64,000 nt of DNA from Bdellovibrionales bacterium (GCA_965261545.1 CBDHDF010000002.1:197080-261079), one strand, 5' to 3'; counted from the stretch's first letter, positions 1 through 64,000 are shown. Numbers and translations: made by a program. The notes: generated by a model not told the origin, from the sequence alone.

Positions 1-176
1 TTGAAAAAAGTGATGATTTTCATGGTCGCCTCATAATGGTAATGAGAGTCTGTGACTCTTGAACAAACCATTTTAATTCAGGGGTTCCATTGTCTTTAAG
101 AGATTTCTTGGTGTGGTGTATGCCAAATTTGAAGCGGCAGCCAAGCTCAGTCATGTTTGATTTGTGACAGATGGAG

Positions 177-518
177 CTACGATACCTTTTGAACGAGGGC
201 TGAAAAAGCGATGGGGTCTGCCACGGCCATATCGGAAAGAATTTTGCGGTTCAAGGTAACATTGGCTTTGTTGAGGGCCCCTATCAATTTGGAGTAGGTG
301 GTGCCATTGTATCGAGCGGCCGCATTGATGCGCTGAGTCCATAGTTTGCGAAACTCACGTTTGCGGACTTTTCGATCCCGGTAGGCATAGGCCATCCCAC
401 GCTCACTCTTCTCGGCAGCCACAGTGTAACAGCGACTGTTGGAGCCACGGTAACCACTGGCTCTTGCCAAAACCTTATTGCGACGACGACGAGCTTTGCA
501 GCCTCTTTTGACTCTCAT
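177..518 (-). CDS. rplT: 50S ribosomal protein L20
   Basis: MRVKRG...AYAYRDRKVRKREFRKLWTQRINAAAR...LNRKILSDMA; directly downstream of rpmI. Confidence 0.97.
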   Translation of the reverse strand: MRVKRGCKARRRRNKVLARASGYRGSNSRCYTVAAEKSERGMAYAYRDRKVRKREFRKLWTQRINAAARYNGTTYSKLIGALNKANVTLNRKILSDMAVADPIAFSALVQKVS

Positions 519-530
519 TTTTAATTTCTC

Positions 531-728
531 CTATAAATTGAGCATGCGTGTGACTTGGTATTCATTGGCAGGGTCCACATAGGTCATCATTCCCAGGTGG
601 CGTTTGCGTTTGGAGGAGTGTTGGTAAAGGCGGTGGCGAAGGTTGCATTTTTTTCTCTTGACCTTACCTCCGGGGAGAGCACGTAGACGCTTTTTAGCTC
701 CGCTGTGGGTTTTTAATTTCAACTTCAT
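531..728 (-). CDS. rpmI: 50S ribosomal protein L35
   Basis: MKLKLKTHSGAKKR...SKRKRHL motif, 65 aa, GGAG RBS, upstream of rplT. Confidence 0.95.
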   Translation of the reverse strand: MKLKLKTHSGAKKRLRALPGGKVKRKKCNLRHRLYQHSSKRKRHLGMMTYVDPANEYQVTRMLNL

Positions 729-891
729 TGTTATCTCCTAGATTCATCTTTTTACACTCATCTTTAAAAGAGGAACTGTACAATAGCATAAATGATTGTC
801 TAGTTCCTATTTTTCTTTCATCTTTATAATTTTTTAATTATTGCTATGTATCATTTTTTATTTTCTTTATTTTCTTTATTTTCTTTATTTC

Positions 892-1611
892 CTATTTTTG
901 ATCTTCGTGGGCAAATTTCATCTCCATGGGCAAAGACCAATCAATGGGTTTGATATCATGTTGCTTTAAGTAAGCATTTGCTTTGGAAAAGTGCTTGCAG
1001 CCGAAAAATCCACGGTGAGCAGAAAGCGGGGAGGGGTGGGGAGCCTTTAAAATGCAGTGGCGATGCTTATTAATAAAATCCCCTTTCCTTTGAGCATAGC
1101 TCCCCCAGAGCATAAATACAAGATTTTGTCTTTGCTCGTTGAGGGCTTCAATGGCTCGGTCGGTAAAGAGTTCCCAGCCCTTTCCTTGGTGGGAACCAGC
1201 ATGTCCAGCCTCCACGGACAGTGTTGCATTGAGAAGAAGAACACCTTGGTTGGCCCAATTGAGGAGGTATCCATGGGAGGGGGGAGAAAACCCTATATCT
1301 GAGGCCAGCTCTTTGTAAATATTGACCAACGAAGGAGGAATAGAAACCTTAGGTCTTACGGAGAAACAAAGGCCATGGGCTTGGTGGGGACCATGGTAGG
1401 GGTCTTGACCGAGAATAACAATTTTGACACAATCTAGCGGTGTTTGGTCAAAGGCTGCAAAAAACTGGCGACCTGGAGGAAAGATAACTTTTTTCTTCTT
1501 TTTGATTTCCTGGACCAAGAAGTTTTTTAGATTCCTCATGTAGTCTTTGTCGAACTCTGACAGGAGAGCTTTTTTCCATGTTTCTTCAAGTTTGATATTG
1601 CTGGAATTCAT
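892..1611 (-). CDS. ung: Uracil-DNA glycosylase (family 1)
   Basis: [31 protein letters not shown] and HPSPLS motifs. Confidence 0.97.
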
Positions 1612-1754
1612 GGCTCAAAGGCCTATCACTTCAGGCTTAAGAAGGCCACTCTTCATGAGTTATTTAGTAGAGCTGTGAGGATGCGATGCATTAAATTTTC
1701 TGTAAAACCTGTGAAATCTGCTTGAAAAATCTGGTTTAGAACTTATCATGCCCC

Positions 1755-2075
1755 ATGGCTTCAAGCAACCCACCCCTATTTATGATTCACTACCGTGATG
1801 CGAAGGAAGGTGAAACCTTTTCATTGAAGGCCCGTCAGGTTTCAGATTCCACATTGGGTCTTAGTTTTGTGTGTATTTCCGACTTTGTCTTTGATGTGGG
1901 CTCCTTGGTGATCAAGCCAGCAGAAGAGCAACTCAAAAAGAAATTAGAGAATGTCAAAAGTCTTCACTTGTCCATTTATAGTATTACTTCTATTGAAGAG
2001 CTTAGTGAGAAGAGTCTTAGTTTTAAGCAGGACAAGTCTAAGCTGCTGGTTCTATCTTCCAAGGATTTATCTTAA
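1755..2075 (+). CDS. Small hypothetical protein, DUF1820-like
   Basis: 106-aa ORF; LKARQVSDS..LSFVCISDFVF...LVIKPAEEQLKKKLENVKSLHLSIYSITSIEE resembles the DUF1820 pattern (recalled, not searched). Confidence 0.55.
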   Translation: MASSNPPLFMIHYRDAKEGETFSLKARQVSDSTLGLSFVCISDFVFDVGSLVIKPAEEQLKKKLENVKSLHLSIYSITSIEELSEKSLSFKQDKSKLLVLSSKDLS

Positions 2076-2259
2076 ATATCTTATAAAAATACCTTATAAA
2101 AGAATTTATCTTAAATTTATAGCTTGTCACTGGCGGCTTTAGGCGAGAAAATTATGTGAGCCATGTAAGCCAAACCATAATCCATGTGAGTGTAAGTTGT
2201 GTTACATTTACTGGATATTTGTCTTGATTCTCCTTAGAATTTTAAGTCTAGGGTAGAGT

Positions 2260-4494
2260 ATGACGAAAAGTCTTTTAGGTATTTTGCACAAATACAAATG
2301 GAGTCTGGTGAGTATGAATCATTCTATGAGCTTATTTTATATTCTATATCGCATTCTATGTCATACTCTCTCCCACTTTGTTTATATTGCCGGTCACATT
2401 GTTATACTTATGGCTCTCCATCTAACTATTTGGATGGGACTTTCACCCAAGGCCATGGCCAACTTTGGTATGATGGCAGGGGCAGGGGCCTATGGAGCCT
2501 TTCAAGGCTGCCCCGGTGGTTACGAAGAAAGTGAAGAGTTGAGTGATGCGAAAAAAGACATTCGTCAAATAAAAAAGGATCGAAAAAAGCTTAAAAAGAA
2601 GATTAAAAAAGAACAAAAAAAACTTAAAAAAATCTATGGCTACAATAAGCGTGGTGGCAAGAGGGGAGAAGCTTTCAAAGAGTTGAAAAGGCATCTCAAT
2701 AGGTCTGTGGTCAGTCAAGTTCAAGATCACGCTCGCAATCCCGGTCGAGATCGTTACACCTATAAGGATGCCTGCGGAGGGGAGCCAAAAGGGGGGGGAA
2801 GTACCTCAGAGGAGAAAGGTGATGAAGCTTCAGGGGAGGAAGGTGGGGAGGAAGGTAATGAAGATTCCTCAGACAGTGCGTCTTCAAGCTCTAGTTCTAC
2901 CCCAGCTGATTCTTTTGGTTCCCTCCTTGTTGGGGGGAGTGGTTCCGGTGGAAGTGATGATGATCCAGAAATTGATCCCCTCCATGATCATGGCTCTATA
3001 GATGTCAGTGAGAGAGCCTTTTGCCATAAGGGTGTGGATACATGGGATCGGGTCGCTTTGGCTGAAGGTGAGGTGAATGGCCTTATTTGTCAAATAGGCC
3101 CCCTTATAAAAAGTCGAAGTCAAGATGACATTGGTGATTGTCAGACAGCCCTTGAAGATTACACTGAATACTCCAAAGACATTTATGAAATAGAAAGAAA
3201 AGTAGACGCCCTTAAGCGGGAGTTGAAGTCCAAGGGTAAAGAATTAGAGTTTGCCAAAGAAGAGAAGGATCGCGCTCAAGAAGAACTTAGGGACGAAATA
3301 ACAGAGGGAGGTTGTCCCAGTGGCGAGTGCTGGGGTGTGCCCACTCGCCCTCGAGTGTCCACAGGTCGACTTTTGGGAGGAATAGCGACGACGGTTCTAG
3401 GTGGTTACTTGGGTTATAGAGGGGCTAAGCTTATAGGGGGGAGAAATGAGCGGCTTGGCTACCCTTCCAGCCCCTCTCTTGGCTTGGGTGGAGCGATGGC
3501 GGGGATGGCCCTTGGAAATGGCATTTACAGTGCTGCCGGAGGTTATGGATGTGCTGGTGCCATGGGGGCCGGAGGTTTATATGGAGGCTATGGTGGCCTT
3601 GCGGGTGGCATGTATCCTCCCCTTGTCGGTGGGGCTTTTGGTTACCCACGAGGTATGTTTCCTAGGGGAGGGGCTTACCCCGGTGGTTTTGCTGGCGGAA
3701 TAGGTGGCGGTTTTGGTTTTCCTGGTGGAATAGGGGGGGGCTACCCCGGTGGTTTTGCTGGCGGAATAGGTGGCGGTTTTGGTTTTCCTGGTGGAATAGG
3801 GGGGGGCTACCCCGGTGGTTTTGCTGGCGGAATAGGTGGCGGTTTTGGTTTTCCTGGTGGAATAGGAGGGGCTTACCCCGGTGGTTTTGGTTTCCCCGGT
3901 GGCATTGCTGGCGGGATAGGTGGCGGAATAGGTGGCGGTTTTGGTTTTCCTGGCGGAATAGGGGGGGCCTACCCCGGTGGCATTGCTGGCGGGATAGGTG
4001 GCGGTTTTGGTTTTCCTGGCGGAATAGGGGGGGCCTACCCCGGTGGCATTGCTGGCGGGATAGGTGGCGGAATAGGTGGCGGTTTTGGTTTTCCTGGCGG
4101 AATAGGGGGGGCCTACCCCGGTGGCATTGCTGGCGGGATAGGTGGCGGAATAGGAGGGGCTTACCCCGGCGGTTTTGGTTTCCCTGGCGGAATAGGTGGC
4201 GGGATAGGTGGAGGAATTGCCGGGGGTGGTGGTGCACAGTATCTTGAGATGCAACAGAGAAGGTTGGCGCAATATCAGGCTCAACTCCAAGCTCAATCAC
4301 AAAAGCAGGCCGTTGTTTCAAGGCTCTACGGAGAAATCCAAAAGCTTCAAACACAAATTGTTCAAATTTCTCAAGGGGGAGGTGTTTTAGGTGGAGGAAT
4401 CTCCATTAACCCTGGTCCAGTGAGAGGAGACCCCAACTTGGGTTCTGGTCGTCGCAGGAGTCGAAGGGGCGGCGGTATCCGCCGGGGTCGTTAA
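2260..4494 (+). CDS. Glycine-rich repeat protein with coiled coils, probably exported; true start may be downstream of 2260
   Basis: 744-aa ORF: signal-like ...GLSPKAMA, two coiled-coil segments, Ser/Glu linker, Gly-zipper-like helices, Gly repeat block, Gln-rich and Arg-rich tail. Confidence 0.8.
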   Translation: MTKSLLGILHKYKWSLVSMNHSMSLFYILYRILCHTLSHFVYIAGHIVILMALHLTIWMGLSPKAMANFGMMAGAGAYGAFQGCPGGYEESEELSDAKKDIRQIKKDRKKLKKKIKKEQKKLKKIYGYNKRGGKRGEAFKELKRHLNRSVVSQVQDHARNPGRDRYTYKDACGGEPKGGGSTSEEKGDEASGEEGGEEGNEDSSDSASSSSSSTPADSFGSLLVGGSGSGGSDDDPEIDPLHDHGSIDVSERAFCHKGVDTWDRVALAEGEVNGLICQIGPLIKSRSQDDIGDCQTALEDYTEYSKDIYEIERKVDALKRELKSKGKELEFAKEEKDRAQEELRDEITEGGCPSGECWGVPTRPRVSTGRLLGGIATTVLGGYLGYRGAKLIGGRNERLGYPSSPSLGLGGAMAGMALGNGIYSAAGGYGCAGAMGAGGLYGGYGGLAGGMYPPLVGGAFGYPRGMFPRGGAYPGGFAGGIGGGFGFPGGIGGGYPGGFAGGIGGGFGFPGGIGGGYPGGFAGGIGGGFGFPGGIGGAYPGGFGFPGGIAGGIGGGIGGGFGFPGGIGGAYPGGIAGGIGGGFGFPGGIGGAYPGGIAGGIGGGIGGGFGFPGGIGGAYPGGIAGGIGGGIGGAYPGGFGFPGGIGGGIGGGIAGGGGAQYLEMQQRRLAQYQAQLQAQSQKQAVVSRLYGEIQKLQTQIVQISQGGGVLGGGISINPGPVRGDPNLGSGRRRSRRGGGIRRGR
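3662..4225 (+). repeat. Coding tandem repeat, about 66-bp unit (GGAYPGGFAGGIGGGFGFPGGI and permutations)
   Basis: Repeated taccccggtggt / gctggcggaataggtggcggttttggttttcctgg blocks. Confidence 0.95.
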
Positions 4495-4505
4495 TTCTTT
4501 TCATT

Positions 4506-5738
4506 CTAAAAACCATAGTGATGGGGTTGCTTTTCTTCTGAGGTGGAAGAATTTGTTGGCGATAAGGGATTTTGTGGTGGGCGTCTCATGGAAGGGAAGC
4601 TAGGGCCGTGAAGGTGGTTGGAGTGGCTTGTTGTTTTCTTGGAATGTCTTTGTTGTAAATGGAGCCATCCGAGGGTCACGGTTCCCACGGCTATCCATAG
4701 CCACTTGTTTTTTAGCAAAGGAGAAGACCCCTTGCTGGAAGCTTCCTTGTGAGATTCTGAGCCCTTGGGTAAGGAGAGGAGGGTGGGGTATCCTGGGGGG
4801 TTCGTGAGGCTATGGCTTGTTGCTGCTGTTGCTTTCGTTAAGTCCGATAGTTTTAGCTCTTTTGAGGGTTCATAAATACAATGTTTTGAAAAATAAACAG
4901 GCCATGGGAAGTTCTGGACTTCACCGTGGGTGCAGCCTCCATGGGCAAGAGCTTTCTTTATAGGTTGCCAACTGGCAAGATTTTTCCCTCTTATTCTCAC
5001 ACTTTGACTGTGGAGGGTGTCAGAAAAAAGTGAAAGTCTTAAGATACCTTGGGGAATTTTTATCTTTTCATTTGATAAGCTTACCTTCTTTCCATTCATT
5101 TTAATGACGTTATAGCTTTTATGTATTTTCTTAGGATTCCAGTAAGCCCATTGGTAATTTTTTTGAATCCTCTTAAAGTTCAACCGGAGCTTTTCACTAA
5201 AAAGCTTTGGATCGGGCTGAAAGTGGTGGTCTAATTCTAGGGCTTGGGTGATGAGCTTATCTCTTTCTTTCTTTGAATGAGCCCATTGAGCTCTTCTTAG
5301 AAATGAGTAATAGATCACAAGGCGATGCTCATCATTCCAGTCGGCATGATGAGCTAGATTTGTCACTTTTTCAAACTGAATTTTGGCATTGTCGAGATCA
5401 TGATTTAAGTAATTTTCTTGAGCTTGCATTAGGTGGAGGCGCAACTCTTTCCATTGAGATGGTCTAGAGAGAGCCTCTTTCATTGCGGTTTTGTGGTAGG
5501 GTTCATACTCTCCATGAATATGAATATAGGCAAGATACTCCACCTTATTTGCTGAAATAGATTGAACTAGGGGAATTTTAGGGTTTGCTGATAGGTTGGA
5601 GTCAACCACCATAGAGAGTAAGCATAAAAAGCATCTGTAAAAACATTTGTAAAAAAATATGTAAAAATATGGGTAAGAATATTTATAAGGGAATTTATAA
5701 AAATATTTATATAGGGATCCAATTGTAGCTTTCTGCAT
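4506..5738 (-). CDS. Hypothetical exported/membrane protein with TPR-like helices
   Basis: 410-aa ORF; LMQAQENYLNHDLDNAKIQFEKV helix pair; C-terminal KNKWLWIAVGTVTLGW anchor; low-complexity N-terminus, so true start uncertain. Confidence 0.65.
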   Translation of the reverse strand: MQKATIGSLYKYFYKFPYKYSYPYFYIFFYKCFYRCFLCLLSMVVDSNLSANPKIPLVQSISANKVEYLAYIHIHGEYEPYHKTAMKEALSRPSQWKELRLHLMQAQENYLNHDLDNAKIQFEKVTNLAHHADWNDEHRLVIYYSFLRRAQWAHSKKERDKLITQALELDHHFQPDPKLFSEKLRLNFKRIQKNYQWAYWNPKKIHKSYNVIKMNGKKVSLSNEKIKIPQGILRLSLFSDTLHSQSVRIRGKNLASWQPIKKALAHGGCTHGEVQNFPWPVYFSKHCIYEPSKELKLSDLTKATAATSHSLTNPPGYPTLLSLPKGSESHKEASSKGSSPLLKNKWLWIAVGTVTLGWLHLQQRHSKKTTSHSNHLHGPSFPSMRRPPQNPLSPTNSSTSEEKQPHHYGF

Positions 5739-6278
5739 TTTAATTTTCTCCTCGACTATTTCCTATGATAATACGACGCCTTAATTTTTTATTTTGTTTT
5801 TTAATAAAATGCATCTTCATTTTCTTAGGATTTTGAACTACCACCTGGAAGGGGCCTGGATGCTTTACAATTCTATGTGCTTCTTCTTCAGGGGAAAGAA
5901 CAGCAAATAGGGAAGGGTTTATAGGGCTTCTCACAATCTTGATAGCTTTAGCGATGGGAAGATGTTTTTCCGATGAGATTTGAGGTGTATGGTAGAGATC
6001 CACAACACCAAATTTCCCAATGACAAGATCGAGAGATTCGTGATTTTGTATCTCGATGGGAACGAGAACAAAGCCTTCGGGGATGTAGGTGTCAAGGCTT
6101 CCTTGGGTGGGTTGAATCCTATTGGAAGAAGGAATCTTTGGGTGGATAGACCTTGTTGCAAAATTTCACCTAGTTTGACCCACCCGATTTCACGAAGTTT
6201 GACCCACTGAATTTCACCAAACATTGACCCACTTAGATCTTCATAGATATTCTTTCTGCGCTACGCATTAACGAGGAG

Positions 6279-7802
6279 GTGTCTATGGGCAAACAAGGTA
6301 AGAAAAAAGGAGCAAGAATGATCAACAATATTAAGAAATACATAGAGCTTGGACTCAGTTCGAGACAAATAGCTCGAGCTATGGGTGTTAGTCGGAACAC
6401 TGTGAAGAAGTATGTGAAGGATAGTCCCGGAGGCCCTAACAGCCGCTCAAAGGGGTCGCATGGGCCCCTACCAAGCCCCATGGTCATCCAAGGTGAATTG
6501 GACAGATGTTCGCCTCAAGCAAAGCCTAGGGACTCAATTGGCTCATTACTGGGAGCGACATATTCAGTCCGAGATTGACGGTGTGAGTTATCTTTCTTTT
6601 TGGAGAGAGTTTCGTCGGAGGCACCCAAGTATAAAGCTTGATATGCACCAGACATTCACCCCTGGTGAACGGAGTGAGTTTGACTATAAGGGAAAAGACT
6701 CTTGTTTTGGCTATACAGATGCCAAGACTGGGGAGTTCATCCCATGTCGATTATTTGGAATGATACTTCCATCGAGTCAGTTTTTCTTTCCATGCGCCAC
6801 ATTAACAGAGCAGCGGGAAGATGTTTTTTCCTCCATAGCTTCTGGTTTTGAGTTTTTTGGTGGTGTGACCGGAACCATTGCTTTTGATAACGCAAAGGTT
6901 CAAGTGACAAGAGCTGATACTTATGACCCCGATATTAACTCTGAGTTTCACCTCTTGTGTGATCACTACAATGTGGCTCCTTTGGCGATGAGGCCATCTC
7001 GCCCCAAAGACAAGAGTCTTATCGAAAATACCCTTGGAGTCTTTTGGCGCTGGTCTTGGCCCCAGATAAGAGAGCGGCAAATGTATTCTCTAGCAGACAT
7101 CAACGCTGAGTTGAAGCATTTGGCAGCTATTTTCAATGATCGTATTCAAAAAAAGTATGGGTTGAGTCGTCGACAGAAGTTTGAATCTTTTGAGAAGTCA
7201 AAATTGAATCCTCTTCCTGAAAGACGCTATGAGAGTGGATTCTGGAAGCATTCCAAGGTTCATCCGGATTGTCACATTCAATATAACTACAATTTTTACT
7301 CTGTTCCTTATAAGCATCGCGGCAAGAAGTTAGATATTCGTATTAGCCAACAATGCTTGGAGGTTTATTCAGAATTAGAGCGGGTGGCGATACATCACAT
7401 CCCCCAGGGCAGTCGAGGGCGCTACTTTACGACAAAATCTCATCTCCCTGAGTCCCACCGGGCCATTTTAGAGCAAACGCCACAAAATGTACTTAAAGAG
7501 GCATCAAGCCTTGGAGAAAGCATTCACAAAGTTGCCGAGCGGCTTATCAAAGAGCCTCGCCATCCGCTTATGTATCTTCGTCGTGTTCAGGGGATACTCA
7601 ATCTAAGAAAACGGTATTCAACAGCTTCTTTGGAGCAGGCTTGCTCATTTTTGTAGATGCAGCTTTAAGTGACATTAGGGTTCGTGGAGTTGAGAAAGTC
7701 ATTTCAGCAAAAAGTCATCGAAAAGAGGAGCCAAGAGTCTGCCGTCAACCTAATGAAAATTTAAGAGGTTCAGAGCACTGGGAGAATGCTTGCCGCCACT
7801 AA
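6279..7802 (+). pseudogene. istA: IS21 transposase IstA with two frameshifts
   Basis: Relative to intact copy 58336-59859: +1 C at ~6464-6467 and -1 T at ~7647-7651, both in homopolymers (may be sequencing errors). Confidence 0.85.
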
Positions 7803-7883
7803 TCACATAGCCCCGGTGGGTGGTTCTCAACCACCTAACGGGTCATTTTGACCTCCATAAGAGAGGTCGTATAGGAGAAGAAA

Positions 7884-8612
7884 ATGATTAAACAAACAGA
7901 AAATTTATTAGAGATATTAAAAATGAGGGGAGTTTTAGCAACCTTGAGCCAGAGGCTCAAAGAAGCTGAGGAGCAGGATCTTGGTTACGAGGACTTTCTA
8001 AATGTCATCTTTGAGGACGAAAAAATCCATCGTGAAAATCAGAAGGTCTCAAGACTTATCAAAAGAGCAGCTTTGCAGCAAAAAGCAAGCCTTGAGGCCT
8101 TTGAAACCAAATCCAACCGAGGAGTCGATCGAAGAGTTTTGAGTGATCTAGCCCTTATGAGATTTGCTCAAAGAGGTCAAAATATAATTATCTCTGGCCC
8201 AACGGGTGTTGGAAAGTCATATTTGGCTTGTGCCATAGGTAATCACGCCTGTCGCCAAGGTTTTTCCACTCAGTTCTTCAGAATGAATACTCTTGTTGAA
8301 AAATTCAACTTAGAAAGAGCCCAGGGGACATATCTAAACTTCCTTAAAAGGCTAAAATCAGTCTCGATACTTGTGTTGGATGATTTTGGTATCAAGCCCC
8401 TTACCTCTAACCAATATCAAGACCTTTACGATGTGATTGATGAACGAGGCCCTGACCTGAGCCTCATTCTTACAACCCAACTTCCAATAAAAAATTGGAG
8501 TGAAGTCATTGAGGATCCCATCGTTTGTGAAGCTATTATGGATCGCATAACCTCTCAAGCTATCAAAATAGCCATGTCTGGAAGCTCATTTAGGCAGAAA
8601 AAGACGATTTAA
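7884..8612 (+). CDS. istB: IS21 helper ATPase IstB
   Basis: Walker A GPTGVGKS, Walker B LVLDDFG, AIMDRI. Confidence 0.96.
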   Translation: MIKQTENLLEILKMRGVLATLSQRLKEAEEQDLGYEDFLNVIFEDEKIHRENQKVSRLIKRAALQQKASLEAFETKSNRGVDRRVLSDLALMRFAQRGQNIIISGPTGVGKSYLACAIGNHACRQGFSTQFFRMNTLVEKFNLERAQGTYLNFLKRLKSVSILVLDDFGIKPLTSNQYQDLYDVIDERGPDLSLILTTQLPIKNWSEVIEDPIVCEAIMDRITSQAIKIAMSGSSFRQKKTI

Positions 8613-8621
8613 GGAGAATCC

Positions 8622-9028
8622 ATCAAAGGCAGACCTTGGAAGACACCATCGGGAGACACTCCATCGGAACTATTGAATCATGTACCCGCCAGTTATCCAC
8701 AAAATTTACCCACGGCAGCGCTGCGTTGATAGACATCGGGGTCACAGACGCAGCGTCACCATGGATAAATTTGTGGATAACTGGCTCGCTATTCTCTGCC
8801 ATTTTGAGCAATGGATTCAACATCCCCATCGAAAAACCCTCCATTGAAACCTCAGAAATGGGGAGGGTCGAGATTCTCAATGACAAAGTGGCCAATTTTA
8901 GTTGGCATCTAACATTCTGGCAAATAAGCCTTAACCCACCGTTGGGACATCGTGACATTGAGGGTGTAAAAGTTACTGAGTCAGCAGAAAAAAGAAGGTT
9001 TAAATTGACAAAGTTTGAGCCACCGTGA
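8622..9028 (+). CDS. IS21 passenger ORF; ATG lost in this copy (ATC; alternative TTG at 8636)
   Basis: Matches 60679-61086 except that one G of the start codon is missing. Confidence 0.5.
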
Positions 9029-9298
9029 AATTCAAAATTGGACCTCAAATTGACTGACTGAGGGGTGGGTCAAACTTCGTGAAATTCAGTGGGTCAAACT
9101 CGTGAAATTCAGCATTGTTAAGGACCAAGTGATACCAGCAGAAACTAGAGCCCCCAAAATATAAATATAATAAAAGGGGCACTTTTTAATCTTTTGAGAC
9201 CATATTTCTTTCTTCATATAATTCATATAATTGTTCCACATAAAGCTTTTCCATTTGTAATTTCTCCATTTGTAAAGATGCATTATGTGCCTACCTTT

Positions 9299-9625
9299 TT
9301 AGATAATTTTTTTATGATTGTATCTTTTATATTGATATTTATGAATATTTTCCTTAGCCTTTTGAGTCATTTGTGAAGCTATAAAAATAAAGCTCAATAG
9401 GAAAAGAGTGAGAATAAGAAATTCGATCAAGGCTTGTCCATTTTCAGTGAGAAGATTTGACCTCTTCTCATCACTGAGAAGATTTGACCTCTTCTCAGTG
9501 AGAAGATTTGACCTCTTCTCAGTGAGAAGATTTGACCTCTTCTCAGTGAGAAGATTTGAATAGGGTGGTGTTTTTAGAAAATCGATACTCACAGCTTCTC
9601 CAAACTCACAGTTCTTCAAAATCAT
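9299..9625 (-). CDS. TadE-like minor prepilin with repeat-expanded leader
   Basis: ENG|QALIEF prepilin motif followed by a hydrophobic helix. Confidence 0.75.
   Translation of the reverse strand: MILKNCEFGEAVSIDFLKTPPYSNLLTEKRSNLLTEKRSNLLTEKRSNLLSDEKRSNLLTENGQALIEFLILTLFLLSFIFIASQMTQKAKENIHKYQYKRYNHKKII
9444..9559. repeat. About 5 x 24-bp tandem repeat with internal palindrome, encoding SNLLTEKR
   Basis: Unit tcagtgagaagatttgacctcttc; CTTCTCA-G-TGAGAAG inverted repeat at unit junctions. Confidence 0.92.
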
Positions 9626-9651
9626 AATATCTTCTAAATCAAATATTAAAT

Positions 9652-10155
9652 CTAAAGAAAAATATTTTTGACTCTCTTTCTTTTCTTGTAAAGATCCTTA
9701 TAGCTGAGCTTTAGTTTTTTTTGGAAGGTTCTTCCATGGAAAGTCCACTTGAGTTGAGCTGAGTACTTACCTCTGTCATGGTAGAGCTTGAGATGGGTAA
9801 CTTTTCCAAATGGGAGATAATCATCGATGCTTTTCATGACAGACTTTTCACAGATATATCTGCTTTTTTGTTCCATTATACATATAAGTCCCTCGTACAG
9901 ATTATGTTGATTCCAAAGACCTGCACAGCACACGTAGATAACTTTTAGAAAAAAGGCAATCATTCCCAAACCCATGGCGATAGAGATAGAGGTTTCTACA
10001 ATTGAGACACCCTTTGAGTTCTTTATAATTATTGACAGTAGACTTTTTTGTGATAGACCACTGAATTGTGTGAGCCCTTTGGATCGTAAGAGTCCTATGA
10101 GTTGTGGTTCTTTTTGCAGTGGATCCTTTCGTGGAAATATTTTGGATAACAACAC
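9652..10155 (-). CDS. TadE-like prepilin/pseudopilin
   Basis: NSKG|VSIVE motif plus hydrophobic helix (ISIAMGLGMIAFFLKVIYV). Confidence 0.7.
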   Translation of the reverse strand: MLLSKIFPRKDPLQKEPQLIGLLRSKGLTQFSGLSQKSLLSIIIKNSKGVSIVETSISIAMGLGMIAFFLKVIYVCCAGLWNQHNLYEGLICIMEQKSRYICEKSVMKSIDDYLPFGKVTHLKLYHDRGKYSAQLKWTFHGRTFQKKLKLSYKDLYKKRKRVKNIFL

Positions 10156-10162
10156 AAATGGC

Positions 10163-10537
10163 TCACTGACTCTTCTGTCTTGAAGCTCCGTTCATAAAAT
10201 TACTCAAATCTTTCTTTTTAAAGTGTTCTTCTTCCACGGAATCCACAGGTGCTTTGCGTTTCTTACTGCCTTGCAAGGCATAAGTGATGGTGGCAAACTT
10301 GGCGTTGACTGTTTGGTTAAGGCTTCGAACAATTCCAATGGATGCCACGGCCATAAGAGCTACAAGAATAAGGTATTCGACAAGAGTTTGACCCATTTGA
10401 TTTCTATTTAATTTCAGATAATCTCTTTCTCTTCTCGTTTTTAAAGATTCTTTTCTAGGTTTCATATATTTTCTTCTAGATTTTAGATACTTTTCTTTAG
10501 ATTTAATTATTTTATTTATTGGTATATGTGAGTTCAT
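10163..10537 (-). CDS. flp: Flp family type IVb pilin
   Basis: NQMG|QTLVEYLILVALMAVASIGIV fits the G-XXXX-EY Flp motif; Lys-rich leader, true start uncertain. Confidence 0.88.
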   Translation of the reverse strand: MNSHIPINKIIKSKEKYLKSRRKYMKPRKESLKTRRERDYLKLNRNQMGQTLVEYLILVALMAVASIGIVRSLNQTVNAKFATITYALQGSKKRKAPVDSVEEEHFKKKDLSNFMNGASRQKSQ

Positions 10538-10590
10538 AAGTCCTCCTTATTAGGTTAGATCCAAAAGGTGTAAGTAAGTTTTTATGCAAG

Positions 10591-11472
10591 CTATGTATTC
10601 TTCAATTCATGTATTATGCATGTATTATGCAAGTCATGCCAGAGGTGTAAGGGGGATAAAGAGGAAGGATAGGGGAAAAAATGCCGGATGACGAATGGCC
10701 GATTTTTTCGGAGATTGAAGAAGAGGTTGCTTTTGAGGGGGCGGAGAATAGGATGCTCTGGTGTTTTCTTTTTTTTTGAAATGGTGGTTGCACATTGAAA
10801 GTGAAGTAGGGTGTTTGTTTTTAAAAGAGAAGAGAGCCAAGGGGGAAGAATCTTTTTAAAATCAATATCCCATTGAGCCCAGGCTTTTTGTCGATGTTCA
10901 AAAAAAATTGAAGGCAAGTAGTCAGGAGTGAGAGAGAAAAGAGGATTTGGAACCATGGACCATTTGTATTTTGGGGGAGTGAGGTTGACAATGGCCCCTT
11001 TAAATTCCTTTCTTAGAAGATCTGAAAATTTATGGCTCGCTAAGGATTGAACTCTGCGAGCTTGTAGAATCCACTTTTGTTGCTTTATTCCATGGTTTAT
11101 TTGTTGAAGGATCACAAAGGCTAAGTAGGATTTGGCAGCGGCAATAAGTTTCGGGTTGGCTGTACCTATGGCCCACTTCAATCTTTTTTCAGCCTTCTCT
11201 CTTTTCTTTCTCAGCACCTGAGCCCTCGGATTGAGAAGCATCATTTTTTTCATGATAATGAGCAACTGATCTTGGGCTTCAAGTAACTGCTGGCGACACA
11301 TTCTATGTCCCCTGTGGTACTGGCTCAGGGTTAGGGAAAGAGCTCCCAAGGTGGCAAGGCAAGTGATAAGCAAAGGGAGCAAAGATAAAACAATCACCAA
11401 AGAAAACCCTTTTTGATTCTTCTTTATAAAATTCTTCCTCTTCTTGATGACAATCAAGTATGACCTCTCCAT
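10591..11472 (-). CDS. TadG/TadE-like pilus-associated protein
   Basis: NQKG|FSLVIVLSLLPLL prepilin-like motif; start set at 11472 because the ORF-track start at 11562 lies inside the IS4 end. Confidence 0.65.
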   Translation of the reverse strand: MERSYLIVIKKRKNFIKKNQKGFSLVIVLSLLPLLITCLATLGALSLTLSQYHRGHRMCRQQLLEAQDQLLIIMKKMMLLNPRAQVLRKKREKAEKRLKWAIGTANPKLIAAAKSYLAFVILQQINHGIKQQKWILQARRVQSLASHKFSDLLRKEFKGAIVNLTPPKYKWSMVPNPLFSLTPDYLPSIFFEHRQKAWAQWDIDFKKILPPWLSSLLKTNTLLHFQCATTISKKKKTPEHPILRPLKSNLFFNLRKNRPFVIRHFFPYPSSLSPLHLWHDLHNTCIIHELKNT

Positions 11473-12277
11473 GCTGTGGTGGCGACTAGTGGTACAAGAT
11501 AGTGGAATGGTGTTATAATGATATAGGCTATTGGTCAATGCCGTTTCCTTAAGCCACCACACCCCTCTGCCTCTGCGTTAAGCTATTTCTTTTAAAAGAA
11601 CTCCCAGCCCTTTTGATAGACCTTTCATAGCTTCTTTTGAAGTGCCTCCTCTTCTCCATTGAAATCTTCATCAGCAACTTTATCTGCTTCCTAAATTTCT
11701 GATAGAGCCCCGCAACAAAAAGGGGGATGCTATCCATTATGAAATCAAGAATCAGTTTAAAGTTAGGTTTTTTGTAGTCATTTTTTACCAACTGATTCAC
11801 ACTGTCTTCATCCTCATTTATGCTCATTTGAATCTTTGTATAATTGAAGAGCCAAAAATAAGAATACAGCTCTTGCAATATTCCATTAAGGCTTGTTGAG
11901 TGCCACTGCTCCATTTTCATTGTCGATGTAAAATCACGAAATGTCGTTTCTATTTCCCAACGACGAGAGTAAAGAGCAACCATATCCTTCTTGTCCAAGG
12001 AGCCATGCGGAAGATTAGTGGCCAAAACAGAGAACTCCCCAGTCTTTGGGTTTTTATACTTATAGAGATGAATGACCACCCCCTCAATAACCATTTGTGA
12101 ATACCAACCTGGGCCATTAAATAAATTTACGATGGGGATAAAAGTAGAGCCTCGCTTACAACGCGCAATAAAGAAGTTACTGGCTTGAGCATGGGCCTTA
12201 ATAATCTCTGTAGATAAATAAAGCCTATCGTAGAGAGTTATGCTATTACTCATAGGTGTTCGTGGTTTTTTATTCTT

Positions 12278-13522
12278 TCATAGCAAGACCTTTTTAGCCA
12301 TATTCATTGATGTTTTTCGCCGTCGGTAGTTTGTGTCATAAATTTCATGGGAGAATATCTTGATCTTCTCTATCAAAATATTTAAATACTTTTGAGATGA
12401 GCTTAGGAGATATTTGATAAAATCAGAGGCTAATAAGACGGTAACCTTAGCAACTCTTTGAAACGATGTGGAGTCATTTTGTTCCTTATTGAGTTTAGTT
12501 CTTCCTATCCTCAAAACAACACTTGATGTGAGGTGAGCCGCTAATGAAGCAAGAAGAAGACTCTCTATGATATTTTGATCGTTTGAGGTGATCTGATTTG
12601 CATTCAAAGAATTCTTACAAGATTTGAAAATAAGTTCACATTGCCAACGTAAACGATAAATTGGATATATGGACTCCGCTGCCACATCTAAATTCGTGCA
12701 ATACCAATGATAGCGTTTTTCGGAGGAATTCCAGAAGCCTACAATTCTCAAACTTACCCATTTACCATTGGACAAGACACTGCCTATAAATTCAACAACA
12801 TCGTTTTTTTTCTTGAGTTTAATATCAGAGAACTCTTTTCCAACATAGTAATCTGGCAAACCTTCAACAACAGCATCAATAAGAATAGAGGCATTTGACT
12901 TCACTCTAGACAAGAAAAATCCTTTAGCTTCATGAATAGATGACAATAAGCCATAGTCCCAATATCCCAAATCAAAGATGACTAATTTTCCAACGAGTTC
13001 CTTTATATCAGGAAAGCACTTCCTATCGTTAGTGGAAGACGGAGTTAATTCGAACCAAGTCATTATACCACTGAATAAACTGAAACAAGCGTGCCATTTA
13101 ATTCCTGCGTTTGTTCTTGTCCCTGGAAAATTCTCAGATGCTCCATCCCAAAGGCTTATTGTGCTTGAGTCAACAAGAAGAACGTCTGAGACTCCCAGTT
13201 GTAATAATATGGCTTTGCTTCCATGAAAAGCTCCATGAGATAGCTTTATCATGAGCATTTCAACCAGTTTACTCAGAAGCTTTTTTAATCTTTTTCTAGA
13301 GAGTCTTTCCCAGAAGCTGTGTCTTTCAATTCTTAACCCTAAATGACTTATCATAAACCTCCTAATCCCCTCTATTGAATATGTCTTAGAGTCTCCCTGG
13401 AATGACAAGACAAGAGCCACAATAAACTCAAGAGGTGGAATGGTTGCCCGAGAGTCCTTTTCAGGAATAACTTTCTTGAAACATTTTTTGATCGTTTTAA
13501 GTGTTTGAGCTTCCGTGCTCAT
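12278..13522 (-). CDS. IS4-family DDE transposase
   Basis: LLVDSS, IFDLGY and IYRLRWQCELIFKSCK (YxxRWxxExxFK) motifs. Confidence 0.95.
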   Translation of the reverse strand: MSTEAQTLKTIKKCFKKVIPEKDSRATIPPLEFIVALVLSFQGDSKTYSIEGIRRFMISHLGLRIERHSFWERLSRKRLKKLLSKLVEMLMIKLSHGAFHGSKAILLQLGVSDVLLVDSSTISLWDGASENFPGTRTNAGIKWHACFSLFSGIMTWFELTPSSTNDRKCFPDIKELVGKLVIFDLGYWDYGLLSSIHEAKGFFLSRVKSNASILIDAVVEGLPDYYVGKEFSDIKLKKKNDVVEFIGSVLSNGKWVSLRIVGFWNSSEKRYHWYCTNLDVAAESIYPIYRLRWQCELIFKSCKNSLNANQITSNDQNIIESLLLASLAAHLTSSVVLRIGRTKLNKEQNDSTSFQRVAKVTVLLASDFIKYLLSSSQKYLNILIEKIKIFSHEIYDTNYRRRKTSMNMAKKVLL

Positions 13523-13627
13523 ATTTGCCCCCTGCGTTTAAAAAATAAAAATTTCCTCCAATTAATCTTGACCTATTAAGATACTAACGCGAGAATCATT
13601 AAGTCTGTAGATAACTCACTTGTATCT

Positions 13628-14091
13628 ATGCGGATTCATTGTATTCGACAGGAGCAAAAAATAGCAATGATTTTTGGACTTTTAATATTACTTTCTTTGG
13701 GATCCTTTATATCTCTTTTTATTTCCTTATTGGTATTTGGATTTGGTTATTTACTGGCACTCATCCTCCCATTAACTCAGATGCAAGCATCTTATTTGTT
13801 TTTTGCTTCACTCACACTTTTGGTTCTTACATGTATTTTTATGATGCTCATATCTCAATTTAAAAATCGTTACTTTCACCAGAATCTAGGAGATATTCTT
13901 TTTGATAATTTGGATGAGGATTTGGAAGATGAAAAGAAAAAAAAATTGTAACTGAAGATATGTCGGCATCACAGCAGAAAAATGACCAAAGCGAAAAAAT
14001 TGAAAGAAATCAATCCTGTCCATGCGGAAGTGGAAAGAAATTTAAATTCTGTTGTTCCCAAAAGTCCACAGTTCTTTCGTTACACAATTAA
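13628..14091 (+). pseudogene. IS4-B passenger: membrane protein with SEC-C motif, frameshifted
   Basis: Lacks one C before the A9 run at ~13936 relative to 42729-43193; also KIGRN changed to KIERN. Confidence 0.8.
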
Positions 14092-15176
14092 GTCTCTTAA
14101 AACACATGGCTTGTCGTGGATATCAAATGTCAATCTGCGTCCATTTCTCAAAATACCATCTATAAATATTTATAAATCGCCCACTTCCCTCTATGTAAAA
14201 AAGGAGGCTTGAAAAGTATTTCCATTAATTCGGAATTAAAATTAGAAAAAAACCACGAACACCTATGTGCTATTACTCTCAAAACTACCTATCATTTGAA
14301 TAGCATTGGCGATTTCGTTGAGAGCGGGAGAATAGCAAAGATTCTTTGTCACACCCGATAAAACGTCATAAGCATGAGATAGATACATACGTAAGAAATG
14401 AGTTTCCATCTCATTTGGGCAAGGGTACCCACAATAACCCTCCTTTAAAAGATCTTTAGAGCGAGGAAGTGCTAATTGGTCGCCATCTATGGCATAGATA
14501 TAAAAGCCATGAAACGTTTTTCTCAATGGTTCGTAGTCTGTAATCAGAGATTCAAAGATATTTTTAAAAAATAGGTAAGAAATACTTTGACGTATCTTGC
14601 TGAGACTGCTTTTGACTGGCATGAGAAGCAGGTCACCAAAATGAGTCCATACCGTCTTAAGAGCGATTTGGTAGCCTTCGTAATTTGTTCCGGAAATAAG
14701 ATAGATAATAGTAAAAAAGAAAATTTGAGGATTAAATTTTCGATTCCTTTTTTGTTTTTCTGGATCGACAAGGTGCTCTGGCTTGAAGGAAGAATCAAGT
14801 TTTGGTAGAATAAAATGGTCATCTGTGACGCGAACTCGTCATTTGGGGGCTTTCGAGATCAATATTGGATTGCATGTGACTTACTCCTTGGTTGAGGGTT
14901 GGGTGTAAAATAAAACAAGTCTTATTCTTGTCGATTTATCTAATAATTTCAAGAGATTTTTCTTAAGGAAACGGCATTGGGCTATTGGTATAGTGTTATG
15001 TGGTGAGTGCGGTATATTGAAGCCATTCACAATTAAAGTTATTCACTTTGCAAGCGATGCCAGTGCTTCTTGTGGTTTTTATTGGAAGTATAGAAAAAAA
15101 GTTGCCGGATCTAGCCAAAGAATTGCCGGATGGGACCGAATGGGGTGGGTGACCAATGGCCGGAGGTTAATGGAGT

Positions 15177-16760
15177 TCAAGCGGGTTTGGAGGGGAGATT
15201 CCAGCTCTGGAGGACTTTTTCAAGATGGATTCCACGAGAACCCTTTATAATGACCATATGATCGTGGCTTAATGCTGAACCCATGGTTTGAGAGAAGTTT
15301 TGTTCGTAGGATTCTGAAAGATAAATCACAGGTTCTGAGGTTCCATGATTTTTGTGAGAAGAGGACTCAAAGCCTTGTTGAAAAGCTTTTCTGTCCTGGG
15401 GGTTGGGTCCGATAAACCACAGTCTGCTGGGTTGGAGACTTGCCACTTGTTGGCCGATCTCTCGGTGTTGTTGCGCTGACTCCACACCAATTTCCAACAT
15501 TTGGCCGACGATGAAAATAAGCTGCTTTTTTCTACATCCATTTTTATGGACTTCACTGAGGTTTTGAACCAAGACTTTGAAACTCTCTGGGCTAGAATTA
15601 TAGGCATCAAACAGTACTTGAGCCCCTGAATTTAACTTGAAAAATTGATTTCTCCCCCAAGTGTTCTTGCAAAATTTTAAAGAGTTCCATATTTTCTCAG
15701 GAGCCAAGCCAAGAGCCACAGCTGTTGTCGCTGCTGCCATAATATTTTCCACATTGTGACGTCCAAAGACGGGGACTCTTGTAGATCCTTTGACATCCTT
15801 GATATGGCCCTCTAGCTTAATAAAATCCCAGCCCATGTGGGTGACGTGGATACATACGGTGCTTTCTTTTTTCCATTGAGAAAAACTCCACTTATTTTTT
15901 CCCTTAAAGGATTCCCACATTTTCAAGGTGTGTTCATTGTCTAAATTAAAAATACCTTGGTTATGAGTATGAATATCAGTACCAGTCTTAGTCTTAGCAT
16001 GAGAGCCATATCGATAGATTTCACTCTTGGCCTTTGCAATTTTTTCTACAGAACCCAATTCACTAATATGGGCGGAACCCACATTGGTGACCATAGCGAT
16101 ATTGGGTTCGGCGATGTGGCACAGTTGGGTGATTTCCTCTGGGTGATTCATTCCCATTTCTAAAATAACAACTTCGTCGGATTTCCGACAAGACAGGAGG
16201 GTGAGTGGAACTCCCCAGTGATTGTTGAAGCTTTCTTGGTTGGCTGTTACATGAAAGTCCTTTTCCAAGAGAGTGACTAAAAACTCTTTTGTGGTGGTTT
16301 TTCCATTGGAGCCGGTCAGACCCACCACGATGGCTGATAGTTGGGTTCTCCAGTGATGAGCTAAATCTTGAAGGGCCTTGAGGGTATCTTTAACAAGGAG
16401 GCAAGTGATAGTGGCATTAGTATTGGCACTTTGGTAAGAAGAGCTTGCTCCAGAGTTTCTTTCAGAGCTTGTTTTGGAGTTGCTTCTAGAGATTTTTCCT
16501 TGGGCCCACTTTTCAGCAATCTCCCTTTGATCTAATAAAAGGGCGGTGGCACCTTGTTCAACAGCTTGTTCAGTGAAGTCATGGGCATCGAAGTGGTTTC
16601 CTCGAAGTGCCACAAACAAATGGTTGGTTAACTTCTTGCGTGTGTCTGTACCCACATTTGAAACAGTTTGGTGGTGAAGAGACAGCACTTCTGCTTTTGT
16701 AGCTGCGACAATATCATGAATGCTTAAATCCATATTATTGTCATGAATACTTAAGTTCAT
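15177..16760 (-). CDS. murF: UDP-N-acetylmuramoyl-tripeptide--D-Ala-D-Ala ligase
   Basis: GLTGSNGKTTTKE, SFNNHWGVPLTL, ILEMGMNHPEEI, DAYNSSP, IIKGSRG. Confidence 0.96.
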   Translation of the reverse strand: MNLSIHDNNMDLSIHDIVAATKAEVLSLHHQTVSNVGTDTRKKLTNHLFVALRGNHFDAHDFTEQAVEQGATALLLDQREIAEKWAQGKISRSNSKTSSERNSGASSSYQSANTNATITCLLVKDTLKALQDLAHHWRTQLSAIVVGLTGSNGKTTTKEFLVTLLEKDFHVTANQESFNNHWGVPLTLLSCRKSDEVVILEMGMNHPEEITQLCHIAEPNIAMVTNVGSAHISELGSVEKIAKAKSEIYRYGSHAKTKTGTDIHTHNQGIFNLDNEHTLKMWESFKGKNKWSFSQWKKESTVCIHVTHMGWDFIKLEGHIKDVKGSTRVPVFGRHNVENIMAAATTAVALGLAPEKIWNSLKFCKNTWGRNQFFKLNSGAQVLFDAYNSSPESFKVLVQNLSEVHKNGCRKKQLIFIVGQMLEIGVESAQQHREIGQQVASLQPSRLWFIGPNPQDRKAFQQGFESSSHKNHGTSEPVIYLSESYEQNFSQTMGSALSHDHMVIIKGSRGIHLEKVLQSWNLPSKPA

Positions 16761-16899
16761 TCGGGTGTTTTGTGGCGCTATCTCTTGTCTCTCTTGATCT
16801 TTTGTCTATGTCTTAATCTTTTTGTTTCTTAATTTCTGGTCTCTTAATTTTCTTATTTCTTATTTCTTATTTATCTCTTATCTTTTTTATCTTCTCTTC

Positions 16900-18039
16900 C
16901 TATCTCTGTGCCACAGGGGCCCACTTGAGGCCCGATTTTCCCTTCCATTCACCGCGAGGGCGGTAGATACGGTTTTGGGAGTATTGCTCAAAAATATGGG
17001 CCAACCAACCACTTACACGAGATACGACAAAAATAGGCGTATAAAGGTCCAAGGGAATTCCCATGCCGTGGTAAACAGTGGCCGAGTAAAAGTCCACATT
17101 GGGTAAAAGACCCTTTTCCTTTTGAACAGTTTCATCAATGATTTTTGACATTTCATACCAGTGGCCTTCTTTGGCTTTTTCAGTGACAAGTTGACTCATT
17201 CCACGGAGAATTTTGGCCCTTGGGTCACCATTTTTATAAACTCGGTGGCCAAAACCCATGATTTTTTCTTTATTGGCAAGGGCGTCTTTCACCCATGTGG
17301 AGGCTTTTTCCACCGTGCCTACTTTCTTGAGGGTACGCATGACTTGCTCGTTGGCACCTCCGTGGAGGGGACCCTTGAGAGCGCCAATGGCACTGACTAC
17401 AGAAGAGTAAACATCACTTAAGGAGGAGGCAGTGACTCTTGCTGTGAAGGCCGAACAATTAAGCTCATGGTCAGCATGTAAAATAAGGCAGGTATCAAAG
17501 ACCTTTACCAATTCGGGGTCGGGTTCCACACCATTGAGGCTGTATAAAAAATTCCAAGCCAAGGTTTTTTCAGGGTTGGGACGCAGCCACTCTTTACCCT
17601 GTCGAGTGCGTTCAAGGAGAGTGACAAGAGAGCCCATTTTGGCTGTCAAACGCAAAGCTACTTTATTCATGGTGGAAGGGTCTGTGCTCTGGGAATCTTC
17701 ATCCCAAAGGGCCATCATGGAAACAGCGGTTCTCAACCAAGCCATGGGGTGAACGTCTTTGTGGGGAAGGGCTTGCAACTGTTGGACCTGGGGGTCTGAG
17801 AGTTGTGCACTTTGATAAATATTTTTCTGAAAAACTTCGAGTTCATCGGTCTTGGGGAGATGCCCATTCCAAAGTAAAAAGGCAACTTCTTCAAAGCTTG
17901 AGTTTTCGGCGAGATCTTCAATAGTGTAACCTCGATAAGTTAAATTGGCGTCAATAATATAAGAAATGCCTGTGGTGCAAGCAATGATACCTTCAAGTCC
18001 TTTGTCTATAGCCCCTGCATAAGTTTCCATTGATTCCAT
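16900..18039 (-). CDS. gltA: Citrate synthase (citrate/2-methylcitrate synthase family)
   Basis: GLEGI, LHADHELNCS, GPLHGGANE, MGFGHRVY, PNVDFYS. Confidence 0.92.
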   Translation of the reverse strand: MESMETYAGAIDKGLEGIIACTTGISYIIDANLTYRGYTIEDLAENSSFEEVAFLLWNGHLPKTDELEVFQKNIYQSAQLSDPQVQQLQALPHKDVHPMAWLRTAVSMMALWDEDSQSTDPSTMNKVALRLTAKMGSLVTLLERTRQGKEWLRPNPEKTLAWNFLYSLNGVEPDPELVKVFDTCLILHADHELNCSAFTARVTASSLSDVYSSVVSAIGALKGPLHGGANEQVMRTLKKVGTVEKASTWVKDALANKEKIMGFGHRVYKNGDPRAKILRGMSQLVTEKAKEGHWYEMSKIIDETVQKEKGLLPNVDFYSATVYHGMGIPLDLYTPIFVVSRVSGWLAHIFEQYSQNRIYRPRGEWKGKSGLKWAPVAQR

Positions 18040-18099
18040 CCTTTGATTCCATCTTAATTGTTTTTGTTGTTTTTGTTTTGTATTTTTTTTATTAATTTC

Positions 18100-19329
18100 T
18101 CACAGGGAGTGTTTAAAGCCAAGCTTCTTTTGCAGATAAAGAGTTTTGACCTTACCAAGATCTCCCTTGGGAAGTTTCTCCACCACATAAACTCCATGAA
18201 AGCCCTCAAACCCATGAACTTTCTGTCTAAAGGATAAGGCGACTTCGTCGATCCTATGAAGCTGAGTTGTGACAAGATCCACTCGAAAGCCAAGTCGAGG
18301 GTCAGGGTTAGCCAGGGCGAGCCACTCTCCTTTCAAGTTTTTTTCTAAAATCACTTCATGGAGAATTTGATTCAATCTTGAAATATTGACGAATTCTCCA
18401 CTGATTTTTACAACTTCACCTTGGCGAGCTTGAAGTTTGAGGTGGTTATGGGACTTTTGCCCCAAATCGCATGTTCGATACCAGCTTTCTGAGCGGTGGC
18501 GAACTTCTACTCCCTTGGCACTTATGATGATCTTGGTGGAAAAGAGAGAGGGGCTTTTGATTTCTAAAACTCCTTTGGAAGAAATTTCTTTGGAAAAAAC
18601 TTCCTTAGAAGAACGAGAGGAATGAGAAGAATCACAGGGGGCTGAGGGCATTCTTGAGGGCATTTTTACCTGGGAGCTTGAGGACACTCTCACCTCCATG
18701 TGGGGAAGAATTTCAAGGCAGGGAGAGGGGGAGGTTCCTATTTTATCCAGGGAGGCGGTGGCCACCTGGCTTCCAGTTTCGGTCATGCCGTAGGTTGGGA
18801 GAAGGGGCCAATGAAGTTTTTTTGCCCTTTCATAGAGTTCTTCAGAGAGGGGGGCGCCGCCCACAAAGGCCACCCTTAAACTGTGGGGAGCTTGGAGTTT
18901 TCTTCTAACAAGGTCGTAAACCTGGGTGGGGACGAGGGATGTGAGGGTGATAGAATTTTTCACGGTCTTGGTGCAAAAGTTGTGGGGATTCCAGGGGGAG
19001 CAGCTTTCATCAATGACCTTTGTTGATGACAGGTGGGATCGAGCATAAATGGCAAGCCCCCCCACATGAAAGGTTGGTAGAGTGTTAAGCCACTTATCGC
19101 TGGAGGTGATTTTGATATGTTGGTTCACCGCTTGGGCAGATATTAGAAGAGCTTGTTTGCTTAAAGCCATCAACTGGATTTGTTTCCGGGAGAGGGTGGT
19201 GCCTGAGGACATGAGCCAAACATGGTTGGGAAGCTTGGGGAGCTGGGCCCTGTGAAGCCATTTTTTCTCTAGGGGAGGAAGGGCTGGGTTGAGGAGAACC
19301 TCTGTGGATGAAGACTGCCAGTCAATCAT
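18100..19329 (-). CDS. menE: o-succinylbenzoate--CoA ligase
   Basis: MSSGTT, LPTFHVGG, TYGMTETGSQ AMP-binding motifs; follows menB; start moved to 19329 (MIDWQ) to avoid overlapping menB. Confidence 0.85.
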   Translation of the reverse strand: MIDWQSSSTEVLLNPALPPLEKKWLHRAQLPKLPNHVWLMSSGTTLSRKQIQLMALSKQALLISAQAVNQHIKITSSDKWLNTLPTFHVGGLAIYARSHLSSTKVIDESCSPWNPHNFCTKTVKNSITLTSLVPTQVYDLVRRKLQAPHSLRVAFVGGAPLSEELYERAKKLHWPLLPTYGMTETGSQVATASLDKIGTSPSPCLEILPHMEVRVSSSSQVKMPSRMPSAPCDSSHSSRSSKEVFSKEISSKGVLEIKSPSLFSTKIIISAKGVEVRHRSESWYRTCDLGQKSHNHLKLQARQGEVVKISGEFVNISRLNQILHEVILEKNLKGEWLALANPDPRLGFRVDLVTTQLHRIDEVALSFRQKVHGFEGFHGVYVVEKLPKGDLGKVKTLYLQKKLGFKHSL

Positions 19330-19360
19330 GGCATGAGACCTAACCTCATCAGACACAACA

Positions 19361-20173
19361 TCAAGGGAGTCTTGGAAACTTCTTAAAGTTGGGGGGACGC
19401 TTTTCCACAAAGGCATTGCGCCCCTCTTTGGCCTCGTCGGACATATAGTAGAGAAGAGTGGCATTGCCTGCGAGATCGAGAAGCCCCATTTGTCCATCAC
19501 AGTCCGCGTTCATGGCTGTTTTTAAGCAGCGAAGAGCCAAGGGGGAGTGTCCCAGTATTTCATGGCACCACTTTAAGGTTTCTATTTCCAGTTGCTCGTA
19601 GGGAACCACGGCGTTGACAAGTCCCATATTTAGGGCCTGTTGAGCATCGTACTGGCGGCAGAGGAACCAAATTTCTCTGGCTTTTTTCTGCCCCACAATT
19701 CTTGCCAAGTAGCTGCTTCCAAGACCTCCGTCAAAGGAACCCACCTTGGGGCCTGTTTGCCCAAAGCGAGCATTGTCAGCGGCAATGGTGAGGTCACAGA
19801 CGACATGGAGCACATGCCCTCCTCCAATGGCATAGCCGGCCACCATGGCAATCACTGGTTTGGGAATCTGTCGAATTTGTTTTTGAACATCCAAAATATT
19901 GAGGCGTGGTACGCCGTCGCCTCCCACATAGCCAGCATTCCCTCGAACTTTCTGATCTCCTCCTGAACAAAAGGCATCTTTGCCCTCCCCCGTGAAAATA
20001 ATAACCCCGATGTTTTGATCTTCTCGGGCTCGATCAAAAGCTTCTTTTAACTGCACAACGGTTTCAGGGCGAAAAGCATTGTGAACTTCGGGGCGATGAA
20101 TGGTGATTTTGGCCACCCCTTCTTTATTGTGTTCATATCGAATATCTGAGTAGGACTTTAGGGAAACCCACAT
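19361..20173 (-). CDS. menB: 1,4-dihydroxy-2-naphthoyl-CoA synthase
   Basis: [39 protein letters not shown]. Confidence 0.97.
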
Positions 20174-20196
20174 GATTGGCTCCTTGCTATTAAGGA

Positions 20197-20258
20197 CTTC
20201 TTTCTTGTTACCAAGAGTTTCTTTCTTGTTACCAAGAGTTCTTTCCTTGTTACCAAGG
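20197..20258. repeat. Three tandem copies of (t)ttcttgttaccaag(ag) between dusB and menB
   Basis: Direct inspection. Confidence 0.8.
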
Positions 20259-20263
20259 ACTTC

Positions 20264-21262
20264 TTAACCGTGTCCACCCATCAAGAAATTATGACCTGAT
20301 GTATCATCTGGATATTGAAAATGAAGAGGTTCAAAAAAATCAATGATCTTTCTATGGACCTCTTCTAAGGACTTGCTCTGGAAGATAGATTTTCTAAAAT
20401 GAGTGGAGCCAGGATAGCCTGAAGAGTACCATGTCGATAATTTTTTAAGTTGGAGTATGCAGATTTTTTCTGAATGATATCTCTCCAAGTGAGATATGAG
20501 TTTTTTAAATAGAGTGACAAAATTTCTTTCCACGGGTAGCCCTTGTGCCTCTTGAAAAATCCAAGGATTCTTAAGGCAGCCCCTTCCAATCATCACCCCT
20601 TGACATCCTGATTCCTTAAGGTGGTGGCGAGCCATGGAAGCTGTGCAAATATCACCATTCCCGAGAATGGGAAGAGGACTTTTCTCCCTGACCTTTTGGA
20701 TGTAATGCCAATCGGCCTTTCCTGAGTATCCTTGGCTTCGGGTTCGCCCATGAATTCCCATCCATTCAATGCCTTCGTTGTAAGCGACCTGAGCCACTTC
20801 CACTGAATTGCGGTTTTGATCATCCCAGCCTGTTCTGACTTTGATTGTCACAGGGAGTTCACTTCCTCTTTTGACAGCTCGGAGAACCTTTTTTAATTGT
20901 ACAAGGTCTTTGAGGGTGGCCGCCCCCGCCCCTCGCTTTACAACCTTTGGAACAGGACAACCAAAATTGATATCTACAAAGTCAGCTCCTACGTCTTCTA
21001 CTTTTTGAGCGGCAAAGGTGAAGTGCTCAAGTTCGTAGCCAAAGATCTGAATTCCCAGGGGGCGTTGTATTTCGTCAAATTTCATAAGGCCCAATGTTTT
21101 GTCATTTTGAAACTTCAGTCCCGTCGCCGAAACAAGTTCTGTGATAACGATACTTGCCCCCATTTCTTTCATAAAGGACCGAAAAGGGGCATCTGTGATT
21201 CCCGCCATGGGGGCTAGGATAAAGGGGTTTTTGAGGAGCTGTGTTGTGATTTGTGAAGGCAC
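20264..21262 (-). CDS. dusB: tRNA-dihydrouridine synthase B
   Basis: LAPMAGITD, DINFGCPVPKV, IHGRTRSQGYSG, GNGDI, VMIGRG. Confidence 0.93.
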   Translation of the reverse strand: MPSQITTQLLKNPFILAPMAGITDAPFRSFMKEMGASIVITELVSATGLKFQNDKTLGLMKFDEIQRPLGIQIFGYELEHFTFAAQKVEDVGADFVDINFGCPVPKVVKRGAGAATLKDLVQLKKVLRAVKRGSELPVTIKVRTGWDDQNRNSVEVAQVAYNEGIEWMGIHGRTRSQGYSGKADWHYIQKVREKSPLPILGNGDICTASMARHHLKESGCQGVMIGRGCLKNPWIFQEAQGLPVERNFVTLFKKLISHLERYHSEKICILQLKKLSTWYSSGYPGSTHFRKSIFQSKSLEEVHRKIIDFFEPLHFQYPDDTSGHNFLMGGHG

Positions 21263-21317
21263 CGGGAAGAAACCTCTAGAAGTGTGGTGAGTCGAGAAAA
21301 GTGGTCACTTGAAAAAA

Positions 21318-21393
<76 letters not shown>

Positions 21394-21634
21394 ATAAACT
21401 AAGGGATGTACTCCGTGACCTCTCAAAGGTCAAAGGGAAATTCTTCACAGTTTGGATGAAAGTCTTAAAAAATATGTGGTTATATAATTATTTAAAATAA
21501 TGATTTATATAGACTAATAATTTATATAAATTAATGGCTTGTATAAACTAAAATTATGTTAAAATTTGTATAAATGATTGAACTTTCATGGAAGCCATCA
21601 ATTTAACGATTCTATCATAAAGGAGGAGTGATAT

Positions 21635-22243
21635 ATGGAGAAGCAAAAAAAAATAAAAATTCAGGTAAAAACTCAGTTTAAAGTCGCAATAACAATAATA
21701 GGACTTATTTTTGGAATATCCCATGGAGCTTGGTCTATGGATCAGGATAAGCCCCAAGCTAGGTTCCATAAACCCCAAGCTACTAAGCTCGTATGTAATA
21801 AGTCAAATTTTAGAGACTATATTTTTTCACAAAAAAAGACCTGGAAACTTATTACGAGTACAGGCAAAGGGTGTGACTTGAGGGGGGTGAATCTTCAAGG
21901 GAAAAATCTTACAAAATCTTTTTTTATATTGTCTGACCTCAGAGAAGCTAATCTTCAAGAGGCCCGGCTTAGAGGTGCCTATCTTTCGGCCAATCTCAGT
22001 GGGGCCAATCTCAATAAGGCTGACCTCAGAGAGACGGAGCTTGTGGAGGCAGATTTGAGTGGAGCTTTCCTTTTGAAGGCGAATCTTGAAGGAGCCAACC
22101 TTGTGGGTGCCAACCTCACAGGGGCTGGCACCGAGGGGGCGAAATTTACAGGGGCTAAGTTTATGAGAAAGGGCTCAATGAGGACTCGTTTTCCAAGGAA
22201 CTTTGATCCTGAGAAAGAGAGAATGGTCGAGGTGGACCCTTAA
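21635..22243 (+). CDS. Pentapeptide-repeat protein with signal peptide
   Basis: ADLRE/ANLEG/ANLTG repeats; N-terminal IIGLIFGISHGAWS; paralogue of 28583-29302. Confidence 0.88.
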   Translation: MEKQKKIKIQVKTQFKVAITIIGLIFGISHGAWSMDQDKPQARFHKPQATKLVCNKSNFRDYIFSQKKTWKLITSTGKGCDLRGVNLQGKNLTKSFFILSDLREANLQEARLRGAYLSANLSGANLNKADLRETELVEADLSGAFLLKANLEGANLVGANLTGAGTEGAKFTGAKFMRKGSMRTRFPRNFDPEKERMVEVDP

Positions 22244-22391
22244 ACCATTGCACTCTATGGCTTTTTAGAGCTTTCTATCTAGGGCTTTAGTGACCTTCTT
22301 AGAGGCTCTTAAGAGTTTTCGATGTTCTTTTTCCTATTCCTATTTTTATTTTTCCTTGATGTCACCCTTAATAATTTATCATTGATCTCAT

Positions 22392-23651
22392 TTAAGGGTT
22401 TCCAGGGGGTTCAAGGGTTTCCAGGGCTCTTTGAAGGTCTTGTATAAGATCATCTAAGGTTTCAGTTCCCACACTGAGGCGCAGGAGATGGTCCTGAATT
22501 CCTAGCCTTTTTCGGTTTTCAAGGGGGATACTTCCATGGGTCATCGTAGCAGGGTGGTTGACCATGGATTCCACCCCCCCGAGGCTTTCTGCCAGGGAAA
22601 AGATTTGAACCTTTTGGAGGAACTTGAGAGTTTCCTGAAGTCCCCCTTTGACATAAAAGGAGACCATTCCACCAAAGCCACTCATTTGTTCTTTTGCCAA
22701 TGTGTACTGAGGGTGGGATTTGAGGCCGGGGTAGATGACTTTTTCAACTTGGGGGTGACCATCGAGGAATTCAGCCACTTCCATGGCATTTTTCTCATGA
22801 GCCCTCATTCTTAAGGGAAGGGTTTTAAGTCCTCTCATCAATAAGAAAGCGTCAAAGCTTGAGCCGATAGTTCCCATGGAGTTACTTAAAAATGCAATTT
22901 TTTCTGCAAACTCTGGGTGGGAAGTCACGACAGCTCCTCCCACGATATCGCTGTGACCGTTGATATATTTAGTGGTGGAGTGAACCACAATATTTGCTCC
23001 TAACCCTAGGGGGCGTTGAAAGTAGGGGCTCATAAATGTGTTGTCCACCACCGAGATGATGCCCCTTTGCTGAGCTTGTTGAACGACTTGACGGATATTG
23101 ATCATTTTTAAAGTGGGGTTGGTGGGAGTTTCTATCCACAGCATTTTTGTATGATCTGTGAGAGCGGACTTCAAATTGTTGGAGTCGGAGAGGTCCACAA
23201 AGGAAAAATCAATACCATTGTGGCGCAGAACTTTGTCAAACAGGCGAAAAGTTCCTCCGTAGAGATCATCACAGGCCACCACATGGTCTCCCGACTGAAG
23301 CATATGCAGCACTGTGGTTGTCGCCGCACATCCCGAGGCAAAGGAAAAGCCAAACTCACCTCCTTCAAGGCTTGCGATACAGTTTTCATAGGCTTTACGC
23401 GTGGGGTTGGAGGTGCGGCTGTACTCATAGCCTTTGTGAACACCGGGAGCTTCTTGGACATAGGTGGAGGTCAAGTAAAGGGGAGTCATAATGGCACCTG
23501 TGGTGGGGTCAGGTCCCTGGCCTGCATGGATCGCCCGGGTTTCAAAACCCATTTTATCTAGGTTGGTTTTCTGGTGAAAAGTATTTTTAGGGGAGGACTT
23601 AGAATCAGAGAATTTAGAATCATTAGAAGACCTATGGGTTTTATTTGTCAT
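22392..23651 (-). CDS. Cystathionine gamma-synthase/gamma-lyase family PLP enzyme
   Basis: FETRAIHAGQ, YEYSRTSNPTR, HSTTKYINGHSD, LAESLGGVES; MetB versus MccB/MetC not resolvable. Confidence 0.93.
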   Translation of the reverse strand: MTNKTHRSSNDSKFSDSKSSPKNTFHQKTNLDKMGFETRAIHAGQGPDPTTGAIMTPLYLTSTYVQEAPGVHKGYEYSRTSNPTRKAYENCIASLEGGEFGFSFASGCAATTTVLHMLQSGDHVVACDDLYGGTFRLFDKVLRHNGIDFSFVDLSDSNNLKSALTDHTKMLWIETPTNPTLKMINIRQVVQQAQQRGIISVVDNTFMSPYFQRPLGLGANIVVHSTTKYINGHSDIVGGAVVTSHPEFAEKIAFLSNSMGTIGSSFDAFLLMRGLKTLPLRMRAHEKNAMEVAEFLDGHPQVEKVIYPGLKSHPQYTLAKEQMSGFGGMVSFYVKGGLQETLKFLQKVQIFSLAESLGGVESMVNHPATMTHGSIPLENRKRLGIQDHLLRLSVGTETLDDLIQDLQRALETLEPPGNP

Positions 23652-23729
23652 TGAATATCTCTTTCTTCTTCTTCTTTGGTCATGTTTCTTTCTTTCTGTA
23701 GCAAGATCTTTGTCTGTGGTCGCATACCT

Positions 23730-24014
23730 TTATTTTGGTCGTACTTCTTGCCTTGGCTCTTCTAATATCTCTTTTTTGGGCTCTTCAAAATGAAGAGCTG
23801 TCAACACAGAGTTGATACAAAGAATGGGGTCTTCTGCATAAGCCATTCCCATTTGTTCCATACATTCTTTGACAAAGCTTTGTTTTGGGTTCTCCTTGAT
23901 GAGTTCTGCTGCTAGTTTTTTTAACAAGGTATGACGTTCTTGAGATGCCAATTCCACATTCCCCCCCCCTTTTCTTGTCTTCAAGATGTTTTGGCAGTAT
24001 TGCATTCCCACCAT
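23730..24014 (-). CDS. Small hypothetical protein
   Basis: 94-aa helical ORF co-oriented with the PLP lyase gene; start uncertain. Confidence 0.55.
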   Translation of the reverse strand: MVGMQYCQNILKTRKGGGNVELASQERHTLLKKLAAELIKENPKQSFVKECMEQMGMAYAEDPILCINSVLTALHFEEPKKEILEEPRQEVRPK

Positions 24015-24241
24015 GGCCTATCATAGCTCACAGTGGTCTAACACCGGCCTACGCTGAGGTCATTTATTGGCTATCATATCATTATAAGGTCAAACAATCA
24101 TAGCTTGGAGGCAGGGTTTTGACATTGTATGACATTCGTATTGGGTCATAAGTAAACGACACCTCTTGCCGTAAAAAAGAAATAAGCGTATGAGTATGTA
24201 AAGGAGTCATGGTCTAAATAATGACCAATAATTGGAACAAT

Positions 24242-24318
24242 CGGGGAGTAGCGCAGCCCGGTAGCGCATCTGCTTTGGGAGCAGAGGGTCGCAGGTTCAA
24301 ATCCTGTCTCCCCGACCA
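24242..24318 (+). tRNA. tRNA-Pro (TGG)
   Basis: CGGGGAGTAGCGCAGCCCGGTAGCGCATCTGCTTTGGGAGCAGAGGGTCGCAGGTTCAAATCCTGTCTCCCCGACCA; 77 nt. Confidence 0.97.
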
Positions 24319-25116
24319 TAATTCATTCCTGCTGTTGGCTTCAAATATCTTAGCATCAAGATGCTCTGGCCGAATCTCATCACTGGGGGTTAAAACAACC
24401 AATTGCTTGATGGTGTTTTCGAGTTCACGAATGTTGCCATTCCACTGGTAAGATTTTAAGTATTGCAAGGTCTTATACATGAGTTTTTTCTTTTCTCTCC
24501 CAGAGTGCTTGTCCATAAAATAGGTGACCAAGGGGGCAATGTCTTCGGAACGCTCTCTTAGGGAGGGAATTAAAGAGGGGGATTTGGTTCAGTCGATAAA
24601 AGAGGTCTTCCCTAAATTCCCCAGATTCAACCTTTTCCTCAAGGTTTACATGTGTTGCGGCAATCACTCGGACTTCCTAAAATTGGATCTAATTCTAGCA
24701 ATAATCTTATCAAGGGGTTCGTCTTTTTGAATGAAGTCACTCACTCCGGCCTTGAGACAAGAAATAGGAGCTTCTCGCCCCATGTCCCCTGTGCAAATAA
24801 GAACAATCAGCTTGGGGTTGATCTTGAGAATCTCTTGGGCCACCTGCTCTCCATTGAGTTTTTGGCCTTCAAAATGGTAGTCCAGAACAACGACGGCATA
24901 ATCATAGGGGTTTTCTTGGATAAGCTTTAAGGCATCCAAGGATTGTTGGGTCAGGGTGGGCTCAATGTCCAAATGGTTCTTGAACATTTTTCGAAAATTA
25001 TCAAGGACAAATTCTTGGTCATCGGCGATAAGAATTTTATAGTTCATTAAAGTGCTGCAAAGTTTACATCTAAATGGGATCAGTGACTGCATAGGATCCC
25101 ACACGGGGTGCTGCAC
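24319..25116 (-). pseudogene. NtrC-like sigma-54 response regulator, internally deleted, frameshifted and lacking its HTH
   Basis: Receiver domain (ILIADD, VVVLDY, AGVSDFIQK) fused out of frame to VRVIAATH...FREDLFYRL and [12 protein letters not shown]; Walker A/GAFTGA region absent; frame runs into the antisense tRNA. Confidence 0.85.
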
Positions 25117-25810
25117 TTTGTACTCCCAGTTTTATGGGGTCCACCTCAATAGATCCTTTAAAGAATTTCGTAAATCTTCACAGAACCACATTATCAAATA
25201 TCATATCTAAATCAATATTTTTGGTAACTGCTCGCACCCCTTCTACACCAGACTTTTAGCCTAAAGACCATTTTTATACTAAAGTATTGATTCTCAAGCC
25301 TCCCCATTTAATAATTCTTTCGTGAATACAAGAAAACAATCCTTACGAAGCGAAATTGAAAACCTCCAGAAGGAATCTAAGAAGATTCTTTCTGACAAGA
25401 GTATCCCACGAGAGACTAAACTATTTATTCAGTCCATGCTGACCATTCTCACAGTTGTAGTGACTTTATTTTTGGAAAAAAAGACTCGTAAAAACTCCAG
25501 CAATAGTGGGCTGCCCCCTTCTCAGAACTCTGGTAGCAATGGGAACCGTAATAAGGAAGGGGCTGAGGAAGACAGCAAGAAAGGATCAAGGCTCGATAAC
25601 AGTAAGGACACAGAGAGCAAGGAAACAGTGTCTCCATCAAATTGCTCTAAATGTGGGGCCGATTTGAAGGAAACTGAGATGAAAGGCTCCGAAGAGCGTA
25701 AAAAAATTGATATTCTCTATGAGATAAACACCCACACTGTCACCTCTGAAATCAAAGAGTGCCATGAATGTGGTACAGAAAACAAAGGCCCATTCCCAGA
25801 GGGCATAGAT

Positions 25811-27227
25811 CAATGCCGTTTCCTTAAGCCACCACACCCCTCTGCCTCTGCGTTAAGCTATTTCTTTTAAAAGAACTCCCAGCCCTTTTGATAGACCTTT
25901 CATAGCTTCTTTTGAAGTGCCTCCTCTTCTCCATTGAAATCTTCATCAGCAACTTTATCTGCTTCCTAAATTTCTGATAGAGCCCCGCAACAAAAAGGGG
26001 GATGCTATCCATTATGAAATCAAGAATCAGTTTAAAGTTAGGTTTTTTGTAGTCATTTTTTACCAACTGATTCACACTGTCTTCATCCTCATTTATGCTC
26101 ATTTGAATCTTTGTATAATTGAAGAGCCAAAAATAAGAATACAGCTCTTGCAATATTCCATTAAGGCTTGTTGAGTGCCACTGCTCCATTTTCATTGTCG
26201 ATGTAAAATCACGAAATGTCGTTTCTATTTCCCAACGACGAGAGTAAAGAGCAACCATATCCTTCTTGTCCAAGGAGCCATGCGGAAGATTAGTGGCCAA
26301 AACAGAGAACTCCCCAGTCTTTGGGTTTTTATACTTATAGAGATGAATGACCACCCCCTCAATAACCATTTGTGAATACCAACCTGGGCCATTAAATAAA
26401 TTTACGATGGGGATAAAAGTAGAGCCTCGCTTACAACGCGCAATAAAGAAGTTACTGGCTTGAGCATGGGCCTTAATAATCTCTGTAGATAAATAAAGCC
26501 TATCGTAGAGAGTTATGCTATTACTCTCAAAACTACCTATCATTTGAATAGCATTGGCGATTTCGTTGAGAGCGGGAGAAAAGCAAAGATTCTTTGTCAC
26601 ACCCGATAAAACGTCATAAGCATGAGATAGATACATACGTAAGAAATGAGTTTCCATCTCATTTGGGCAAGGGTACCCACAATAACCCTCCTTTAAAAGA
26701 TCTTTAGAGCGAGGAAGTGCTAATTGGTCGCCATCTATGGCATAGATATAAAAGCCATGAAACGTTTTTCTCAATGGTTCGTAGTCTGTAATCAGAGATT
26801 CAAAGATATTTTTAAAAAATAGGTAAGAAATACTTTGACGTATCTTGCTGAGACTGCTTTTGACTGGCATGAGAAGCAGGTCACCAAAATGAGTCCATAC
26901 CGTCTTAAGAGCGATTTGGTAGCCTTCGTAATTTGTTCCGGAAATAAGATAGATAATAGTAAAAAAGAAAATTTGAGGATTAAATTTTCGATTCCTTTTT
27001 TGTTTTTCTGGATCGACAAGGTGCTCTGGCTTGAAGGAAGAATCAAGTTTTGGTAGAATAAAATGGTCATCTGTGACGCGAACTCGTCATTTGGGGGCTT
27101 TCGAGATCAATATTGGATTGCATGTGACTTACTCCTTGGTTGAGGGTTGGGTGTAAAATAAAACAAGTCTTATTCTTGTCGATTTATCTAATAATTTCAA
27201 GAGATTTTTCTTAAGGAAACGGCATTG
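25811..27227 (-). mobile_element. IS4-family element A, copy 2 (1417 bp)
   Basis: IR CAATGCCGTTTCCTTAAG; 10-bp TSD GGGCATAGAT; empty site visible at 63288-63297 in the second IS66. Confidence 0.96.
25824..27086 (-). CDS. IS4-A transposase; frame open from 27086 but first ATG at 26870
   Basis: AIDGD, LYDRLY, YSRRWEIETTFR motifs; upstream in-frame KQKRNRKFNPQIFF segment has no ATG/GTG/TTG. Confidence 0.85.
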   Translation of the reverse strand, partial: RVRVTDDHFILPKLDSSFKPEHLVDPEKQKRNRKFNPQIFFFTIIYLISGTNYEGYQIALKTVWTHFGDLLLMPVKSSLSKIRQSISYLFFKNIFESLITDYEPLRKTFHGFYIYAIDGDQLALPRSKDLLKEGYCGYPCPNEMETHFLRMYLSHAYDVLSGVTKNLCFSPALNEIANAIQMIGSFESNSITLYDRLYLSTEIIKAHAQASNFFIARCKRGSTFIPIVNLFNGPGWYSQMVIEGVVIHLYKYKNPKTGEFSVLATNLPHGSLDKKDMVALYSRRWEIETTFRDFTSTMKMEQWHSTSLNGILQELYSYFWLFNYTKIQMSINEDEDSVNQLVKNDYKKPNFKLILDFIMDSIPLFVAGLYQKFRKQIKLLMKISMEKRRHFKRSYERSIKRAGSSFKRNSLTQRQRGVVA

Positions 27228-28278
27228 GGGCATAGATGGACCGATCCAATATGGTATTGGAATTAGGGCCTCAATTATTAATTTTATTGTCATTCAAATG
27301 ATGTCTCTCCAGCGTGTTGGTGAACACTACAAGGGTCTCGTTGGCCGCTTTATCTCACCCTCAACCATGTTGAAGTATATTTCTCAACTGAGCGAATCTC
27401 TTCAAGAGTGGGAACAATGGGCAAAACAACAAATCCTTGAGTCTGTGGTCATTCATGTTGACGAAACCTCCATGAGAGTCAATAAGAAGAACTACTGGAT
27501 TCATACTTATAGCTGTGGTGATCTTACATTGCAGTTCATCCATCCTTCCCGTGGAAAAGATGCCATCAAAGATATTGGCATATTGGACAGGTATGGAGGT
27601 ATCTTGGTACATGACTGTTGGAGTCCCTATTTTTCTTATACAGATATGCTTCATGCTCTGTGTGTTGCCCATCTTCTTAGGGAATTGAAATTTGTGGAGG
27701 ATAGCTCTGGTTCGAAATGGGCCACCAATCTGAAAAAACTTCTTCAGGAAGCTGTTGAATTGGTCCAAAAAAGAAAATCTAAGATATTGACTCGAAAGGA
27801 GTATCAAACTCTTCAGAGGAGGTATAGGAATATTCTCACAAGGGCTTTAAAGGAGCTTCCTCCCTTTCCAGAGAAGAATGGTAAAAAAGGACGAGTGAAA
27901 CATACAGATGCTCAAAATCTTTGGCTCCGCTTTAAAAAATATGAAGCAGAAATCCTTCTCTTTGCCAAAGTGAAAGAGGTGGACCCAACCAACAACAGAG
28001 CCGAGCGAGACTTGAGAATGAATAAGGTGAAAAAGAAAGTATCAGGTTGCTTCAGGACAGCAAAAATGGCAAAGCACTTTTGTCGGATTACCAGTTATGT
28101 CAAGACTATGAGAAACAAGGGGTTCTCTTCCTTAGAGGCCATCAATATGGCTCTCAAGGGAGAAATTCCTATGTAAGGTGCGAGCAGTTACTATTTTTGT
28201 AACAATTATTTTATAACAAAGGATAACCCCTTGGAGAGATAACCCTTGGAGAGATAATCTATTGGAAGGAGAAGTTCT

Positions 28279-28550
28279 ATGGCCATCTTGGACAAGCAAG
28301 TTAAGTCTATTACTGAAAACCTATGGAGTTTGTTGTTCCAAAGGGCATGGAACCTAAAGAAAGGGCTGAGGTTGCCAAAAAGGCTGGCCTGAGTCCTGAA
28401 ACGCTACGCACCATGTCTGGAAGAAAATCCGTTAATGCTGATACTTTGGTGCGCCTTCTTATAGCCCGTGGAGTCAATCCAAACCTTCTTTCAAACCTCC
28501 CTTATTTGGAACCCCCCAAAGTAGGTGGCTTCTTCTTTCTTTTGTCATGA
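28279..28550 (+). pseudogene. Small HTH (XRE-like) protein, possibly frameshifted near codon 16
   Basis: AAGGAG RBS + ATG at 28279 in a different frame from ...RAEVAKKAGLSPETLRTM (HTH-like, ORF 28323-28550). Confidence 0.5.
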
Positions 28551-28582
28551 AATAGTAACCAAGGTTGGACTTCAACCATTAA

Positions 28583-29302
28583 TCAAGGTTGGGCTTCAAC
28601 CATTCCTCTATCTATAGGGTTGCCAAAGCCATCTGGGAAATGAGTTTTCTCTGCTCCTTTTTTAACAAATCTGGCTCCCGTAAGAATAGCTCCTTCGAGA
28701 TGAGCCCCTGCGAGATTGGCCTCTCGGAGATCAGCTTCTTTGAGGTTAGCCTTTTTGAGGTGAGCCCCTCTGAGATTGGCTCCCATGAGGTTAGCCTTAT
28801 AAAGGTCAGCGTCTGTAAGATCGGCTATATAGAGATGAGCCCATATAAGCTGAGCCCCTTTGAGATCAGCTCCTCTTAATTTAGCTCCTGTGAGATGAGC
28901 TTTATAGAAATCAGCCTCTTTGAGATCGGCCCGTGTGAGGTGAGCTTTTGTGAGATCAGCCCCCGTGAGGTTAGCCCATGTGAGATTGGCTTCTGTGAGG
29001 TCAGCACCTCTGACATCAGCCCTATAGAGGTTGGCCACTCGGAGATCAGCTCTTATGAGATTCGCTACTCTGAGGTCAGCCTTATAGAGATTGGCCCCTA
29101 TGAGATTCGCTCCCTTGAGGTAACAACCTCTTTGAGTTCTACTAAGGAGGTCATCCATTTTTTCTTTGGAAAAAACATACTCCTTAAAGGTTGACTTATT
29201 ACACTCGTATAAAATTTCGTTTTGATTGGCGGACCAAACCCCATGGGTTGTTCCGAGAAGAAATCCTACACTCATTGTTATAATTTTTATTTGATTCTTC
29301 AT
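28583..29302 (-). CDS. Pentapeptide-repeat protein with signal peptide
   Basis: About 25 A(D/N)LxG-type pentapeptides; GGAGG RBS; shares CNKSxF and GCxL with 21635-22243. Confidence 0.92.
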   Translation of the reverse strand: MKNQIKIITMSVGFLLGTTHGVWSANQNEILYECNKSTFKEYVFSKEKMDDLLSRTQRGCYLKGANLIGANLYKADLRVANLIRADLRVANLYRADVRGADLTEANLTWANLTGADLTKAHLTRADLKEADFYKAHLTGAKLRGADLKGAQLIWAHLYIADLTDADLYKANLMGANLRGAHLKKANLKEADLREANLAGAHLEGAILTGARFVKKGAEKTHFPDGFGNPIDRGMVEAQP

Positions 29303-29423
29303 AATTCCCTCCCTCTTTGTTGTTTGTTGTCCCTCTTTTGTCGAGAAGACTCTTGATGGATTTTCGCTCCAAAGCTTCTGCCCCCATGGATAAGGCAGTC
29401 ATGAATTTCTTGAAATCTAATAA

Positions 29424-29492
29424 TCAAGGTTGAACTCCAATCATTCCCCTCTCTAAAGGATTGCCAAAACTATATGGGAAATAAGTATCGAA
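29424..29492 (-). pseudogene. 3' remnant of a further pentapeptide-family paralogue
   Basis: Reads FDTYFPYSFGNPLERGMIGVQP*, compared with THFPDGFGNPIDRGMVEAQP* at the end of 28583-29302. Confidence 0.7.
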
Positions 29493-30955
29493 TTATTTTT
29501 TCTTCTTATATAATTAATATGTGCATAGATGAAATTTCATGTCAACATGCGAGATATAGATATCATTGTAAGATACAAGAGAAAATTTTTCTAAACTTTT
29601 GATATAATTCATTCTGAAGTTACGACTCTTTCATGGTTTTCCGTCGAGGTTATTAGGGCGTGTCCTCATTTTAGCCGGGACTGTAAAAATAATTGTGTAA
29701 CTGCAATTTTTTTCTTAAATCTTAAAGCCACTTATGTGGCTCCACTCCTAGTAAAAAGCACAGCCCCATATTATTCGTCAATGTATAATTGACATTTTTT
29801 CCTTCAAGCGATTTTGTCAGTCACAATGCATTATAATTTAATGGGGAGATGGAGCCGTAATGGGATCATATCAGAACTGGAAAGAACTCAAATAAATAAT
29901 TATCATCTTGATTGGAAAAAAATCAGCAATAGCTCTCTCAAAAAAATGGAAATTCCAATCTCATCAAAGGGTTCATGTGTTTAGGTTCCCATACTATATT
30001 ACCCCCTTTTTTTTATTTTTTTTAACTTGGGATATTCGAGAAATACCAGCATTGGGATGAAACATGAAAAAAAATGGAAACCCAAATCTGCACCAAGAGG
30101 GCATGTATTTAGGTTCCCATACTATATTACCCTAACCATAGTCTCGGTATTCCAGTACTTCTGTCAACGCCTTAGAGGGGCTTTTAAGCCCCCTTATAAG
30201 GCAGGTGGTGGACCTTATTAAAAAACTTAGTTGTCAAAACGGTCACCGTATTCAATGGCAAACCTGTTCATGGCTGGCTTCCAGTTGTGTAATGGTCGTG
30301 TCCATCGCTTAGAGGCCATTTTTATCGCTAAATATACAACTTTTAAAGCCGACCGATCACTGGGAAATATCTTACGATTTCTGATCGCCTTGCGGATCAC
30401 GCTATTTAACGACTCTATGGCGTTTGTGGTATAAAAAATCTTTCTGATTTCATCCGGATAATCGAAAATAGTGATGAGATTGTCCCAATTCCTACGCCAA
30501 GACTTTTCAATATTCGGATACTTTGAAGACCACTTGGTACAAAATTCCTCAAGGGCCTTTTCAGCTTCTGTCAGAGTCGTAGAGCCATAAATGGACTTGA
30601 GGTCTTGGGCGACAGCTTTCATATCCTTGGAAGGGACATAGCGAAGGGAATTGCGGACCATATGGACAATGCACAGTTGCACTTTAGACTTGGGAAAAGC
30701 CGCTGAAATGGCTTGAGGAAAACCTGTAAGACCATCTACAGAAAATATAAATACGTCTTTCAACCCTCGATTTTGCAGCTCAGTCAAAACACTCAACCAA
30801 AACTTTGAACCCTCATTTTCAGAAATCCATAGGCCCAACAAGTCTTTCTGACCCTCCTCTGTAATACCAAGAGCTAGGTAAATCGCCTTATTAATAACTC
30901 TCTTGTCTTGATGGACCTTCACCACGATACAGTCCAAAAATACGATAGGGTAAGT

Positions 30956-32868
30956 CCCGAGTTTGACAGCAGCATCTGCGTTAAAATGCGAAATTTCCAG
31001 AAATTGGGGTTGTACTGAAATATAATGGTAGCTGCTGGAAAAATTAAAATTGACGTAAAAAAAGTGTAGAAAACAAAATAGGATTTTATCGTTTTAAATA
31101 TTGATATATCATAGAAATATGTAGAAAATATCCTCATGTACATCCAAACGACTAAAAACTCAAAAGGTCAGTGCTACTACCACCTTGTGGAGTCCTACAG
31201 AGAAAAAGGCAAATCCAAAAAACGCATGCTCATGTCCTTAGGTAAGGCTGGAGAAGGAGGAGAGGATAAGATTAATAGTTTGGCGCAGGCCGTATCCCGC
31301 CACCGAGAGCTTCTCACTGTGAGTCAATTGGCTAAGGAGCTTTACATCGAAGAGACTTTCATTTTGGGTCCCTTGCTGATTTTACAAAAGTTGTTTGATC
31401 AACTGGGTATCAATAAGACCCTCAAAGACATAAAAGATTCTCATGAGAAAGTTCAATTTGATTTATGTAAGGTGATTTTTACCTTAGTTGCCAGCCGATT
31501 TATTGCTCCTAGTTCCAAGTTAAAGGTTTTTGAGTATTGGCAAAAATCTTTTTACCCAGACATGATTAAGGGTGATTTGAGTCTCCAGCATATTTATCGG
31601 TCTATGGACTTACTTGCCTCCCATAAGGATGAAATAGAGAACTCGCTTTATTGGGTGGGGCGAGATTTATTTAATTTCCAAGTAGACATTGTGTTGTATG
31701 ATTTAACAACCTTACGCTTCGAGAGTACAAGAACAGACTTAGGGAAACTTCGTCAATTTGGCTATAGTAAAGAGAGACGATCAGACTGCACCCAAGTTGT
31801 CTTTGGTTTGTTGGTGAATCGGGATGGCATCCCTTTAGGTTTTGAGGTTTTCCCTGGTAATACTTTTGAAGGCAAGACGCTTTCAGATATTGTTGATAAA
31901 ATGAGAAAAAAGTTTAATGTACGCCGTTTCATTTTTGTGGCTGATAGGGGGCTTTTATCAAAGGCTAATACTGACAAACTCAGTGAGGATCAAAGCGAGT
32001 TTATTGTTGGTATGAAGCTTGGATCTTTAAAAAAAGAAAAGAAACAAGAGGTCTATGATTTAAATCGTTTTAGCTGGGTATATGAGAATGAGCTTGCTGT
32101 TTACGAAACAGACCATGGGGGGCATAGATGTATTGTGACTTGGTCTAGGAAAAGAGCAGAGAGAGATAAAAAATCTAGAGAATCCCTTCTTGAAAAGATC
32201 GAAGGAAAACTATCTTCTAAAGGTGTTCAGTCTAGTACTTTTGTTTCCAATAAAGGTTATAAGAAATATGTAAAGATGGCTGACGACAAAAATAAAAAAC
32301 CTGAATTAAATGCAGAACAAATAGAATTAGATGAAAAAATTGATGGTTTTTTTGCCGTCCTTACAAATGTCAAAGACTTGACGGCAGATGAGATTATTAT
32401 CAACTACAAAGAATTGTGGAAAATTGAAGATGCTTTTGGTGAGTTAAAAGGGACTTTGAAAACACGTCCTGTTTTCCATTGGACAGACCAGAGGATTATT
32501 GGACATTTAACTCTATGCTTTTTAACTTATCTTTGTGAGGCCCACCTTACAAAATGTTTAAGAGATAAGAAGATGAACCTAAAAAGCCCAGCCATAGGCA
32601 TTGGTCATGTTAAAGAGCGACCTTTAACTGTTGTAGAGGCCATGAGGGAACTCAAGGAAGTTAGGGCTATCCCTGTTAAAATTCGTGATCAAGTCATTTG
32701 GACCCGCACAGATATCACTGGCAATGCCAACTCCTTATTTAAAGCCGCAGGCGTCCCCATCCCTCCCAGAATCCTTAATGCCCACAAGTGTGGATAAACA
32801 AAATACAACTGTATGCGTTAATCCTTTAATATCATTCGTTTGACGCAGATGCTGCTGTCAAACTCGGG
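30956..32868 (+). mobile_element. IS1634-family element, copy 1 (1913 bp), with 227-bp target duplication
   Basis: IR CCCGAGTTTGACAGCAGCATCTGCGT; 30729-30955 repeated at 32869-33095. Confidence 0.95.
31136..32797 (+). CDS. IS1634-family transposase
   Basis: YYHLVESYR, VLYDLTTLRFES, FGYSKERRSD, FVADRG, YKELWKIEDAF. Confidence 0.95.
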   Translation: MYIQTTKNSKGQCYYHLVESYREKGKSKKRMLMSLGKAGEGGEDKINSLAQAVSRHRELLTVSQLAKELYIEETFILGPLLILQKLFDQLGINKTLKDIKDSHEKVQFDLCKVIFTLVASRFIAPSSKLKVFEYWQKSFYPDMIKGDLSLQHIYRSMDLLASHKDEIENSLYWVGRDLFNFQVDIVLYDLTTLRFESTRTDLGKLRQFGYSKERRSDCTQVVFGLLVNRDGIPLGFEVFPGNTFEGKTLSDIVDKMRKKFNVRRFIFVADRGLLSKANTDKLSEDQSEFIVGMKLGSLKKEKKQEVYDLNRFSWVYENELAVYETDHGGHRCIVTWSRKRAERDKKSRESLLEKIEGKLSSKGVQSSTFVSNKGYKKYVKMADDKNKKPELNAEQIELDEKIDGFFAVLTNVKDLTADEIIINYKELWKIEDAFGELKGTLKTRPVFHWTDQRIIGHLTLCFLTYLCEAHLTKCLRDKKMNLKSPAIGIGHVKERPLTVVEAMRELKEVRAIPVKIRDQVIWTRTDITGNANSLFKAAGVPIPPRILNAHKCG

Positions 32869-33244
32869 AGACCATCTACAGAAAATATAAATACGTCTTT
32901 CAACCCTCGATTTTGCAGCTCAGTCAAAACACTCAACCAAAACTTTGAACCCTCATTTTCAGAAATCCATAGGCCCAACAAGTCTTTCTGACCCTCCTCT
33001 GTAATACCAAGAGCTAGGTAAATCGCCTTATTAATAACTCTCTTGTCTTGATGGACCTTCACCACGATACAGTCCAAAAATACGATAGGGTAAGTGCTAT
33101 CCAAGGGGCGGTTCTGCCAAGCCGTAACTTCATCAATAACAGCATCCGTCACGTTGGCTATCACTGAGTGGGATATCTCTGCACCATGGTAGAGGTCTTT
33201 GATAGCTCCTTGAATATCCCTGGTCGTCATTCCCCTCGCATAGA

Positions 33245-35792
33245 CAATGGCATTCGTTTAGTGAGAGATCCCATTCGGTTAAGGATTTGAACCTCTAACT
33301 CCTCGGGGGTGGGCTAACCCCAAGTTTTTTTCTTTGATCCATGTGATTATCCGTTGGCCATAGCCCCCCTAACCTCTTTACTGGGTCTCCATACTCCGAT
33401 GGGTTTTCTAGAAACTCGGTCGTAATGCCTATTCGGACGTAGCCTTTGTCGGCAGGTCTTCATATTTGTAATGATGCAATTGAGGGTTTTACTAAGCACT
33501 ACCTTTTGTTGAAGAAAAAGACCTTCAATATTTCTTGCAATTGTCAGTAAATTGTTTTTAAAGTTTGTCTGCATGGTTTGTTTTTTACTATGGGATTGAG
33601 ATGTATTAAGACGGTCTTCCGTGTAGTTGGAAAATAATCTTGTCAGAGTGATAAGTGTGAAGTGTGCAAACAATTCTTGTTTGACTCCCCTTTCACTTTG
33701 AGAATGAAACTCTTCAATGGTCATCAGTTCTTTGGATATTTTGTACAGTTCCTCTATACTCCAGCGTCCATGATAGAGATTGGCCAGATCATCAATGGAA
33801 TATTTTTTTTGATCCATTAAGGTTGTTCCTAGAACAAAAGTAGTTTGTCCAATTTTATATTTGACCAAACGCAAAGCGTAGGCTTTGAAGTCGTCTTGTG
33901 GCTTTTTTTTATGTAGTTCTTTCAGAATTTGCTTGCTAGGAATGACTTGGATCACTGAGTCTTTTTGATCATTATTAATAAATTCATCAAAAACAGTGTT
34001 GGCATTTCTCCTTATCCTAAACACCGCATGCAGACTTCGCACCTTATGCTCATGAAGCATTTCGTAGGAATAATAGCCACGATCATAAACCACAACATCG
34101 TTTTCAAACAATTTTTTGAAATGAGTTTGTGCAGCCTTTCTCTCATTGTTATGGGCAAAGAGATCAAAATCCACAGGAATCTTCGACTGTAGTTGGTACA
34201 GGCAACTGACAAGACCTTGAGGGTACCATGCTTTTTCCCATGGTTGCTGATACCCATTATCTACGAGTTGACGTGGTAAATTTATTTTCGATCCATCCAC
34301 TGCGAAAACCTTATGGCCCTTCCATAAGGTACTAGAATTGGATATACCGTCTTGTTTAAGAATTTCATCATGCAAAACTTTAAATATATTTTCATCTACT
34401 TTAGCCCGTGCACTACACATAGTGGATGCCCGAACTGGTTTAGGTTGAGGGAGTTCAATGTCTAATATGCGACACTGCTCCCAAAGTTCAATCAAAGTTG
34501 TATCATAACCTTGTTTTCCTTTAGAGAAAACAAGTCGGAAGATGAAAAGTATAATCAACAATGTATTCAAGACACGTTGACGCTTTTGCCAGGTTCGGTC
34601 GTACTCATCTGCAATGATAACCACTGTCTTGATGATGTTTTGCCAAAGATGCACAAAAGAGTCCTCTAGCATAGGCTCAGCCAAGTTCTTATGTGGCTTG
34701 ATGGTGGGTTTCCCGACGGGTTTAGCGCATTGGGGGCCATTCAATAAGATAGACTGATAATTTTTTGTCAGAGGTTGAACATAAACACCTTTTTGAGTTT
34801 TTCCCTTTACATTTTTGTAGGCACGACTCCCATTTGTTTTGCCCAAATAAAGCCAGTTGGCAGCACGATAGCTCGTGGCATTAAATTTGGTAAGGTCGAC
34901 AAAAGTCTCCATGAGTACAGGTTTGAAAGCATGTTTTAACTCCCAGTCTGTGGGAAGTTGGCGAGTTGCCATAGATAAAGCCATCGAAGCAAGATGGCGA
35001 ACCTTTACCCAGGGAAAGATCAAAAATCGACTATTGTTCACCACTAAATTCAAGTGCTTTTTGTAAGCTCGATTTTGCCAACCGATCCATTCATCACGGC
35101 AAGGCAAAGTGGATGTGCCAGCTTCAAATAAAAGACAACCCAATCTTCGCCCACAATTATCTAGGATGAAATAGCGCAAATGGGGACCAAAGGGACGTCT
35201 GTAATTGAGATAATGATGCCGATCGACAACTTCATTCCATTCCTTAATGGCCTCTTGATCAGTTACGATTTGCAAAGAAAGTGGGGTCAATGAGTCTAGT
35301 TTATCGTTGATGAGAGGCTTTTCATCTGTTCGGTGTGTCCAAGTGATTTTTTTGGAGGGGACACTCCGCTTTGACATGTCTTTTTCTGGCAGGGATAGAA
35401 TGTCAAGTTCCTCTAGCGTCTCAAGCATACGAAGGCACGATTGGATGCGATGATCACCTTTGGGAGTTAGCCAACCAAGATGTTCACAAACTGTATAACC
35501 CAGTTCACGGCGACTTAAAGAAGGAAATAGCGCCACCGTCTTTTGAATGTCGGCAATTTGCTTGCGCGTCAAGCGTCTTCCAAAAAAAGTTGTTGAAGGC
35601 AATGTCTCTATGCGTGGGTCCATTTGAGTCTCTCCCCTTTGGGAATGGTTCAAATATAATGTGACACAACGATGGGGTGGACTCAAGTATTTTTTTTCGG
35701 AAAAAGAAAAAAGATAAAAGCCCCCTTAACTCAGTATGTTAGAGGGAGTCAGAAAAATGTGGAAAAACCTTCTGCAAAAACGAATGCCATTG
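33245..35792 (-). mobile_element. IS4-family element C (DUF4338-fused transposase), copy 1 (2548 bp)
   Basis: IR CAATGGCATTCGTTT; 10-bp TSD CTCGCATAGA; matches 49728-52275. Confidence 0.95.
33347..35686 (-). CDS. DUF4338 (DruA-like) domain fused to IS4 DDE transposase; start may be 35626 (MDPRIE)
   Basis: N-half HHYLNY...LVVNNSRFLIFPW...ETFVD...SYRAANW..LGKT; C-half AVDGSK, YDRGY, YHGRWSIEELYK. Confidence 0.9.
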   Translation of the reverse strand: MSPPHRCVTLYLNHSQRGETQMDPRIETLPSTTFFGRRLTRKQIADIQKTVALFPSLSRRELGYTVCEHLGWLTPKGDHRIQSCLRMLETLEELDILSLPEKDMSKRSVPSKKITWTHRTDEKPLINDKLDSLTPLSLQIVTDQEAIKEWNEVVDRHHYLNYRRPFGPHLRYFILDNCGRRLGCLLFEAGTSTLPCRDEWIGWQNRAYKKHLNLVVNNSRFLIFPWVKVRHLASMALSMATRQLPTDWELKHAFKPVLMETFVDLTKFNATSYRAANWLYLGKTNGSRAYKNVKGKTQKGVYVQPLTKNYQSILLNGPQCAKPVGKPTIKPHKNLAEPMLEDSFVHLWQNIIKTVVIIADEYDRTWQKRQRVLNTLLIILFIFRLVFSKGKQGYDTTLIELWEQCRILDIELPQPKPVRASTMCSARAKVDENIFKVLHDEILKQDGISNSSTLWKGHKVFAVDGSKINLPRQLVDNGYQQPWEKAWYPQGLVSCLYQLQSKIPVDFDLFAHNNERKAAQTHFKKLFENDVVVYDRGYYSYEMLHEHKVRSLHAVFRIRRNANTVFDEFINNDQKDSVIQVIPSKQILKELHKKKPQDDFKAYALRLVKYKIGQTTFVLGTTLMDQKKYSIDDLANLYHGRWSIEELYKISKELMTIEEFHSQSERGVKQELFAHFTLITLTRLFSNYTEDRLNTSQSHSKKQTMQTNFKNNLLTIARNIEGLFLQQKVVLSKTLNCIITNMKTCRQRLRPNRHYDRVSRKPIGVWRPSKEVRGAMANG

Positions 35793-36200
35793 CTCGCATA
35801 GAGGGTCAGAATACTGTCTTCAAAGCCCTCAAGACGAGTCTTGCCTTTGGGAATGACTTGGGGCTCAAAGGAGGCACTTCGGTCACGGGGGACCTGAAGC
35901 TCCACCTCGCCTTTCTCTCCCTTTATGGTCTTTCTACTGTAACCATTGCGAGTGTTGGATTTGCGGGTCTCAGACTTCTCATGCCTCTCATAACCTAGGT
36001 GATCGTCCATTTCCGCATTAAGAGCTGTCTCTAAAACAACCTTCATCAGTTGACCCGTTATGTCGGATAAATCCTTTTGGGTCTTGACGTTCTTCGCTAG
36101 TTCCTTGCCTATTGTCTTGATATCCATTCTGCCTTCTCCTTTCAGGATGATAGTTCATCCTAATATGATTCGGCAGTTACACAAAATAGTTTACAGGCTC

Positions 36201-36287
36201 AAAAAAACTTGGGGTTAGCCCACCCCCGAGGAGTTAGAGGTTCAAATCCTTAACCGAATGGGATCTCTCACTAAACGAATGCCATTG
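36201..36287 (+). mobile_element. 87-bp remnant of the downstream end of IS4 element C
   Basis: Reverse complement of 33245-33331; abuts the IS256 end. Confidence 0.9.
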
Positions 36288-36538
36288 CCCCTCCGGGTCA
36301 TCTTATCACCTTCCAATAATGTTATTGCTTTATCCTTTATTGTATCGGAATCATACATGACAAAAATACAATTAAAAGTCCAGAGTAACTAAAAGAGGCC
36401 AATTATATAGACCAGCGAAGCTGTCCACCGAGTTACTATGAATGTTTTTCGCCTAAAATACTGGATTTATTAGTAAATCCTATTTTAATACACAACATTC
36501 ATGGGCGTGGGTGGGGAAGCAAAGTGCCCCCATGAAGG

Positions 36539-37528
36539 TTACTTTTTAACAAACAACAAACTTAAAAACTCTGAGTCAGAAGAAAGTATAAATTGTGTAT
36601 CCTCTTTTAATGAAACTCTATAGGCCTCTAGCGTACGTAAGAACTCATAAAAACTAGGGTTCTGTGAAAGTGACCTTGCATAGATGGCAGTGGCCTTAGC
36701 CTCTCCGCGGCCCTTTATTAATTGGGCATTCTTATAGCCCTCAGATTCAATCTTTTGTAAGTCCTGACTTAAGCGGCCTTCAATTTTAGCTTTTTCAGCT
36801 TTGCCAAAAGATCTTATTTTTTCAGCAATTCTTTTACGTTCGGAAATCATTCTTTCATAGACTTTGGCTTCTACAGATTTTTCATATGAAATTCTTCGAA
36901 GTTGAACATCGATAATTCGAATCCCGTACTTCTGAGTTTCTTTATCAGCGCTTTCTGCAATGATTTGGCTGAGCTTTTCGCGCCCAACACTAATCTTTTC
37001 AATTTCACCAGTGACTTCTTCTTCTACAATTTCGCCTCGGGCTTCTTTTTCTGCAGTTTCTTTTTTGGTTATTTCAATTCTATCTAAAATCGAATTAGAA
37101 TTTCGAACAGCTTCGACTAAAAAGTGATTTGAAATCGTATCACGGGTGATACCATCGAGAACAGCATCTAATCGAGTGATCGCGCCACGCTCGTCTTGAA
37201 CGGTTTGAATAAATTTTAAGGCATCAACAATTCTCCAGCGGGCTGTGGTGTCCACTCGAATAAATTTTTTATCTTTAGTTGGGATTTCATTGGGGTCACC
37301 ATCCCAAGTCAAAATGCGTTTATCTACATATCGAATATCCTGAATAAGAGGGAGTTTAAAGTGAAGCCCTGCGCTTGTAACGGGTTTTCCAACGGGGCGG
37401 CCAAACTGTGTTTTAATGGCTTGCTGGCCTTCTGTTACAATAAAGGCTGAGGAAAAAGTAGCGAGAAGAATTACTACAAAGATACTAACTGATATAATTT
37501 GCTTCATATTAAGATCCTTATTTAACAA
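36539..37528 (-). CDS. hflC: Protease modulator HflC
   Basis: SPFH domain; TKDKKFIRVD, RMISERKRIAEKIRSFG, PSFYEFLRTLEAY. Confidence 0.94.
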   Translation of the reverse strand: MLNKDLNMKQIISVSIFVVILLATFSSAFIVTEGQQAIKTQFGRPVGKPVTSAGLHFKLPLIQDIRYVDKRILTWDGDPNEIPTKDKKFIRVDTTARWRIVDALKFIQTVQDERGAITRLDAVLDGITRDTISNHFLVEAVRNSNSILDRIEITKKETAEKEARGEIVEEEVTGEIEKISVGREKLSQIIAESADKETQKYGIRIIDVQLRRISYEKSVEAKVYERMISERKRIAEKIRSFGKAEKAKIEGRLSQDLQKIESEGYKNAQLIKGRGEAKATAIYARSLSQNPSFYEFLRTLEAYRVSLKEDTQFILSSDSEFLSLLFVKK

Positions 37529-38567
37529 CCGTATCTGATACAGTCTTACTATTAGAGAAAATAGGCATTATCCCTTTTACTTTGGAATCGACGATAGTGA
37601 CCTTATTAAAACGTTTAAAGATATGTTCCATGGTTTCAATGTATAGTCGTTTTCTAGTAATTGATGGGGCTAGCCGATATTCCTTTAAAACAGCAGTGAA
37701 TTTTTTAGCATCACCTGTTGCTCTATTAATCAATGCGGCTGAGTAACCTTTTGCTTCGGAGACAGTTTTCTCTGCCTTACCTCGGGCTTCTGGAATAACT
37801 TTATTATATGCTTCTTCAGCTTGGTTAATTGATTTTTCCTGCTCTTGTTTTGCAGAAACCACTTCGTTGAAAGAAGGTTTTACAATTTCAGGAGGATTAA
37901 TATCTTGCAGCTTAACGGCCACGACTCGGATTCCAAGATCATATTTATCTAAAACTTCCTGCATTAAAACTTTGGCATCTGACGCCATTTCAAGACGGCC
38001 TGTTGTTAGTACCTCTGTAACTACTCGGTCTCCTACAACTCGCCTAAGTATAGACTCGGAAACATCTCTGAGGTTTCGGACAGGTTGACTGGCTTGAAAT
38101 AAATATTTAAATGGGTCTGCTATTTGGTAGTGTACGACCCACTCAACATCGGCCACATTTAAATCACCTGTAAGCATTGATGATTCACTTTTCAGATTAC
38201 CTTTAGAATAGGTTGTGCGTTCGTAGGATGAAGAACTCTCAGTTCGAAATCCAAATTCAGCCTGATGGACTAATTTTGTTTTGAGTTTCTCTAAGCGATC
38301 AATGCCGTAGGGTAGTTTAAAGTGGAGTCCCGGAGGATATGTGCCTTGATATTTACCTAAACGTATAATCACAGCTTCTTCATCGGGCTGCACTGTATAG
38401 ATTGCGCTATAAGCTCCTGCAAGGGCGAGTAGGATCAAAAGACCATACAAACCAAATTTAGGATTGCTTGAGAAAGATTTTTTGAATTTATCAAACCTAA
38501 GCAAAAAATCTGCGAAGACTTCTTCTGGTGTCTGTGGTGGCCTGCGGCCACCGTTGTGTATATCCAT
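37518..38567 (-). CDS. hflK: Protease modulator HflK
   Basis: MLTGDLNVADVEWVVHYQI, DINPPEIVKPSFNEV, YNKVIPEARG, RLYIETME; overlaps hflC. Confidence 0.94.
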   Translation of the reverse strand: MDIHNGGRRPPQTPEEVFADFLLRFDKFKKSFSSNPKFGLYGLLILLALAGAYSAIYTVQPDEEAVIIRLGKYQGTYPPGLHFKLPYGIDRLEKLKTKLVHQAEFGFRTESSSSYERTTYSKGNLKSESSMLTGDLNVADVEWVVHYQIADPFKYLFQASQPVRNLRDVSESILRRVVGDRVVTEVLTTGRLEMASDAKVLMQEVLDKYDLGIRVVAVKLQDINPPEIVKPSFNEVVSAKQEQEKSINQAEEAYNKVIPEARGKAEKTVSEAKGYSAALINRATGDAKKFTAVLKEYRLAPSITRKRLYIETMEHIFKRFNKVTIVDSKVKGIMPIFSNSKTVSDTVVK

Positions 38568-39017
38568 AGGTATGGATTACCAGCCTACAGCAGACTTACA
38601 AGTGAAATACTTAAAGTGTTGTCAATCCACGCAATATGTATGGGTAAATATAACGCATCAAATTATTTTGAAAAATCTCATCTTGATTGTAGGCCTTATG
38701 AGTCCCAGAGATGGAACTGGAGTCAGAACTCCCAAGCCCCCACCAGAGTTAGAGTTGAAGCCAAGATGCGCCGCATCCTAATTGGTGACAAATGGAACTT
38801 GCATCGACTCATGAACGTTGTCCCATGGAGTCTTAAAGAATTTTTGGTTTACAACATCAATGCTGGATTTTGTTTTGACGGAAAGGTGGATGTAGACTCA
38901 GATGCCGATGGCATATGTGATCGCGATGAAATGACCATGAACAATTTGTATGCCGAAGAGTTAAAACAAGAGGGAAAAAGCTTTGATCCCACCAATCGCT
39001 TTCATAGAATCCTCTGA
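38556..39017 (+). pseudogene. Probable fragment of a surface protein with a calcium-binding DxDxDG repeat
   Basis: VDSDADGICDRDE motif in the 3' half; 5' part overlaps the hflK start and looks spurious. Confidence 0.4.
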
Positions 39018-40114
39018 AAAAGATTTCGTAGACTTTTGCTTAAGTATCGGCTTGAATATTGATAGTCCTATATCGCTACCAAGGAGGGTTCGTTATGTCG
39101 CATCAAAAGCTTCTCTATGAAATCAGTGGGGGTGAGCTGTTACATAGAAAGAATATATTTCTCGATAAACCTATAAACTATGTAGGCTACACTTTGAAAA
39201 GATCCATTGTTTTGCTGATGTTTAGTTCTTTACTACAAGCAAGTGCTTCAAGTGCTTTGACCTCTTCCATGAGGTGGACCCCAATGTCAGACTGAAAAAC
39301 TTGATTTTTAAGCTACACCACAGCGCACAAAGAAGCCCCGTGTTAATGTGTTAAAGGCACCTCTCCCATATACACCTGATAAGGGGTGTAATCCTGAAGA
39401 GACTGGTGTGGCCTTTTATTATTATAAAAATTAAAATACGTTTTAAAACCTTTGTTGGCTTGAACCATTGATTTGTCTTGATAGCCTTTCAAGTACACCT
39501 CTTCGTACTTAACAGACCGCCAAAGCCGCTCGATCATGATGTTGTCTAAACACCTGCCTTTGCCGTCCATACTGATAGAAATTCCATGGCTTTTCAACAA
39601 TTTTGTGAAAACCTCAGAAGTGAATTGGCACCCTTGATCGGTATTGACAATATCAGGGCAACGTGTGCCACGAAGTCACGGAGGTGACATGCTGATGTGA
39701 AGATGGAGGTAGGTCCTCCGCACTCGGATTTCAGGATTTGAGTGCAAACAACCTTGCTGCTGCATGGGAGGCAAGGCCCTTGTAGTGAGCGAGCAAGGAA
39801 AAGGCCGTAGTAAACGGTCATGTAAGTACTAGGGAGATGAGCGAAAGCAAACCCACCGACGACGCATCGAAAGATTAACAGTCGCGTCAAAACCGAAGGA
39901 AGGTTGTCTCCGTCGGGATAAGTCTAGAGGAAGCCTGATGACCGATCTAGACGGCGTGCGGTGTATAGGGGGCATGAACCTAGTACAGGCTTCGTATCGG
40001 AACGTGGGAACCTGCTGGTGGATGATAAGGGAAACGCTATAAGGGAGACCCCCGAAGTGCTAAATACCGATGCCACCAACCAGGGGCAGAGTGATTCGTA
40101 GTAGTGATGAAGTT

Positions 40115-42027
40115 CCCGAGTTTGACAGCAGCATCTGCGTTAAAATGCGAAATTTCCAGAAATTGGGGTTGTACTGAAATATAATGGTAGCTGCTGGAAA
40201 AATTAAAATTGACGTAAAAAAAGTGTAGAAAACAAAATAGGATTTTATCGTTTTAAATATTGATATATCATAGAAATATGTAGAAAATGTCCTCATGTAC
40301 ATCCAAACGACTAAAAACTCAAAAGGTCAGTGCTACTACCACCTTGTGGAGTCCTACAGAGAAAAAGGCAAATCCAAAAAACGCATGCTCATGTCCTTAG
40401 GTAAGGCTGGAGAAGGAGGAGAGGATAAGATTAATAGTTTGGCGCAGGCCGTATCCCGCCACCGAGAGCTTCTCACTGTGAGTCAATTGGCTAAGGAGCT
40501 TTACATCGAAGAGACTTTCATTTTGGGTCCCTTGCTGATTTTACAAAAGTTGTTTGATCAACTGGGTATCAATAAGACCCTCAAAGACATAAAAGATTCT
40601 CATGAGAAAGTTCAATTTGATTTATGTAAGGTGATTTTTACCTTAGTTGCCACCCGATTTATTGCTCCTAGTTCCAAGTTAAAGGTTTTTGAGTATTGGC
40701 AAAAATCTTTTTACCCAGACATGATTAAGGGTGATTTGAGTCTCCAGCATATTTATCGGTCTATGGACTTACTTGCCTCCCATAAGGATGAAATAGAGAA
40801 CTCGCTTTATTGGGTGGGGCGAGATTTATTTAATTTCCAAGTAGACATTGTGTTGTATGATTTAACAACCTTACGCTTCGAGAGTACAAGAACAGACTTA
40901 GGGAAACTTCGTCAATTTGGCTATAGTAAAGAGAGACGATCAGACTGCACCCAAGTTGTCTTTGGTTTGTTGGTGAATCGGGATGGCATCCCTTTAGGTT
41001 TTGAGGTTTTCCCTGGTAATACTTTTGAAGGCAAGACGCTTTCAGATATTGTTGATAAAATGAGAAAAAAGTTTAATGTACGCCGTTTCATTTTTGTGGC
41101 TGATAGGGGGCTTTTATCAAAGGCTAATACTGACAAACTCAGTGAGGATCAAAGCGAGTTTATTGTTGGTATGAAGCTTGGATCTTTAAAAAAAGAAAAG
41201 AAACAAGAGGTCTATGATTTAAATCGTTTTAGCTGGGTATATGAGAATGAGCTTGCTGTTTACGAAACAGACCATGGGGGGCATAGATGTATTGTGACTT
41301 GGTCTAGGAAAAGAGCAGAGAGAGATAAAAAATCTAGAGAATCCCTTCTTGAAAAAATCGAAGGAAAACTATCTTCTAAAGGTGTTCAGTCTAGTACTTT
41401 TGTTTCCAATAAAGGTTATAAGAAATATGTAAAGATGGCTGACGACAAAAATAAAAAACCTGAATTAAATGCAGAACAAATAGAATTAGATGAAAAAATT
41501 GATGGTTTTTTTGCCGTCCTTACAAATGTCAAAGACTTGACGGCAGATGAGATTATTATCAACTACAAAGAATTGTGGAAAATTGAAGATGCTTTTGGTG
41601 AGTTAAAAGGGACTTTGAAAACACGTCCTGTTTTCCATTGGACAGACCAGAGGATTATTGGACATTTAACTCTATGCTTTTTAACTTATCTTTGTGAGGC
41701 CCACCTTACAAAATGTTTAAGAGATAAGAAGATGAACCTAAAAAGCCCAGCCATAGGCATTGGTCATGTTAAAGAGCGACCTTTAACTGTTGTAGAGGCC
41801 ATGAGGGAACTCAAGGAAGTTAGGGCTATCCCTGTTAAAATTCGTGATCAAGTCATTTGGACCCGCACAGATATCACTGGCAATGCCAACTCCTTATTTA
41901 AAGCCGCAGGCGTCCCCATCCCTCCCAGAATCCTTAATGCCCACAAGTGTGGATAAACAAAATACAACTATATGCGTTAATCCTTTAATATCATTCGTTT
42001 GACGCAGATGCTGCTGTCAAACTCGGG
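40115..42027 (+). mobile_element. IS1634-family element, copy 2 (1913 bp), with 241-bp target duplication
   Basis: Same IRs as copy 1; 39874-40114 repeated at 42028-42268. Confidence 0.95.
40295..41956 (+). CDS. IS1634-family transposase
   Basis: 553 aa, one substitution seen relative to 31136-32797. Confidence 0.95.
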   Translation: MYIQTTKNSKGQCYYHLVESYREKGKSKKRMLMSLGKAGEGGEDKINSLAQAVSRHRELLTVSQLAKELYIEETFILGPLLILQKLFDQLGINKTLKDIKDSHEKVQFDLCKVIFTLVATRFIAPSSKLKVFEYWQKSFYPDMIKGDLSLQHIYRSMDLLASHKDEIENSLYWVGRDLFNFQVDIVLYDLTTLRFESTRTDLGKLRQFGYSKERRSDCTQVVFGLLVNRDGIPLGFEVFPGNTFEGKTLSDIVDKMRKKFNVRRFIFVADRGLLSKANTDKLSEDQSEFIVGMKLGSLKKEKKQEVYDLNRFSWVYENELAVYETDHGGHRCIVTWSRKRAERDKKSRESLLEKIEGKLSSKGVQSSTFVSNKGYKKYVKMADDKNKKPELNAEQIELDEKIDGFFAVLTNVKDLTADEIIINYKELWKIEDAFGELKGTLKTRPVFHWTDQRIIGHLTLCFLTYLCEAHLTKCLRDKKMNLKSPAIGIGHVKERPLTVVEAMRELKEVRAIPVKIRDQVIWTRTDITGNANSLFKAAGVPIPPRILNAHKCG

Positions 42028-42728
42028 ATTAACAGTCGCGTCAAAACCGAAGGAAGGTTGTCTCCGTCGGGATAAGTCTAGAGGAAGCCTGATGACCGAT
42101 CTAGACGGCGTGCGGTGTATAGGGGGCATGAACCTAGTACAGGCTTCGTATCGGAACGTGGGAACCTGCTGGTGGATGATAAGGGAAACGCTATAAGGGA
42201 GACCCCCGAAGTGCTAAATACCGATGCCACCAACCAGGGGCAGAGTGATTCGTAGTAGTGATGAAGTTCTTGTAATGAGAATGGAGCGAAGGGGTCACAT
42301 GATTTATGGAAGTAGTCAGGCCAACTTGGTTATGCTGAGGAGGAGCCTAATGAAACGGAAAATCATAGGAGCCGTGTGAGGGGAGACTTTCAAGCACGGT
42401 TCTGTGAGGGGCAGTGGGGGAAGTTCCCACTGCCTACTCGATCAAATGTTTCTATGGCTTCCTCAAAGACTTCTAAACAAAAAGTTGTCTCAAGGCTATT
42501 AGAAAGTCTCCAAGACAGCACAAATCGGCTAAACCAATCTATCACAGCTACCCATAGGTGTTCGTGGTTTTTTTCTAATTTTAATTCCAAATTAATGGAA
42601 ATACTTTTCAAGCCTCCTTTTTTACATAGAGGGAAGTGGGCGATTTATAAATATTTATAGATGGTATTTTGAGAAATGGACGCAGATTGACATTTGATAT
42701 CCACGACAAGCCATGTGTTTTAAGAGAC

Positions 42729-43193
42729 TTAATTGTGTAACGAAAGAACTGTGGACTTTTGGGAACAACAGAATTTAAATTTCTTTCCACTTCCGCATGG
42801 ACAGGATTGATTTCTTCCAATTTTTTCGCTTTGGTCATTTTTCTGCTGTGATGCAGACATATCTTCAGTTACAATTTTTTTTTGCTTTTCATCTTCCAAA
42901 TCCTCATCCAAATTATCAAAAAGAATATCTCCTAGATTCTTGTGAAAGTAACGATTTTTAAATTGAGATATGAGCATCATAAAAATACATGTAAGAACCA
43001 AAAGTGTGAGTGAAGCAAAAAACAAAGAAGATGCTTGCATCTGAGTTAATGGGAGGATGAGTGCCAGTAAATAACCAAATCCAAATACCAATAAGGAAAT
43101 AAGAAGAGATATAAAGGATCCCAAAGAAAGTAATATTAAAAGTCCAAAAATCATTGCTATTTTTTGCTCCTGTCGAATACAATGAATCCGCAT
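42729..43193 (-). CDS. IS4-B passenger: two-TM membrane protein with C-terminal SEC-C zinc motif
   Basis: Hydrophobic N-half, acidic linker, KIGRNQSCPCGSGKKFKFCC. Confidence 0.85.
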   Translation of the reverse strand: MRIHCIRQEQKIAMIFGLLILLSLGSFISLLISLLVFGFGYLLALILPLTQMQASSLFFASLTLLVLTCIFMMLISQFKNRYFHKNLGDILFDNLDEDLEDEKQKKIVTEDMSASQQKNDQSEKIGRNQSCPCGSGKKFKFCCSQKSTVLSLHN

Positions 43194-43298
43194 AGATACA
43201 AGTGAGTTATCTACAGACTTAATGATTCTCGCGTTAGTATCTTAATAGGTCAAGATTAATTGGAGGAAATTTTTATTTTTTAAACGCAGGGGGCAAAT

Positions 43299-44543
43299 AT
43301 GAGCACGGAAGCTCAAACACTTAAAACGATCAAAAAATGTTTCAAGAAAGTTATTCCTGAAAAGGACTCTCGGGCAACCATTCCACCTCTTGAGTTTATT
43401 GTGGCTCTTGTCTTGTCATTCCAGGGAGACTCTAAGACATATTCAATAGAGGGAATTAGGAGGTTTATGATAAGTCATTTAGGATTAAGAATTGAAAGAC
43501 ACAGCTTCTGGGAAAGACTCTCTAGAAAAAGATTAAAAGAGCTTCTGAGTAAACTGGTTGAAATGCTCATGATAAAGCTATCTCATGGAGCTTTTCATGG
43601 GAGCAAAGCCATATTATTACAACTGGGAGTCTCAGACGTTCTTCTTGTTGACTCAAGCACAATAAGCCTTTGGGATGGAGCATCTGAGAATTTTCCAGGG
43701 ACAAGAACAAACGCAGGAATTAAATGGCACGCTTGTTTCAGTTTATTCAGTGGTATAATGACTTGGTTCGAATTAACTCCGTCTTCCACTAACGATAGGA
43801 AGTGCTTTCCTGATATAAAGGAACTCGTTGGAAAATTAGTCATCTTTGATTTGGGATATTGGGACTATGGCTTATTGTCATCTATTCATGAAGCTAAAGG
43901 ATTTTTCTTGTCTAGAGTGAAGTCAAATGCCTCTATTCTTATTGATGCTGTTGTTGAAGGTTTGCCAGATTACTATGTTGGAAAAGAGTTCTCTGATATT
44001 AAACTCAAGAAAAAAAACGATGTTGTTGAATTTATAGGCAGTGTCTTGTCCAATGGTAAATGGGTAAGTTTGAGAATTGTAGGCTTCTGGAATTCCTCCG
44101 AAAAACGCTATCATTGGTATTGCACGAATTTAGATGTGGCAGCGGAGTCCATATATCCAATTTATCGTTTACGTTGGCAATGTGAACTTATTTTCAAATC
44201 TTGTAAGAATTCTTTGAATGCAAATCAGATCACCTCAAACGATCAAAATATCATAGAGAGTCTTCTTCTTGCTTCATTAGCGGCTCACCTCACATCAAGT
44301 GTTGTTTTGAGGATAGGAAGAACTAAACTCAATAAGGAACAAAATAACTCCACATCGTTTCAAAGAGTTGCTAAGGTTACCGTCTTATTAGCCTCTGATT
44401 TTATCAAATATCTCCTAAGCTCATCTCAAAAGTATTTAAATATTTTGATAGAGAAGATCAAGATATTCTCCCATGAAATTTATGACACAAACTACCGACG
44501 GCGAAAAACATCAATGAATATGGCTAAAAAGGTCTTGCTATGA
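43299..44543 (+). CDS. IS4-family DDE transposase
   Basis: 414 aa, near-identical to 12278-13522. Confidence 0.95.
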   Translation: MSTEAQTLKTIKKCFKKVIPEKDSRATIPPLEFIVALVLSFQGDSKTYSIEGIRRFMISHLGLRIERHSFWERLSRKRLKELLSKLVEMLMIKLSHGAFHGSKAILLQLGVSDVLLVDSSTISLWDGASENFPGTRTNAGIKWHACFSLFSGIMTWFELTPSSTNDRKCFPDIKELVGKLVIFDLGYWDYGLLSSIHEAKGFFLSRVKSNASILIDAVVEGLPDYYVGKEFSDIKLKKKNDVVEFIGSVLSNGKWVSLRIVGFWNSSEKRYHWYCTNLDVAAESIYPIYRLRWQCELIFKSCKNSLNANQITSNDQNIIESLLLASLAAHLTSSVVLRIGRTKLNKEQNNSTSFQRVAKVTVLLASDFIKYLLSSSQKYLNILIEKIKIFSHEIYDTNYRRRKTSMNMAKKVLL

Positions 44544-44570
44544 AAGAATAAAAAACCACGAACACCTATG

Positions 44571-45048
44571 AGCCATCACGTCGTAAAATTTCTCCCCAGT
44601 TTGGAATTGATTCGTGATCCTTGGATTCAATTGAGACGACATCAATGTTGATCTTTGGATGGTCTTCAAATTTAATTTTTATGGAACTCTTTTTTGAGCG
44701 ATCAAATTCTGGACGACGCTCTGTACGTTTTTCGTAAGCTTTTCGCAGAAGCCCTTCAATGTAATTCAAGGCAGATTGATTATCTATCTCTTCGCCATCC
44801 CTAGATTTAAGGTAAATCCCAATGTCGGCATCAAAATCGCCGTCCTCATGGCGCTTGAGAATCGTAGTTTTGGCATAGCTTCCACTTCTGAGGGCTTTCT
44901 CGAAATCAAATTCGTCTTCAGACGTAATATAGGTGCCAAGGTTCTTCTCCAAAAAATCTAGCTCCTCTTTGGCTGCTTTCAACTGCCCCTTCGAGGGTCG
45001 TATTCCCTCCTTTATAAATTTCATAAATCTCGAATCTAACTCAGCCAC
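44571..45048 (-). pseudogene. CD-NTase (cGAS/DncV-like, CdnC-like) truncated by IS4-B
   Basis: SGSYAKTT...DFDADIGIYL...INIDVV nucleotidyltransferase motifs; AAAGGAG RBS before GTG at 45048; cut at ...WGEILRRDG. Confidence 0.8.
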
Positions 45049-45313
45049 TGTTTGGGCTCCTTTCATAAATTGCAACTTCAAAAGGGGAGGTGTTGTATGT
45101 AAAAGACTGTTATTATTAGACTTTTAGTGACAATGATGTGTAATCCCCACCCATTTTAATATGGTCTCTTTTTGAGACAAATCAAGGCTTTGGCCTTGAA
45201 AGTAATGGACTTTTTACATTTTAATCAAATCCAATACCCCCATTGTACCACATTATATCAATAATGTCAAGTATATATATTTCTACAACTAGATATTCAA
45301 TATATTTCGAATA

Positions 45314-45332
45314 ATACATTGTGAAAATGTAT
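45314..45332. promoter_or_regulatory. Inverted repeat ATACATT-N5-AATGTAT, candidate autoregulatory operator
   Basis: Perfect 7-bp IR 20 nt upstream of the AbiEi-like start codon. Confidence 0.4.
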
Positions 45333-45352
45333 CTATCTGTTATTATTAATAT

Positions 45353-46375
45353 ATGAAGGAATTAGATGGAATAGAACTATTAAAAAAGGTACTGCCAGGG
45401 CCAATCAATGAAATTGACCTGACTACTGGTGGGCTCCCTATGTGGGCAAATCAAATCGCACAGGTAGTCGTAGTAACATTTTCTTTAAAAGACCATCGAA
45501 TTGCTCTGGTAATACCAAAGAAGCAACTAGAATTCGACCAACTAGCACGACTGCAACGCCTTGTTGAGTCTAAATTGAATTTGCCAGCCCTGGTGGTTGC
45601 CGACAAAATCAATCCAAAGTACAGATCCCTGTTTGTTAGAAATAATGTTCCCTACATTTATAAGGATCAAGCAATCTATGCTCCGCAACTAGGATTAATT
45701 TTAAATGCTCGCAGACAATATCCCATAATTCGTGGGGCAATGCCTCATGTTGAAAATGTGTCTATTGGCCCCTTTGAGTTAAAAATACTTGCGGGATTTC
45801 TTACTCAAAGAATTAACCTACTAAATTTTAATCTCCTTGATTTAGCCTATGAGCTTAAACGACATGACTACAGGTGTTCTCAAGGCAAACTTTCTAATTC
45901 AATAAATCGACTCTTAATGTCTGGGTTTTTGACTTCTCACGGTAGCGGACCGAATAGAAAATTAAATTTTATTAATAGAAGTGAAGTCTGGCAAAAACTA
46001 AATGAAAATACATACCAAGGGTCTACTCGGATAATTCCTGCTGAATTTATTACGCAAGACTTAGACTTACCTTTAAGCAATGAGAGTGCGTTGGCAAAGT
46101 ATACTAATCTTGGGTATCCAGCCAAACCGATTTATGCAGTAACCAATAAACAGTTACAAGAAATTCAGGCAGAAGGAAATGCTTTCGGCGATTTTGGTAA
46201 TCCTTTGTTTTATTTCGATGTTCGCAAGGAAGACCCAAGATTGTTTTCCATAAATGGAGCTTTAAACCCCATAGAAGTATTTATGGACATGAAAGATAAT
46301 GGAGATGAAAGAATTCAAATCGAATTATCTAAAATGCTAAGGGAATTTAATTTGGAGGATTTAAGAGATGTCTAA
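45353..46375 (+). CDS. AbiEi-like antitoxin/transcriptional regulator
   Basis: Central wHTH (LLDLAYELK...SQGKLSNSINRL), LPLSNESALAKYTNL, NPIEVFMDMKDNGDERIQ; overlaps the next gene by 8 bp. Confidence 0.7.
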   Translation: MKELDGIELLKKVLPGPINEIDLTTGGLPMWANQIAQVVVVTFSLKDHRIALVIPKKQLEFDQLARLQRLVESKLNLPALVVADKINPKYRSLFVRNNVPYIYKDQAIYAPQLGLILNARRQYPIIRGAMPHVENVSIGPFELKILAGFLTQRINLLNFNLLDLAYELKRHDYRCSQGKLSNSINRLLMSGFLTSHGSGPNRKLNFINRSEVWQKLNENTYQGSTRIIPAEFITQDLDLPLSNESALAKYTNLGYPAKPIYAVTNKQLQEIQAEGNAFGDFGNPLFYFDVRKEDPRLFSINGALNPIEVFMDMKDNGDERIQIELSKMLREFNLEDLRDV

Positions 46376-47138
46376 AGTCAGAGGCGTAGACCATTTTTCA
46401 GAGTTTTTCAAAGATTTTTCGGATGAATATGTAATTATTGGTGGTACTGCGGCATCAGAAATTCTAAACGATAACGAACTTACTTTTAGAGCCACAAAAG
46501 ATGTGGACATGGTAATTCTCACAAACGACTCTCCTGCTTTAAATAGTCGTATCATTGAGTACGTCAAGCTAGGTCAGTTCAAAGCACAGGAAACCGTAGA
46601 GGGAAAAAGGTACTATAGATTTTCAGACCCAGCAGATGATAAATTCCCTAAGCTCCTAGAAATATTTGCTAGGAATGAATCTGGACTTGAGCTGGAAACA
46701 GGGCAACACATCATTCCAATAATAAATCAAGAGGCGGATCGTCTCAGCGCAATTTTACTCGACGATGACTATTTTGAATTGATAAGAGCCAATGCAGTCA
46801 AATCTAAAGAAGGTTATTCTTTAATAGATCCAAGAGTTAATATTTGTCTAAAGGCTAGAGCCTATCGAGAACTAACTCAACGTAAAGTAAATGGTGAAAA
46901 GGTGGACTCCCGAGAAATCGAAAAGCATAAAAAGGACGTTCTTCGAATTGCACTTGTTCTTGATGGAAGTAAAACGGTTTCACTTCCACAAGTCGTGTCT
47001 GATGATTTGAAACAAGTTCTAACCGAACTTAGCGCAATGGACGCCAAAGTCGTCGCTCAAGTCTTGAAGGGGCAACCAATTACAACAAAAGAGCCGTTGA
47101 TAAAAGCTATTGAAAATGAATTTGAATTTTTTAGTTAA
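46368..47138 (+). CDS. AbiEii-like nucleotidyltransferase toxin
   Basis: YVIIGGTAA...RATKDVDMV (G[G/S]...DxD), LKARAY...KHKKDVLRI. Confidence 0.75.
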   Translation: MSKVRGVDHFSEFFKDFSDEYVIIGGTAASEILNDNELTFRATKDVDMVILTNDSPALNSRIIEYVKLGQFKAQETVEGKRYYRFSDPADDKFPKLLEIFARNESGLELETGQHIIPIINQEADRLSAILLDDDYFELIRANAVKSKEGYSLIDPRVNICLKARAYRELTQRKVNGEKVDSREIEKHKKDVLRIALVLDGSKTVSLPQVVSDDLKQVLTELSAMDAKVVAQVLKGQPITTKEPLIKAIENEFEFFS

Positions 47139-47691
47139 GCCTCTTCTGTCTTCCAAACCAAGGAAATATTTTGAATTATGATAGTTCTGGCATCAGTTAA
47201 GGGTTGGTAATTTACACCTAATAGTTTTTAAAAGGTTCGGGTAACATTTTTGGATATGTTTTTCTAATTTTTTTTTCATTATCCACAACTAGCACTCCAC
47301 AATATAAGAATTTATTTTTAAAAACTTCATAACAACACAACCTCAAGGAACCAGTGGTACCATTTGGTTTTCTACAGTGTTCGCGTAGTCTCTTTGAGAT
47401 TTCTTGGTCAATTCCAGAATAAATAATGTAGAATAAATCTGAAATTTCATGTATCGGCTCACAATCATTTAGGGTGTGCTAACGATATACTGTAGATTAT
47501 ATACCCACAGCGTCAATCTGTGCCCTCTTCAATCAGCATTTAGTCATAGGTTGAGCTCGATACTGTCGGTTTAAGGCCTTAAAATTTTCATCAATCCTTA
47601 AGAGTTCAATACAAAGCACTTGTAGAGTCAATCTTGTGGGTAGATTCTTCTTAAACTGATAGTATTAAGTTAGACTAAAGGAGGGTAATTT

Positions 47692-47961
47692 CTACAGTAT
47701 ATTGTTAGCACACCCATCATTTAAACCAACTCCATTTGAATTATACTCCTTAGATTCCGTTTTTAGTTTGGCAATTTCTTCGCTGTTCAATTCCGCTCCT
47801 AAGAAATATACAGAGCTAGGAAGAAAGCGATTTCCGTCTTGGATTTTAAATTTACTTGAAAGCTCATGTTCTGTGTTGACGCCGATATTTCTCGCTTCTC
47901 TTTTTATAAGCGATAATAATTTGTATTCTAACGACGTCACTTCATTCGAACCATTACGCAT
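47692..47961 (-). CDS. Small hypothetical protein coupled to the upstream nuclease-like gene
   Basis: GAGG RBS and ATG at 47961 overlapping the upstream stop (ATGCGTAA). Confidence 0.45.
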   Translation of the reverse strand: MRNGSNEVTSLEYKLLSLIKREARNIGVNTEHELSSKFKIQDGNRFLPSSVYFLGAELNSEEIAKLKTESKEYNSNGVGLNDGCANNIL

Positions 47962-48385
47962 GCTTTTCCTCAACCAGCTCGAACTCATTTATAATAGGTA
48001 ATAGATCATGAGGTACGTTATCGCTGTGCCAATCTTTGTTTTTCTCCCAATTTGGCTGATTTAAAATTGGACGAATTTCATTAAATCTCTCTAGCGTTTC
48101 ATCATGAGGAAATAGATACCATTTATTATTTTTTCGATCAGGAAAACAAATGTATAGGTTCTTAAAATGGTATTTCTCAGCAAAGGTCACTCTAGCCTTA
48201 AGCTGAATATTAATTGATTCGCCTTTTAAATCTACAGCAATAAAGTCAGCGCCGTTCCAGTCATCTGAAAGTTTTATGCAACAAATACCAAAATTAGCGA
48301 AAATTGCTGACACTTTTTGGTAATTATAAATTTCTTTCTGTTTAGAGGAAAGGTTAATGTATTCGATTTTTTTGAGACTTATCAT
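47954..48385 (-). CDS. Hypothetical protein, PD-(D/E)XK nuclease-like
   Basis: QKEIYNYQKVSA...DDWNGADFIAV...INIQLKAR fits an E...D...(Q/E)xK motif. Confidence 0.65.
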   Translation of the reverse strand: MISLKKIEYINLSSKQKEIYNYQKVSAIFANFGICCIKLSDDWNGADFIAVDLKGESINIQLKARVTFAEKYHFKNLYICFPDRKNNKWYLFPHDETLERFNEIRPILNQPNWEKNKDWHSDNVPHDLLPIINEFELVEEKHA

Positions 48386-48571
48386 TTGAATTCCTAAATC
48401 CAGTTTTTGTATTGGTCATTAGCGCGACCACAATTTTTTTCCTACTGAAACTATTTATAACAACGTCTACTGAATGAGTAGATGCTGGAACATAGAATGA
48501 ATACCACATACACATTATGTAGAAAATCAAGTAGTTCATCAATTAGTTAATAGCGCAAAAATCAAGGCACC

Positions 48572-49196
48572 GTGTGCCACGAAGTCACGGAGGTGACATG
48601 CTGATGTGAAGATGGAGGTAGGTCCTCCGCACTCGGATTTCAGGATTTGAGTGCAAACAACCTTGCTGCTGCATGGGAGGCAAGGCCCTTGTAGTGAGCG
48701 AGCAAGGAAAAGGCCGTAGTAAACGGTCATGTAAGTACTAGGGAGATGAGCGAAAGCAAACCCACCGACGACGCATCGAAAGATTAACAGTCGCGTCAAA
48801 ACCGAAGGAAGGTTATCTCCGTCGGGATAAGTCTAGAGGAAGCCTGATGACCGATCTAGACGGCGTGCGGTGTATAGGGGGCATGAACCTAGTACAGGCT
48901 TCGTATCGGAACGTGGGAACCTGCTGGTGGATGATAAGGGAAACGTTATAAGGGAGACCCCCGAAGTGCTAAATACCGATGCCACCAACCAGGGGCAGAG
49001 TGATTCGTAGTAGTGATGAAGTTCTTGTAATGAGAATGGAGCGAAGGGGTCACATGATTTATGGAAGTAGTCAGGCCAACTTGGTTATGCTGAGGAGGAG
49101 CCTAATGAAACGGAAAATCATAGAGCCGTGTGAGGGGAGACTTTCAAGCACGGTTCTGTGAGGGGCAGTGGGGGAAGTTCCCACTGCCTACTCGAT
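48572..49196 (+). ncRNA. ORF-less group II intron, copy 2, uninterrupted (625 nt)
   Basis: GTGTG start; DIII-like cgtagtagtgatgaag..gtaatg..ggagcgaaggg; DV at 49123-49156; DVI ending AT; DIV only about 70 nt. Confidence 0.92.
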
Positions 49197-49233
49197 AGAT
49201 CGGCGTATTGCATTATTTGTTGAGTTGAAGCCA

Positions 49234-49395
49234 CTATGGGGCATCTCTGAGTAGGAACGACGTAATTCGAACCACCAAAAGAAGAATGGCTATGGCCCAA
49301 GCTCGTTTGGTTCCAAGCCTAAACTTGTACTCGTTCATTTGCAGCTTGAAGCTAATTTCGAGGATAATTTCATTATTTTTGTTTTGGTCTTTCAT
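49234..49395 (-). CDS. Possible small membrane protein (53 aa)
   Basis: Purine-rich RBS, MKDQNK..., hydrophobic AWAIAILLLVVRI. Confidence 0.35.
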   Translation of the reverse strand: MKDQNKNNEIILEISFKLQMNEYKFRLGTKRAWAIAILLLVVRITSFLLRDAP

Positions 49396-49727
49396 TGAAA
49401 GCCCCCTTTCACCCAAGCCGCAAGGCCAAGAAGGGGGATTGAGATGAAAACAAAACTAAATTTCCATATTGTCTGAGAATTCTGCTGTTGCTTAGATGAT
49501 CGACTTTTGATGTGGCTCTACTGACTTTGATTGCCTATTTCTCTCCTTTTGTAGTTTGAGGTCGTTCAATTCGCAGAGCACTCCTATTCCTACCCTCAGT
49601 TCTCAGGCCATACGCTTCGCTCCTGTCACTCGAACTTGCCGCTTCGCTTGACGGGCAGGGGACCGCTTTGCGCCTTTCACTCATTTCCTTCCCTCTAGGG
49701 CGCACTTAGGGTGAGCGCCCCTTCGGG

Positions 49728-52275
49728 CAATGGCATTCGTTTAGTGAGAGATCCCATTCGGTTAAGGATTTGAACCTCTAACTCCTCGGGGGTGGGCTAA
49801 CCCCAAGTTTTTTTCTTTGATCCATGTGATTATCCGTTGGCCATAGCCCCCCTAACCTCTTTACTGGGTCTCCATACTCCGATGGGTTTTCTAGAAACTC
49901 GGTCGTAATGCCTATTCGGACGTAGCCTTTGTCGGCAGGTCTTCATATTTGTAATGATGCAATTGAGGGTTTTACTAAGCACTACCTTTTGTTGAAGAAA
50001 AAGACCTTCAATATTTCTTGCAATTGTCAGTAAATTGTTTTTAAAGTTTGTCTGCATGGTTTGTTTTTTACTATGGGATTGAGATGTATTAAGACGGTCT
50101 TCCGTGTAGTTGGAAAATAATCTTGTCAGAGTGATAAGTGTGAAGTGTGCAAACAATTCTTGTTTGACTCCCCTTTCACTTTGAGAATGAAACTCTTCAA
50201 TGGTCATCAGTTCTTTGGATATTTTGTACAGTTCCTCTATACTCCAGCGTCCATGATAGAGATTGGCCAGATCATCAATGGAATATTTTTTTTGATCCAT
50301 TAAGGTTGTTCCTAGAACAAAAGTAGTTTGTCCAATTTTATATTTGACCAAACGCAAAGCGTAGGCTTTGAAGTCGTCTTGTGGCTTTTTTTTATGTAGT
50401 TCTTTCAGAATTTGCTTGCTAGGAATGACTTGGATCACTGAGTCTTTTTGATCATTATTAATAAATTCATCAAAAACAGTGTTGGCATTTCTCCTTATCC
50501 TAAACACCGCATGCAGACTTCGCACCTTATGCTCATGAAGCATTTCGTAGGAATAATAGCCACGATCATAAACCACAACATCGTTTTCAAACAATTTTTT
50601 GAAATGAGTTTGTGCAGCCTTTCTCTCATTGTTATGGGCAAAGAGATCAAAATCCACAGGAATCTTCGACTGTAGTTGGTACAGGCAACTGACAAGACCT
50701 TGAGGGTACCATGCTTTTTCCCATGGTTGCTGATACCCATTATCTACGAGTTGACGTGGTAAATTTATTTTCGATCCATCCACTGCGAAAACCTTATGGC
50801 CCTTCCATAAGGTACTAGAATTGGATATACCGTCTTGTTTAAGAATTTCATCATGCAAAACTTTAAATATATTTTCATCTACTTTAGCCCGTGCACTACA
50901 CATAGTGGATGCCCGAACTGGTTTAGGTTGAGGGAGTTCAATGTCTAATATGCGACACTGCTCCCAAAGTTCAATCAAAGTTGTATCATAACCTTGTTTT
51001 CCTTTAGAGAAAACAAGTCGGAAGATGAAAAGTATAATCAACAATGTATTCAAGACACGTTGACGCTTTTGCCAGGTTCGGTCGTACTCATCTGCAATGA
51101 TAACCACTGTCTTGATGATGTTTTGCCAAAGATGCACAAAAGAGTCCTCTAGCATAGGCTCAGCCAAGTTCTTATGTGGCTTGATGGTGGGTTTCCCGAC
51201 GGGTTTAGCGCATTGGGGGCCATTCAATAAGATAGACTGATAATTTTTTGTCAGAGGTTGAACATAAACACCTTTTTGAGTTTTTCCCTTTACATTTTTG
51301 TAGGCACGACTCCCATTTGTTTTGCCCAAATAAAGCCAGTTGGCAGCACGATAGCTCGTGGCATTAAATTTGGTAAGGTCGACAAAAGTCTCCATGAGTA
51401 CAGGTTTGAAAGCATGTTTTAACTCCCAGTCTGTGGGAAGTTGGCGAGTTGCCATAGATAAAGCCATCGAAGCAAGATGGCGAACCTTTACCCAGGGAAA
51501 GATCAAAAATCGACTATTGTTCACCACTAAATTCAAGTGCTTTTTGTAAGCTCGATTTTGCCAACCGATCCATTCATCACGGCAAGGCAAAGTGGATGTG
51601 CCAGCTTCAAATAAAAGACAACCCAATCTTCGCCCACAATTATCTAGGATGAAATAGCGCAAATGGGGACCAAAGGGACGTCTGTAATTGAGATAATGAT
51701 GCCGATCGACAACTTCATTCCATTCCTTAATGGCCTCTTGATCAGTTACGATTTGCAAAGAAAGTGGGGTCAATGAGTCTAGTTTATCGTTGATGAGAGG
51801 CTTTTCATCTGTTCGGTGTGTCCAAGTGATTTTTTTGGAGGGGACACTCCGCTTTGACATGTCTTTTTCTGGCAGGGATAGAATGTCAAGTTCCTCTAGC
51901 GTCTCAAGCATACGAAGGCACGATTGGATGCGATGATCACCTTTGGGAGTTAGCCAACCAAGATGCTCACAAACTGTATAACCCAGTTCACGGCGACTTA
52001 AAGAAGGAAATAGCGCCACCGTCTTTTGAATGTCGGCAATTTGCTTGCGCGTCAAGCGTCTTCCAAAAAAAGTTGTTGAAGGCAATGTCTCTATGCGTGG
52101 GTCCATTTGAGTCTCTCCCCTTTGGGAATGGTTCAAATATAATGTGACACAACGATGGGGTGGACTCAAGTATTTTTTTTCGGAAAAAGAAAAAAGATAA
52201 AAGCCCCCTTAACTCAGTATGTTAGAGGGAGTCAGAAAAATGTGGAAAAACCTTCTGCAAAAACGAATGCCATTG
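49728..52275 (-). mobile_element. IS4-family element C (DUF4338-fused), copy 2 (2548 bp)
   Basis: Same IRs and length as copy 1; no TSD. Confidence 0.95.
49830..52169 (-). CDS. DUF4338 domain-IS4 transposase fusion
   Basis: 779 aa, identical translation to 33347-35686. Confidence 0.9.
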   Translation of the reverse strand: MSPPHRCVTLYLNHSQRGETQMDPRIETLPSTTFFGRRLTRKQIADIQKTVALFPSLSRRELGYTVCEHLGWLTPKGDHRIQSCLRMLETLEELDILSLPEKDMSKRSVPSKKITWTHRTDEKPLINDKLDSLTPLSLQIVTDQEAIKEWNEVVDRHHYLNYRRPFGPHLRYFILDNCGRRLGCLLFEAGTSTLPCRDEWIGWQNRAYKKHLNLVVNNSRFLIFPWVKVRHLASMALSMATRQLPTDWELKHAFKPVLMETFVDLTKFNATSYRAANWLYLGKTNGSRAYKNVKGKTQKGVYVQPLTKNYQSILLNGPQCAKPVGKPTIKPHKNLAEPMLEDSFVHLWQNIIKTVVIIADEYDRTWQKRQRVLNTLLIILFIFRLVFSKGKQGYDTTLIELWEQCRILDIELPQPKPVRASTMCSARAKVDENIFKVLHDEILKQDGISNSSTLWKGHKVFAVDGSKINLPRQLVDNGYQQPWEKAWYPQGLVSCLYQLQSKIPVDFDLFAHNNERKAAQTHFKKLFENDVVVYDRGYYSYEMLHEHKVRSLHAVFRIRRNANTVFDEFINNDQKDSVIQVIPSKQILKELHKKKPQDDFKAYALRLVKYKIGQTTFVLGTTLMDQKKYSIDDLANLYHGRWSIEELYKISKELMTIEEFHSQSERGVKQELFAHFTLITLTRLFSNYTEDRLNTSQSHSKKQTMQTNFKNNLLTIARNIEGLFLQQKVVLSKTLNCIITNMKTCRQRLRPNRHYDRVSRKPIGVWRPSKEVRGAMANG

Positions 52276-52418
52276 CATGAAGAGGGGCTTGAAAGAGGGC
52301 GAAGAGAAGAAGAGAGGCCAGTGCTTTAAAGATGATTTTAAAAGGACAGGAGGCTTTGGAGATATCCGAAGCAACAGGGCTTTCTGAAGACGAAATCAAG
52401 GCTCTCCAAAAAAAGTAA
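52276..52418 (+). pseudogene. 3' remnant of an Rpn-family gene
   Basis: HEEGLERG...MILKGQEALEISEATGLSEDEIKALQKK* matches the tail of 61455-62432, with a 1-nt frameshift. Confidence 0.85.
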
Positions 52419-52806
52419 GAAATTTTTTACAACAAATAAAAGATCTTATTGACACCACATCATTTCCATAGCAGGTTACTGCTATAATATAATAAGGCAA
52501 AGCCCAATGACCATCGAATGTCGTAACGGCTCATCTCCATGTGGCTTATAGAGAAAAACATAGAGAAAAACAAGGTCCTTCTCCTGATTGATCCCTTTTT
52601 ACGGAGGTGAATGAATAAAAAATTCAGTAAACTTAATGATTTTAATAATAGTGTTCTTTAATGTTCCTCTTAGGGATTGTAAAAAAATAAATTGAACTAA
52701 AATTGTACTGTTTTATTTTAATATCTAATTGAATAAGCCCAAGTTATTTTTTTATAAGTCTTTATGTATTCTACTTTTAAATTTTTCCCTATAGAGGAGG
52801 TTTCCC

Positions 52807-54162
52807 ATGAAAGTTATGTTAATGAATCTACAGACCCTTTGGATCCGTTGTTTCCTAGCTATATTAACAGCTAGTTTCTTTACCCATGTTACTTTCGCAG
52901 ATACTGAAGAGTCAGATGAGAGTGCTACGGGCAATTCCAATGAGGCCAAAGTGCTTGACAATGAAGATGTAGAAGCAGAGGTAGCTGCCGCCAAACCCCT
53001 ATTTCTCTTTGGTGATAAGTCGGGTATTTCTATTAACAGACTAGAAGTTCAAATCAATGTAAACAAGTATGCGTATAGGGATTCCACAGATGATCCATGG
53101 GCTGGTGCTGACAATAGTGATTTCGATAGAGTTACATTTGGTGAGTCCAACTTTTTGATGGAAACGGGGTGGCGGGACAAGATTATCAATGTCACTAAGC
53201 TCAATTTATCCCATTTATTTGATTATGAGGATGGCAACCAAGTTGATTTTACAGATGATTTTGATATAAATAGATTTGTCGAAAATTCTTTCTTTGAGTT
53301 CCGAGAAATCGGAGGTGAACCCGTCGTCGTTATTGTTGGAAAAAGAGACATCCGTGTAGGTTTGCTTGATTTCGAAGAATCCTATCAGACAAATCAATCT
53401 TGGTGGAGAAAGCTAACTCATAGCCGATTTGGTGTGCTTGGAGTGACTGTGCGTTTGGATGTGTCTGAAAGTTCTTGGGCTGACCATTTACTTTTTGTTG
53501 ATAGCGTAGAGGTTATGCTTTTTGAAGATCATGGGGGTGATTTTAAATGGGATAGTCAATTGACAACTATGGCCACTCGCTTTGAAAAACAGATAGGAGA
53601 TACTACTTTTGTCTTTAGTTACACTCACCGAGAGCATGAAAACTCCAGGTATTATGGGACGGAGATATATGAAGATGAGAATACATTTTCCCTTGGTGGC
53701 AAACGGGATATCAATGATTCTTTAACTCTATGGGCTGAGGGAGCCCTTTTTGAAAATCACATTTTTAATCAAAAGTACGACTCCATGAAGGCGGGTCTTT
53801 CTATAGGTGGCTCTCTCGATTTAAGTGAAGCTATAACATTAACGACAACAGGAGCTATCATTGGTAACTTTGGACATGAATTCGCCGCAACCCTTCATAG
53901 CGATATACCCTTTGGCCCCCAATTCCTTCAAGATCACGGGCAAATGCGTTTTCTATACAGATGGAGAGGGTATGATGATCGGAGTAGCACCTATATCGAT
54001 AGCAGCACAGGTGAAAGAATGACTGTTCCATGGGAAGATGACCATCTTTTCGGAGTTGAACTGCAAATCAACTTTGATCTTTTGAATCATCCATCAAATA
54101 AACGCAATACATCCCTGTCGTTTGCGCCTCAAAATAGTAGTAAGACGAGGGCAGGGATGTAA
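52807..54162 (+). CDS. Exported protein, probable outer-membrane beta-barrel
   Basis: Signal peptide ending VTFA; alternating amphipathic strands rich in G, aromatic and acidic residues; AGAGGAGG upstream. Confidence 0.7.
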   Translation: MKVMLMNLQTLWIRCFLAILTASFFTHVTFADTEESDESATGNSNEAKVLDNEDVEAEVAAAKPLFLFGDKSGISINRLEVQINVNKYAYRDSTDDPWAGADNSDFDRVTFGESNFLMETGWRDKIINVTKLNLSHLFDYEDGNQVDFTDDFDINRFVENSFFEFREIGGEPVVVIVGKRDIRVGLLDFEESYQTNQSWWRKLTHSRFGVLGVTVRLDVSESSWADHLLFVDSVEVMLFEDHGGDFKWDSQLTTMATRFEKQIGDTTFVFSYTHREHENSRYYGTEIYEDENTFSLGGKRDINDSLTLWAEGALFENHIFNQKYDSMKAGLSIGGSLDLSEAITLTTTGAIIGNFGHEFAATLHSDIPFGPQFLQDHGQMRFLYRWRGYDDRSSTYIDSSTGERMTVPWEDDHLFGVELQINFDLLNHPSNKRNTSLSFAPQNSSKTRAGM

Positions 54163-54213
54163 TCGGCAAAGCTGATTTCTCTTCTCCTCCTTGGCGTCGT
54201 TCGTATTGGAACT

Positions 54214-54257
54214 GGCTCTGTGAGGGGCATGAGGGAAGTTCCCACTGCCTACTCGAC
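54214..54257 (+). ncRNA. Diverged 3' remnant (end of DV plus DVI) of the group II intron
   Basis: ggctctgtgaggggcatgagggaagttcccactgcctactcgac compared with ggttctgtgaggggcagtgggggaagttcccactgcctactcgat. Confidence 0.8.
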
Positions 54258-54262
54258 TCAAA

Positions 54263-55081
54263 ATGCTGTATCGTTACACGGGGCAGCCCGTGAGCTTCGA
54301 ACTCAATAACTATCACTTCCACCACAGAGAATACGACCCAAATATCCTTCGATTCACAAGCATTGATCCCGCTAGGTACAACGAATCTCCCTATATTTAC
54401 AGCAACAGTAATCCCACCAATTTTATGGATACCACGGGGGGACAACCGACATATATCACCCTTTGGCTTAGTCAAAGCGATCCAATCATTCAACCGTCCG
54501 ACGCAAAATCTGTATTGAAGTATAATTCTTTATCATCACGCCAAGAAGGTGCTCCTGACAGAATCTTGCATGAAGATCTTGCATTAACTGATATGGGTGA
54601 GGGTGTAAAAGGGAATATCTTTTCTGAGGATATTCGTCTGGGAACAATTATTGTCAGTACTCATGGAAATCCCGATTCGGTAATGGTAGCAGACAGATCA
54701 GTGAGGCCAAAGGAGCTACTTCTTTATTTAGTTCGTCGTGTAAGGGAAATAGATCCATTAGGGGTGGAGCAGGTAGATAGTATTACTCTTGCTGCATGTC
54801 GGGTAGGTTGTTGGAGGCCGGAACAGCCTTCTTTTGTAGATCGCCTTGGTTGGATGAACTTCAGAGAAGAACCGGCCGATTTTCCAAGTTTGAAGCGTGT
54901 TGCGGGCTCCCCTTACGGAGTAGGGACGGAGCGAGACTTCTCAAGCGATAATCTCATGGCGTTACATTTCTTAACGCCTCGAAAGCTTTCAGATACTGGT
55001 TATTATTATGAAGACATAATAGGGGCCAAACTAGATACAGGTCGATTCTTACGGGGGTATGGATCTAACGTAGTAACCTGA
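54263..55081 (+). CDS. Orphan RHS core with C-terminal putative cysteine-protease toxin domain
   Basis: YRYTGQ...YHFHHREYDPNILRFTSIDP...PYIYSNSNPTNFMDTTG core; tip has VSTHG...ITLAAC. Confidence 0.75.
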   Translation: MLYRYTGQPVSFELNNYHFHHREYDPNILRFTSIDPARYNESPYIYSNSNPTNFMDTTGGQPTYITLWLSQSDPIIQPSDAKSVLKYNSLSSRQEGAPDRILHEDLALTDMGEGVKGNIFSEDIRLGTIIVSTHGNPDSVMVADRSVRPKELLLYLVRRVREIDPLGVEQVDSITLAACRVGCWRPEQPSFVDRLGWMNFREEPADFPSLKRVAGSPYGVGTERDFSSDNLMALHFLTPRKLSDTGYYYEDIIGAKLDTGRFLRGYGSNVVT

Positions 55082-55736
55082 AATCCGCAAAATTATGACT
55101 AGGTGTTAGACTTAAGCCTAGATTTTCTCTTCAAATCGAACATAATGAGGTTTTATCTCTCCTAAACATTGACGATGCGACGCATCCATAGTCATAATTA
55201 TGACTATGTCTTTCATATATGAGCAAAAAATCAAGGGTAAGGTCTACCTCTATAAGTCCACGAGCTACTGGGATAAAAAGAAAAAGCAGCCTCGTCAAAA
55301 AAGGGTGTATCTTGGTAAAAAGGATGAGGCCACGGGGGAACTCATTCCTACAACTCGGTGTTCCATTCCCACAGGCTCTTGGGATGTTGGCTCTCTTCAC
55401 TTGTTAAAAAAGATTAGCAAAAAGCTAAATTTAGTACAAGCACTTAAAAAGATTTTTCCCGAAGATTATGAAGAAATTCTTTATTTATCTTTTTTCAAAG
55501 TTATTAAGAAAGAGCCTTATTATTTGTATCCCCTCTGGTGCGAAGACTCTTATGTTTCTGGTGAAAACTATTTAGATTCACGGTCAATAAGTAAATTCTT
55601 ATTCACGGTTGGTCGTAATGAAGAAGCAATTGAGAATTTTTTTCTTGAATGGATTAAAAGGAATAAATCTGCTTCTCAAGCTGTGATGTTTGATATTACA
55701 TCTATTTCTTCTTATGGTTCTGGCAATGATTTTTTA

Positions 55737-57559
55737 GGGACTGTAAAAATAATTGTGTAACTGCAATTTTTTTCTTAAATCTTAAAGCCACTTATGTGGC
55801 TCCACTCCTGGTAAAAAGCACAGCCCCATATTATTCGTCAATGTATAATTGACATTTTTTCCTTCAAGCGATTTTGTCAGTCACAATGCATTATAATTTA
55901 ATGGGGAGATGGAGCCGTAATGGGATCATATCAGAACTGGAAAGAACTCAAATAAATAATTATCATCTTGGTTGGAAAAAAATCAGCAATAGCTCTCTCA
56001 AAAAAATGGAAATTCCAATCTCATCAAAGGGTTCATGTGTTTAGGTTCCCATACTATATTACCCCCTTTTTTTTATTTTTTTTAACTTGTGATATTCGAG
56101 AAATACCAGCATTGGGATGAAATATGAAAAAAAATGATTAAGAAACCCAAGTCTGCACCAAGAGGGCATGTATTTAGGTTCCCATACTATATTACCCTAA
56201 CCATAGTCTCGTATTCCAGCATTTCTCAACGCCTTAGAGGGCTTTTAAGCCCCCTTATAAGGGGACCTTATTTATTAAAAAACTTAGTTGTCAAAACGGT
56301 CACCGTATTCAATGGCAAACCTGTTCATGGCTGGCTTCCAGTTGTGTAATGGTCGTGTCCATCGCTTAGAGGCCATTTTTATCGCTAAATATACAACTTT
56401 TAAAGCCGACCGATCACTGGGAAATATCTTACGATTTCTGATCGCCTTGCGGATCACGCTATTTAACGACTCTATGGCGTTTGTGGTATAAAAAATCTTT
56501 CTGATTTCATCCGGATAATCGAAAATAGTGATGAGATTGTCCCAATTCCTACGCCAAGACTTTTCAATATTAGGATACTTTGAAGACCACTTGGTACAAA
56601 ATTCCTCAAGGGCCTTTTCAGCTTCTGTCAGAGTCGTAGAGCCATAAATGGACTTGAGGTCTTGGGCGACAGCTTTCATATCCTTGGAAGGAACATAGCG
56701 AAGGGAATTGCGGACCATATGGACAATGCACAGTTGCACTTTAGACTTGGGAAAAGCCGCTGAAATGGCTTGAGGAAAACCTGTAAGACCATCTACAGAA
56801 AATATAAATACATCTTTCAACCCTCGATTTTGCAGCTCAGTCAAAACACTCAACCAAAACTTTGAACCCTCATTTTCAGAAATCCATAGGCCCAACAAGT
56901 CTTTCTGACCCTCCTCTGTAATACCAAGAGCTAGGTAAATCGCCTTATTAATAACTCTCTTGTCTTGATGGACCTTCACCACGATACAGTCCAAAAATAC
57001 GATAGGGTAAGTGCTATCCAAGGGGCGGTTCTGCCAAGCCGTAACTTCATCAATAACAGCATCCGTCACGTTGGCTATCACTGAGTGGGATATCTCTGCA
57101 CCATGGTAGAGGTCTTTGATAGCTCCTTGAATATCCCTGGTCGTCATTCCCCTCGCATAGAGGGTCAGGATACTGTCTTCAAAGCCCTCAAGACGAGTCT
57201 TACCCTTGGGAATGACTTGAGGTTCAAAGGAGGCACTTCGGTCACGGGGGACCTGAAGCTCCACCTCGCCTTTCTCTCCCTTTATGGTCTTTCTACTGTA
57301 ACCATTGCGAGTGTTGGATTTGCGGGTCTCAGACTTCTCATGCCTCTCATAACCTAGGTGATCGTCCATTTCCGCATTAAGGGCCGTCTCTAAAACAACC
57401 TTCATCAGTTGACCCGTTATGTCGGATAAATCCTTTTGGGTCTTGACGTTCTTCGCTAGTTCCTTGCCTATTGTCTTGATATCCATTCTGCCTTCTCCTT
57501 TCAGGATGATAGTTCATCCTAATATGATTCGGCAGTTACACAAAATAGTTTACAGGCTC
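55737..57559 (-). mobile_element. IS256-family element, copy 2 (1823 bp)
   Basis: Terminal IRs; 8-bp TSD ATTTTTTA. Confidence 0.96.
56284..57486 (-). CDS. IS256-family transposase
   Basis: NTRNGY, VPRDR, VFLDCI, QLCIVHMVRN, YTTNAIESLN. Confidence 0.96.
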   Translation of the reverse strand: MDIKTIGKELAKNVKTQKDLSDITGQLMKVVLETALNAEMDDHLGYERHEKSETRKSNTRNGYSRKTIKGEKGEVELQVPRDRSASFEPQVIPKGKTRLEGFEDSILTLYARGMTTRDIQGAIKDLYHGAEISHSVIANVTDAVIDEVTAWQNRPLDSTYPIVFLDCIVVKVHQDKRVINKAIYLALGITEEGQKDLLGLWISENEGSKFWLSVLTELQNRGLKDVFIFSVDGLTGFPQAISAAFPKSKVQLCIVHMVRNSLRYVPSKDMKAVAQDLKSIYGSTTLTEAEKALEEFCTKWSSKYPNIEKSWRRNWDNLITIFDYPDEIRKIFYTTNAIESLNSVIRKAIRNRKIFPSDRSALKVVYLAIKMASKRWTRPLHNWKPAMNRFAIEYGDRFDN

Positions 57560-58020
57560 ATTTTTTAGAAAGAGGTTACAATAGAGATGGCGATAACTTG
57601 GACCAAACCAACTTAGGAATTTTAAGTCAAGACATAAAAATAGATTCAAAGTCTAAGAGTGCGAGTCTTCCAATTAGTTACAGAGTATATCCTGGTAGCA
57701 TCAATGATGTGACTACTTTGAATAATATTCTTACTTTAGCTAAGGAGTACAAAATCAATCTAAAATGTTTGGTTTTAGACAAAGGATTTTATAGCCAAAG
57801 CAATATCAAGGACTTGGATGATAACCTGAATTCTACAAAAATGGTAACAAGGTTCAGGTCTAAAGTCTAGAAGCTGACTTCAGAACAAATATAACGTGGT
57901 TTCAGACCTCTTTTGAATTGAAAGAATTCAAAATCCTTGTTACCATTGGTAACAATGTCTTATTTACATGAGCAAAAGAGAAACGGTAAAATTGTAACTG
58001 CTCACGGCTTGGCGATCTAC

Positions 58021-58189
58021 TGCTGAATTTCACGAAATAGTCCCTATGGAGTGTCTCCCGATGGCGTCTTCAAATATCTGCTTTTGCATGGATTCTCCTT
58101 AAGTCGTCTTTCTTTGCCTAAATGAACTTCCAGATATGGCTACTTTGATGGATTGAGAGGTTATGCGATCCATAATAGCTTCACAGATG
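58021..58189 (-). mobile_element. Remnant right end of a diverged relative of the IS21 element
   Basis: Minus strand: istB tail ICEAIMDRITSQSIKVAISGSSFRQRKTT*, then AGGAG-ATG MQKQIFEDAIGRHSIGTIS*, then GTGAAATTCAGCA end. Confidence 0.85.
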
Positions 58190-58335
58190 TGCAAAATTTC
58201 ACCTAGTTTGACCCACCCAATTTCACCTGGTTTGACCCACCCAATTTCACGAAGTTTGACCCACTGAATTTCACCAAACATTGACCCACTTAGATCTTCA
58301 TAGATATTCTTTCTGCGCTACGCATTAACGAGGAG

Positions 58336-59859
58336 GTGTCTATGGGCAAACAAGGTAAGAAAAAAGGAGCAAGAATGATCAACAATATTAAGAAATACAT
58401 AGAGCTTGGACTCAGTTCGAGACAAATAGCTCGAGCTATGGGTGTTAGTCGGAACACTGTGAAGAAGTATGTGAAGGATAGTCCCGGAGGCCCTAACAGC
58501 CGCTCAAAGGGGTCGCATGGGCCCTACCAAGCCCCATGGTCATCCAAGGTGAATTGGACAGATGTTCGCCTCAAGCAAAGCCTAGGGACTCAATTGGCTC
58601 ATTACTGGGAGCGACATATTCAGTCCGAGATTGACGGTGTGAGTTATCTTTCTTTTTGGAGAGAGTTTCGTCGGAGGCACCCAAGTATAAAGCTTGATAT
58701 GCACCAGACATTCACCCCTGGTGAACGGAGTGAGTTTGACTATAAGGGAAAAGACTCTTGTTTTGGCTATACAGATGCCAAGACTGGGGAGTTCATCCCA
58801 TGTCGATTATTTGGAATGATACTTCCATCGAGTCAGTTTTTCTTTCCATGCGCCACATTAACAGAGCAGCGGGAAGATGTTTTTTCCTCCATAGCTTCTG
58901 GTTTTGAGTTTTTTGGTGGTGTGACCGGAACCATTGCTTTTGATAACGCAAAGGTTCAAGTGACAAGAGCTGATACTTATGACCCCGATATTAACTCTGA
59001 GTTTCACCTCTTGTGTGATCACTACAATGTGGCTCCTTTGGCGATGAGGCCATCTCGCCCCAAAGACAAGAGTCTTATCGAAAATACCCTTGGAGTCTTT
59101 TGGCGCTGGTCTTGGCCCCAGATAAGAGAGCGGCAAATGTATTCTCTAGCAGACATCAACGCTGAGTTGAAGCATTTGGCAGCTATTTTCAATGATCGTA
59201 TTCAAAAAAAGTATGGGTTGAGTCGTCGACAGAAGTTTGAATCTTTTGAGAAGTCAAAATTGAATCCTCTTCCTGAAAGACGCTATGAGAGTGGATTCTG
59301 GAAGCATTCCAAGGTTCATCCGGATTGTCACATTCAATATAACTACAATTTTTACTCTGTTCCTTATAAGCATCGCGGCAAGAAGTTAGATATTCGTATT
59401 AGCCAACAATGCTTGGAGGTTTATTCAGAATTAGAGCGGGTGGCGATACATCACATCCCCCAGGGCAGTCGAGGGCGCTACTTTACGACAAAATCTCATC
59501 TCCCTAAGTCCCACCGGGCCATTTTAGAGCAAACGCCACAAAATGTACTTAAAGAGGCATCAAGCCTTGGAGAAAGCATTCACAAAGTTGCCGAGCGGCT
59601 TATCAAAGAGCCTCGCCATCCGCTTATGTATCTTCGTCGTGTTCAGGGGATACTCAATCTAAGAAAACGGTATTCAACAGCTTCTTTGGAGCAGGCTTGC
59701 TCATTTTTTGTAGATGCAGCTTTAAGTGACATTAGGGTTCGTGGAGTTGAGAAAGTTATTTCAGCAAAAAGTCATCGAAAAGAGGAGCCAAGAGTCTGCC
59801 GTCAACCTAATGAAAATTTAAGAGGTTCAGAGCACTGGGAGAATGCTTGCCGCCACTAA
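58336..59859 (+). CDS. istA: IS21 transposase IstA
   Basis: N-terminal HTH (SSRQIARAMGVSRNTVKKY), SEFDY, AFDNAK, RPKDKSLIEN, YSVPY. Confidence 0.95.
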   Translation: MSMGKQGKKKGARMINNIKKYIELGLSSRQIARAMGVSRNTVKKYVKDSPGGPNSRSKGSHGPYQAPWSSKVNWTDVRLKQSLGTQLAHYWERHIQSEIDGVSYLSFWREFRRRHPSIKLDMHQTFTPGERSEFDYKGKDSCFGYTDAKTGEFIPCRLFGMILPSSQFFFPCATLTEQREDVFSSIASGFEFFGGVTGTIAFDNAKVQVTRADTYDPDINSEFHLLCDHYNVAPLAMRPSRPKDKSLIENTLGVFWRWSWPQIRERQMYSLADINAELKHLAAIFNDRIQKKYGLSRRQKFESFEKSKLNPLPERRYESGFWKHSKVHPDCHIQYNYNFYSVPYKHRGKKLDIRISQQCLEVYSELERVAIHHIPQGSRGRYFTTKSHLPKSHRAILEQTPQNVLKEASSLGESIHKVAERLIKEPRHPLMYLRRVQGILNLRKRYSTASLEQACSFFVDAALSDIRVRGVEKVISAKSHRKEEPRVCRQPNENLRGSEHWENACRH

Positions 59860-59940
59860 TCACATAGCCCCGGTGGGTGGTTCTCAACCACCTAACGGGT
59901 CATTTTGACCTCCATAAGAGAGGTCGTATAGGAGAAGAAA

Positions 59941-60669
59941 ATGATTAAACAAACAGAAAATTTATTAGAGATATTAAAAATGAGGGGAGTTTTAGCAACC
60001 TTGAGCCAGAGGCTCAAAGAAGCTGAGGAGCAGGATCTTGGTTACGAGGACTTTCTAAATGTCATCTTTGAGGACGAAAAAATCCATCGTGAAAATCAGA
60101 AGGTCTCAAGACTTATCAAAAGAGCAGCTTTGCAGCAAAAAGCAAGCCTTGAGGCCTTTGAAACCAAATCCAACCGAGGAGTCGATCGAAGAGTTTTGAG
60201 TGATCTAGCCCTTATGAGATTTGCTCAAAGAGGTCAAAATATAATTATCTCTGGCCCAACGGGTGTTGGAAAGTCATATTTGGCTTGTGCCATAGGTAAT
60301 CACGCCTGTCGCCAAGGTTTTTCCACTCAGTTCTTCAGAATGAATACTCTTGTTGAAAAATTCAACTTAGAAAGAGCCCAGGGGACATATCTAAACTTCC
60401 TTAAAAGGCTAAAATCAGTCTCGATACTTGTGTTGGATGATTTTGGTATCAAGCCCCTTACCTCTAACCAATATCAAGACCTTTACGATGTGATTGATGA
60501 ACGAGGCCCTGACCTGAGCCTCATTCTTACAACCCAACTTCCAATAAAAAATTGGAGTGAAGTCATTGAGGATCCCATCGTTTGTGAAGCTATTATGGAT
60601 CGCATAACCTCTCAAGCTATCAAAATAGCCATGTCTGGAAGCTCATTTAGGCAGAGAAAGACGATTTAA
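59941..60669 (+). CDS. istB: IS21 helper ATPase IstB
   Basis: GPTGVGKS and LDDFG motifs. Confidence 0.96.
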   Translation: MIKQTENLLEILKMRGVLATLSQRLKEAEEQDLGYEDFLNVIFEDEKIHRENQKVSRLIKRAALQQKASLEAFETKSNRGVDRRVLSDLALMRFAQRGQNIIISGPTGVGKSYLACAIGNHACRQGFSTQFFRMNTLVEKFNLERAQGTYLNFLKRLKSVSILVLDDFGIKPLTSNQYQDLYDVIDERGPDLSLILTTQLPIKNWSEVIEDPIVCEAIMDRITSQAIKIAMSGSSFRQRKTI

Positions 60670-60678
60670 GGAGAATCC

Positions 60679-61086
60679 ATGCAAAGGCAGACCTTGGAAG
60701 ACACCATCGGGAGACACTCCATCGGAACTATTGAATCATGTACCCGCCAGTTATCCACAAAATTTACCCACGGCAGCGCTGCGTTGATAGACATCGGGGT
60801 CACAGACGCAGCGTCACCATGGATAAATTTGTGGATAACTGGCTCGCTATTCTCTGCCATTTTGAGCAATGGATTCAACATCCCCATTGAAAAACCCTCC
60901 ATTGAAACCTCAGAAATGGGGAGGGTCGAGATTCTCAATGACAAAGTGGCCAATTTTAGTTGGCATCTAACATTCTGGCAAATAAGCCTTAACCCACCGT
61001 TGGGACATCGTGACATTGAGGGTGTAAAAGTTACTGAGTCAGCAGAAAAAAGAAGGTTTAAATTGACAAAGTTTGAGCCACCGTGA
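60679..61086 (+). CDS. IS21 passenger ORF, unknown function (135 aa)
   Basis: AAGGAG RBS overlapping the istB stop; ends just before the right-end repeats. Confidence 0.65.
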   Translation: MQRQTLEDTIGRHSIGTIESCTRQLSTKFTHGSAALIDIGVTDAASPWINLWITGSLFSAILSNGFNIPIEKPSIETSEMGRVEILNDKVANFSWHLTFWQISLNPPLGHRDIEGVKVTESAEKRRFKLTKFEPP

Positions 61087-61150
61087 AATTCAAAATTGGA
61101 CCTCAAATTGACTGACTGAGGGGTGGGTCAAACTTCGTGAAATTCAGCAA

Positions 61151-61372
61151 GATGACTTCCAGGAAATCATTCTGGACCGATACTCAGCGAGAAAAAGCAC
61201 TCTTATTACCTCCAATCGTATCATTGAAGATTGGGGAAAGTGTTTGGGCGATAATACCGTGGCCTCTGCCATCCTGGATCGCCTTCTCCACTGCAGCCAA
61301 CTATTAAAATTTGAGGGAAAAAGCTACCGATTGAAGGAAGCTTCAAACCGACTTGTTAAGATAAAAAATTAA
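61151..61372 (+). pseudogene. istB: 3' fragment of a different istB
   Basis: DDFQEIILDRY..STLITSNRIIEDWG...ASAILDRLLH...FEGKSYRLK. Confidence 0.85.
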
Positions 61373-61454
61373 AGGTAGGGTGAGCCCATCTTGTCAGATC
61401 GCCCTAAATGGATGGTTTTGATCCGCCCCTCGGGATCTATGGAAAGAAAATTTT

Positions 61455-62432
61455 TTACTTTTTTGGGAGAGCCTTGATTTCGTCTTCAGAAAGCCCTGTT
61501 GCTTCGGCTATCTCCAAAGCTTCCTGTCCTTTTAAAATCATCTTTAAAGCAATGGCCTCTCTCTCTTTCCTTCGCCCTTTTTCAAGCCCTTCTTCACGCC
61601 CTCTTTCAAGCCCTTCTTCACGCCCTTTTTCACGCCCTCTTTCAAGCCCTTTTTCAAGCCCCTCTTCATGGGCTGTGTCGATCTGTGACAAACGATCTCG
61701 ACGCTGCTTATCTTCAGCTTCAAGTCGCTCTCGCATAAGTTCGTCTTGAGACAAGTTCCACAAATTTTTGACGGCTCTTCCCATGTCCCTTCCTTTTTTG
61801 GCTAGCTCTTGGCTGGTTTGTTGATTCAGCTCATCCGATCTCTTTAAGAAATAGCACCACGCTTCACGCTGGTCAACAAGGCTGTCTAATCTGCCAATGA
61901 ACTTGTTCAATTCTACAATGACAAATTGCATACCATCGGTGAGTCTCAAATGAGGGTGTCTATCCTGCCTCATGCTGCATGTGTGGTAATAATCGTTGTC
62001 CTTGCGTAGCTCAGGAAGGTCCACAGTACTGAAAACAAGGGAGTAAACAGTTCTTAATTTCTCGTATTTTTCTCCTTCTTTCACTTGATTGGAGTAGACC
62101 CGTCCCGCATAGGCAAGAAGGCGATTTGTAAGGTCTCTTTGGGAGACGGTTTGCATTTCCACGTTCACAGTTTCATCTTCGACCCATTCCCCACTGGATA
62201 ATTGTCGAGAGATACGAAGCTTCATATCCAAGATGAAGGTTTTTCCCGAAGGCTTGCTCGCCTCTGAAGAGTTTTCTTCGGCATCTAACAACTGAACATG
62301 TTCCACCCGACAACCGGGTGGCAAAGGAAGAAAATCTTGCAACAAAGGCTTGAGCAAGTCCTGGTCGTGCTTAAAAAATGCTTTAAAAGTGTTATCAAGG
62401 GTTAAGCAAAGGGGAGGGAGGAATTTTTTCAT
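61455..62432 (-). CDS. Rpn family (PD-(D/E)XK nuclease / putative transposase) protein
   Basis: LDNTFKAFF, ILDMK...VNVEMQ, MQFVIVELNKF, AWCYFL, EEGLEKG repeats, C-terminal ATGLSEDEI HTH-like tail. Confidence 0.9.
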   Translation of the reverse strand: MKKFLPPLCLTLDNTFKAFFKHDQDLLKPLLQDFLPLPPGCRVEHVQLLDAEENSSEASKPSGKTFILDMKLRISRQLSSGEWVEDETVNVEMQTVSQRDLTNRLLAYAGRVYSNQVKEGEKYEKLRTVYSLVFSTVDLPELRKDNDYYHTCSMRQDRHPHLRLTDGMQFVIVELNKFIGRLDSLVDQREAWCYFLKRSDELNQQTSQELAKKGRDMGRAVKNLWNLSQDELMRERLEAEDKQRRDRLSQIDTAHEEGLEKGLERGREKGREEGLERGREEGLEKGRRKEREAIALKMILKGQEALEIAEATGLSEDEIKALPKK

Positions 62433-62711
62433 AAGTAAAAATTATGCATCTTGCTTTGGAGTAAAGTCAATGGCTGTTTTCATTTACAGTTGTAGCCTAC
62501 AACTCTCTCCCCGTACTTTTTAAACGACTTTTCTGATCTCCGGGCATACGATATAGGCCATATGATTTCATTGGTTTTGTCTTTGGCATCTCATTTTCTC
62601 TACGAAGATGAACCGCAGCCCGAGGGGCAGACCCGGAGGGCCGCAGAGAGAACTCTCCTCGGTATATCTCGTGGAGCATCTTGCATACTTTGTTGATTTT
62701 TTTGAAAAAAC

Positions 62712-64000
62712 GTAACTGCTCGCACCCCTTCTACACCAGACTTTTAGCCTAAAGACCATTTTTATACTAAAGTATTGATTCTCAAGCCTCCCCATTTAAT
62801 AATTCTTTCGTGAATACAAGAAAACAATCCTTACGAAGCGAAATTGAAAACCTCCAGAAGGAATCTAAGAAGATTCTTTCTGACAAGAGTATCCCACGAG
62901 AGACTAAACTATTTATTCAGTCCATGCTGACCATTCTCACAGTTGTAGTGACTTTATTTTTGGAAAAAAAGACTCGTAAAAACTCCAGCAATAGTGGGCT
63001 GCCCCCTTCTCAGAACTCTGGTAGCAATGGGAACCGTAATAAGGAAGGGGCTGAGGAAGACAGCAAGAAAGGATCAAGGCTCGATAACAGTAAGGACACA
63101 GAGAGCAAGGAAACAGTGTCTCCTCAAATTGCTCTAAATGTGGGGCCGATTTGAAGGAAACTGAGATGAAAGGCTCCGAAGAGCGTAAAAAAATTGATAT
63201 TCTCTATGAGATAAACACCCACACTGTCACCTCTGAAATCAAAGAGTGCCATGAATGTGGTACAGAAAACAAAGGCCCATTCCCAGAGGGCATAGATGGA
63301 CCGATCCAATATGGTATTGGCATTAGGGCCTCAATTATTAATTTTATTGTCATTCAAATGATGTCTCTCCAGCGTGTTGGTGAACACTACAAGGGTCTCG
63401 TTGGCCGCTTTATCTCACCCTCAACCATGTTGAAGTATATTTCTCAACTGAGCGAATCTCTTCAAGAGTGGGAACAATGGGCAAAACAACAAATCCTTGA
63501 GTCTGTGGTCATTCATGTTGACGAAACCTCCATGAGAGTCAATAAGAAGAACTACTGGATTCATACTTATAGCTGTGGTGATCTTACATTGCAGTTCATC
63601 CATCCTTCCCGTGGAAAAGATGCCATCAAAGATATTGGCATATTGGACAGGTATGGAGGTATCTTGGTACATGACTGTTGGAGTCCCTATTTTTCTTATA
63701 CAGATATGCTTCATGCTCTGTGTGTTGCCCATCTTCTTAGGGAATTGAAATTTGTGGAGGATAGCTCTGGTTCGAAATGGGCCACCAATCTGAAAAAACT
63801 TCTTCAGGAAGCTGTTGAATTGGTCCAAAAAAGAAAATCTAAGATATTGACTCGAAAGGAGTATCAAACTCTTCAGAGGAGGTATAGAAATATTCTCACA
63901 AGGGCTTTAAAGGAGCTTCCTCCCTTTCCAGAGAAGAATGGTAAAAAAGGACGAGTGAAACATACAGATGCTCAAAATCTTTGGCTCCGCTTTAAAAAAT
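62712..64000 (+). mobile_element. IS66-family element, copy 2 (runs off the window); transposase frameshifted at ~63124
   Basis: GTAACTGCTCGCACC left end; lacks one A (tcc-tcaaatt) relative to copy 1; uninterrupted at the IS4-A target. Confidence 0.93.

Follow-up and report, generated by a model that had tools for sequence, protein, structure and literature searches.

The locus at 48572-49196 raises the question of whether a complete group II intron can sit in this genome without an RT gene of its own, and by what means such an element could have come to occupy more than one site in the window, by which we mean the whole 64-kb stretch of DNA that was analysed. An earlier note, made from the sequence alone, had described a complete 625-nt group II intron here, and this description was borne out. 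The element, hereafter copy B, lies on the + strand, as do all features below unless otherwise stated. It begins with GTGTG at 48572 and ends in ...CTACTCGAT, with CGAT closing at 49196, in agreement with the 5' GUGYG and 3' AY termini of group II introns; the same termini were found in 40+ relatives. Comparison with Rfam covariance models, a check that had been proposed together with the original description, gave matches to both RF01999 (group-II-D1D4-2, domain I; gathering score 36) at 48614-48731, scoring 88.5 bits, and RF00029 (domains V/VI; gathering score 40) at 49121-49196, scoring 66.9 bits. The spacing between the two matches is too short in copy B to leave space for a protein gene. 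A profile built for the family described below scores copy B at 408 bits, and 130 of the 141 pairs of the family consensus fold can be formed in it. Copy B is a genuine ORF-less group II intron ribozyme in both identity and fold, complete and uninterrupted over its 625 nt.

Mapping the consensus fold onto the window places domain I at 48577-48916, domain II at 48917-48996 (helix 16, with compensatory changes in 10 of 11 pairs) and domain III at 49000-49053 (helices 17-19), where a 32-mer is identical to that of an RT-encoding intron from Azotobacter. Domain IV, as delimited by alignment to RT-encoding relatives, is a 67-nt hairpin without an RT ORF at 49054-49120. It is followed by a 34-nt domain V at 49123-49156 (GAGCCGTGTGAGGGGAGACTTTCAAGCACGGTTC; helix 21), located by the RF00029 alignment and carrying AGC as its catalytic triad and the conserved 2-nt bulge, and by domain VI at 49159-49194 (RF00029; helices 22-23). 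Domain VI's basal helix has 4 bp (UGAG/CUCG), kept in 33-34 of 35 relatives, and the bulged branch-point A (49190) is 7 nt away from the intron's 3' end.

The fate of the protein gene can be read from domain IV. Its closing stem, in which ATGATTT pairs with AAATCAT, forms a closed hairpin over the 67 nt, and covariation across the family is seen for each of the stem's 6 pairs. Within the hairpin lie a CAAC motif (49077-49080), kept in 33 of 35 ORF-less relatives, an SD-like GAGGAGG (49092-49098), with an SD-like purine run in 35 of 35, and an ATG (49105-49107) opening an 18-codon frame, MKRKIIEPCEGRLSSTVL, that reads into domain V. The ribosome-binding site, start codon and 18-codon stub were all present as originally reported. 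The same report had interpreted them as the trace of a cleanly deleted RT ORF, and alignment supports this: homology between copy B and its RT-encoding relatives extends through ...TAATGAGAATGGAGCGAAGGGG and halts at the domain III/IV border, and in the plasmid introns of Azotobacter salinestris and Paraburkholderia fungorum the ltrA gene (RT/maturase, 422 aa) begins where the similarity to copy B stops. The SD-like run and ATG of copy B occupy the start position of ltrA, and about five codons further on domain V begins. By this alignment, the RT ORF has been deleted almost completely.

We considered whether the stub might itself be a micro-ORF or an N-terminal remnant of the IEP, and rejected both. 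Its reading frame is not conserved, since an extra G at the domain IV/V junction of a second copy in the window (copy A, described below) shifts and breaks it. From EPCEGR onward, the stub residues are domain V read as protein, leaving no micro-ORF, and the opening MKRKII is unlike the N-termini of relatives (MSTAK or MSDMT), which argues against an IEP remnant. The CAAC motif and the SD-like run are kept in the domain IV stubs even though nothing remains to translate. The DIVa region of group II introns is the primary IEP-binding site. We read the conserved motifs of the stub as a putative retained site of this kind (DIVa is discussed in PMC2882425).

In a BLAST search of annotated plasmids, many proteobacterial group II introns matched intron positions 1-478 at 67-72% identity, and a Methylomonas plasmid was found to carry an ORF-less relative of 658 nt. 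We scanned 185,579 species, represented by one genome each, for an invariant 13-mer at the domain III/IV border and, 60-90 nt after it, the 5' strand of domain V. The scan revealed 98 loci with the same layout, in Bacteroidota, Desulfobacterota, Methylococcales, Chlorobiota, Chlamydiae and others; the range of domain IV lengths in this sample is fixed by the scan pattern and is uninformative on longer or shorter stubs. A profile search delimited about 59 elements as complete, with lengths of 620-690 nt. At least 12 assemblies contain two or more copies, and some elements make up contigs of 614-753 bp, one of them at 210-fold coverage, which looks like a collapsed multi-copy repeat. The statement in the earlier note that ORF-less introns which are both mobile and multi-copy are uncommon finds no support in these 98 loci, nor in the survey of Miura et al. 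2022, where IEP-less introns numbered 888 of 13,041 and were expanded in certain genomes (PMC8919778).

The consensus fold, obtained with RNAalifold from 35 ORF-less elements, contains 141 pairs, of which 104 show compensatory changes. Across the alignment 95.6% of cells were paired, compared with 73.8% after shuffling and about 40% when partners were slid, and the covariation score of 0.641 fell to 0.217 and 0.09-0.13 in the same two controls. Covariation was observed in every helix, including the stem that closes the domain IV stub. We rejected a single ancient ORF-less clade as the origin of these elements: RT-encoding introns are interspersed among them in the tree, and the ORF has therefore been lost repeatedly. 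Together with the co-residence of both types in other genomes (see below), this interspersion suggests that ORF-less lineages persist beside a partner.

The rule by which these introns choose their sites was derived by screening each element for intron stretches able to pair with its own 5' flank. The pairing matches pile up at one hairpin loop, EBS1, at intron positions 241-246 of the window element (48812-48817, GTTATC in copy B). EBS1 pairs at 6 of 6 positions with the element's own exon in 26 of 41 ORF-less elements, and at 5 or more in 38 of 41, whereas permuting exons among elements gave means of 1.8 and 11.2 and maxima of 7 and 19, respectively (500 permutations). As many as 37 distinct target hexamers occur among the family elements, and the EBS1 loop has been retargeted many times across the family. 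EBS3 was located by family pairing at intron position 304, a U at 48875 in copy B, opposite the A (49197) with which the 3' flank begins: of 42 elements, 27 have a Watson-Crick pair there with 3'-exon base +1, whereas permutation gave 11.1 on average and never more than 21 in 2000 rounds. An EBS2-IBS2 pairing was sought at exon positions -8 to -13 and in neighbouring windows, and none was found (at most 4 of 42 elements). With an EBS1 of 6 nt, an EBS3 of 1 nt and no EBS2, recognition amounts to 6 + 1 base pairs.

Applied to the window, this rule gives imperfect pairing at both full-length copies. EBS1 of copy A (GUUGUC) pairs 6/6 with GGCAAC, which lies 4 nt past a hairpin, and its EBS3 (U) faces a C, a mismatch. 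The IBS1 of copy B (GGCACC, 48566-48571, the 6 bases with which the 5' flank ends) pairs 4/6 with its own EBS1 (GUUAUC) and 5/6 with the copy-A-type GUUGUC, and its EBS3 is paired, U with A. When compared with the copy-A-type EBS1 plus EBS3, each site matches at 6 of 7 positions. The simplest history would be an ancestral intron with EBS1 GUUGUC that entered two imperfect ectopic targets, followed by a G-to-A change in copy B. Across the insertions, the 40 nt upstream fold more stably than the 40 nt downstream (mean MFE -5.8 vs -3.7 kcal/mol, p = 0.009); clear upstream hairpins are seen at copy A and several relatives, and none at copy B or many others.

Copy A, at 39663, had been described as a near-identical copy at an unrelated site. 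The near-identity stood: once a nested IS and one copy of the duplication that accompanies it were taken out, copies A and B showed 3 differences in 625 nt (99.5% identical). These are G/A at intron position 244, within EBS1 (48815, A in copy B), C/T at intron position 375, and a 1-nt indel at the domain IV/V junction, where copy A has the extra G. Copy A is not an intact twin, however, as it is split by a 1.9-kb IS and carries a ~243-bp duplication, both overlooked in the earlier note. Its 5' part covers intron positions 1-453 (39663-40115; 99.6% identical to copy B, RF01999 at 88.5 bits) and its 3' part, located by BLAST, covers positions 211-625 (42027-42442; RF00029 at 66 bits, 42367-42442). 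Between them, at 40116-42026, lies the IS, with terminal inverted repeats CCGAGTTTGACAGCAGCATCTGCGT and a DDE transposase ORF of 553 aa (40295-41956; Pfam DDE_Tnp_1); a second copy of this IS, 99.7% identical, is present at 30952-32869. The stretch 42027-42269 exactly repeats 39873-40115 (intron positions 211-453), so that the repeat flanks the IS on both sides, and this ~243-bp duplication of intron sequence is a product of the IS. The window as a whole is full of repeated DNA and bears the marks of massive IS activity, with recent IS copies 99.4-100% identical to one another.

Copy A interrupts, in antisense orientation, an IS3-family transposase gene, the C-terminal part of which lies at 39343-39662 on the - strand (Pfam rve_3 and rve) and the N-terminal continuation at 42443-42611 and beyond. 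Read from the sequence, its target at 39631-39662 consists of a hairpin, CCCTTGAT-N13-ATCAGGG, followed by CAAC, with IBS1 (GGCAAC) at 39657-39662. Removing copy A and joining the flanks in silico restored a single 173-aa open IS3 transposase frame with rve domains. It follows that copy A went in precisely and without duplicating its target; the lack of a target duplication had been claimed in the earlier note. Copy B, in turn, lies in an intergenic location.

The diverged 3' remnant reported at 54214 was also confirmed. This third copy, 5'-truncated and 43 nt long (54214-54256), comprises the end of domain V and a degenerate domain VI ending in CTACTCGAC; it is 93% identical to intron positions 581-624 and was found by the family profile with E = 8e-6. 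Its truncation is as expected from incomplete cDNA synthesis starting at the 3' end, and a deletion at a later time could equally account for it. Within 16 kb the element is thus present twice in full length and once as a remnant, all three on the + strand of a window whose GC skew is positive in almost every 4-kb bin. En-less introns are known to insert into the template for lagging-strand synthesis. The orientation of the copies loosely fits such insertion, which may take place at replication forks, though there are just three of them in an IS-ridden region.

Taken together, we favour, with a probability of roughly 0.6, a non-autonomous intron of IIC type whose ORF was deleted and which spread by reverse splicing with an RT supplied in trans; this mechanism, which the earlier note had put forward, is the accepted one for such elements. 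The excised intron RNA would recognise single-stranded DNA through 7 bp, 6 between EBS1 and the 5' flank and 1 between EBS3 and the 3' flank, and would reverse-splice into it. The inserted RNA would then be copied into DNA by an RT that the element does not encode. The likeliest source of this RT would be a related intron, RT-encoding and located elsewhere in the genome, whose IEP would bind the conserved DIVa-like hairpin in trans. The spread in this genome was recent and reached at least 3 sites on the same strand; copy A has since been destroyed by the IS, one copy is 5'-truncated and the intact copy is mutated in EBS1. Such supply in trans has experimental precedent, as mobilisation of ORF-less introns by this route was shown in T. 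elongatus (PMC2882425). In other genomes of the family, ORF-less copies adjoin RT-encoding relatives (loci L036, L085/L099 and L095), with ribozyme identity of 88-91%.

Several observations weigh against this reading. The window was said to encode no RT, and indeed tblastn with two related IEPs gave only E > 3, and a profile of 7 IEPs against the six-frame translation had a best E of 0.54. A 24-mer of the intron 5' end had no exact match in 185,579 representative genomes, a set that does not include the source species, and a search of plasmids, the same genomes and JGI metagenomes revealed no close RT-encoding parent, the best being about 72-77% identical. A metagenome scan with the 32-mer shared with Azotobacter returned 56 loci, none of them above about 77% identity and none a parent. 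The enrichment of upstream hairpins, the usual IIC target in the form of terminator or attC-like stem-loops, is modest, copy B has no such hairpin, and the catalytic triad is AGC rather than the CGC of O.i.I1.

The element had further been proposed to be still mobile, and here movement and present activity part ways. Movement as a retroelement is supported by copies that are 99.5% identical, stand at unrelated sites and have precise junctions. Continued mobility is unproven, because the sole intact copy has an exon-binding mutation, copy A is broken by the IS and no RT donor was found in the window or in the databases scanned. A promoter and terminator scan of the + strand around copy B gave nothing above shuffled expectation, and with no promoter-like site upstream and 4/6 pairing to its own exon, current activity of copy B is doubtful. 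The IS in copy A and the EBS1 mutation and missing promoter-like site of copy B, together with the 43-nt stump that is the third copy and the massive IS activity in the genome, also speak for the view that all three copies are dead relics of a past retrotransposition burst, inactive since their RT partner was lost. The 99.5% identity of copies A and B is, however, on par with that of clearly recent IS copies (99.4-100%), so any such burst was very recent, and copy B retains its 130 consensus pairs and all catalytic landmarks. We regard a set of dead relics as unlikely.

The absence of an RT from the window could alternatively mean that no cognate RT was needed. HYERs are IEP-less IIC ribozymes, and an element of this type would act without a cognate maturase or RT, hydrolysing or reverse-splicing into single-stranded DNA alone, with its copying into DNA left to an unrelated RT or to repair. 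The sizes are close (625 nt, compared with 637 nt for HYER1), the window element is multi-copy and has many relatives in Bacteroidota and other phyla, and its site of 6 nt plus 1 base agrees with the 6-nt TRS, 7 bp in all, described for HYERs (PMC12990946, PMC11754743). Three features argue against it: the conserved motifs of the DIVa-like hairpin and, in other genomes, the presence of related RT-encoding introns alongside ORF-less copies both speak for reliance on an IEP, and the bulged branch-point A and 4-bp basal helix of domain VI favour branching (PMC4748821). On balance, a HYER-type element is distinctly unlikely here. A broader version, in which the genome holds no cognate RT at all, the intron spreads independently of protein by HYER-like reverse splicing into single-stranded DNA, with a repair polymerase or some unrelated RT making the DNA copy, and the domain IV hairpin is conserved as an RNA-structural part instead of for IEP binding, strikes us as very unlikely. 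Beyond this, targeting of other mobile elements through 7 bp, as in the antisense insertion of copy A into an IS3 transposase gene, might conceivably amount to inter-element conflict.

An origin at the DNA level was assessed through the flanks. In a BLAST comparison, those of copies A and B are unrelated, similarity stopping at the last base of the intron and 14 bases before its first, and within the upstream stretch 10 of 13 bases are identical, a likeness that coincides with IBS1. Segmental duplication was accordingly rejected: shared flanks, which the earlier note had regarded as its signature, come down in the window copies to only these 14 similar upstream bases. That the copies arose by segmental duplication, recombination or IS hitch-hiking, with no RNA intermediate, is extremely improbable, for although the window is repeat-rich and those 10 of 13 bases agree, similarity ends exactly with the intron, the upstream likeness is IBS1, removal of copy A restores the gene precisely with no target duplication, and the flanks of family members are complementary to their own EBS1.

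For the preferred reading, a non-autonomous intron mobilised in trans, the natural comparison is with introns of class IIC. The absence of EBS2, the presence of EBS3, the short recognition sequence and the GUGUG 5' end are all features of that class. Among solved structures, the 422-aa En-less IEP of the RT-encoding relatives is matched best by the GsI-IIC RT (E = 7e-46) and next by the E. rectale IIC RT, with LtrA and the TeI4h RT further behind, in a reference set that covered no class D, E or F. We conclude that the element is probably of class IIC and of an A.v.I2-like subdivision. The assignment is probable only, because the terminator-hairpin rule is weakly followed and the likeness to A.v.I2 is drawn from its published description. 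A.v.I2, from Azotobacter vinelandii, is a IIC intron of another subdivision than O.i.I1, with a 4-bp basal helix in domain VI, where most IIC introns have 3 bp, and a divergent central domain V (PMC4748821). The 4-bp basal helix of the window element fits this subdivision, and the RT-encoding intron closest to the element is from a plasmid of Azotobacter. In common with A.v.I2 and the related RT-encoding class C introns of proteobacterial plasmids, the element has an RF01999 domain I, about 67-72% identity over domains I-III, alignable domains V and VI, the identical 32-mer at the domain III/IV border and the 4-bp basal helix described for A.v.I2; unlike the plasmid introns, it lacks the 422-aa En-less RT/maturase in domain IV.

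O.i.I1 shares with the element the GUGUG start, a short EBS1-IBS1 pairing with EBS3 and no EBS2, and a compact ribozyme. It differs in belonging to the other IIC subdivision, in having a 3-bp basal helix in domain VI, in encoding an IEP and in its CGC triad (C358-G359-C360; PMC3669008), where the window element has AGC. CGC is, however, a property of this one model intron and not a stated definition of the class.

What the element adds lies in the example itself. It represents a recently active non-autonomous intron, probably of class IIC, from a poorly sampled host related to Bdellovibrionota, and its natural history is unusually clear: a precise antisense insertion into an IS3 transposase gene, the inserted copy being later broken by another IS, an ectopic copy at an imperfectly matched site and a 5'-truncated copy. 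As to the host, the citrate synthase encoded in the window has its named relatives, about 70-73% identical, among Bdellovibrionales MAGs. Its relatives make up a set of ORF-less A.v.I2-like mini-introns across many phyla that retarget through a 6-nt EBS1 and keep the DIVa-like hairpin, and these family data are a useful background for mining compact programmable ribozymes. The element opens no new question. It had been offered as a candidate for an undescribed system, a claim overtaken by the literature, since both the trans-mobilised introns of T. elongatus (PMC2882425) and the HYERs (described in PMC11754743 and PMC12990946) were already published.

In 2015, Zimmerly and Semper described ORF-less introns of bacteria as rare and as sharing their genome, in nearly all cases, with a related IEP (PMC4424553). 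The closest precedent for their mobility comes from Mohr et al. 2010, who described 17 ORF-less introns in T. elongatus that arose by deletion within DIVb, leaving ORF remnants, and that spread to sites with good EBS/IBS pairing, mobilised by the 'driver' IEPs of related introns (PMC2882425). These TeI3 introns resemble the window element in having lost the RT ORF by a deletion inside domain IV that spared the base and start region of the domain, in their many near-identical copies at EBS-complementary sites, in the disruption of the remnant frame in some copies, and in their location, mostly intergenic or in mobile DNA. Mobilisation by an IEP in trans was established there by experiment, whereas for the window element it is the probable route suggested by comparison. 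The two also differ in type: the TeI3 introns are IIB/CL-type, use EBS1 and EBS2, and have an En-containing IEP and known drivers, whereas the window element is IIC-like, recognises 7 bp without EBS2 and has relatives whose IEPs are En-less.

HYERs are the nearest counterparts in size and recognition. By the account of Liu et al. (Science 2024) given in PMC11754743 and PMC12990946, ORF-less IIC introns are widespread and have a recognition site of 6 nt (7 bp in total), and HYERs, of which HYER1 has 637 nt, cleave DNA hydrolytically. They share with our element the IIC type, the lack of a protein-coding region, a length of ~0.6 kb, a 6-nt TRS and multi-copy occurrence; the absence of an IEP has its parallel here in a domain IV of 67 nt whose longest in-frame remnant is 18 codons. 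Hydrolytic DNA cleavage belongs to the HYERs, and the window element, known from its sequence, is likened to them by description. In every feature that sequence can test, the element agrees with published descriptions of ORF-less introns. The concept, mechanism and wide occurrence of non-autonomous mini-introns are already in print, and the element at 48572-49196 is another example of them.

Mobile elements are nested three levels deep around copy A of the intron (window 39343-42611): an IS3-family transposase gene on the minus strand is broken by the intron, which lies antisense to it, and the intron is itself broken by a 1.9-kb IS. This IS, which encodes a 553-aa DDE_Tnp_1 transposase, occurs twice in the window (30952-32869 and 40116-42026), and both copies are bordered on either side by very long, perfect direct repeats. 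These measure 227 bp for the first copy (30729-30955 = 32869-33095) and approximately 243 bp for the second (39873-40115 = 42027-42269). Long target duplications of variable length are typical of the IS1634 group.

Introns placed beside, or possibly within, other introns were also observed at loci carrying related introns. At L095 (5239-7788) and L068 (6570-7405), an intron is placed directly behind the 3' end of another; at L095 an RT-encoding copy immediately follows an ORF-less copy, and at L068 the terminal CTCGAC of the preceding intron pairs with EBS1 (GTCGAG). The domain VI hairpin and last bases of the upstream intron seem to mimic a IIC target. At two further loci, L073 (1248-4124; Candidatus Syntrophoarchaeum MAG) and L005 (6299-7569; Bacillota MAG), tblastn revealed that the ORF-less element starts at the end of a partial RT reading frame, and therefore may sit inside the RT gene of another intron in a twintron-like arrangement. 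In many Bacteroidota ORF-less copies, the insertion site is preceded at a distance of ~10-14 nt by a common CCGTTA/ACGTTA/CGGTTTA motif, as seen in the upstream flanks of L014, L018, L020, L025, L028, L036, L039, L053, L081 and L099. That this motif recurs despite variation in IBS1 among these copies suggests either a shared repeated target element or an additional recognition determinant.

The window as a whole is extremely IS-rich: no fewer than five families of repeats occur in it, 0.6-2.9 kb in length and 97.8-100% identical. One such pair is 6162-9089 = 58219-61147; another, in inverted orientation, is 12249-14267 = 44572-42553. Between these repeats lie housekeeping genes (murF, citrate synthase, dusB and hflKC). 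The host itself probably represents a so far unsampled lineage with affinity to Bdellovibrionota. Internal repeats, tandem or dispersed (~66-160 bp, 82-97% identity), were found at 3663-4217, within a 744-aa ORF (2260-4494) that has no match in NCBIfam. Another ORF (54263-55081), starting 6 nt past the 43-nt intron remnant, encodes a protein without a Pfam match (MLYRYTGQP...YDPNILRFTSIDP...NPTNFMDTTG). In its motifs it resembles the last part of an Rhs/YD-repeat core to which a variable C-terminal tip is attached, and as such it may represent an orphan toxin-tip cassette.

A 2.5-kb element is likewise present in two copies (33245-35793 and 49728-52276), 99.96% identical to each other. In its 779-aa protein, a DruA (Druantia) domain at the N terminus (Pfam PF14236, E = 1e-35) is combined with a DDE transposase domain, an arrangement that is unusual for a transposase.
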